Shown: in pieces, positions 1-64,000 of the stretch
Layout of the letters: the number at the start of each line of letters is the position of its first letter
Position numbering within the stretch: position 1 is the stretch's first letter
Made by a program: the position numbers and the translations under genes
NCBI GenBank assembly: GCA_963693365.1
Contig: CAVNZM010000013.1
Location: 4,492,722 to 4,556,721 of the forward strand
Source: Amoebidium appalachense
Taxonomy: Eukaryota > Protista > Ichthyosporea
Direction: 5' to 3'
Length of the DNA: 64,000 nt
Notes under the pieces: generated by a model
Told to the model about the DNA's origin: nothing
What the model saw: only the letters and a program-made list of their open reading frames with translations
Databases searched by the model: none

Positions 1-2153
1 GCATCGCTGAGCAAAACGTACAGATGTGGTGGTGCAAGTACCCGATTCTTTTATCAAACACTTGAGAGAAGGCATGCATGGATGGAGTATTGTGTGCCAA
101 AGTTTCCATGTAAGTGTGGATGTAGGTCGAGGTTATGTTGAGTGGCAGTCAACCATGGTGTTAGGCTACAACGACTTGAGAGGAATACTGAGGCCATCTA
201 ACAATGTTGTACTGAGTGTACCGGGTTCATTTCCGATAAATACGCACAGCTAACACATAACAGACACGCCGTAAAATGTACAATACCCATGTGTAAATAT
301 TGACATTGTCTCCTTTTTTCTTTTTCTTTTTTTTTTTCTTTTCCCCGCTGAGAAAGTGTGCAGAGCATAAAGACTCCGTGTACATGTGGCTGCCGGCGCC
401 CTTTGAAACGATGGAATGTAATCGCATTCCTTAAAGATAAAATGCTTTTTGAAAGAGTGGATAGTATATTCATTAGATATATAGGTAGCCTGCACACTTC
501 AATAGAGCCCAGAGCTGGGGTCTATCATCTATGTAAAACCTTCCTAATAGCGAGTTCTTGAATTTTTTTTCTCTCTATTTTTCATTTTTTAAACATATTT
601 TCCTTTTACACGTATGCAGCCATTGTAGAGCTCAGTGTAGAAACCTCGAAGGCACATGTAGTGCTCAAGATAGAATGAAGAAATTTTAAAAGTAATTTTG
701 AAATTCTTGAATTTCCGCTCGTGTCGCCACTCAGTCACTGAGTCCGGGGACTTCTGCTGCGGGCGCCCACACTCTGCTGCAAAGAAATCACTGAAATGAA
801 ATTTAAAAGAATTCAACGATGAAAAGAAATCAACGATGAAATTGGTTAGAATGGAACCACGAGATCTTGAAATAACGGTTTACCATTCAACTGCATATGC
901 ACCATAGAGAATATCGAAAAAGGTGTGCGCGTGCTTTTGCTGACTTGCAGAATAAATGACCCCGAATGCATCCAGTTGATGATTCCTTGTCTACAGTTGA
1001 TGATTCCTTGTCTACTACATTTGCGCCGTTTTTTTGACCACAGACCCCTGCTTTTGCTTCGGCACGGCATGTCGTGTCGAAATGGAAGATGGAGGGAGAA
1101 CAGCTGAAAGAAATGGCACCGAGGTTACGCACAAGGAGAGGTGAGGGTACCTCATGTTTTTGTGAGGTATTATGTTAGTAACGTTCCCTGAATATATCTT
1201 TTGAACCCGAGCCTCATAGTTCGGGGCCTATGTCTTGCTCAAGAGTCTCTGGATGCTTGACGATGTGTGTGCTGTTTGAATATTAGCGCGGTCTCTGTAG
1301 CCAGCGTGCCTGTAGGCATGTGCTGGTGTTGTTTCCTTTACTTGCATCATCCCTGTGTGTGGATTCGTTCGTGCAGACCTTTGCTTTGATTGTATGCGTC
1401 TTTTTGTTGTCGGGGTGTCGTAAAATACCTTCGTGTCAGTTCACCTACCGAGGATGCACGAGAGAGAGATAGTGTGTGTGCATGTGCGTGCGTGCTCTAC
1501 CTCCATGTGTGTGTGTGAGCACACGGCGGCACTCACAATCATGTGCGCGCAAGCGTAGGTGGGTGGGTGAGTAGATACTGGAAGGGTGTGTGTGTGTGTG
1601 TAAGAAGGCGGGAGGGGAATGGGGAAGAGAGTGGGGGGGGGGGGGGGGGGGGGGGGGGGAGGGGGGGGGGGGGGGGGGGGGGCTGGGTTGGGATGTGCAT
1701 ACGTGCGTATGTGAGTGTGTCTGGGCATGCTTGTGTTGCTTGCGTTGCTTGAGTGTGGGCGGGTGGATGGGCGGGGGTCCGTGTTTGTAACCCTTGGTGT
1801 CGTTTTGTGCTCAGTTCAGGACAATAGTCGATGAGATCCTCCGCTGTGTTACGGTTGCTACGGATCCCTCGCAGTCCTCGTAGGGCTTTTTTTTTTTTTT
1901 TTTTTTTTTGCTAATCTTTTGTTCTGTTCCATAGCATACGTCTCACTTCAACATGATTGCGGCTTTGGTAATACGTGTGTGCTTGGGCCGACGTTCATGC
2001 TTTCACAGCACACTTTCACGCAGGCACACATACACAAACACACACCAAAGCAGCCTGGGTAGGCACACGTGAAAGTGAGGGATGTGATGTGACCAAAGGA
2101 TACCATTCGTGTGTAGTAATTATCTGTTGGGTGGGTTAATGGGGGTGGTGGTG

Positions 2154-2188
<35 letters not shown>

Positions 2189-2344
2189 GGGGAAGAGCAA
2201 AAGAATGCAGTAGGTTTTGATCCTCTCATTATTCGCTTTCCATCGAGCCCTCACTGGGGGGGGGGGGGGGGGGGGGGGGGGGGGTGCTGAGTATCGATGA
2301 CTCGTATGGAGAGGCTTGCAGAGTTTGGTGTGCCTCACGAAAGT

Positions 2345-2445
2345 TGTATTGGCTTATGATTCGATTATGTATTATGTATTTATGATTATGTATTGGCTTA
2401 TGTATTGGATTATGGCTTATGTATTCGATTATGTATTGGCTTATC
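2345..2445. repeat. Degenerate ~12-bp tandem repeat (TATGTATTGGCT/TATGTATTCGAT)
   Basis: About 8 imperfect units are directly visible. Confidence 0.8.
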
Positions 2446-2487
2446 ATTCGAAGGGAACCGGGAGGAAAGGACGGGCGGGGAAGAGGG

Positions 2488-2541
<54 letters not shown>

Positions 2542-2775
2542 AAGTCAGTATCCAACGTCGTTTTCATGAATGTTAGTTAATCCATCCCATTCCCTCTCCC
2601 CCCCTCCCCCCTTCCCCCCTCCTCCCTCCCCCCCCCCCCCCAACAGCAACAACAACAAACACACACACACACACACACATACACATTGGGTTGTTTTTTG
2701 TTCACCTTTTTCGTTTTTGCTGTTCTTGGGATTGCTTTGCCTTATGTTTCCCCCCCCCCTCGAACCCCTCCCATA

Positions 2776-2806
<31 letters not shown>

Positions 2807-2974
2807 ACCCCCTTCCCTTCCCTTCTTGCCCGTATCATGTCTTGTGTTGTCTTACACATTCAAACACACCTCCTCCTCCCCGCCCCCCTCCCCCCCCCCC
2901 CCCCCTCCCCCTCCCATCTCATGCGTCTCAGAAGCATTTACTGACAACCTCCCCGTGCCCTCTCTCTTGCGTGG

Positions 2975-3225
<251 letters not shown>

Positions 3226-3663
3226 CATAAGTGTCCCTACTCTGCATCACTTCTCGGATCCACTCATTTTCCTTCCTTTTAGATCACGTTTATTTCTTTT
3301 TCTTTTCTTCCGTGCCACACTGCTCACTGCTTTTGTTTTTGGGCCCTCAAATTATGAGCCAATAACATGATCAATTATTCAAAGAACACCTCTTCCATTG
3401 ATTAATTAAGGGAGTTTCCTTTAGGCCGAGTTTACAGGCGCCTTTTGAGTCAAACAGGTGTGTATCGTGTCACTCCTGAGTTCTAAAAACAGTCGAGTCT
3501 TAGTCGACTGGGAACACCAAATGAAAACCCCTCCTTTATAAGAAAACCATAAACCTGCTAATTCCATTTCTCACGTGCATGAAATCCTCTGCGCAGCCCC
3601 GCCCATGGCGCCCCATCCAATAACGAGGAAGGGGCATCACGTGATTTCAGCATCGACGTATCG

Positions 3664-5145
3664 ATGCTGCACTCAGGGGAGCCGCACACCAACAACAGCC
3701 GCGATCATATCATGTCGGGGTTCCCTTCTCTGGAGCAGGATCACTTTCCCGTAATCTTAAGACCGGAAAACGCAATTGCGGTGGAACTGCGCACCTCCTC
3801 CTCGTTGGGAAATGTGGGTGAAACGCAAAATACGGCACCGAAAAATCGGAAGTTTACGGGTGCGGGTATCTCGGGAAATCCTACGTTGGATATGCCACAG
3901 AATGCTGCGGGGTTGAAGCTGGCACGGAAGTACTATCTCATTACGTGGGTGATATTCTTAGTCGTATTTTCGCTGTGTGTCGGACTGGAGATTGGCTTAA
4001 TCTACATGTGCAACTTGCGATCGGCCGAAATTACGTACGCACGCATGGTACCTCTGATGAACCACATGGGCGTTGTTCTCGCGAGATTGCAATCGGGATC
4101 GGGGCGATCGTCCGACCTACTCCGCGATCTAATGGCCATGCGATCCCGCCTAATCGAGGAATTTGACAGGACGCAACCTTACGACAACCAGATATTTTGG
4201 GTTAACTGCTACATAAGTTCGGTACTTTTTGGGGTTTTATGCGTCGTGGCGGCGCTTTGCGTGAAATTTCGCCACCACCAGAGCGTGAAGTCTAGGGGGA
4301 GGTTTTTCCTCGTTCAGTACTTTGTTGGGGCGAGCGGGGCTCTGATTTTCTCGGTGCTCACCCTCGCAAATATCACGCACAATCTCCTAGACTCGAATCC
4401 CCTCAATCCTCGGGAATACAAATCTATGGAGGACCTGGCAATACGGCAGGAACAATGGGCGAACATTTCGATTGGCTTGACGGCGGGGGCGGGGCTTTTC
4501 GTGAGCATTTTGTGCTCGGCATATCTACAGCGGCAGAGGCTCATACACGAACTATTCGTCGGAACATTGAGGGTAAGGGGAGTTCCAACGACGTGGGAAT
4601 ACTTCAAGATGGCTCCCCTCGCTATATTTACGACGCTTTTGGTGGTCTCGGGAGCCATCGTCGCCAAGTATTTCTACTACAGCCCGGAACGTGGATATAA
4701 CTTTAACGGGATACACGCCCAGTACGCCGGGTTCTGGGCCTATCCGGTTATCTACGTCAGCGGGATACTCTACTATTAGCGCAACATGGGGTTCGCGGAG
4801 CTCCGATTTTCGGATTTCTACTGCAATCTCCGGTCTTTTGTCGGAATTTCCATTATGGCCGTGATAATGCTTGTGCTCACGCACACGAAACCCGGGGGAA
4901 TTTACGCGTTTTTCACTACCGGCACCATGGTTCGTCTGGTCGTCACCCCATATCTCACCGATTCAATCGCCATCTCTCTAGTGTACGCTAGGATATTCCA
5001 TCCACTAACGAGGGAACTAATAGTGCGTGAGCTGGCAGTTACTAGAACGAATGGAACCGTAGATCAGGAACCTAGTAGTAGATCAAAAAGCATGTCGTAT
5101 GTGTCGTTTGCTGGCAGGGAGGGAATGGCTCTTAGAGTATCTTAG
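3664..5145 (+). CDS. Intronless multi-pass membrane protein (extra N-terminal TM + 7TM, class-C-GPCR-like motifs), interrupted by an in-frame TAG at 4777-4779 (pseudogene, readthrough or error)
   Basis: ORFs 3664-4779 and 4786-5145 are in the same frame (TAT TAG CGC AAC ATG). About 8 hydrophobic segments. KFRHHQSVKSRG after TM1 and QRQRLIHELF after TM3 resemble class C GPCR ICL1 and TM3-end motifs. Colinear with the paralog at 7841-9891 across the stop (YY*RNMGFAELRFSDFY vs [17 protein letters not shown]). Confidence 0.8.
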
Positions 5146-5211
5146 GTGTGTTTAGATTTATTAGATTACTTCAGATTTACAAAGTGGGTCCGGGGGGAGG
5201 GGGGTCCGGGA

Positions 5212-5253
<42 letters not shown>

Positions 5254-5736
5254 GGGGGGTCTGGGTTGCCGTGGGTGTATTCGTTAGTGTCTCTTTCCTA
5301 GGCCCTACGGTGATATATGCTTTTAATTGTGTCGAGTATTTGCCATCGGTGCCTAATCGTCAATATCAAATAATACATGTGTACACGCGTACGGCATGGG
5401 GTGTTCATCTTAATCATGTTATAAACTCTTTATCGTTGAATCTTAATATTAAGTTTATGGAATGAATTTACATAAGTATCAATGGTCTTCTGCTGGCAGA
5501 TTCCAGATTATTCCATGTAGCTATTATAATAGCACAGCTAGCACTTAGTCTAGCCATTCCATTGGATATTCCAATACTATCTCTTTTTTTTTTAGTTTCA
5601 CAAAAACTAATATGTGCACGATTGCATGCCTGAAGAGCAGATTGGCCACATGTTTTGCGACCGAAAAAAGGTACATGTACGGCATGTGCATATTTCAGTG
5701 TGCAAACATACCATATGCGGCACGCAACCATGCATG

Positions 5737-5802
<66 letters not shown>

Positions 5803-5986
5803 GCACACGCACACGCACACATACACACACACACACACACATGCAGGTACACCAATATCGTGACACGCACACACACACACACTGACACACACAAGGATGC
5901 ACCCGCACACACACACACACACACAGCCAGGTACACATACACGCATCATAGTACACACGCACACACACGTGCATACAAACACACAA

Positions 5987-6045
<59 letters not shown>

Positions 6046-6267
6046 CACACACACAAGCACATATGTCAAGGGATTTTACAGACACCGTCCACCATTAAGA
6101 ATACTCGCCAATAAGAATACGCTAGCGGCCAAGTCGCGTTTTTTAAAGAATGTATCATATCATTGAAGGCGGCCATTTTTTGGGGATGTTCTTAGCAGAC
6201 CGATCAATGAATCATGCTGGATCCGAATACACATTACATGCCCGCACCCCCCTTCTCTTTCTCTCCA

Positions 6268-6311
<44 letters not shown>

Positions 6312-7592
6312 CCCCACCCCACATGCATGGCACCACACACATGCATATCGGTTTAGGTTTACACGGTCTATATTTGGGGATACGGTGGGAGCACAGCCTC
6401 TCGTGTGCGCGTGTGGCTTACTGCATTTTCCAGCGCTAGCACGGCCACACACTAGACGAGGGGCACTGCAGCAGGCGCCCTCGTGAGCTACATATACACC
6501 GTATTTACAGGATAAGTATACACCCGGGCCATGACTCATTTGGGTGGAAGTCCAGATAGGAAAGCTAAAGCTAAAACTACTAAACCAAACTGAGCCGAAT
6601 TTAAAAGAAATCTATTACAGAGCTCGAGAACCTCCGGGCCTCCAAGTGGGGGGAATCTGCCGGTAGGGCATCTACATAGCTACGAAAAGGCACACATATC
6701 CCCGAATGCCCCCCCCCCCCCCCCCCCCCCTCCCCAGGGCAGTCCCCTGCGATACGATAGCGGTCGTCCAAAAAGTTTAAGAATATGCACCGCAACTACG
6801 TCTTTGGGGGGGGGGGGGGTTCTTAATGGCGGAGCGTATCTGTACACACACGGCCAGTCTGAGGCTAGCTGCCTGCTAGCCCAAAGTTTCCAAGATTTCC
6901 AAAGCTGGAAGTAATATCAAGTTACATTGTTTTTTCTTATATAATTACCAAAAAAAAAAAAAACATGTATGGACCAATAATTTTCGTGCACATGCGATCG
7001 CACGGTTAACTAAATAAAGAAATTTGGGCGCGAAGTTTTTGCGCGCCAAAAAAGAAAGTTTTATAAACCTCAAAAAAAAAAAAAAAGTAGGAATACATAT
7101 AGCCTCAGGAACCCGTTTTTGTAAGATATTACATTCTGCCGTGCCCAGTAGTGCATGCAACCACCGGTAACTTAGGCTGATGGCCTGTAGGTACATTTGA
7201 GACCATTTCTATTTCAAATTTAAATGGCTCGAACCAAGCTAGATGTTGAAGCGTCACTAACATACCATACACGGAGGTAACACCTGAAACCTAAACCTCA
7301 TGATTTATCATGGCCATATGCCTATGCATCTCTTTGACATCAACATTTACGCAATGGGCCATACAAAACTAATATTAAAAATTAATAATAGTACACAAGG
7401 AGATTTAATACTAAGCTAATTTGTCGTTGATAGTATTTACATAACATTCAACTAATATGCCTTCTCTTTTTTCCCTGAATTCTTCACGAAACCACCAAGG
7501 ACGTTATCCACGATTAACAGTCAATGAACTCAACTCTGCGGATTCATCACCGTACCAACCTGAAGATTAAACCACTGCAACCATATTAACAC

Positions 7593-7626
<34 letters not shown>

Positions 7627-7627
7627 G

Positions 7628-7698
<71 letters not shown>

Positions 7699-7710
7699 GC
7701 CACCCCTAAC

Positions 7711-7754
<44 letters not shown>

Positions 7755-7840
7755 ACCCACCCACAAAAAAACAAAAACAAAAAAAAACACCCCAAAGACA
7801 CCTGCACCAACCCACGCGCAAGCACCAACATTCAGCCCCG

Positions 7841-9891
7841 TCACCTCCCCCCTGCAGCCTTCATCGCCGGGTACAATAAACCCACGTTTGCATTGTCGTC
7901 AACGTACACGGCCAACGAATCAACAGCGGCCAACCACCCCCGGCGCTCCGCATGCGCGGTTTCTTTCAGGAAAAGCTGGTTGTACGCGTAGGCCGTATAA
8001 CTACAATCCACCAAAAAGGGAACTATCGTAAGGCGAATCATCATCGTTTGGCAGAAGAAGTGAATTGTGTACGCCGGAAAAACGTTCATCAATATGATGG
8101 TGGCCACACATACAGCCGCAGAGCCCGTAATGGTGCGTAGGTTGCTGTAGAAGTCGGAAAATCGAAGATCGATGTCTTTCGTCTTGTAGGAATAGTACAC
8201 CGTGAAGGTCAGGTAGAAAATCGGAAACACCCAGAGCGTGGAAGAGTTAAGGTGGACAACGTCCATGGAGGGATAGCCTAAATGCGTATTAAATCGGAAC
8301 ATAATCGGCCCGATCGCGGCCAGGGCCGTTGTGAGCAACGCCAACGGGAACGGTCGGAAGAAATCCCACCGCGATCGAAAAACGTGAAACCCCTTTTGCT
8401 CGAAAATCCGATGTATCAACCATTGCCTCTGCACGATGCTACACAGCGTTCCGCTGATGAAAAACACCTGAAGCACCACCAACACCAAAAGTACGTTCTC
8501 CCACAACCGCGAAATTTCCAAATATTCGCCCATGTCGTTTCCGAATATCGCCGGTTCGAGCGGGCACGGGGTTAACGACCACGGCACGGAAAAATGGCAC
8601 ACCGTCAACAACGACAACAGCAAACCCAACGCGGAAAATACGAGATACTGACTAACGAATAGGCTCCCGCGAGATTTAACAACCGGGTGGTCTTTAAATT
8701 TTATGCACGTTGCCGCTGCCGCAAAGATCAAAAGAAGCACCATCCCGTTCAAAACCAAATTGCAGATGACGGCAAGACGGTCCGGCATGCCATTCGCCTC
8801 CAGGTATACCCGCTGAATATCCCGCCGTTTGTCGAATAATTCCAGCAAAAGCGATGGAATTTTCTGTTTATCCACCGTCCCGTCGCTGAGCGAACCCAGG
8901 ATTTGCGCCAACTCCATAACCTGCTGATAGACCATCCCATATATTGACATGGGGCGCCCGTACGAACAAACGGCCATGAAAATTCCCTCGATGAAAAGGC
9001 ATGCAAAGAATGTGCAAAGGTATGTGATCCACGTGATCCGGTGATAACGCGCCGTCCGTTCCTCGTAAGCACTTGCCGCCGTGCTGTCGCTTCTCAGTCG
9101 CGGACCCCAACGGACGCGTTCCGGCGGGGGGGGTTTCGTTTTGTTGAAATTTCGATTCGATCTTTTTTTCTACGCTGTCGGAGCTACCAATCAAGCTCTC
9201 ATCCACCGTTGAATCGTGCATGAAATTTGCATAGCCCCCGGCCGCAGTGGTCGACCCCGGGGGGAAATTTGCATAAACCCCCCCGGGAGAGGCGGTGGTA
9301 GAGGTGCTCGGGCGGCGAATCATAGCCGCCCGTGCCATGGCGGTAGGTAGCGATGAAGAAAGCGATTGAGATTCCCTTCGGCCCAGATCGGACGACGGGT
9401 TTTTTATTGGCTGATCAGGTTCGATCATGGCGGTAGGTAGCGATGAAGAAAGCGGTTGAGATTCCCTTCGGCCCAGATCGGACGACGGGTTTTTTATTGG
9501 CTGATCAGGTTCGATCATGTTTTCGTTTGAGGAATGATTGGGCGTGTTTATCCGATTGAGAGAAAGGGATTGGCTATCCAATCGCTGAAACATCCGCTGG
9601 TGTGGGGTGGATACAGCCAGCAAATCCCGAACCGACGCGCCAAAACTGAGTTGTCGCGACAAATTTGCGATTGGATTTCTCGATCTGGAGCCGATTGCGC
9701 CGTCGGTGAAACTCAGGCTCTGGGCTCGATCGCGCGGATTTCGGGTTATTATTCCGGTAGATGCGGTAGACATCAGTGCATTCTGAATGGATAAATTTCC
9801 GACCACTAAGTATGTATCTGGCAGGGAGATGGAGGGCCGGCTCGAAAGTCGGCGGAGGGCGTCCGGAGGGACGGGTGGAATGGGGTTATCC
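7841..9891 (-). CDS. Terminal exon of the paralogous 8-TM receptor-like gene with a long Ser-rich N-terminus; one frameshift between 9126 and 9169
   Basis: The 7841-8977 frame stays open upstream to a TAG at 9170-9172 and encodes [23 protein letters not shown], homologous to ARKYYLITWVIFLVVFSLCVGLE of the + copy. The upstream frame (8868-9806 ORF) is open back to a CTAAC...TTGCAG acceptor at 9892. The shift lies in an A7 (9163-9169) or C8 (9126-9133) run. Motifs [12 protein letters not shown] and [10 protein letters not shown]. Upstream exons (10.4-12.1 kb) could not be resolved. Confidence 0.8.
9336..9519. repeat. 90-bp coding tandem duplication (30-aa repeat)
   Basis: [21 protein letters not shown](P/S)LSSSLPTA occurs twice; the two DNA copies differ at one base. 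Confidence 0.95.
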
Positions 9892-9915
9892 CTGCAAGGG
9901 GTGATTAAATTGTTA

Positions 9916-10016
<101 letters not shown>

Positions 10017-10114
10017 CTTTCCTTTTTTTTTTTCGGGAGGGGGGGGGGGGGGGAGGGTTGTGCGTGTGCGCTGGTGTGTCTTTAGGTATGTGTATGTGCA
10101 TCACATGTGCATGT

Positions 10115-10247
<133 letters not shown>

Positions 10248-10676
10248 TGTGCGCGCGCGTGCACGTCTGTGTGTACCATCCTGTGCGACTGTGTGTGCCC
10301 GTGTGATTGTGCATCTTGTGGTGCTGTGATTTTGTGCTTGTGCCCTGCATGAGTAGGTGTGTCTGTGTGAACGCTTCTGTGCGCGCGACATGTATGCTTA
10401 TGACATCATGTGTATCTGGGCTAGTACCCTGTAGATCAAAATCAAGAACCAAATCCCACAGTGTACGCCCGTGGGGGGAAGGCGGATGGGGGTGGGGATA
10501 AATGTATGACGAAATTGATTATTCTTGTTAATTAGTTAGCCAATTAAAACCCGTGTGCTTAAGCTTGCACAGTGGCTGAGCTTGCACAGTGGCTGAGCAT
10601 AACATGAAATGTCGGTGTGCCGTGTTCATGTGTGTGTGTGTGTGTCTGTGTGCACGTGTGTGTGTGTGTGTGTGTA

Positions 10677-10730
<54 letters not shown>

Positions 10731-12891
10731 TGTGTGTGTGCGCGCGTGTATGTGTGTGCATGGCGCACCCGCGTGCGTGCATGTGTTCGGGTGTGTGCAC
10801 TTGTGTGAGCGCACACACGTGTGTACGTGATCACCATTGTTGTAGCAGAAAGTGCGGTGGCAAAGCAACAATCTTAGTATTTCTGTAGTTCTTAAAGCAT
10901 TGTGTGACAAGAGGACCCAGGGTGTGACATACCCGTTTCTCGAGGGGGTTATTTTTGGCTGCTAGATAAAGGAGGAGTAGAGGGATGGATAGATGCGTAG
11001 GTAGACCAAAAGGTAGATAAGAACCGTTGTGAGTAGAGAGACACATGAGTGAATGCAGTTGTGGGTGCACGTAGATGCTTGTAAAGAACGGAGGGGAGAA
11101 AGGGGGGAAAGGGGGAGGGGGAGGGGTAAAAGTTTGTGTGTGTGCATGATAAAGGGAGGGGATTACGAGGAGAGAGCTGATGCTTGTATTGATGCTAAGG
11201 GCGAGAAATGTTTGTACAAAGAGAGATCAGAACTGTATACAAAGAAAACAGAAAGGAACCCGAACAATTGTCCAGGCAGAAGGCGAAGACACCTAATGGC
11301 TCCCCCCCTCCCCCCCCCCCCCCCACACCTCCCCCTCTCCTCCCCCTCCTTCTTCCCTCCTCCTCCCCTCCCTTCTTCCCCCCCTTTCCCAACCCCAACT
11401 CCCCCAACTCCTCTTCCCTCCCATTCCCCGCTCCCGCCCTCCCCCCTCTGGCCCCCCCGGCCCCTGCCCCCCCCTCACACACACACAACACACACACACA
11501 AACCCGGCCATAGGGCAATCACTGAAGTTGAACAGAAACTACAGTGAGCAGGGTATTACTAAGTATAACGGAACATGGGCGATTTCAACGTAGCGCCAAC
11601 CACTTCCAATATGCAGCTATGTAACCTGCACCTCCGGTTTCACGGAGGAGGAAAGAGAAAGGGGGAGCACGGGAAGTATTACTAAGAAGATAAGAGGGGG
11701 CAGCAGGATTGGAATGCCTTATATTGTAAGAAGCACATTTAACTGGCCAAGCACACAAAGCATGTGCATGATAAGAAGAGTCCATCCTTGAGGATCGAGG
11801 AGAGGTCGCGGGGAGGGGGCGCGAGGGTTGGAAAGGGAGGGGGAGGGTTAGGGGTTTAACAGCACACGTACCCTGGGAAACCGATACACTAAAGCGGAGC
11901 ATACTTGAGCAAGCACGAGTCCCAGAGGGGTAGGGGTGGGGTGGGAGGAGAGGGGGGGAGGGCGAGGAAAGGATGTAAGAGGGTGCCAAAGAAACAAATA
12001 GAGGAAAAGAGTGAGGTATTCTCTTACCCATCTCTTCTGGGAGGGGCAACCCCAGAGGGCTGCCCGGGCAAGTCTCCGTGTGTGCTCATTGCGTCATGTT
12101 GGGCACTCCATTGTGCAGGTGTGGGCACCCACTATGATGAAGTGTGGTACATCAGGAATTGGGTGAGAAGAGCAGCAGTGCCAACGGGTGAAGATAAAAT
12201 CAAGAAAAGGAAAAGCTTTTCTGGACCGTAAACAGGGCTTCCATGCGCAACTATTAGCGTCTATTTGCCGAAGATCCTTTGTCCTTTCCCGTTTTGCCTT
12301 GTTTTTGTATAACCTCATCTACTGAGCAGTTGGCAGTGCACCAATTTTTCAACCAAAACTCTCGACAATTTCCAATCGAGTGTACGAAAGGTCTGATTCT
12401 CAAGGGGGCGTTTTTGTTACTTAGTAAAGAAACAGTGTAGCTAGAAGTGCACAAGCAAGTAATGAAGGTTCGCTGTGCACATGTTGGGTTGCCCCTCCCG
12501 CTGGCACGTCAATCATGTAGAGATCATGTAGGGAATCACTGTAGCATGCGCAAAGAAGGGAACTAGTTTGCCTCAGCACTCTTTAGAGATGTTGAGTTTG
12601 GTGTGCAGGGAAAGACGTTGCTCGTTGAAAGTGGGAAAAGAACTCACAAAAAGGAACAACGAAAAAACAAAAAACAAAAAAAAAACTATGAAGGTTGTCG
12701 AGTTTCCTTTACTTCTGCAGCTGCTTGAAATTCTGGACAAAAAGCGACGGTGACTGAGCTCGACCCTCTCCAGTTTCGCGCCAACAAATTCTTGTGCGAT
12801 AAAAACTTAGCCTCTGGAATGTAATATTGGCGGCGCGGGCCCGGACCCGGCCCGGCCCGCCTTCTACACGCGGAACCCTTGTTAGCCCCAA

Positions 12892-12912
12892 AAACCCTAA
12901 ACCCTAAACCCT
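12892..12912 (+). promoter_or_regulatory. Short telomere-like (AAACCCT)3 'telo-box' beside GC-rich GGCCC motifs
   Basis: AAACCCTAAACCCTAAACCCT, preceded by GGGCCCGGACCCGGCCCGGCCC, in a microsatellite-free promoter-like stretch. Function is inferred only. Confidence 0.35.
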
Positions 12913-13817
12913 TTAGATCCATGCGCAGCTGCCTTATGTAGTATGATCTGAGACTTTTGTCCAATGAAAATCGTTATCGCTCCCAATTTGGAAAGTGACT
13001 TTCGGGCCAAAAAGCTACCTAATCGGATCGCTAAAACGGTTTGGGTCTCTGCACGGTAGTATACCCGTGACTACTGAACCGGCCCGTATGAAAGGGATAG
13101 ATATACGCGGCAGCGTTTTGATTCCTTTGCCAACTTCATGCCGAGTGAAGGGAGTACTTGCTTGTGTACTTACCCCCCCCAAATGAAAATTTTTGTGTTT
13201 TTCAATTTAAAGGTTTGGGCATTTCAGGGGCTGAACATTAGCATATATATGAATGACAGTGTATGGGCGCAGCGTGCATGCTTTGGTGTCATCGATTGCA
13301 TGATCATGAACATATATCCGGTTTATTTTGTTGTCAAAAAAAAGCATAAGCTATCTCTAATATATAGTAAGCTATGAAGCCCAAATACGGAACGACACCC
13401 CTCAAACAACAGTTCTTTCCATCAAAGAGCACCCCTATTTCTGGTGTTATCTCTGATCCACACCCGCGCCGCTATCTGCATGCGGAGCTTATGCCCCAGT
13501 CGATTTCTTTGTGTGTGACACGGCCGCAGGAGGCTGACTCGAGTCACGGCGAGATCTGACAGCCCTAGACGCAGGACTCGGGCGAGAAGCTGGGGGGAGG
13601 GGGGGGGATCGGAAATGCCTCGGGAACACGGCAATACAACTGCACGCGGTGAGGAACACGGTGCCGGATCAACACACACACACACACACATGCACGAACA
13701 CGCACGTGCACAGACACGCGCACACACCCAAACACACACACACACTGTATGTGAGTTTGTGTACATTGGCACACACACAAACACACACACACACCCAAAC
13801 ACACAAACACCTTGTGG

Positions 13818-13863
<46 letters not shown>

Positions 13864-14299
13864 ATTTCAATATATCGAACCACGGATGCACCCTACCGCC
13901 TAGTTACTCAGTCAACAGAGTGCCTTTCATTTGTATCTCATGCAACAGCACAATAATACACATGTGTTTTTATGAAGGGTTTCTAACCATTTCATTCATT
14001 CAAGCTAGATATATATAAATACTCCACAGCATCCCCTCCCCCCCCCCACCCGCCCCGCCTCAACCCAGGAAAAACTCTCAGCATACATACCACCCACATT
14101 AAGATACAACGGTGTGTGTGTGTGTGTCCGCCTGTGTGCGTCTTCGTTTTTTATGGTTTGTGTCTGTGTGTTTGTGTGTGCACACACACGCGCATATGTG
14201 TGTGTGTGTTTTTGTGCGGGTGCGCGTGTGCACACACATCAATTGCATCAACATAGTTAAAACCTATTAAAGTAAATCGAAACAACAAACAACCTCTTA

Positions 14300-23342
<9,043 letters not shown>

Positions 23343-23574
23343 GTTGGTGTGTGGGTGAGTATATTCTTTTCTGTGAAAGATGTTGATGTTGTGTGGAAAT
23401 GGCCAAGATGTAGGATTGTGCAAGTGTGTGAGCTTGCATGTACACTTGCTTGAATACACAACTTCTAGGAATGTAGTTGTAATTGCAATGTGAACTTGGT
23501 TTTCCAAGAGTTGGATAGGAAAAGTGCGACCAAGGCCTCAATAGAACCTTTGGGAGGAGTCTAAAAGAAAGGAT

Positions 23575-24110
<536 letters not shown>

Positions 24111-24963
24111 CTCTCTGTCTCCCTCTCGATCTGATGTCTGAGTCTGTCTGTTTCTGAGAGGCAGCGGCTCTCTCTGTCGCTCATCGTAGGGTTGGAAAAA
24201 AAGCAAAGGAAAGCCTCCGCGAAGGTTCCTTGAGGTAATGAAGATTCTTTGCACGCTAAGCTATGCATATTTATCTACTTGTAGTGGGAGTTTTCATGTA
24301 AAATGGTCATAAAAAACGGAACGACGGGAGGGGAGGGATAAGGGAGCCTTTTGTAAGAGAACCACGGGCATTGATTTGAGGAGTCGAGAGCATTTCTACC
24401 CTGGTGTTTTCGAGGCTCTCTTTCATCTGATTGGCTAGTGAGAATATGTCAGAGCGAGAGATGATTGGATGAGCCTGACAGTGGCGCAGAGGTGTGCAAA
24501 TTCAGTTTTGAAATCGTTAACCCAAAAGAACTGTAACGCTATACATCATTACAATGTTAAATAAACAGCCTAAAAAATAAAAATTTTTTTTTAACGTGTA
24601 CCAAAAATGTGAAACGTCGATTTGGCACTTTTGTATATGAAGCTTAATTCATACCTGAATTAATTATCTCCAAGCATGTGTACCTGGTGAGAGCTGAAGT
24701 AAGATTTGGCTTACCCCTCGTTCAATAGTGGTCAGTATATAAACACCCACTCGAGCTCAGTTCTTCAAGTGACCTGCAGAACTTGACACACGTGAAACTT
24801 TCTTGTATTTTTGTGCAAGCCTTTGGATGCATGTGAGACTTCCCTATCTTCTATGTTTTTATAAACCCTATCCTTTCACCTGTTTATCTTGATTCAAATG
24901 GCTCTTGACCAATTAAGGCAGGTTTTGTCACACAGAGGCATTTTGAAGGGGATGGTTGAGGTG

Positions 24964-25004
24964 CACGGCCATCTAGAAACACCAGGTGTTTCTAGATGGC
25001 CGTG
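24964..25004. mobile_element. 41-bp TIR-only micro-MITE with 8-bp TSD (hAT-like)
   Basis: Perfect 20-bp inverted repeat CACGGCCATCTAGAAACACC-A-GGTGTTTCTAGATGGCCGTG, flanked by TTGAGGTG at 24956-24963 and 25005-25012. Confidence 0.85.
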
Positions 25005-25880
25005 TTGAGGTGTTATGTTTGCTTTTTGATGCACGGAAAATGTATGTCGGAAATGGTTGGTGGGATTGTGGAGCGAGAAAAGGTTTGGAATTCAACGGAA
25101 GTTGAAAAGTGGTCTGGCGTGTAACGATGACGATATAATGCTCCTGCGTCTTGGGAGGGGAGAGAGGAGGAGGAAGGGGGGGGGATAGGGAGGGGGGGGG
25201 GAGGGGGAGGGGAGGGTGTATCGATGGTGGTTGAGTAGGCGGGCAGCTGTGAGTGTGTGGGAGGGAGAGGGGGTGCGGAGACCGATGGTGGGAAGGGCGG
25301 GGGAAAGCGGGGCGGGGGGGGAGGGGGGAGGGGGATGGGAAGGGGAGGGGGAGGGGGGGGGAGGGGGGGGGGGGGGGGGGGGGGGGGCACAATAAGTTGC
25401 CACCCCCCTCTCCCTCCCCCCTTCCCCCAACCACCACCATCACCACGACCAGGCATGGGTATTGCATGTTGTTGCCTGTTTTGTCCTACCTCTCTACGCT
25501 TGACCCCTCCCACACGTCTTCTTTCTATACTTTCCCGCCTGCCCCGCAACACCCACGCAAACCACCTCCCCCCGCCACCACCACACGCGCAGTGCACTTG
25601 CACACACACAGCATCCACCATCACGCCCCCCCCCCCCCCCCCCCCCCCCCTTCTTCCTCTCCGCTCCCACACAAGCAGATACGAACTTCTCTCCATACCC
25701 TCCCCCCCGTCCCTCCCACCCCCCCACACCGACACACACACACAACACCCACAGTGCATCCCAGTGAACACACGTTCCATCCACCCGCCTCTAACTCAGC
25801 TTGTTCCCTTACCTCGAAACATACACAACACCTGCCTTTTTTAACCTATTTTATGTTTGCTTGTGCAGACCAACAGCAAC

Positions 25881-26476
25881 ATGGCTCAAGACGACCACAT
25901 TCCCGACTTTGCCACCCTGGCTATCCACGCCGATGATGACATGGAGAATGGAGTGATTGACATTGCACCTCCCCTGCACGTGAGCACCACGTTTAAATAC
26001 CCCAAAGACATCATGGAAACAGGTACATGCAACTGTTTTATTCTTGGGTGCAAAAAATGTTCTATTCTTGGTTTCATTTTTTTTTTTTTTTTTTAGAGGG
26101 GGGGGAGGGGGGGGGGGGGGGAGGTGGAGATAAAGTAAACACTCGGCTTTTTGTTTCACTATCTATCTTGTTACAGTTCTTAGCACTATTCTTGATATTT
26201 TTAATATCGCTGTTGTATTATACTTACTGTTGTTGTTGCTACAATTAAAATAGGATAGGGACGTTGGGTGGGGGTGGACATGCCTTTCCGCTCTCGTTTG
26301 AGAGCAATTGCAAGTAGCCACCCTGCCTGCCACCCTCCCCCCCCCCTCCCCCCCCCGCCCCCTGGGCCACCCTCGTTAGGTTAATGTTTTCTGTGTGTGC
26401 TCTTCTTTGCATCTCTGCACATGCTCTAAAAAGGAATTTGTACTTCAGAATTTAGAACACTGTCTAATCTTTCCCC

Positions 26477-26571
<95 letters not shown>

Positions 26572-27278
26572 ACTTTGAATACAGCCGTGAGGACCAGCCC
26601 ACCCGTCGGAGAGCAGAGAAGGTTCTTGGCCGTTTGGAAGCCGGAGAGAAAGGTGTGTGTGCACCTGTGTGTGTGTGTGGGTGTGGGTGGGTGGGGAAGG
26701 GGGAGGAGGGTGCTAGGTGGGTGGGTGGGTGGGGGGGGGGGGTGGCTGTTAACAAGGCCTTGAGAGAAGAAGTTAGCTGTACTGCTTTAGAGCAACAGAG
26801 CTTTGGATATCCGGGAAGAACTGGGAGGGCACCGGGGGGAGGGGGAGGGGGGGGGGGGGGGCAAGAGATTTGGACACCCATACATATGTCTAATACAGAT
26901 CACGATATATGTGTGGTACATACATCAATAGTGAGGCAGAAAGGGGAGTTGAAGGGAGTCTTCGAAGAGAGGAGAGAGTGGAACACAGTGATCTGGTACA
27001 CGTCTACCCGCTTTCCAGCAACACAAGTTTGGCAAGGTGGCCTTTTATTGTGCAAAGTAAAAGTGGGGCGCTGCGTGCATGCTTATCAACCAACCCGCAT
27101 GTATTCAAACAAACACACAGACAGACACAATAACACATAAACAAGCACACACCGAGAGATCGAGGGAGGAGAAACACACACACACACACTCACATCCACA
27201 CACATCCCTCCCCCCCGGACACAAACCCACACACCCACAAACCCCCCCCCCCCCCCCCCCCTAACTACCCCCCCCCCC

Positions 27279-27320
<42 letters not shown>

Positions 27321-27425
27321 CCCCCTATCTGTCCCCCCTCCCCCAACCCCCCCACACACACTCATAAACCCCACCCCCCCCTCCCCTTCCCCCCCACCCC
27401 TCCCCACACACACACGTACACACGA

Positions 27426-27461
<36 letters not shown>

Positions 27462-27977
27462 AGGGCGCTGTATCCTGTATGCGTCTGGTCTTGCTGCCAT
27501 TCAGGCCGTAGTTCTCCACGTGGCCCCCAAGAGGGTTGCATGCAGGGGGGGATACCATGGCTCTATTGGTGTCTTCAACCAGAACAAACTTGTACGTGCC
27601 CTCCCCCCCCCCCCCCCCTCCCCCCCCCCCCACCCCCTCCCCATGAATATGCATTTCATTATGTCTATCACATTATATCCCCCTCTCCCCTCCTTCAACC
27701 CCTTCGCCACCTGCATGAATAGCTTGGGCCCTCCTGAAAACAGGCTCTCTGATGATGCGTACTCGTTGTTTGTGCTTTGCCGTATGCATACGGTTGTCCG
27801 TCGTGAACTTTCGCGAATGTAAATATGTACCGGTTAAACGCGTTATTCTTCCATATCTCTCTCTCTCCCCCCCCCCCCCCCCCTCTCCCCCTCTTCCCCC
27901 CCCCCCCGCCCCCGTCCCCCTCCCCCGTTTCCACCCCCGAGGGCCTGCCCTATTTCCTCCCATGACTTCCATCCCCA

Positions 27978-28011
<34 letters not shown>

Positions 28012-28213
28012 ACAGGATGGGCTCTGTTTGTTATGCATACTCTTCATGTGTTTTTTGCACTGTTGCATTGTGTTGTCCGTCATGAGTGCGTACTTTGTAG
28101 TCTATTACTCTTTCTGATCTCTCCCCCCCTCCCCCCCCCCCCCCCCCCTTCCCGCCTCTTCTCCCCGCCCCTCTCCCCCCCCCCTGCCCGTGAACATCCA
28201 CTCACTCACTCGA

Positions 28214-28285
<72 letters not shown>

Positions 28286-29467
28286 ACAGACAGACATACA
28301 CCTCAATCACTCACTCAAATACTTAACTCACAAAACCCTTCCCGCTCCCCCCTTGACCCGCCCAAGTTCAGTTGATGCTGCTGTCTGAGTTGGAGCGTCG
28401 TATATACGCGGGCTAAGGGGTCGAAACTCAGACGCAATTGATGACTTGGGTCCTCCCTGAGGATGGGCTCTGCTTATGACGCATACTGTGCACATGGCTG
28501 ATGTTGCATACTTGAATGTTTGCCTTTGCATGTGTCCTGCACCATGCTTCTCGTCGTGTATGCGTACTTCGTACCTTTTTCCGCATTCAAACCCCCCCCC
28601 CCCCCCCCCATCACCCCCCCCCTCTCTCCCCCCCCCCCCATCCCCTTCCCCCCCTCTCCCCCTCCCCCCCTCAGGAAATGATTGATATTGATGATGAATA
28701 CCAACCCGGTGATCTCGTTTGGATCGAAACCCCTCGTAATGCATCGTGCGATGTCTACGGTAGGTGTCTCTGTTCATACTCCGCAAAAATGGGTTTTTTC
28801 TGGCTATCCCTACCCCCCCCCCCCCCCCCCCCGCCTCCCCTTCCCCCTCTCCCACCCCCGTCACCACCGCGGAGCTTAGGGACATACACACTCCTGTCGT
28901 TTTTTCTGTCTTCCCCCTCCTGTCTCGCTCTCTCTCCCCCCCCCCCCCCCCCCCCCCTCTCCCAAAAGACGGGCGACCCATACATGTTCAAGCCAAACAG
29001 TATCTGAGATGGGTTTCGTTAACGAGGTGAATGGGTGGAAACTCGGGTACTGTGGATGACGTGGCCCTCCCCTGAGGATGGGCTCTGCTTATTATGCATA
29101 CTCTTTATGTATGGTTTGCATTCTGCATCGTGTTATCCGTTGTTCTTGTATACTTCAAACTTTATGACGCATTCAATCCCCCCCCCCCCCCCCCCCCCCT
29201 TCACACACACAAAAACTCTTGTTCACTTCAACGCAGGTCCCCTCCTCCTCTCTCCCCCCCCCCCCCCCATTTTGTTTACTCACACGCATCAACACCCTAT
29301 TCATCCCCTTCATCCACTCCCCCCTCCCCCCTCCCCCCCCCCCCCCCCCTTCCCCCCTCCGTCAACGAAACACTAGCACACACTAACACCTGTACAGCTC
29401 CCCCCCCTCACCCCCATCCCACCCCTCCGCACATACATGTGAGTGCATGCAGGAACACTCACGGACA

Positions 29468-29508
<41 letters not shown>

Positions 29509-29583
29509 GACACACACACACACAAACACACACACGCGCGCGTGCGCGCACACACACACACACACGGACAGACACACACGCAC

Positions 29584-29653
<70 letters not shown>

Positions 29654-30844
29654 TCCGTCACTACAGTGAGAAGGCCCACGCTGCCGGGGCCAAGATAGCC
29701 GTCGACTCGACATTTGCCCCCCCTCCCCTCCAGTACCCCCTGCAGCACGGTGGGTGTTGATTGGCTAACAATCACACCGCATGTCTTGATTGGCCAATGA
29801 TCACACTGCCTTTCTTTGATGTTCATTGGGTCTGTGTACATTCTTTCTAAATATTAGCATTGGCTTTGTTGGTAGGTCAATTATCACACGCCTTAATCTA
29901 TTGGCTACTGATCATGCGTACACAGTTTCTGAACATTACCATATGGTTTGTTGATTTGTCATTTGTCACGCGATTGAAGCAACCACCGCTACTTCCATTT
30001 TAGCCGCTGACGCGAGCCACATCGTTGACGTCATTCTGTGCACAATTTCCATGAAGCCGTACGAGCTGAAGCTGGCTCTGTCGTATGTCGACATCGGCAT
30101 GTGACACAGTTTGATTGATTCTCTTGATTGGTGAGACACATTTGAGAAATGTGGCTCTCGGGCGGTCAGCGCCCAGACGCTAAAATGGGAGAAGCGGTGG
30201 TTGGTTTAAGTTGTCAATAAGCACACACATATTTGGTCAGCCAATAGACACATTTTACTAATACACAATTTGAAAAGTAGTATAAGTACATCGAGGACCT
30301 ATACTATTTGATGTGGTCAATTTTACCGTACCACTTTTTGGTTTAGTAGAAAAAAAGTATATCGCGAACAGCCGACCCGATCCCGGTGCGCATTTGTTGC
30401 GTTCACCCCAATCAATTCGATCTGGCAAAAAGATATACTTTACTTCCGAAGTATATCTTTTGGCCCTTTCATATGATCGATATACTTAAGTATATCGACT
30501 TTGAATATCTTTTTCGCGATCTTACCAGGTTTGACAGATCAACGATATACTTGTACTATACTTTTCAAAATGTATTATAGTAAACCGTGTCTGATCACCA
30601 AAACTTCAGTCTTTGGCTAATCACCATCCGTGCATTCTTTCGCAGTAGCACCATATCCTTTGTTAATTGGCCAGGTGTCACCCGTCTTCTATATCGGCCA
30701 AGGTTTACACTTGGCTATCTCTTGACACCCTTTCTGATGGGTCAGTTATTACGCTCTCTTTATGTGAATTCATTTCCTATTTATCTCCTGGATGAGTTGT
30801 AACATTTAATCCTGACACATACACACATACACGCGCGCGCGCGT

Positions 30845-30900
<56 letters not shown>

Positions 30901-31016
30901 CGACTATGTCATGCACTCCACGACCAAGTTCTTCATGGGTCACAGTGATGGTCTTGGTGGTGCTGTGATTGTCGACAATGAACAAGTACACCACGAGGTA
31001 TCCGCTCTCTCTCTCT

Positions 31017-31093
<77 letters not shown>

Positions 31094-31096
31094 TTG

Positions 31097-31130
<34 letters not shown>

Positions 31131-31229
31131 CCCCTCCCCCCCCCCCCCTCTCTCTCCCTCTCTCCCTCTAACACACTCTCACTCACTCACTCACATACAT
31201 ACGCATACACACATACACAGAAGCGCGCG

Positions 31230-31268
<39 letters not shown>

Positions 31269-31295
31269 GCACACACACATAGGCAAACGCGCGCG

Positions 31296-31326
<31 letters not shown>

Positions 31327-31456
31327 ATACACATCCCGTTACTTGGGGTCCTCCTCCTGAGGATGCTACATTCTCTTTTTGTGTCCTTCTTTATTTCTTC
31401 CACTTTTTCAACTTTTCCTTTCCTTTTTTTTTTTTTAGGGACCCGGAAGGGTTGTT

Positions 31457-31502
<46 letters not shown>

Positions 31503-33372
31503 AGCGCGTAAGCACAATCCTTGCATGCGTTTCTCCTATTGGCCCTTTCAGCAATTTTTAAGGAGACTCGGGGGATGGATTTTGGTTAAAAATTGGGGTT
31601 GCGCAACGGATTGAGATCGACCAAATTCCATAATTGATCCAGTCGACCAATTGATGCCGAACTGTCCGAAAGTTCAATTTGCACTATAAATCCCGCTTAA
31701 ATCCTGGACGATTGACCGCATAAAGTTTGGGAGAAAATGAAATTTCACTTAGAAAGTGAGGGGTATTTACCTAGTAAAATTTTTGTCCGGAGGAGTGGTA
31801 GGCTTCGGTTGAGGCACCCATCTTTTGCTTAGCATAAGCAAATATAGAGAGGGTATAATAAGACCTTACGAATATTTTTAATTAAAACTTTGTTATGTAA
31901 TCAACCCCCACTTTCTTAATAGGATTTTATTTTCAGGGCAAATATATGCGGTCATTCTCTCTGGATCTAGCGGCGAAACTTAGGCGGCTTGTAATCAAAA
32001 GCCCCAAAAGTGACAATTTTAGCCGGCTCACAGACTGGAATTTGATCGATTCCGATCGATTGGATCCCCCGATCACATTGCCGACAAACCATCCCCTAAG
32101 TCTCCTTAAAGGCTGCTTTTTAGACTGGTACCCATATTCTATGTGGTGTTTCTTAGGTCACGTGATTCTGAACCAATCATATTGCAGATGTTCCACCAGC
32201 GCACGTACATGGGCAACATGATTGGGAACCTGGAGTGCTGGCTGCTGCTGCGTAGCGTCAGGTATGGGTGTGTGGGGATTTTATGTGCACGTGCAAACAC
32301 ACGCTGACACACACACACATGCACACACACATGCACACACACACACACATACACGCACGCACTCGTGTCTAGATGTTGCGGGGGGACGGAGAAGGGGGGG
32401 GGGGGGGGGGGTTGGTGGAGGGGTGTGGGCTGGTGGGTGGGTGAGAAATCTATGTATATCTGAGTATGGGGGAGAGGTGGAAGGGGCCCCGGGGGGGGGG
32501 GGGGAGGGGGGGGAGGGGGGGGGGGGGGGGATGCTGCTGGCTGGTGGGTGTTCGTGCAACATATGTGGAAAATTTGGGATGGGATCGGTTTTTGTTTGTT
32601 TGTTTGTTCACTGGTAAAGATAGCAACTGACACGGATCTATTTTTAGGTCTCTGTCCCTTCGTGTCAACCAGCAGAGCAACACGGCAGAGAAACTGGCAA
32701 AGGCCCTCGAGGTACTGTGTGCACACACACACAGAGAGACGTGCATGCAGACACACGCAAACACAAGTACATGAACTTGCACACGCACACACACGTATGC
32801 ACACACACAACCACCATCATCGCGCACACACGCAGACACCCACATACCACTCCTTTTTTCCCTGACGTACATTTCATTTTCTACAACAACATACATTTTC
32901 GTGAATGCGGATTGTAGTTAATATTGAGACTGGTTTGGAATATGGACATATTGATTTGGAACATGGACCTATAAATCCCTATGGACCCATTAATTTGGAA
33001 TATGGACATATTGATTTGGAAGATGGACCTATAAATCCCTATGGACCTATTGATTTGGAATATGGACCTATTGTTCCTTTGTACTCGCATGCATATCAAT
33101 AAGAGCCAGCACCCTCCCCCCGATCCTCCTTCCCCCCCCCCCCCCCCCCCCCCATGTATTGGTTGGGAACCACGCGCGAGAGGTAAAAGAGTCGAAACCC
33201 ATGCTTTTGTGGAGGCATAGGAACCCCCCTGATGATGGGCTCTGTTCAAGTGTCTTCTGCCTGCACACTTAAAAAAAAACAACAATTGTTTGATTTTGGG
33301 ATCCCCCCTTTTGTGACGTTTTGTAGTTTGTCCTTTGGTGTTTCCTCCATGTTTTCCAACCCTCTAACGCAT

Positions 33373-33406
<34 letters not shown>

Positions 33407-33644
33407 GGTACCCCAGTAGTACTGAGACTTTTGCCACAATGCAAAATCATTTTCTCGCGATATTGGAGGATTACTTGAGATAAGCAACGGAAATATGACT
33501 CAATTTCCCGTTATTTTGCAGAGCCACCCCCGTGTTACCAAGGTGATGCACCCGTCTCTCCCCAGCCACCCGAATCACGAGGTTGCAAAACGCCAAATGA
33601 AGGGCTATGGTGGTGTTTTCGCCATTGAGGTACACCCCCCCCCC

Positions 33645-33676
<32 letters not shown>

Positions 33677-33800
33677 TGCTCCACACACACACACACAGAA
33701 AAGAAACAGAAGAAGAAGAAACGAAGAGAAAGAAAAGAAGAATGTACGAATAAGACTAGACTAGCAGAGGATGAAATAAAGAGTCCATGCCGTACGCGCG

Positions 33801-33857
<57 letters not shown>

Positions 33858-34096
33858 ACAAACACACACAAACACACGTGCACACGTGTACACGTGCACA
33901 CGACCGTTAACACATACTTATCCACTGAAGCAAAAAATGGAAAGGGCGAGAGAAAGAAGCGGCGGAACCCGGGCGGGGGGAGGGGGGAAGGGTGGGGGGG
34001 GGGGGGGAGGTGCTTCCACGATACTTTTTTGAAGGTTGTGATGACAATTAGTTTGCTAGTGAACGTCTTATCTGACTGTTGCCTATGCCCGTGTGT

Positions 34097-34195
<99 letters not shown>

Positions 34196-34933
34196 CTGGA
34201 GAGCCAGGAGATTGCTCTTGCCCTCCCCTTCAGGACAAAATACTTCCGCCCGGCTACCTCTCTTGGTACCCCCCCCCCCCCCAAAAAAAAAAAAAAATAG
34301 AAATAAAAAACAATAATAATAATAATAATGATAATAATAATAAAATCCCATCCCCTTATCACTGCCCCCCCCCCCCCCCCCCCCCACCCCCTCCCCCCTG
34401 GGTACATGTATTGAATGACTGCACACCACACCTCGCGATTTTACTCGTTTTTTTCCCTTTCTTTTGTTCACTCCTTTCTTTTACCTTTCAATCTCCCTGT
34501 AATCACTCCGCTGCTTCTACCTGGCTCCCCACCCGTTTCTTCTTTTGGTGGCCCTTATGACGATCTCCCCTTCATCCTTATTAGAACAAAGTATTGAATG
34601 AAAAGACATATATGACGATCTCCCCCTTCATCCTTATTAGAACAAAGTATTGAATGAAAAGACATATGGTACACACACAAAAGACCCATCACACGGTTTT
34701 CCTTTCCCCCCCACCCCCTCACCCCACCCCCTCCCCGCCCTTATTTTTCTTCCTATATCACGCATTTTTCGAGTGTCAAATGCTCACTTGACCTCCCACC
34801 AATCAACACGGGCCCATTCTAACCATATATGGCAGGTGGGGTGGAGTCTCTTGTGGACTACCGCTACCGCTGGGACAAGGGTGTCAGCAAGAACCTTCTG
34901 CGCCTGTCCATCGGCCTGGAGGTATGTGCACGT

Positions 34934-34986
<53 letters not shown>

Positions 34987-35182
34987 ACTGCACATGCGCG
35001 CAATCACACACATACACTCGTGCATATGTGTCTGCGGTCACAAATACCACAATACAAGCACACTTTGCGAATATACACACACGCACAAGCACGTGCAAGC
35101 ACACGCACATGCAAACTTGCACGCGCAAACACACGCGTGTGCGAAATCACACAGCACAAGCACGGTCACACACACACGCACG

Positions 35183-35244
<62 letters not shown>

Positions 35245-35390
35245 CACAGATACAAACACATACCCAAAACCGTATAACACTAGCACACACACGAGCACAC
35301 ACACACTCACACACACTCACACAAACACACAAACCACAAACACGAACATGCGGCTGTGTCCGGACACACACACACACACACACACACAGA

Positions 35391-35474
<84 letters not shown>

Positions 35475-35607
35475 GTGTGCTGAAAATATGCTTTTCCATC
35501 CACAGGCATATGAGGATCTTCTCCACGACCTCACCCAGGCTTTGGACGACTCCAAGCACCCCCCTCTGAAGTCGGTCCCCGCATCCTCAGCACCGGCAGA
35601 GAAATAG
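25881..35607 (+). CDS. PLP-dependent trans-sulfuration enzyme (Cys/Met metabolism family; cystathionine gamma-synthase/lyase-like), 12 exons, 380 aa
   Basis: Exons 25881-26022, 26569-26652, 27464-27591, 28675-28759, 29651-29749, 30897-30997, 32188-32261, 32648-32711, 33522-33629, 34196-34265, 34836-34921, 35506-35607 are all GT-AG and in phase (1143 nt). Motifs [44 protein letters not shown]-lysine motif [28 protein letters not shown]. Confidence 0.96.
27722..28120 (+). mobile_element. Two degraded 3' fragments of the poly-C-associated repeat family (27722-~27850 and 28014-~28120)
   Basis: GCTTGGGCCCTCCTGAAAACAGGCTCT..TGATGCGTACTC and AGGATGGGCTCTGTTTGTTATGCATACTC match the family core and tail. 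Confidence 0.65.
28355..28590 (+). mobile_element. Repeat family copy A (non-autonomous retroelement-like, abutting poly-C)
   Basis: Inverted homolog of 19723-19960. Starts after a C-run and ends GCATTCAA+A+C-run. Confidence 0.85.
28383..28471 (+). ncRNA. Candidate non-circularly permuted hammerhead ribozyme
   Basis: Strand 1: GTCTGAGT-T-GGAG (28383-28395). Strand 3: GGGGTC-GAAA-CTCAGAC (28417-28433). Strand 2: CTCC-CTGAGGA-TG-GGCTCT (28453-28471). All three stems can pair (III 8 bp, I 4 bp, II 6 bp with GU). Confidence 0.65.
28967..29177 (+). mobile_element. Repeat family copy B (diverged subfamily; hammerhead-like core partly decayed)
   Basis: CAGTATCTGAG/CTCGGGTACTG stem, GAAA at 29038-29041, CCC-CTGAGGA at 29069-29078, then TGGGCTCTGC. 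The cleavage triplet is GAT instead of GTT. Ends GCATTCAAT+C-run. Confidence 0.8.
29980..30203. mobile_element. MITE-like element, ~25-bp imperfect TIRs
   Basis: CAACCACCGCTACTTCCATTTTAGC ... GCTAAAATGGGAGAAGCGGTGGTTG; no clear TSD. Confidence 0.65.
30254..30584. mobile_element. MITE-like element, ~40-bp imperfect AT-rich TIRs with internal AGTATATC subrepeats
   Basis: TTTACTAATACACAATTTGAAAAGTAGTATAAGTACATCG ... CGATATACTTGTACTATACTTTTCAAAATGTATTATAGTAAA. Confidence 0.6.
31562..32105. mobile_element. Non-autonomous DNA transposon with TTAA TSD and GG...CC termini (Kolobok-like)
   Basis: TTAA|GGAGACTCGGGGGATGG...GATCGACCAAATTCCA at left and TGGAATTTGATCGAT...CCATCCCCTAAGTCTCC|TTAA at right. 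Confidence 0.75.
32935..33073. repeat. Minisatellite of 18/21-bp units with a 60-bp higher-order period
   Basis: TTGGAATATGGACATATTGAT / ATGGACCTATAAATCCCT units repeated. Confidence 0.9.
33156..33243 (+). ncRNA. Copy C: strongly diverged candidate permuted hammerhead with canonical CUGAUGA
   Basis: GTATTGGT-T-GGG (33156-33167); AGAGTC-GAAA-CCCATGC (33188-33204); CCC-CTGATGA-TG-GGCTCT (33226-33243). Directly follows a poly-C tract. Confidence 0.6.
34556..34665. repeat. ~55-bp perfect tandem duplication (intronic)
   Basis: TATGACGATCTCCCCTTCATCCTTATTAGAACAAAGTATTGAATGAAAAGACATA twice. Confidence 0.92.
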
Positions 35608-36252
35608 TTGGCACATTAAAAAGGGCAATTAATAGGATGGGAGAATTACAATGTTGGGATGTAGGCAAGGAATGCGGAAATAGAACGGACGTATCGGCCC
35701 GCCGCAAGAGAGAGTGGGTACGTACCCCGCCAATCGTCATTGAAATAGACAGAGGTGGAGTGGAGGTTATACAGGTAGCATGCATATGTAGTAACCGAAC
35801 TTATTGTGTCGATGATAAAAACGTTTTAAAAAGACTGCATTTTATTCTGGGACAAATTTAAACGATGTGTTGTACTATGTGTCTAGTTACGTACCTTTGT
35901 GTATTTGGCTATATGTAGCTCTATGTTTTGGTGGTGTGTTTGGCCGTGTATAGTTGAAGTATAGGCACAAGCCGCTCCGCAAAGAAAATGTTTTGATTCG
36001 CTGTAACTGAGTCTATCTATGCCGCAGGACGAATTCTAGCACATGCTGCTGACCTCTGCCCTGGCTGGGCCGGGGGGATCGTTCATTTATGCAGCCTAGG
36101 CCTAATACCAGTAAAACAAACGAAGAAATGAATGTAAAAGCAAAATTCTATAGCTAAGATGATTGCCCGGAAGGACCCCCCCACCCCGGGGCCGGATCCC
36201 GCTCCCCAGCCCCCCCCCCCCCCCCCCCCCTGACCATACCTCTCCTATCTCC

Positions 36253-36283
<31 letters not shown>

Positions 36284-37224
36284 AAAAAAAAAAAAAAAGA
36301 ACGCAAACGTGCACAAACTGTACACACACATTCCGTGACATGCACGTCACGTCCATGCACATATACTGACACCACCACCGGCACCACGAGACGCATACGT
36401 ATACATACGTTATACGTACACAAACCGGACAAGCACGCGCACACACATGCACGGGCACACGCACGCACGCACGCACACCGGCACAGGTGCACGGTGTGGG
36501 TGGGCCCCCGACAGTGTCCACGCAATAAAAAGTGTATAAACCCCCATCGATTTCACAGTCTCTCATCATCCATTCACTGATCACAATGAGCTATGATATT
36601 ACGTAACGGAGCTATGCGCTTTGCATGACATTCATGCAATCATGTAGCCGCTTGAGCTCAACCGGCCCGGGGTGAAGAATTTCAGTTCCTAAACCCTACA
36701 TGTCTTTAATAAACGGCACATTCCCCCCCCTAAACTCTTAAGCATACCTTTTTCCCAATATTAATGTTAGCCTTGGCACATATACAACAGCTGCCACCAT
36801 ATCCTACACATAAATTTGTAAAAAAACCCTTCCGGGCGTTGATTTTTGGCTTCAAAAAATCTCCATTTTACAGCATTGAGGCTTGGGCCACGGAGTCGCT
36901 AATCTTATTAGCAAACGGTTACAAAATATCATTGACCGTTTCCGTTCCCGGTATTTTTAGCGTAAATTTTGTTTTTCGGATAAAGGAAGATATAGAATTC
37001 AATCCCTGTTCATTGACTTTTCCCCGGACTCCGACGTCAGGTCAGTTCACGTGTTACCGTCACTTTTTCCTAGCGTAATAGCGAAAAAACATTAATTGAA
37101 TTTATTGTCAACTACTCAAAAGCAAACTCCTGACAAACATAATTCTTCGCTATTTGACTACTGCCGAAATCCCTATTTTTTCTGTTTTTTTTGTCTTTTG
37201 CCTTTTTTTTTACCCGCATCAAAC

Positions 37225-38013
37225 ATGGGTGAGGGCTGCGACGCAGGGCCACTCGAGAATGCCTTCGGAACGGCAGGAGGGGTTGTCCTTGCTTTGTGCT
37301 TGGTGCCACAAATCTACCAAAATATGAAGACGAAATCGACAGATGATCTCTCATATGGCTGGCTAGGAATGTACACCCTAGGGCTAGTGTTCACCTTTGT
37401 ATACATGGTAATGATAGGGGCGCTTGTGGGGTGGATAGGCGTCGCGGTTGAGGTGTCCCTAGCCCTCTTTACGCTTTACTTGAAAGTCTACTATGAGAAT
37501 TTCTACCACAGAAAAAGGAACCATAACAACGATGCTGAAAAAGGAGGAGAAAAGAGTTCCCCGTGTGGGGATTCCCCACGCGAAAGCGTTAAGGCAGCTG
37601 ATGATAAATCACCTGCTTCACTGTTGGCCACGACGGCAATTCCAGTCGTTTCTCCGCAAGACAAGACGTTTTCCGTGAGGCTACCAGAAGATTATCACTC
37701 AAATGTAACACATGTTCTCGAGAAGACAGAAACATGCGTGGGCAACCATTTGAATTCTCTTGGGAAACCTGCGTTGTTTTCAAGCATCTGGTCATCCCTT
37801 GAAAATGGGGCAACTGGAGGAAGGAAGGAGGGAGTTGTCATCACGCACACACACAACGGAACATGCATCACTGAGTTTTCGTGGGACACAAACAGCGTAA
37901 AAGTTTCACTTACAGGGCAACTAGGCCAGGATTCCGCCTTTATTGACTGGCTAGTTTCCGGCCTGAGAGAGGCGGTGCTTGGAGAGAGTGGGAGTCACTC
38001 TGCAGCATGTTAG
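37225..38013 (+). CDS. Single PQ-loop (SemiSWEET-like 3-TM) protein with C-terminal soluble domain, 262 aa, intronless
   Basis: From ATG 37225: GTAGGVVLALCLVPQIYQNMKTKSTDDLSYGWLGMYTLG..YM..V..EV.L....LYLKVYYE is one PQ-loop triple-helix bundle. A polar linker and a ~100-aa alpha/beta-like tail follow. Confidence 0.88.
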   Translation: MGEGCDAGPLENAFGTAGGVVLALCLVPQIYQNMKTKSTDDLSYGWLGMYTLGLVFTFVYMVMIGALVGWIGVAVEVSLALFTLYLKVYYENFYHRKRNHNNDAEKGGEKSSPCGDSPRESVKAADDKSPASLLATTAIPVVSPQDKTFSVRLPEDYHSNVTHVLEKTETCVGNHLNSLGKPALFSSIWSSLENGATGGRKEGVVITHTHNGTCITEFSWDTNSVKVSLTGQLGQDSAFIDWLVSGLREAVLGESGSHSAAC

Positions 38014-38552
38014 ACCATCTGCTCCTTCTCTTTTCCTTTTTTCCCCTTCCCCCCCCCCCCTCTTTTTTTGTTTGTTTGCTGATGTTTCCCACATACTTAA
38101 ATGGTGTAGGGAGTGTGCTTCACGTCGGTTTTTTCTTGCTTGCAAAATTCACAAGAATCGAAGTTGTAAATTAGCAGTACCAATTAGCAGTAGCATGTAC
38201 ATATTGTTAGGTGGTAAGTAGGTCCGGAGTTGTGTTCTCCGTGTCAGCGTTGGACTCAAATGCGCGAAATATACTAACATGTTGTACAGGAGTTATAGGG
38301 GAAAAAGTCTGTAAAGGTTTGAGACCTTTGTACATGTGTTTTGGGAAGAGTTTTGGGAAAGAAGCAAGTACAGGTATTTCTATAGATTCATACATGCAAA
38401 CACTTCCATGTACACACATAACGCTCTGACAAGGGTGTAGTCATAGTCCACCTCGTTTGCACTTATGCACACCCGAAGCAACTTGGCTTTCACATACACA
38501 AACGGTACACCCAATAAGCTCGTGCATATCCACACGCGCACGCGCAAACATA

Positions 38553-38595
<43 letters not shown>

Positions 38596-40990
38596 CACAC
38601 ACACACACACACACACCCTGTGCTGCATACAGGTACATACAAAAGTGTGTACACACGTACACACACACATTGGGGAGCACACTTGGTGGCACACACATAC
38701 ACACACAGACAGACAGAGGCACATGTGTGGTGCGTGCTCCGGGCTGCGCACGCAGGCACACACATTCTTTGCACGGACATTTCAGGCCTAGGGCTACTAG
38801 TAAAACATGCTCCCTCTTATTTTTTGAACTGAATGGCTAAGAGCCGCATGAAACACAAACTAACTGAAGTGATGGGTGCAAAACTAATAATAAATTGGTC
38901 CTACCTTCCCCCCCCTCCTCCTCCCGTCCCCCTCTCCCCATCCCCCCCCCCCCCCTCCCCCCCTCCCTCCCCTCCCCCCTTCCCCCCCCCCCCACCCCCC
39001 AACACCCCCGGGGGCCCCCTGATGTATATTTCGAGACCATGCAAAGTTTGAAGCGCACTGTGTTGGTATTCGTGAGACTGTCGTGGTGCCAACATCTTTA
39101 TCCCCCCTCCCCCCCCCCCTCCCCCCCCCCTATAAGCCCTCCCATCCCCCCCGCCTCCCCACCCTTCCCCTTCCCTCAATCCCTTCCGTAAAATTGTAAA
39201 CTTTGTGGTGCCGATGGTGGGGGGTGGCGTGGGGTGGGGGTGGGGGGGGGGGGGGATGTCGTCATATTTTGGGGTTTTTTGATTGGTGGTTGGCCCAGAG
39301 AGGTATAGCCGTATCTCACACCGTTTTTTTTTCTTTTTTTTTGGAGGGGGGGGGAGGGGGGGGCCTGGGAGGGGGAGAGGGGAGGGGGGGGGGGGGGCAG
39401 CACTGGTTGGGAGGCATTACCGTATTGAAGGATTTTGATTGGTGGTCAAGAGGTATCATCGTATTTCGGGTTTGGGTTGTCTGCAAACAAATGTGTAGCC
39501 CGCATTTCCACACCGTGTTCTAATTACTACACTGACATTTATCACAAACGGTGGGTAGGACTATGTGAATGGGAATGGCCGATTGAATGGGAATGGCCAA
39601 TTGGCTAATCTGCTGGTTTTATTTTTATTGATTTTTCTAACACAATCATTCTATTGGCTGTTGCAGCGATCGCTGAGCTAGGGTAAATGTCGAATATATA
39701 GTTTTTGTTGAAACCATTTCTTTTCCCACATTTGTACAAGTGCTTCAAAGCTTAAAAAAAAAAAAAAACAAGTTTGCAACCGCATATAATCACTTCCCCC
39801 CCCCCCCCCCCCCCCCCCCCCCTTCCCCCCGCCTGGCCCCCCCGCCTGCCCCCCCCCCCCCCCCCCCCCCGCCTCGGCCCCCCACCCCCCTTCCCCCCTC
39901 CCTCCTCCCCCCCCCCCCCCCCCGCCTGGGCCCCCCCGCCTCCCTCCCCCCCCTCCCCCCCCCCCCCCCCCCCCCGGACTCCCCCGCCCCTTCCCCTCTC
40001 TCCTCCCCGGTAAAAAACAGCTCACCCCAGGCCAGCTCCCCCATCCCCGAAACCCCCGCATGTTTACTAAGTGATGTCGCGCACGGATGGCAGAAAAGCT
40101 TGTCACCTACCCCCTCGAAACAAGAAAGGAATAACAAATTAAATCGCCGGAAAGGATTTCGGATATATGAAATGGAAACTTCGAATTCAGCAAGTCATCT
40201 GAAAGAAGATGTGTATTTCCGGGATGTCCAAAACCTAAAATGAAGAAATGAGAAAAAATAAACAACATAACTTTTTGCCGAAGTAAATGGGGCAATGAGT
40301 GAGTACGTTTCGTATACAAACATATAGAATAGTTTTCGAATGATAAAGAGCATGTGTATTGCTGACGTCGACCTAAGAGCTGTTTTATGCACACACACCT
40401 ATTTCCTTTTCAGCTTTTGATATGAGTCCTGTTTCTTCTATTAATCAAGAATTTTTTCCCTTTCTTCTTCCCCCCTCCCCCCCCCCCCCCCCCCCCCGTT
40501 CGTCTCAGTTTCTCTTTTTTGTTCTTTTTGGGGAGGAGGGCGGGGGGGGGGGGGGGGGGGGGGGGGGACGTATACGATGTATAATGACAATCTTACAGCT
40601 GCTGCACCTATTATTCACATCACCATATGTGCATGTCTCTTAACACACGAAGACGTGGCACAAATCTCCCCCCCCCCCCCCCCCCTCCCCCCCCCCCCCC
40701 CCCCAACCATGCACCAACCCGCCCCTTTTTGGTCCCTCATTAATCTCAGCTCCATGGCTATGCATGTCTATTGATGGGCCAGTAGGCCAAGAACACGGTG
40801 TTACCCTAGGCCTATAGCTAGCTAACAAAATTTGAGTAATATGCTTGCAACAGTGCAACTCGAAAGGTTTCTTATTTTCTGTTTAATTTTTTGGGTTAGT
40901 TCGGGGTTACGGTACGTGAGTTGACAATGTGTGTCACGGTGTGTGTGTGCTGTGTGTCCGTGTGTGTGTCCGTGTGTCCGTGTGTGTGTG

Positions 40991-41053
<63 letters not shown>

Positions 41054-41081
41054 CGTGTCACGGGGTGTGTGTGTGTGTGTG

Positions 41082-41132
<51 letters not shown>

Positions 41133-41568
41133 GTGTGTGTGTGGGTATGTGTGCGTGTCACGGTGTGTGTGTGTGTGTGTGCGTGTGTGTGTGTGTGTGT
41201 TTGTGTGTGCGTGTGTGTGTGCGTGTGTGTGTGTGTGTGTGTGCACGTGTGTGTGTGTGTGCTTGTCACACAGTGTGTGAGTGTGTGTTTGTGTGTGCGT
41301 GCGCGCGAGCCCGTGTGTGTGCACGTGCTGGTGCGGGTGCGGGTGAGATAGTAGTACGGGTTTGGGCGCGCTTGCGCGTGCGCGTCATGCACGTGTATGT
41401 GCGTGTTCGTTTGTGTGTACGTGTGGGTGCTTGTGCGCTCTTTTGTGTGTGCATGTTTGTGTGTATAGGCGTGGGCGTGCGCGGTTATGCGGGCGTGTGT
41501 GCATGTGGGTGGGGTGTGCATTTTTTTTTTTTTTTTTTTTATTTTTTATTTTATTTTATCACGTTTTG

Positions 41569-41601
41569 TTCCCGGAGGCCTTTTCAGGCCCTCTAGGGAA
41601 A
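41569..41601 (-). other. 3'-terminal stem-loop of the LINE
   Basis: TTCCC-TA-GAGGGCC-TGAAAA-GGCCTC-C-GGGAA on the minus strand, just before the poly(A). 3' stem-loops are typical LINE RT-recognition signals. Confidence 0.6.
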
Positions 41602-41841
41602 CTACCGTCTACCACACAGCACCGACAGTACACTAGTTAAGGTGCTATCTATGAGTTCAGCTAAAACCATCCTTCACAACCTAACTATAAGTACACACTT
41701 TGCCCAGGGCTACTACCCCAGCCACGCCGGCAGGAGGCTCCAGTCCTCCCCTCCATTCAAAAACCTAGCAATAAACGTTAACCGAGGGCTCTCATTGGTC
41801 GATCTACAGTATTGGGAAGTCCTAGGTGTTGTGTATAATAT

Positions 41842-44800
41842 TTACGGTGGGTATGGGTGGATGATGGGGTGTGGTGGTGGTGGTGGTGGGGGGTTGCTGC
41901 CTAACATTATGTGTTGGTGTACGTATGTTGTGGCGATGTTTTTGTGGACTAAAAGGTGGGTTTTACAGGGCACACCGGGTCTGTGGGTGTTCCGGCATTC
42001 AGAACAGGCCGGCCGGGTGTGTGTGGGGGGTGTATTTGTTGGTTTTTTGGGTTTTTGGAGAGCCATACTTTTCTTTCTACGGGTGGTGGGTATATGGTGG
42101 TGTTTTTGCATTTTAGGGTGGGTGGGGGGGAGTGTTGTGTTCCGTGGGTGCCAAATTTTTGCAAAGAAAAAGGATTGCAACTCTACTGTGATTTTTCCTA
42201 AGATGGCCCGGGTGGTGGTCTTGGTGGTGCCGGTGGCTGCAAGTAGTGGGCCCACCGATCGTGGGCAGAATCCCCGTTCGACCCACTTGGTGTCTTCGGG
42301 GTCAGGTGGGTCACCGTTGCCTCCTATCCAGTTTATCCATGCACATTGGTCTACCACCGTGGCTGCCGTATGGTGGTGCTGTGCCGTGGGGGGGGGGGTG
42401 TTTGGATGACGAGTGTGCAGGACGTTGTGGATGCAGGCTGTGATGGCGGTGGTCAGGGTGGGGACTTCCCCGGCATGGGCCGGGCAGGCCCAGAGGTGGG
42501 TGGTGGTCTCAGGGTGCTGGCTGCACCGGGGGCATGTGGGCTGTGTAACGACGGTGGGGTGATCTCGGTGTAGCCGTGCCATGGTAGGCAGGGTGCCCAT
42601 GGCCAGGGACAGGCTACGAGTGTTTCCTCTGACTGCCCCGATGGTTGCCTGTGTGGGCCCCTTGTTGAGCTTGAGGGGGTTCCGTTCGGCTGGGAGCAGT
42701 CTGGGGTCGGCTAGTATGGACATAGCCTTGGTCTTGCCGGCCATGTCGGTGAGGAAGTCCTTGTTCAACCGGTTCAGTGTACCGGGAATGTTGCCGGGGA
42801 TACGGTGGCCTTGTAGTCGTAGGAAGTATTTCCCCCCCCCCCCGGGGCCGGAGGTAGGGGGGGGGGAGGGGAGGACTCTTCCTGCATTGGCTGCCTTGTC
42901 TGCCTCGTTATTCCGTTGACCGTACCGTTTGGTGTTGGATTGGTGCCCCTTCACCCACGATACCTGTACAGAGCCTGGTTGCCGGAGAGAGAGTTGGTCT
43001 CGTACGTGAGCCCATTCCACTATGTGGGGGAACTTTAGCTTGCGTCGAGGGGGTGTGGTGGGGTCTATATTTGCCGTCCATCGGTCGACTACTCCGAGGT
43101 TATCGAGCTTGATGTGGATGGGGGTGGTGGTGGGGGTGAGCAGGAGGGCTAGTAGTACCCCTGTGAGTTCGGCTTGGGTGGATGATAGGGCCGTATGGAG
43201 CCTGGTCTTGGCCGTCACTGGAGGTGCTTTCCGGTCCGGGGTATCCAGTGCCGCCCCGGCTCCGGCCTGGGCTATCCTCCTGCCCGGGTGGATGAGGCTG
43301 CCGTCCGTATAAACGGTGATCGGTTGGTCTGGGGGGATCAGGGTGATTTGCTGCTGCCACTCGTCATAGGTGGCCTGGGGCACCAAGTCGGTGTAGGTGA
43401 GCCTACGGGGAGTGGGTGGGCTCGGCAGGTCAGCCGGGTGGGCCGTGCACTTGTGTCCTGGTGGTGACCCTACCGGTGGTGGCTGCTGGGGGGGGGGTGG
43501 GCCGGGGAGGTCCCCCGGTAAGGGTGTGGCTTCCTCGTTGGCTTGCAGGTGGAGCATCTGGGGTGATGCCTGTTGGTGGGGGGGAAGATGCCGCCGGAAA
43601 TGGTGTATCTTCCTCCACTGCTCGGCCGGATCGGAGCCATCCTTCAGTGCGATGACTTGGTAGATGTCGATACTGTCGGTGTTGATGAAGTCCTTGTGGT
43701 ACTTCGGGACTACCATGTGGGTGGTGATTCGGGTCTTGAAGGCCACGTAGGGGTCTGCCCGTATCACCTCCACAGCACGGGTCCACCCCACACACTGCTT
43801 GTTGTGGGTGTGATTATCGGCTGGGGGCTCAGGGGGCTCGTATTTGCTGTTGGTGCTGTCGGTGTTAGAGTCCTCTGAGTCGTCGGAGTCGTCGCTGGGC
43901 CCCGTCGACTCCGATTCTGGCTCCGTGTCTAACCCTTCCCCCTCTCCGTCTGCGTACCCGGGGTTGGGGGAGAGGGTGGCCGGGGTGTAGGCTAGGTTCC
44001 ATGGGGAGTGGCCGTATTTGCAGTCACCAGGGCAAAAGCGGAAATGGGCTGTTCCATGTGGGTCGTTCCACGTGGGTCGGTGCCATCTCAGCCCCTCCTC
44101 CTCTGTGTTGTCCCGTAGATGGGCTATTTTGACCCAAGCCTCCCCGTTGTGGGTGGTGTGGGCCACCACCTGGCTGAGTTCGTATTGCCCGTTCTTGACT
44201 ATTTCCACCACGAATGCACCGACGGGGTGGTTTGGCACGAGGTCAATGGTGTGGTGGGTGTGTGGTCTGGGTGCTGGCCGTAGTTTGTCTGCGATGGGGA
44301 TGGCCCCCTTGATGATGGACCTGTACCACTGTGTAGCTCCCGGGTGTAGTAGGTCTGGGGGGTGGGGCAGTTCGGGGAACGCCCGGAACACCCCCGGCCG
44401 TACCATGGTGTCCTCCACCGTGTAGAGTTGACGGGGGTGTGTGTGGGGGCCGATGTGGGCCGCAAAGGTGTGGTCCGGGAAAACGGTGTTGATAGGGGTG
44501 CTGGTTGTTGTTGCTGCTTCCCCTCCTTCTCCTTGGGGGGAGGGGGGGTGGGGTGGGGGTGCTTGTGTTTTTTGGGGGAGGGGTTTCCCCAATACTCAGG
44601 TGCCGCTCGTGAAGGATCCCCGTGATATGGGCCCAATAGTTGTGGAGCTGCTTTCCCCCTAGCCTGTAAAGTTTGGCTGGGGGTGCTTGCAGGGGTGGGT
44701 AGGGTAGGCCTGTCGCGTGTTGCTGCTGCCAGGCTCGGTACCGGACCACGTCCCCTGCTGGTCCTGGTGTTTCCAGCAGGGCACACAGCTCCGTAACCAT

Positions 44801-47800
44801 GGTGCTGGCTGCTGATTCGACGATGCTGGCCAGTCCCCCTAGAGTGGGATGGTGTAGCAGCCCGGACGGGGTGCTCCGGTGGAAACCACACTTCCGACGG
44901 AGTAGGTCTCTCCACTTGCTGTCGATTGCCTGCATGGTGGTGTTGCTGATGACTGACCCTTTGAGGAGGAAGAGGATGGCCGGGGCCACCACACTGTTGG
45001 CTACGTAGATCACTTGGCTGGGTGCCAGCATTTTACGGGCTAGTATGGTGGTGGCCCGTAATGTCAGCTGCATGGCCTTCCCATCGTTGGGCCGGGTGTG
45101 TCGTTGGAGGGTGATGTTGACCCCTAGCACTCTGATGTTTGCATCGGGGAGCTCGATCTGAATGGGTAGGGGTGGTGCTCCCGGGGATTTGCGGTACTGC
45201 ATGGGGGCCACTGTTGCCCGTGTTGGGGTACCACGGGCGAGGACTGAAAACTTGTCTGGGTGTGGTTCCAAGTCATGGTAATAAAAAAAGGGGGCAGATA
45301 AATCGAGAGTTTGCTGGATGCTCTCCTTGTTGGGGCCAAACCATGTTGTGTCGTCGGCGAAAGCTACAGACGTCACACACGGGGGTGTTTGTGCCGGTGT
45401 GTGGTGCTGTGTCTGTGGGGGTAGGTGGAAAGTGTACCCCTTGCCGTGCCTTTTGATGGCTGTTAAAACTGGATCGTAGAAAATAATCCACAGAATGGGG
45501 GAGAGGACAGCCCCTTGGGCCAGGCCGTTTTCAACAGGGAAAGACTCAGTGTGCCCCTGGTCTGTGCACACCGTGGCCGTACGACTGTGCCACATGTGCC
45601 GGAGGAGGGTGATTAGCTGGGGGTCTGTGCCCAGGCGGGTGAGCCCCAGTTCCACCGAGGGCCAAGACACCGTGTCATATGCCCTCTTAATGTCCTGTTG
45701 GACGATCCATAGTTCCTGGTCGTGGTCTATGGCATCCTCTATCGTCTCTCGGATGATAGCCAGCGCCCCGTCGATACCCGGGCCCGGCACGAACCCAAAA
45801 TTCCCCCCCGGGAGGAGGGTGGGGTACTGCCGGAAGATCGAGAGTAGGCGCTGGTTGATGACCGATTCTAGCAGCTTCCGTGCCGTTTCCAAGAGTGCTA
45901 TCGGTCGGGTTTTGTCGAAGTCACCTTCCCATTCCCCTTTCGGTAGGGGATGGATGGTGTGGTGCAGCCATGACCTCGGTGTGGTCCCCGTGGCCAGACA
46001 TCCGTTGATGATATGTAGGAGCCATGCTAGCCCCTTTGGCCCCAGGTGTTGGAAGTATTCGTACTGGATTTCCGTTGGGCCGGGGGCCTTCCCCCCCTGT
46101 CGGCTTTGGACGATCTGTTGGAGCTCGTCGTGGGTGGCCGGGTGCATTATAGACCCTAATGGGGAGTCTTCGGGGGGGATCGGTCGATAGATGTCGGCCC
46201 ACATTGGGTCGGCGAGCATCTCCTCGATGTGTGGGTTCCTGCGGGCCGTCCACCGGTGATAAGTTTCACGAATGACGGGCTCCGTGTCAGCCCACTCCGT
46301 GAGGTACTCAGTGCCCGTTGGGGTGACGTGCTTGACTAACGTAGCCGAGACGTTCACACTCCCCCGGTCTAAAATGCTGCTTAGTGCTCGCCGGAGTTCG
46401 TCCACCATACGCTTGCACCGTGCTTCTGCTGCTGCTGTTGCCCGTAACCAAAGGAGTTTTTGCCGTTTCCTTCGGAGTTGGGACCTGTATAGTTGTAGTT
46501 GCTCCCGCATGGTTGCCTCCCACTCCTCCCACTGCCTCCCTGTCTGAGACAGGTGGGCTGCTGGGGGGGTGGGGTGCTGCTGCAGGGTGGGTGACCCGTG
46601 CCGCGCCTGCTGGCCAGGGTTGCACTCTGCTGCTGTGGGCCGTTGCGGCTGCGTGGGTGTGGTCTGTAGCTGTTGGTTGCCCGTGGGTGGCCCTGGCAGG
46701 GTCTGCAGGCGGGGTGGCCCCTGCTTTGGCTGCCGGTGTGGGCTGCCTGCTTGGGCTTCAGCCTGCGGCTGCTGCTGCTGGCTTGGTTGCTCCTGTTGGT
46801 GCTGTCGGCTGGGTGGCCCGTGCTGGGCCTGCCGGCCGGGGCTGCAATCTGCTGCTGCATGCAGCTGCTGCAGTGTGGGTGTGATTTGTTGCTGCTGGCC
46901 GGGTAGCCCATGCAGGGCCTGCAGGCTGGGCGGCCCCTGCTGTGGCTGCCGGTGTGGGCTGCCTGCTAGGGCTGCAGCCTGAGGCTGCTGCTGCTGGCTT
47001 GGTGGCTCCTGTTGGTACTGTCGGCTGGGGGGGCCGTGCTGGGCCGGCCGGCCGGGGCTGCACACTGCTGCTGCAGGCAGCTGCTGCAGTGTGGGTGGGG
47101 TCGGTTGCTGCTGGCTGGGTGGCCCCTGCTGTGGCTGCCGGTGTGGGCTGCCTGCTGGGGCTGCAGCCTGAGGCTGCTGCTGCTGGCTTGGAGGCTCCTG
47201 TTCGTGCTGTCGGCTGGGTGGCCCGTGCTGGGCCGGCCGGCCGGGGCTGCGATCATGCGGCAGCTGGTGCAGTGGGGGTGTGGTCGGTTGCTGCTGGCTG
47301 GGTGGCCTTGGCGGGGCCTGCAGGCTGGGTGGCCCCTGCTGTGACTGCCGGTGTGGGCTGCCTGCTGGGGCTGCAGCCCCTGGCTGCTGCTGCTCGCTTG
47401 GTGGCTCCTGTTTGTGCCGTCGGCTGGGTGGCCCGCGCTGGGCCGGCCGGCCGGGGCTGCAATCTGCTGCTGCAGGCAGCCACTGCAGTGTGGGTGTGGT
47501 CGTTTGCTGCTGGCTGGGTGACCCTGGCAGGGCCTGCAGGCTGGGTGGCCCTTACTGTGGCTGCCGTTGTGGGCTGCTTGTTGGGACTACAGCCTGAATC
47601 TGCTGCTGCCAGCTGGGTGCCTCCTGCTGGTGCTGTCGGCTGGGTGACCCGTGCTGGGCCTGCCGGCCGGGGTTACCCTCCGCTTCTGCAGGCAGCTGCT
47701 GCAGTGTGGGTGTGGTCGGTTGCTGCTGGCTGGGTTGTTCTGGCAGGGCCTGCAGGCTGGGTGGCCCCTGCTGTGGCTGCAGGTGTGGGCTGCCTGCTGG

Positions 47801-50800
47801 GTCTGCAGCCTGAGGCTGCTGTTGCTGGCGGGGTGGCTCCTGTTGGTGCTGTCGGCTGGGTGGCCCGTGCTGGGCCGGCCGGCCGGGGCTGCACGCCGCC
47901 GCTGCAGGCAGCTGCTGCAGTGTAGGTGTGGTCGGTTGTTGCTGGCTGGGTGGCCCTGGCAGGGCCTGCAGGCTGGGTGGCCCCTGCTGTGGCTGCCGGT
48001 GAGGGCTGCCTGCTGGGGCTACAGCCTGCGGCGGCTGCTGCTGGCTTGGTGGCTCCTGTTGGTACTGTCGGCTGGGTGGCCCGTGCTGGGCCGGCCGGCC
48101 GGGGCTGCAATCTACTACTGTAGGCCGCCGCTGCATTGTGGGTGTGGTCGGTTGCTGCTGGCTGGGTGACCCTGGCAGGGCCTGCAGGCTGGGTGGCCCC
48201 TGCTGTGGCTGCCGGTGTGGGCTGCCTGCTGGGGCTACAGCCTGAGGCTGCTGCTGCTGGCTGGGTGGCTCCTGTTGGTTGGGTGGCCCGTGCTGGGCCT
48301 GCCGGCCGGGGCTGCACGCTGCTGCTGCAGGCGGCTGCTGCAGTGTGGGTGTGGTCGGTTGTTGCTGGCTGGGTGGCCCTGGCAGGGCCTGCAGGCTGGG
48401 TGGCCCCTGCTGAGGCTGCCGGTGTGGGCTCCCTGCTGGGGCTGCCGCCTGAGGCTGCTGCTGCTGGTTTGGCGGCTCCTGTCGGTGCTGTCGGCTGGAT
48501 GGCCCGTCCTGGGCCTGCCGGCTGGGGTTGCAGTCTGCTACCTGCTGCTGCTGCCGTGTGGGTGTGGTCGGTTGCTGCTGGCTGGGTTGTTCTGGCAGGG
48601 CCTGCAGGCTGGGTGGCCCCTGCTGTGGCTGCAGGTGTGGGCTGCCTGCTGGGTCTGCAGCCTGAGGCTGCTGTTGCTGGCGGGGTGGCTCCTGTTGGTG
48701 CTGTCGGCTGGGTGGCCCGTGCTGGGCCGGCCAGCCGGGGCTGCACGCCGCCGCTGCAGGCAGCTGCTGCAGTGTAGGTGTAGTCGGTTGGTGCTGGCTG
48801 GGTGGCCCTGGCAGGGCCTGCAGGCTGGGTGGCCCCTGCTGTGGCTGCCGGTGAGGGCTGCCTGCTGGGGCTACAGCCTGCGGCGGCTGCTGCTGGCTTG
48901 GTGGCTCCTGTTTGTACTGTCGGCTGGGTGGCCCGTGCTGGGCCGGCCGGCCGGGGCTGCAATCTGCTGCTGCAGGCAGCTGCTGCAGTGTAGATGTGAT
49001 CGGTTGCTGCTGGCTGGGTGGCCCATGCAGGGCCTTCAGGCTGGGTGGCCCCTGTTGTGGGCTGCTGGCGGGGGCTGCAGCCTGAGGCTGCTGTTGCTGG
49101 CTTGGTGGCTCCTGTTGGTGCTGGCGACTGGGTGGCCCATGCTGGTCCTGCCGGCCGGGGCTGTCTGCTGGGGCAGCGGCAGGCCGATGCAGCAAAGTGG
49201 GTGTGGGTTGGTGCTGCTGGGTGGGGCTGCAATCTGCTGCTGCAGGCAGTTGCTGCCGGGTGGGTGTGGTTTGTTGCTGCTGGCCGGGTGGCCCATGCAG
49301 GCCCTGCAGGCTGGGTGGCCCCTGCGGTGGCTGCCGGTGTGGGCTGCCTGCTAGGGCTGCAACCTGAGGCTCCTGCTGCTGGCGTGGTGGCTCCTGTTGG
49401 TACTGTCGGCTGGGTGGGCCGTGCTGGGCCGGCCGGCCGGGGCTGCAAACTGCTGCTGCAGGCAGCTGCTGCAGTGTGGGTGGGGTCGGTTGCTGCTGGT
49501 TGGGTGGCTCTGGCAGGGCCTGCAGGCTGGGTGGCCCCTGCTGTGGCTGCCGGTGTGGGCTGCCGGCAGGGTCTGCAGCCTGCGGCTGCTGCTGCTGGCT
49601 TGGTGGCTCCTGTTCGTGCTGTCGGCTGGGTGGCCCGTGCTGGGCCGTCCGGCCGGGGCTACAATCTGCTGCCGCAGGCAGCTGGTGCAGTGTGGGTGTG
49701 GTCGGTTGCTGCTGGCTGGGTGGCCCAGGCGGGGCCTGCAGGGTGGGTGGCCCCTGCTGTGACTGCCGGTGTGGGCTGCCTGCTGGGGCTGCAGCCTTTG
49801 GCTGCTGCTGCTGGCTTGGTGGCTCCTGTTTGTGCTGTCGGCTGGGTGGCTCGTGTTGGGCCGGCCGGCCGGAGCTGCAATCTGCTACTGTAGGCCGCCG
49901 CTGCATTGTGGGTGTGGTCGGTTGCTGCTGGCTGGGTGACCCTGGCAGGGCCTGCAGGCTGGGTGGCCCCTGCTGTGGCTGCCGGTGTGGGCTGCCTGCT
50001 GGGGCTTCAGCCTGAGGCTGCTGCTGCTGGCTGGGTGGCTCCTGTTGGTTGGGTGGCCCGTGCTGGGCCTGCCGGCCGGGGCTGCACGCTGCTGCTGCAG
50101 GCGGCTGCTGCAGTGTGGGTGTGGTCGGTTGTTGCTGGCTGGGTGGCCCTGGCAGGGCCTGCAGGCTGGGTGGCCCCTGCTGTGGCTGCCGGTGTGGGCT
50201 GCCTGCTGGGGCTGCAGCCTGCGGCTGCTGCTGCTGGCTTGGTGGCTCCTGTTGGTGCTGTCGGCTGGGTGGCCCGTGCTGGGCCGGCCGGCCGGGGCTG
50301 CAATCTGCTGCTGCAGGCAGCTGCTGCAGTGTAGGTGTGATCGGTTGCTGCTGTCTAGGTGGCCCATGCAGGGCCTGCAGGCTGGGTGGCCCCTGCTGTG
50401 GCTGCCGTTGTGGGCTGCCGGCAGGGGCTTCAGCCTGAGGCTGCTGCTGCTGGCTTGGTGGCTCCTGTTGGTGCTGTCGACTGGGTGGCCCATGCTGGGC
50501 CTGCCTGTTGGGGCTGCCTGCTGGGCCAGCGGCAGGCTGGTGCAGCAAAGTGGGTGTGGGTTGGTGCTGCTGGGTGGATCCGGGGTCCCCCTCCTCCTGA
50601 TACCACCCCGTCTGGGACGGGTGTGCCTGGGGGGGAGGGGGGGGGGTGTCCTGGGGGGTGGGGGGGATGCCCGGGGGGTTGTTGGGGTCGGCTGTGTACA
50701 GTGGGATGATGGGACTGCTTGTTGGGGGTACCGGTGGGGGGGGGCTCCGGAGGGGGAGGGGGTGCTGGCCAGCCATATTGGACGGCCAGCTCCTTGGCCC

Positions 50801-51218
50801 TCTCCCAGAAACCCTGTGGATTTGCCGCCCGGTCCGTTGCATTGAGGAGCCGGTGTAGCTCCGCGTGCTCGTTGTCCTCCGGGAAGACCTTCGTCGGTTT
50901 TGACGTGGACTTCTCTGGTTTGCTCTTGGTCCGGCCCACTGTGGTTTTTGCCACCGAGAGAATGGTGGCGGCCATGTACTCCCATCTCCCTTCCACCTCC
51001 GCCTGGGTAGGGGTGGTGGTTGGGGGGGACGTGAAGGCTGCCTCCGTGCCGGTGGTAAAACGTGCCCAGTCCTCCTGTGTGGTGTTCGGTTTCAGCTGGA
51101 GTCTCGGTGTGGGTTGGTTTCGGGTTGGCCCTGGTCCCTGGCCCGGCAGGTTAGGATGGGGCCCAGTTTCGCACCAGGCCAGGTGGTGGTCGGTGTGAAG
51201 ATCCGGTAATTCCGTGAC
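41842..51218 (-). pseudogene. LINE ORF2 polyprotein (disrupted: two homopolymer frameshifts, one in-frame TAA)
   Basis: RT motifs KAPGPT, TRPIALLETARK, QDIKRAYDTV, GLAQGAVLSP, FADD (~45350-45361). RNase H motifs YTDGS (~43297-43311), SSTQAEL, LDN, WVKGH, NNEAD. Zn finger CPRC..ETTTHLWAC. Frame changes at ~50740 and ~44540-44590. ORFs 47552-50842 and 44243-47065 share a frame across TAA 47552-47554. Confidence 0.92.
46560..50575 (-). repeat. GC-rich coding minisatellite, ~216-bp (72-aa) unit, ~18 copies, inside LINE ORF2
   Basis: Unit QQLPAAADCSPGRPAQHGPPSRQHQQEPPSQQQQPQAAAPAGSPHRQPQQGPPSLQALPGPPSQQQPTTPTL, repeated with in-frame indels. Confidence 0.95.
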
Positions 51219-51583
51219 TGGGTGGGGTGTGCATGTGCTTCTGTTTTTGTTTGTGTTTTTGGGAGAAGGACTCGGAGGCACATTGCACAGCCAAATTTCC
51301 CGCGCAACTAAATAGAAATGTTGACAATTTTTCATTCAATACCCAGCCAACCAGTGACCCGACCACCGTTGAACAGCACGTGTATGTAACCAATAATAGT
51401 GTGAAACACGAGCTCAAATAAATATATAGTATAGACACGAATTGTAAAACGATACTAACCTGGAGACAAGGGTCATTTTTCATTACGTACAAGCATCAGT
51501 GGGCAATAAGCACTAATTGTTGTATCTATCTGTATAACTAACTTTGATCAAGAGCTCATATACTACTACAATATTTTCCAGTT

Positions 51584-51907
51584 TTAAAGGGGCAGTGCTG
51601 ACTCCGAATCTGTACGTCTGCTTCTTAAGGCATAGAAAGCGGCGCCGCCGACCAGGGCCACGCCGGCCACGGACCCAACGGCAATTCCGGCTACAGCGCT
51701 GCCACCCAGGGCACTGCTGGCTGGCAGCTCCTTGGCGCTGGCACTGGCCGCGGGGGGGAGGGCGGCAGCAGGCGCAGCCGTGGCGATGGCTGGCGACTGG
51801 GGGATGGCCGTCTGCGCGGGCACAAGCGCCTCCTCAACCTCAACGGACGCAGCAGCCGCACAGGACACAGAGAGCGCGGCAAGAACGGCAATGGACTGGA
51901 GGGCCAT
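51584..51907 (-). CDS. Small Ala-rich type-I membrane protein, copy 1 (107 aa)
   Basis: AAA-ATG-G start, signal peptide MALQSIAVLAALSVSCAAA, Ala/Pro stalk, TM AVAGIAVGSVAGVALVGGAAFYAL, basic stop-transfer RSRR. Three paralogs in the window. Confidence 0.85.
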   Translation of the reverse strand: MALQSIAVLAALSVSCAAAASVEVEEALVPAQTAIPQSPAIATAAPAAALPPAASASAKELPASSALGGSAVAGIAVGSVAGVALVGGAAFYALRSRRTDSESALPL

Positions 51908-52179
51908 TTTGGTGGTATGAATTGACGATGAAGCTTACTTAGAGACTTACTTTTTGCTTTGGGTCAGACGACTGATGCAACGTTGGGTCTGACTGTCTGA
52001 GTCAACTACAGTCACGCCGGATATAATGGGTGTAAAGGTGGCTTTGAAGAAGGAATAAAATGTCAGCTGCGCATGCCTTTGAAAGTTGTTGATTTATATG
52101 GCGCCCAGCAGATGTTAATATAAATTCGCCACAGAGCTCTTGTCGTTGTTATTGTTGTGTAAATGTGTCTGTTCAAGTG

Positions 52180-52482
52180 GCCCTTATATATACCGCCTCA
52201 TCTAAATGGATCTAGCATACAAATCTTTCTCCAGATCTGGCCTAGAATGCGGGGTTTAAAAATAACACATCGATAAATAGATAGTCATGAAAACTCTAGC
52301 AACAGAAGTGTAACATTCAAAAAGGTCAATATATTTGAGTTGTTTCTCGGTTTTGCCGTATGCTGTACACTACTAGTAACAGTACCTACACTGCGATTCT
52401 GAGGTCGAATGCCTGTAACAATGAATCGCCTCCTATTGGCTTCTGCTCCAACCAATCGCTGGCCTTCCAGATCTTCCAGATC

Positions 52483-52518
<36 letters not shown>

Positions 52519-52815
52519 GTTGCCGCAGGCGTCCCGCAGCGTAGTAGTAGGGCCCGGCCACTTAGCGTAAGCCAGCGGGTACAAAGCCTTGGATACTATC
52601 CAATTGGTTATTTTGAGATTGAATCTATTAGTTTATCCACTGAGCACAGCACAATACGGCGGTTAGATCTAAAGATTATCAGCGCTGTTAGTCACTTTGA
52701 GTGCTGTCTCCCCATAGTAGTGCTCAGCCACTTACGTAAGCCAGTGGGTACATAGCCTTGGAGACTACAGCGCTGTAGCCAGCTTTGTGGCTTTATGTGC
52801 CGTATAAAAGCAACC
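52180..52815. promoter_or_regulatory. Putative bidirectional promoter of pair 1
   Basis: Minus-strand TATA (CCCTTATATA ~52181-52190), inverted CCAAT pair (ATTGG..CCAAT 52435-52456) and plus-strand TATAAAAG (52804-52811). All are conserved in the second cassette. Confidence 0.6.
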
Positions 52816-53036
52816 CCACACAAAAGTCAAACTGACTCAGCCAAACATCAGAAAACGACCAGCATAATCACATTTTCTAAAGTGATAACTTGAAAAGGAA
52901 TACCGTGTTCAGTTTCAGCAATATCGCCAGTTCAAACATCACATAAATACACATACACTGCACCACGCGTGGTTCATACAGAACATAAACACGCACAACA
53001 CATACACACATAAAAATAAACATACACTGGTGCAAA

Positions 53037-53316
53037 ATGGCCGTCCAGTTCATTGCCCTTGTTGCTACCCTCTGTGTCCTATACGGCTGCTGCGCCCGTT
53101 GCGGTCGAGGAGGCGCTTATGCCCGCGCAGACGGCCATCCACCAGCTGCCAGCCATCGCCACGGCTGCGGCTGCTGCCGCCCTCCCCCCCGCGGCCAGTG
53201 CCAGCGCCAAGGAGCTGCCAGCCAGCAGTGCGCTGGGTGGCGGCGCTGTGGCCGGAATCGTCGTTGGGTCCGTGGCCGGCGTGGCCCTGGTCGGAATTGC
53301 TGTGACTGACGTGTGA
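53037..53316 (+). pseudogene. Small membrane protein copy 2: 2-bp deletion in the signal peptide and truncated 3' end
   Basis: CTCTGTGTCC vs CTCTCTGTGTCC in copy 1 shifts the frame. Homology stops after GVALVG. Confidence 0.85.
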
Positions 53317-54189
53317 CGGAAGAATTCTTCCATCAGGTTGTGAATTGGTTTTAACAAATTGCTAAGTTGAGGGCATCTTGAATTCGAGAGGAGAAGAGGC
53401 ACGGGCCGAAATTCCAAATACCACTTGAAAACCGGACCCCCCCCCCCCCCCCTCAGTGTCCCCCCTCCCTTCCCCTGGCACCCTGATCCCCGGTGTAGGA
53501 AAACTGAAGAAGGCCCCCTATCTTTATGTAAACAAAACAGCCCGGGCCTGAATCTCTGCAATTTCTGTTTTGACAGGCTCAGCCCAGAAGTAGGTATATA
53601 TGTAACAATATAGGTCTCCTCCCAGGGGCCCGGTACCCACAAAAAGGCAGCGGTGCTGAAGAACACCCCAAAGTAAGGGTCAAAATCAAGTGAAGGGTTA
53701 AAAAAAATCAGGAGTTTCCAAATAAAGGGCATAGCTGGGAAGAGGAGGGAATGTGTTAATGGTTCTTTCTGTTGTTGTTGCACGGGGTGGTGGTGGGGAG
53801 GGAGGGGGGGGGGGGGGGGGGGGGAGGGGGGGAGAGGGGGGGGGGGGGGGGGAGAGGGGGGGAGGGGGGGGGGGGGGAGGGGGAGAGTTGCCCAAGATCA
53901 TGCAGGGAATCTGCTTGGTGATCGTGAGGCCGGCTTCAAGCTGGAGATCTCAGAACCTGGGGCTGATCATGGATATAGATTGGAAATGATCGTAACACCT
54001 GATGAGGTTATTTATTGGCTCCCCCCCCCTCCCCCCCCCTCGCCCCCCCCCCCCCCCTCGCCCCCCTCCCCCCCCCCCCCCCCCCCCCCGGGGACCCCAT
54101 CTCCCGCCCCCTCCACCAACCATACATCCAACAGTGTAGGTAGGCTTATCAGAGCCAGATAGCTATATATAGATAGGTGGTCATCACAA

Positions 54190-54535
54190 AGGGCCCCGGC
54201 CACATCAGCTCATCAGCTGAGTCAACTTGCTCCGAGCAGAATTATTTTGCAAAAAGCAGAATCACTCTGCTGAAAGCCGAATCACTCTGCTAAAAGCAGA
54301 ATCAATCTGCTAAAAGCAGAATTATTCTGCTGTCAAAAGCAGAATTATTCTGCAAAAAGCGGAATATTTCTGCTAAAAGAAGAGTGATTCTGCTAAAGAG
54401 TGATTCTGCTTTTGCAGAATAACTCTGCTAAAAGCAGAGTGAATCTGTTCTTTTCCCACTTTTCACAGAATAATTCCGGTTTTGCAGAATAATTCTGCTT
54501 TTTGCAAGTTGACTCTGCCGATGTGGTTTGGCCCT
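54190..54535. mobile_element. Foldback-like MITE with AG...CT termini, 6-bp TSD and palindromic ~20-bp subrepeats
   Basis: TCACAA|AGGGCC..CCACATC..GAGTCAACTTGC ... GCAAGTTGACTC..GATGTGG..GGCCCT|TCACAA. Interior is GCAGAAT(C/T)A(C/T)TCTGC units in both orientations. Confidence 0.85.
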
Positions 54536-54960
54536 TCACAATTGGACATCACCTAGGTACTGTAGCTTACCAAGGGCCTCCATGTGTAACTTAACTGCTA
54601 TTTGATAGAAAACCGGCACCAAAACCAAAGCACCCGGATAGTATACATATTTTGCACGGGCACGAAGCAGAACATTGATTCTTTTCTGGGTACATTAATA
54701 TTTCCTTTATGATCCCATAATCATACCCAGCAAGCTGTTCGCGTTACACACCATGATTCGGTTCTCAGCTGATTTGGGTGGCCAGTCCCATATCCTGTTG
54801 ATGAGCTTCATTGCTCATAGGTCCGCGTTTAGGTAACTTCAATTTTGGCCACCCCAAAAAAAATATTTACCCCAAACAATGGCTTGAATATAATGTACGC
54901 GCACACAAACACATGCACATACTGTGCACACATGCCCACACACACACACACACATGTTGT

Positions 54961-54991
<31 letters not shown>

Positions 54992-55133
54992 TGTACACAC
55001 ACGCTCACACAAGCACACGCACACACACAACACACACGCACACGGACACACACGCACACACACACATGTACACACACACACGCACGCATGCACACGCACA
55101 CCCACACACACAACACACACACAGTCACGCACA

Positions 55134-55216
<83 letters not shown>

Positions 55217-56702
55217 TCCCCCTCCTCATACCCCCTCCCCCCCCCCCCCCCCCCTCCCCCCCCCCCCCCCCCCCCCGGTGCCCCCCGGGGGGGGCCCCTG
55301 CCATAACTGAACATCCCCTGATCATGATCACCGCCGGACCAACACATCTACTGTTACTGGCTATTTGAAACAACCGCAGACCCTTCTTAGGCCGAAAATG
55401 TGCATGAGGGGACGGTCACTTGTCCATGTAAATGTCTCCACTACTGAGCAGCAAACATTTTGCAAAGAAGCCGACTGTTTCAGGCCATAAGCGGATACTG
55501 TGCAAATGTGCGTGTGTGTGCGTGTGCGTGCGTGTGCGTGTGTATATAGATGTGTGGGTGGCCTGTGCGATTTTCCGGTGTTATTGGAGAGAGGGAGGGG
55601 GAGGGGGTGAGGGGGGGGGGGGGGGGGGGAGAGGATTGCTTGCTAAGTTGTCTTATCATGTCCCTGCAACTTGACTGGGGTATCGTTATTTTTTTCTTCT
55701 GCTCCTATTTTTTATTTTTTTATTTTTAAACTTTCATAATTATTGAAACCCAAAACCAATTAATTTTTCTGGGAGGGGCTTCTCTCTGAAAGGTATCGGT
55801 GGAATTACTTACAATGTCACTTTTCCATCCCACAATCAAAATCTGAAAGTCCGTTGCACAACATTGCATCATGCAAATATTTGTTTTCTGGGCGGCCATC
55901 CCTGAATGTGAGCTCTCAAAGCTCAGTTGCATGTCGTATTGTTTTGGACTTTGAGCCACGCTAGTGGCCCCCCACCAACCACCGTAGCTGAAAGTGTCCA
56001 GTAAATGTCAGATGATTTGATATGCACATCAAAAACTCAGTATCATTTTTACTCAATATCATGAGTATTTTTCTATGATTATTCATATCATTATAATCTT
56101 GCCAATCGGATACAGCAATACTTTAGTCGGTAAACTGGCTTTGATTGGTGAATGCAAAGTTTTGTGCACGAGTTCTTGGTTTCTACACGAAGCACAGAGC
56201 CCCCCCCCCTCCCCCCCCCCCCCCTCCTCCCTCCCCTCCCCTCCCCCCCCTCCTCCCTCCCTCCCCTCCCCCCTCCCCCCCCCCCACCTCCCTCCCCCCT
56301 CCCCCCCCCCAAAGCACAGCACGGAGGCCCCCGAATACTTGGTAAATCATTAGAAGATAGTTGATGGTCTCATATACATAGATCTTAAGAGTGGGCTGCC
56401 GCAGTGTACAGTATGAACAGTGGATTGAAGCTCTCTGGTAAGATTCTGTCATAGAATATACATGGGTCAGTCAAACCAGAATTGTTCACAACGTGTGCTC
56501 AAGAACAGAAACTCTGTGTGGTGCTGAGAGGCCTAGGGTGAGGTCCTACGTCGTGTATTCTGAAAATGTGGCTGGGAAGCTTTTATTTGATCGTCCCTGC
56601 CTCTAGCCGTCCCCAGAATCTAGATGTGAACACAGACTGTGGTATGTTTGGATCGTTTGACTTTTCTTACTACTTGCTGATTTTGTTTTAGAAGGTGGAG
56701 GG

Positions 56703-56743
<41 letters not shown>

Positions 56744-57053
56744 GGGGGGGGGGGAGGGGGGAAGGTGGGTAGGGACGGGGAGGGTTAATGATTAATTACC
56801 AGCACTCAGCCCCCCTCAACCCCCCCCCCCCTCCCCTGTTCTCCTCCGTCCCCCTCCCCACCCACCCCCCCCCCCCCCCCCCCCCACCCCCCCTTCCCCT
56901 TCTCCTTCTGTCCCCACCTCCCCCCCCCCCCCCCCCCCCCCTACCCTTTATAGATGGTTCCATGTTGTCTATAATGCTTCAAATTCGTGATGTTGGTACA
57001 AATTCAAGGCTCTAAAGAATTTCGGGCTGCCTCTGTACTAAGTTGAGTCTTGA

Positions 57054-57324
<271 letters not shown>

Positions 57325-57552
57325 ACGTGCATGTGTGTTTTGTTTTCAAAGGGTATGTGATTCATTATTACATTATCAGTTCTAATTGTATGACGTGGCT
57401 GCATGTTCATATGCATTTGATGCATATGTTTCGCTCGGGCTATGTGTGAAAACTCTCATCTTGTTACTGATATATTATATCACTCTTCTACTACATGCAG
57501 TTTAATTAGAACATACTACAAGTGGTTTTACATGCTTAGGCCACCATAGCCC

Positions 57553-57876
57553 CTACAGGCGCAGTGCTGACTCGGACTCTGCGCGTCTGCTGCTGAAGGC
57601 ATAGAAGGCTGCGCCGCCGACCAGCGCCACGCCGGCCACGGACCCAACGGCAATTCCGGCCACAGCGCCGCCACCCAGTGCACTGCTGGCTGGCAGCTCC
57701 TTGGCGCTGGCACTGCCCGCGGGGGGGAGGGCGGCAGCAGGCGCAGCCGTGGCGATGGCTGGCGGCTGGTGGATGGCCGTCTGCGCGGGCACAAGCGCCT
57801 CCTCGACCTCAACGGACGCAGCAGCCGAACAGGACGCAGAGAGGGCGGCAAGAACGGCGATGAACTGGAGGGTCAT
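57553..57876 (-). CDS. Small Ala-rich type-I membrane protein, copy 3 (107 aa)
   Basis: Intact ORF MTLQFIAVLAALSAS...AVAGIAVGSVAGVALVGGAAFYAFSSRRAESESALRL, colinear with copy 1. Confidence 0.85.
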   Translation of the reverse strand: MTLQFIAVLAALSASCSAAASVEVEEALVPAQTAIHQPPAIATAAPAAALPPAGSASAKELPASSALGGGAVAGIAVGSVAGVALVGGAAFYAFSSRRAESESALRL

Positions 57877-58144
57877 TTTGGTTGTTTAAGTTGATGGTGA
57901 GGCTACGTAACCTCAGAGACTGTCTTTTTGCTTTGTGTGAGACTGTTATAGGTCGGAAACTAGGCCTGCATATATAGGCATACTATTGGTGCTCCTTGAA
58001 GAAATGGCCTGAGAACGTTCAGCCTTGCCTTCAAGGCTTAAGTGTCGGTTGTGAAGCGACACACACCAGATATCAGTTTGAGTTTGTCGGAGAGACTTGA
58101 TGTTGTTTATGCGATGTTGTGATGTGAATGTATATGTTCAGCTG

Positions 58145-58675
58145 GCCCTTTTATATCGCATTGTTTTACCGTGTGCCGAGCTCGCGAGCATGTAATTATA
58201 AAACCGGCATTTGCCAGGAGAAGCATCTAAATGGATCTACTATGGCATAATTGTTTCTTCAAAGTTGACCTGGAACAGTGGGGTTTCGAAGTGATGCACA
58301 ACAATAAATAAATGCCCATAAACATTTATCAATAAAAATGCAACATTAAAAATAACAATCAACAATGTAAATTATCAGACTTGTTTTCTGGCATTGGTGC
58401 CTCGTACATACTCAGTGGTCGATTGAACGGCAACTCGTCTATGAATCGTATTCTCCGCCTCCTATTGGCTTCTGTACCAGCCAATCGCTTACTTTGAAAT
58501 ACTTTCTAGATTTCGACAACTTATCATTGGCTTTCTCGAGAGATTCGATCTCTCTATTCTTCCAATGAGTGAAGCACAATACGGCGGTTAGATCTCCCTA
58601 TCTAAATAGATCATCGGCGTGGCCACCTGCGAGTGCGCGCAGCAGCGGCCCATATGCGTGCCGTATAAAAGCAAC
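58145..58675. promoter_or_regulatory. Putative bidirectional promoter of pair 2
   Basis: Same ordered motifs as 52180-52815: GGCCCTTTTATA, CATCTAAATGGATCTA, CCTCCTATTGGCTTCTG..CCAATCGCT, GCACAATACGGCGGTTAGATCT, GTGCCGTATAAAAGCAAC. Confidence 0.6.
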
Positions 58676-58854
58676 TGCACACAATTTTCCGACTCAGTCA
58701 ACAACAAAACACGAAAAGTACAAGCAACTTCATAAATACCGTGAACAGCGAGCCTGTGTTCAGTTTCTGCACCCGCACCGGTTCAAACATACATACATAA
58801 ATACTGACGCAAACAGACACAAACGTCACACATATACGCCGGTGCACGTGGAAA

Positions 58855-59178
58855 ACGGCCCTCCAGTTCATTGCCGTTCTTGCCGCGCTCTCTGTCTCGT
58901 GTGCGGCTGCTGCGTCCGTTGAGGTCGAGGAGGCGCTAGTGCCCGCGCAGACGGCCATCCACCAGCCGCCAGCCATCGCCACAGCTGCGCCTGCTGCCGC
59001 CCTCCTCCCCGCGGGCAGTGCCAGCGCCAAGGAGCTGCCAGCCAGCAGTGCGCTGGGTGGCGGCGCTGTGGCCGGAATTGCCGTTGGGTCCGTGGCCGGC
59101 GTGGCCCTGGTCGGCGGTGTGGCCTTCTATGCCTTAAGCAGCAGGCGGGCAGAGTCGGAGTCAGCACTGCCCCTGTAG
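58855..59178 (+). CDS. Small membrane protein copy 4: full-length frame, but the start codon is ACG
   Basis: GAAA-ACG-GCCCTCCAGTTC aligns with AAA-ATG-GCCCTCCAG of copy 1. 107 codons are intact, with no upstream in-frame ATG before TAA 58798-58800. Confidence 0.7.
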   Translation, partial: TALQFIAVLAALSVSCAAAASVEVEEALVPAQTAIHQPPAIATAAPAAALLPAGSASAKELPASSALGGGAVAGIAVGSVAGVALVGGVAFYALSSRRAESESALPL

Positions 59179-59349
59179 GAGTTATGGTAGCCTGAACTGT
59201 TATTATTTGTAAGCGCACAATAATTCCTGTTGGAAAGTTAGATCTACGATACATAACCGGGTGGTGATATGAAGTTTTAGAACCGTTTGAAAATTCTGGA
59301 ATCAGATGTGTGACACAAACACGACCCACTGGCATAGCACATCCCGGTA

Positions 59350-60682
<1,333 letters not shown>

Positions 60683-61214
60683 CTCATCATCTCTCATCCA
60701 CAAGCACACACACACTCTCTCTCTCTAAACACAAATGCACACATCACGGGCGCATGTGCACACAAGGGCACACACCTCGCACACGCACTCCTGCACAAAC
60801 ACAAAAAACGCCTGCACACACGACACCCTAGCCCGCCCCCCCCCCCCCCTCCCCCCTCCCCCCAATCCCCCCCCCCCCCTCCTCCTCCCCTGCCCCACCT
60901 CCCCCCCCCTCCCCCCCCCCCGTCCTCCTCCTCCTCCACCCACCCACACCCTCACAATAATACTCGTGGAAGCGTTTGCACACAAAGAACAGCAAGCATA
61001 TCTCCAGCTGTTTTTTTAATCTGCATTGCTCTCTCCATCCGAGGCCCACCCTATTTGTGTTTTCTTTTTCCACAGTAACCGGCTCTGGCAGGCTGAAAAC
61101 ACCAATAACAAATATCTATCTCTTTATAGAAGTTCTTTTAAACCACACACGGGGCAGGGCCGGATGAGGAGGGGGGAGGGATAGGGTGATGTGTTTGTGT
61201 GTGTGTGTGTGTTT

Positions 61215-61306
<92 letters not shown>

Positions 61307-62390
61307 ATGTGTGTGTGTGGAGGGGGGGGGGGGGGAGAGGGGGGGGGAGGTGGGGGGGGAGGGGGGAGGAGGATGGGGGGGGGGGGGGGGGGGGGGGGGA
61401 GGGGTTGGATAAAACGAAGACACAGTGATGTACACAGACACACACAAGGTTTAGAGGAAGTTCACAGATGGCTAAGCCTTGGCACGTCGGTTGAAGGTTT
61501 TTCAAATATTACGTCGGTTGAAGGTTTTTCAAATGTTTTTCTAATTTTTGTTTTTGTTTGTAAAGTTTTTGAAAAGCCCCGATATATCACATTTGTGTTA
61601 CTTTTCACACCGTCTAGATGGCAGCACTGCCATCCCACTGATACATACCGGCTCTACCTATATATTTACATTGGTAAAGTGATTTACGACGGTCACCGTT
61701 ACACTAAACAAATACTTATCTGCAGTTTTCCCCAAATATTCCGCATTTGTAGACATATTATCTGAAAAAAACCAAAACCTCACGTAAACTCTATAGATAT
61801 ATCTAATGAGGTTTCCAAAAATATCTCGAGGGTTATACTTGAACCTTCGATAGAGTGGCCACGGCAGGGGTTTGATAAACACAACCTTAAACTTCTATGT
61901 ACAGATAGACAGCAAAACAGAAAAATGAACATAGTATATCCTAATACTGAGAAAGGTTTTTACTTCATTATATATATCTCATAAACGAGCACATGATGAT
62001 CATAGCTATCTATGCACTTCTAGGGCATGCTATTTAGCTAAATTTGGTGATGTATTACATTCACCAACGAACAAAAACGGACAATGCAAACGGTATATTG
62101 ATTAAATCATACTAAAGTTTCCAAGCTGCATTGTATTAGTATATTATTTAATGTATCCGACCAATTTTGCTCATGGTATGTACCGGAATTGCAGTGTTGA
62201 GCTCCGAGAGTGTTGATGGGATATCTAAACTTAAATCTTTGAAAGTATCTACCTACGATATTACAAGGGATATGCCTAAACGTTAGAAATCTGATACACC
62301 GTCTAGCTCCAAGCAACATGCCTCCCCTCCTCCTCCCCTCCCCCTCCCCCCCCCCCCCCTCCCCCCACTACCCTCTCCCCCCTCCCTTCC

Positions 62391-62423
<33 letters not shown>

Positions 62424-62467
62424 AAGAACTCTTCCAATTATTTCCTCGAGCCTGTTAAGCGCCATAC

Positions 62468-62753
62468 TTGATTGGAAAACCGGGTGGTGTAGTCCAGTTG
62501 GGCATATGGGCGGAGGTAAGCAGCCTTACGTAAGGGGGTGACCTGATTGGCTGCTGGTCACGTGGGGATAGCTCTGGTCTCTGAGTGGATGCACGATGTG
62601 ACCTGGCTCCTGCACGCCTCTGACGCTTAAACACCTATATAATATTTTTTTTAATTTAGTAAGGGGGGGGGGGGGGGGGGGTGGAGGGGGGAAGGGAGAT
62701 GGGTAAAGGGGTGGGGGAAAGGGGGGGGGGGAGGCCTAGGGGAGAGGGGGGAG

Positions 62754-62788
<35 letters not shown>

Positions 62789-63173
62789 ATGATGACCGAG
62801 TCTGAAATATGGAGAAACAGGAGCTAGAAGGTCATAACGAGGGGGGAGGAGTTGGGGGACGAGGGTGGGGGGGTTGAATGTCTGTACGATTGAAAAATTC
62901 ATTTTCTATGTCCTCTTACTTTCTTCTATTTTCTTTCTTTTCTCTCTCTTCCTCTTTTTTTTTTCTTTTTTTTTGTGTGTGTGTGTTGGGGGAAGGGGGG
63001 GGGGCGAGGAGGGGGGGGAGGGGGGACCCTGTATATAAATTGGCTGTGTTTTTATCATGGGGTGTTGGTACTTCCACCAGGGTGAGGGGGGGAAGGGGAA
63101 GGGGGGGGGGGGGGGGGGGGGGGGGGGCTGGGCTGAAGGTGGCAGTTGAGCGCATGTGTGCGTGTATGTTTTT

Positions 63174-63234
<61 letters not shown>

Positions 63235-63576
63235 GGGGGGGCGGGGAGGGAGGGGGGGAGGGGGGAAAGGGGGAAGTGCTGGGTTGGTAAGTGGCTTAAA
63301 GGGAGGGACATTATGCGGATAGTGTGTATGTGTGAGCCTTTCTGGGTGGTGACACATCATTCTGCGCCGGGGTGGGGGGGGGGGGGGGGAGGGGAGGGGG
63401 GGGGGGGGGGGGGGAGAGGGGGGGGGGGGGGGGGGAGGGGGGGGGGGTCTATGTACCTGTGTGTTTCGTTTGAGGCTGAGGGGTCGTGGTCTGGAGTGCA
63501 CCCTCTGGTAAAGGGCACAGGCATTGCACAGCTTGCTGCCGTCAGGACGGGTGCGCCAGATGGACGTGGCGCTGGT
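62468..63576 (-). CDS. GATA zinc-finger transcription factor, two internal exons (gene extends beyond the window)
   Basis: Exon 63576-63457 (cag|...|gtac) encodes TSATSIWRTRPDGSKLCNACALYQRVHSRPRPLSLKRNTQ. Exon 62634-62468 (tag|...|gtatgg) continues VFKRQRR..., the basic tail of a GATA domain. The first CxxC was not found in the window; downstream exons are unresolved. Confidence 0.88.
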
Positions 63577-64000
63577 CTGTGGCCAATGGGTGGAAATTGT
63601 TAAAATTTAAATTATGTTTGGTATGGAGTGTAGGGAAGAGCGGAAGGTGGGGGGAGGGGGGGGGGGGGGTGGAGGGAAGATGTTATGGCATGAAGTAGTC
63701 TTGCATAGGATAGATAAAGGACATGCGCAAGGAGGTGGGGGGAGGGGGAGAGGGGAGAAGCGAGGAAGGGGCCCCCTCGGGTTTTGGAGGGAGGGGGGGG
63801 GGGGGGGGGGAGGGAAGCGATTGAGAAGTTAGGTGGTGATTTTGGGTTAGAGAAGAACATAATGGTTTCCCAAGTTTGTCGGGGTATAGAGTATGAGGAA
63901 GCCTTTTTGGGGACGAGGGAAGGGATGGGGGGTGGGGTGGGAGGGGGAGGGGGGGAAGGAGGAGACGCCAGGGGAGAAAGCAGTGAGGGGGGTGAGGGGG

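Follow-up and report, generated by a model that had tools for sequence, protein, structure and literature searches.

High-copy repeats inserted in poly-C carry a hammerhead variant with a non-circular block order and predicted self-cleavage

Hammerhead RNAs of type SGC, in which the cleavage-site block (S) is followed by the GAAA block (G) and then by the CUGANGA block (C), were described by Eckert 2023 (PMC10085705). In the accessible text of that work, the type was found only outside the genomes of known organisms, the CUGANGA block was assumed to be uninterruptible, and a geometric strain was described when the interaction helix is joined directly to stem III. Among the Penelope-like elements, Naiads and the majority of Chlamys have no canonical hammerhead according to the accessible text of Craig 2021 (PMC8557442), which notes eight "half cores" ("HHR_half_core"). 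No fold is given there for the half cores of Naiads, which come from animals and prefer (TA)n, and (C)n and (CA)n are listed as Chlamys targets. The hammerheads of Penelope pLTRs and of retrozymes are, as far as the available texts describe them, of type I with a circular block order, retrozymes being organized in tandem arrays (PMC4209133; 10.64898/2026.07.22.740005). No description of a genomic hammerhead that is non-circularly permuted or core-opened was found in the open literature, the Eckert supplements aside.

Here, a 64-kb stretch of DNA (the window) was analyzed that contains several copies of a dispersed repeat with a hammerhead of S-G-C order (Table 1). The architecture resembles that of the type-SGC RNA HRIMA-1 and its variants, as the available text presents them, in the order of the blocks, the presence of all conserved core bases, two or more pseudoknots and an additional helix that links stem I to stem II. 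It differs in the S-G linker (about 3 nt in HRIMA-1 and type SGC, 18–21 nt here), in block C, which is assumed to be uninterrupted in type SGC but probably split by two helices (X and Y) here, and in its occurrence as a high-copy genomic repeat. A probable core-opened S-G-C layout and the targeting of simple repeats are shared with Naiad elements of octopus and ostracod in the published consensi inspected by eye; unlike the (TA)n-associated Naiads of animals, however, the repeats sit in (C)n and without a linked ORF. Poly-C insertion and a probably non-animal host recall the (C)n-targeting Chlamys and their non-autonomous partners. In one set of five tails, four, from (C)n-targeting Chlamys consensi, end in CAA/TAA-CCCC, resembling the window copies, but no sequence link between the two was established with these consensi. 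A hammerhead at a retroelement terminus, palindromes and mostly single truncated copies are also known, from the same partial sources, for Penelope pLTR hammerheads and non-LTR retrozymes (PMC4209133; 10.64898/2026.07.22.740005). Retrozymes are defined by units in tandem that each bear a hammerhead of type I, and the repeats described here do not have this arrangement. Judged from its sequence, the feature is real and is a new hammerhead variant, for which self-cleavage is predicted.

Table 1. Repeat copies, hammerhead elements and host gene in the 64-kb window.
Feature	Position	Strand	Remarks
Copy A'	19723..20122	-	Sole complete window copy: ~125-nt leader, ribozyme, ~110-nt tail, poly-C tracts on both sides
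Copy A	28355..28591	+	5'-truncated exactly at G10.1, lacking helix X 5' strand and hairpin Y
Copy A context		sense	Poly-C starts at 28592; intron 27592-28674
Copy B	28964..29177	+	Truncation inside hairpin Y; two mutated core positions; intron 28759-29649, sense
Copy B, upstream stem II strand (probable)	28975-80	+	
Copy B'	14766..14901	-	Truncated twin of B, starting just after GAAA, poly-C in front
Copy C	33155..33373	+	Third family; truncated before block S, lacking upstream stem II strand; intron 32712-33515, sense
Degenerate relative	28006..28140	+	Deeper truncation: helix X 3' strand and tail only
A, block S	28383..28395	+	Stem III strand, GUU, stem I strand; predicted cut after 28391
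A, block G	28418..28433	+	Stem II strand, GAAA, stem III strand
A, block C	28453..28478	+	Stem I strand, CUGAGGA (28457-63), U, helix X 3' strand (28465-78)
A, upstream stem II strand (probable)	28355..28359	+	G10.1 onward; pairs 28422-28418, 5 Watson-Crick pairs
A, stem I-II interaction helix (putative), 5' strand	28361..28368	+	Pairs 28450-28443; 7 pairs at P 0.82–1.0
A, kink-turn-like element	28372..28378 with 28434-28443	+	Junction of interaction helix and stem III; imperfect
Palindrome, 10 nt, S-G linker	28399..28408	+	B 29016-25; C 33173-78
A', hammerhead core	19835..19958	-	Probable stem II strand 19958-54, predicted cut after 19922, GAAA 19890-87, CUGAGGA 19856-50
A', helix X 3' strand	19848-35	-	
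A', helix X 5' strand	19984..19995	-	Pairs 19848-19846 and 19842-19835, just past CUGAGGA-U
A', hairpin Y	19959..19983	-	10 bp, ends right before G10.1; P 0.84–1.0
Host gene (P0070)	25863..35604	+	Cys/Met-metabolism PLP enzyme, 12 exons; introns contain A, B and C

Self-comparison of the window showed that A and A' are 94% identical over 284 nt. The likeness among families A, B and C was about 65–78%, family C having mainly the core in common with the other two. The preliminary description had delimited the element at 28355..28590, which locates copy A correctly, but the full element is longer, as A' spans 20122-19723. The window copies have varied internal 5' starts and one common 3' end, CAA or CAT directly before poly-C. 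They lack a poly-A tail, and insertion in simple repeats and 5' truncation are both present. Neither tandem copies (self-comparison of the window) nor partial tandem (pLTR) or inverted arrangements of the window's copies were detected. The leader of A' was compared seven times with the tail without significant likeness, bar one borderline result, and hence no pLTR is claimed. More degenerate fragments resembling the C block or the tail were observed at 27700-27860 (+), 31330-31370 (+), 11790-11745 (-), 17740-17600 (-) and 61441-61386 (-).

Both strands of the window were scanned with a descriptor in which the three hammerhead blocks could follow one another in any of the six possible orders. 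It matched A, A' and C only, all as S-G-C, while 300 block-wise dinucleotide shuffles gave one SGC match and five matches of any order. The three segments that had been reported in the order site, GAAA, CUGANGA were present in A, A', B and C, with GUU at 28389-91 (A), 19924-22 of the minus strand (A') and 33162-64 (C), GAAA starting at 28423, 19890, 29038 and 33194, and CUGA(G/U)GA starting at 28457, 19856, 29072 and 33229 (A, A', B and C, respectively). The proposed non-circular order 1-3-2 was borne out and equals type SGC as defined in the accessible text of Eckert 2023 (PMC10085705). Pairing of stems I and III despite divergence was also upheld by the pairs counted: stem III has seven plus a U-A in A, 11 in B and six of seven in C, and stem I has four, three and three. 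The conserved CUGANGA, GAAA and NUH occur in A, A' and C, and in B through the majority letters. Stems I, II and III adjoin the core with G10.1-C11.1 and A15.1-U16.1, the stem II partner of C being missing. A cut directly after GUU is predicted from these elements in A, A' and C (after 33164 in the latter). Stem I is short, at 3–4 bp, and GUU is a weaker hammerhead cleavage site, both of which speak against the reading.

When Rfam was searched at E up to 10, A' gave no match and A/B gave nine weak ones, none of them a hammerhead; this was to be expected, since the block order is permuted. With the whole window as query, low-complexity noise was found among the 150 of 386 matches listed. An 18-base motif scan of viral and metagenome sequence yielded 4 viral and 54 metagenome loci, and on inspection none of these 58 has the block layout, so they were taken as chance matches.

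A different result was obtained for stem II, which the preliminary description had formed with the downstream GGCUCU. That pairing includes three G-U among six pairs in A; in B, the letter that most copies have at 29033 costs another pair, so that majority B keeps four. The upstream strand that begins with G10.1 forms five Watson-Crick pairs in A and A', starting with G10.1-C11.1, and six in majority B, and window B pairs at this place as well; its stacking in A amounts to -11.2 vs -9.2 kcal/mol for the downstream partner. The stem II revised in this way shows one compensatory change, C-G in window B and U-A in majority B. These results suggested that stem II is better made by the upstream strand and that the downstream GGCUCU was probably a mis-assignment. 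The type-SGC rule that the stem II strand follows CUGANGA probably does not describe the repeats, as the upstream strand pairs better and covaries. Given this better upstream pairing, the "1–2 nt insertion" noted earlier after CUGANGA is probably the exit of the chain into an extra helix.

In A', helices X and Y lie between A9 and G10.1 and, according to the model, probably split the CUGANGA block. Nested folding of A' gave P 0.89–1.0 for the eight outer pairs of helix X and P 0.2–0.3 for the three inner ones; the region of hairpin Y (19945-20000) had a z of -3.3. For families A and B, the loose-end consensus from sequencing-run contigs again contains the core of hairpin Y, and both helices are whole in A' only. 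The A' region folded at -67.6 kcal/mol, whereas shuffles reached -51.7 +/- 4.2 kcal/mol and 1 of 200 did as well; X, Y and stem III all had P about 1. A descriptor of the core-opened layout matched A and A' and none of 500 shuffles. In the nested minimum-energy fold of A', the upstream strand of stem II takes a different partner, and the active fold is favoured on stacking terms only, -75.2 vs -67.6, before pseudoknot penalties. In C, whose upstream part is absent from the available sequence, the helix X 3' strand can pair locally instead (P 0.97). A kissing-hairpin model, in which the C block stays intact inside a local helix, fitted C but was rejected, having P 0 in A.

An imperfect kink-turn-like element was called in A next to stem III by comparison with the kink-turn consensus; such a motif was not evident in B or C. 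The helix adjoining it had been regarded as an extension of stem III. Its pairing is present, but its more plausible role is to bridge stems I and II, as suggested for A by analogy with the RNAs in the accessible text of Eckert 2023 (PMC10085705) and with the Naiad tails inspected.

Stems I, II and III each show a single double change, which in stems I and III is a compensatory exchange between A-U and G-C. The covariation is thin: on the structure of the preliminary description, with three families only, the observed score was reached by 23 of 500 shuffles. Window B carries A for U at 29009 and G for C at 29037. The reported loss of the conserved U is true of this copy, but it is private, since 99.7% of the depth in sequencing run X1 restores both the U at 29009 and the C at 29037. 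Hence, the damage is confined to copy B and the family core is intact. Window B further differs from the majority at 29033, 29065 and 29068; the ribozyme of copy C matches the majority throughout. In family A, variable sites (positions varying at 3% or more) numbered 2 among the 124 bases of the ribozyme, where both fall in linkers, and 11 among the 112 bases of the tail (p = 0.008), and a recent expansion could contribute to the low variation. Position 33229, the first C of CUGAUGA in copy C, is T in 45% of the depth of run X17 (5 contigs) and in under 1% in three DNA runs, possibly reflecting a core-mutant copy enriched in stable RNA.

Part of A was present in 20 of the 24 sequencing runs. 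In X1 the summed depth over A reached 1.4–2.1 million, vs 31 on a single-copy exon; B reached about 1 million and the GAAA block of C 0.12 million. Summed contig depth is not a copy number, and allowing for a ~31-fold overcount by overlapping contigs we infer thousands of genome copies of A, about a thousand of B and over a hundred of C. The depth climbs from 5' to 3' along the repeats, partly as an edge effect, and the loose ends run into poly-C. The truncation, the common 3' end and the depth pattern show the pattern of target-primed retrotransposition in which the RNA corresponds to the ribozyme strand. The earlier proposal of a self-cleaving-type RNA within a retroelement gained support in its retroelement setting from abundance, 5' truncation and poly-C insertion, cleavage itself being a prediction. 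Neither a GIY-YIG endonuclease nor a Penelope reverse transcriptase was found among the 9 of 54 long window ORFs scanned.

Copies A, B and C all lie in sense orientation in introns of the host gene, for which splicing across two introns was observed in X17. None of the 24 runs is recorded as RNA; X17 was taken to be RNA on the sole ground of a single exon-joining contig, and it gives no strand, ends or cleavage. As the sense strands of the introns are C-rich, the orientation of the copies may merely follow the target. Within 25863-35604, introns frequently end in long (CA)n or poly-C just before the acceptor AG, and the window as a whole is rich in introns, with many tracts of poly-C and (CA)n. 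Other features observed in it were a LINE with reverse transcriptase, RNase H and a poly-A end (41520-51335, minus strand), with a roughly 4-kb tandem repeat inserted at about 46557-50577, and two copies (51585-53294 and 57538-59193) of two similar, short open frames, rich in Ala and arranged head to head with common spacer motifs, which looks like a duplicated divergent gene pair. Additionally, three single-exon membrane-protein frames were present (3583-4779, +; 7841-9169, -; 37096-38013, +), one weakly class C GPCR 7tm_3-like, one PQ-loop and one without a Pfam match. Short tandem arrays at 32934-33073, 54215-54447 and 9336-9519 have no relation to the ribozyme repeats.

Tails of Naiad, Chlamys and Physarum elements were read by eye from the consensi in the supplement of PMC8557442, names being taken from file order. 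The Naiad tails covered were 15 of 54, and six of them plus the tagged Naiad-3_Dst gave no resolved layout. Near the 3' ends of Naiad_Ovul, Naiad-4_Dst and the untagged Naiad_Obim, the core-opened layout X-Y-stem II-S-G-C was read, and a clean kink-turn stands at the stem III end in the octopus elements Naiad_Obim and Naiad_Ovul. The tagged Naiad_Esco is S-G-C with an ambiguous stem II. No core-opened or permuted layout was seen in the ten Chlamys and Physarum tails. In the same supplement (File S5), four of the eight tagged Naiads, Naiad_Parc, Naiad-3_Nbra, Naiad_Hpol and Naiad_Smim, appear by eye to contain complete C-S-G hammerheads with an intact C block inside the interaction helix; only two CSG sequences, both from metagenomes, were known in the accessible text of Eckert 2023 (PMC10085705). 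Compared with the Naiad relatives in these consensi, poly-C targeting and probably a non-animal host are new. Two housekeeping queries, run in weak, word-based searches of 5.8 billion clusters, matched nothing but the organism's own proteins, one of them in a source labelled eukprot, which suggests a thinly sampled and probably non-animal eukaryote as host.

Considering the sequences, pairings, copy abundance, truncation and insertion context observed, the poly-C-inserted, 5'-truncated families are probably the 3' ends of Penelope-like retroelements with a core-opened hammerhead predicted to cut after GUU. The copies may belong to short non-autonomous elements or be the ends of long autonomous ones. 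We consider it quite unlikely that the fold is instead an ordinary type SGC with an intact CUGANGA, a 2-nt insertion and stem II from the downstream GGCUCU, although for truncated copies such as C this may be the sole option. That stem has six consecutive pairs in A and C, two of its positions showing one-sided U-G/U-A changes, and in C the local helix (P 0.97) encloses the C block as in HRIMA-1. Nevertheless, the four pairs left in majority B compare poorly with the covarying upstream strand, in A a gap of 2 nt separates the start of the C block from the base of a rod of some 24 bp (P about 1), and helix X takes part of the downstream bases in A'.

Activity restricted to dimers or tandems, with the base domain of one unit docking on the loop of another, would spare host pre-mRNAs with single intronic copies, and A, B and C are indeed in sense within introns of a spliced gene. 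The palindrome that each of the three S-G linkers contains (predicted gain on dimerization 11–13 kcal/mol), the absence of a clear kink in B, C and Naiad-4_Dst, and the dimeric hammerheads described for Penelope-like elements in the available text of PMC4209133 agree with such a mode. This is unlikely, however, as the palindrome is weakened in A', the octopus Naiads combine a clean kink-turn with a 1-nt linker and no palindrome, and tandem copies are absent from the window. The presence in the window of the LINE with reverse transcriptase and RNase H would fit an inactive or structural relic, in which such a LINE moves a short repeat and the motif serves for priming or protein binding. Yet that LINE, the one examined, ends in poly-A and has no significant 3' sequence in common with the repeats, and the catalytic positions persist across the three diverged families, majority letters included, so that a relic appears very unlikely.

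For the probable core-opened hammerhead of a Penelope-like element, the three-dimensional fold, the cleavage, the mobiliser and the role can be inferred as follows. The loop of the stem III hairpin would present the stem I and stem II strands, CUGANGA coming after the hairpin. The chain would exit after A9 into helix X, made with its upstream partner, pass through hairpin Y and re-enter at G10.1 to give stem II, and the interaction helix would join the far ends of stems I and II, for which a sharp bend would be needed (kink-turn-like in A). A hammerhead folded in this way would cut in cis after GUU, about 200 nt from the element 3' end, and the cut would trim read-through or tandem transcripts to unit length, or open and close a circle, a role proposed for Penelope hammerheads in the accessible parts of PMC8557442 and PMC4209133. 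A Penelope-type reverse transcriptase would then prime at poly-C. Because 5' truncation takes the upstream strands first, most copies would be silenced, and truncation as an off-switch would explain the tolerance of sense copies inside introns.

A wider claim is put forward tentatively, with doubt somewhat outweighing confidence: that the active topology lies beyond the published six orders, combining scrambled blocks, a core opened at A9/G10.1 and a kinked helix joining stems I and II, and that it is an ancient module of N-terminal-endonuclease Penelope-like elements present in thousands of copies in a poly-C-targeting non-animal lineage. The helices that enter the core are a possible new handle for engineered RNA switches. 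As standard ribozyme searches miss a permuted, core-opened layout, genomic ribozyme counts may be too low. A construct of 170 nt would make the role of self-cleavage in Penelope-like retrotransposition testable.
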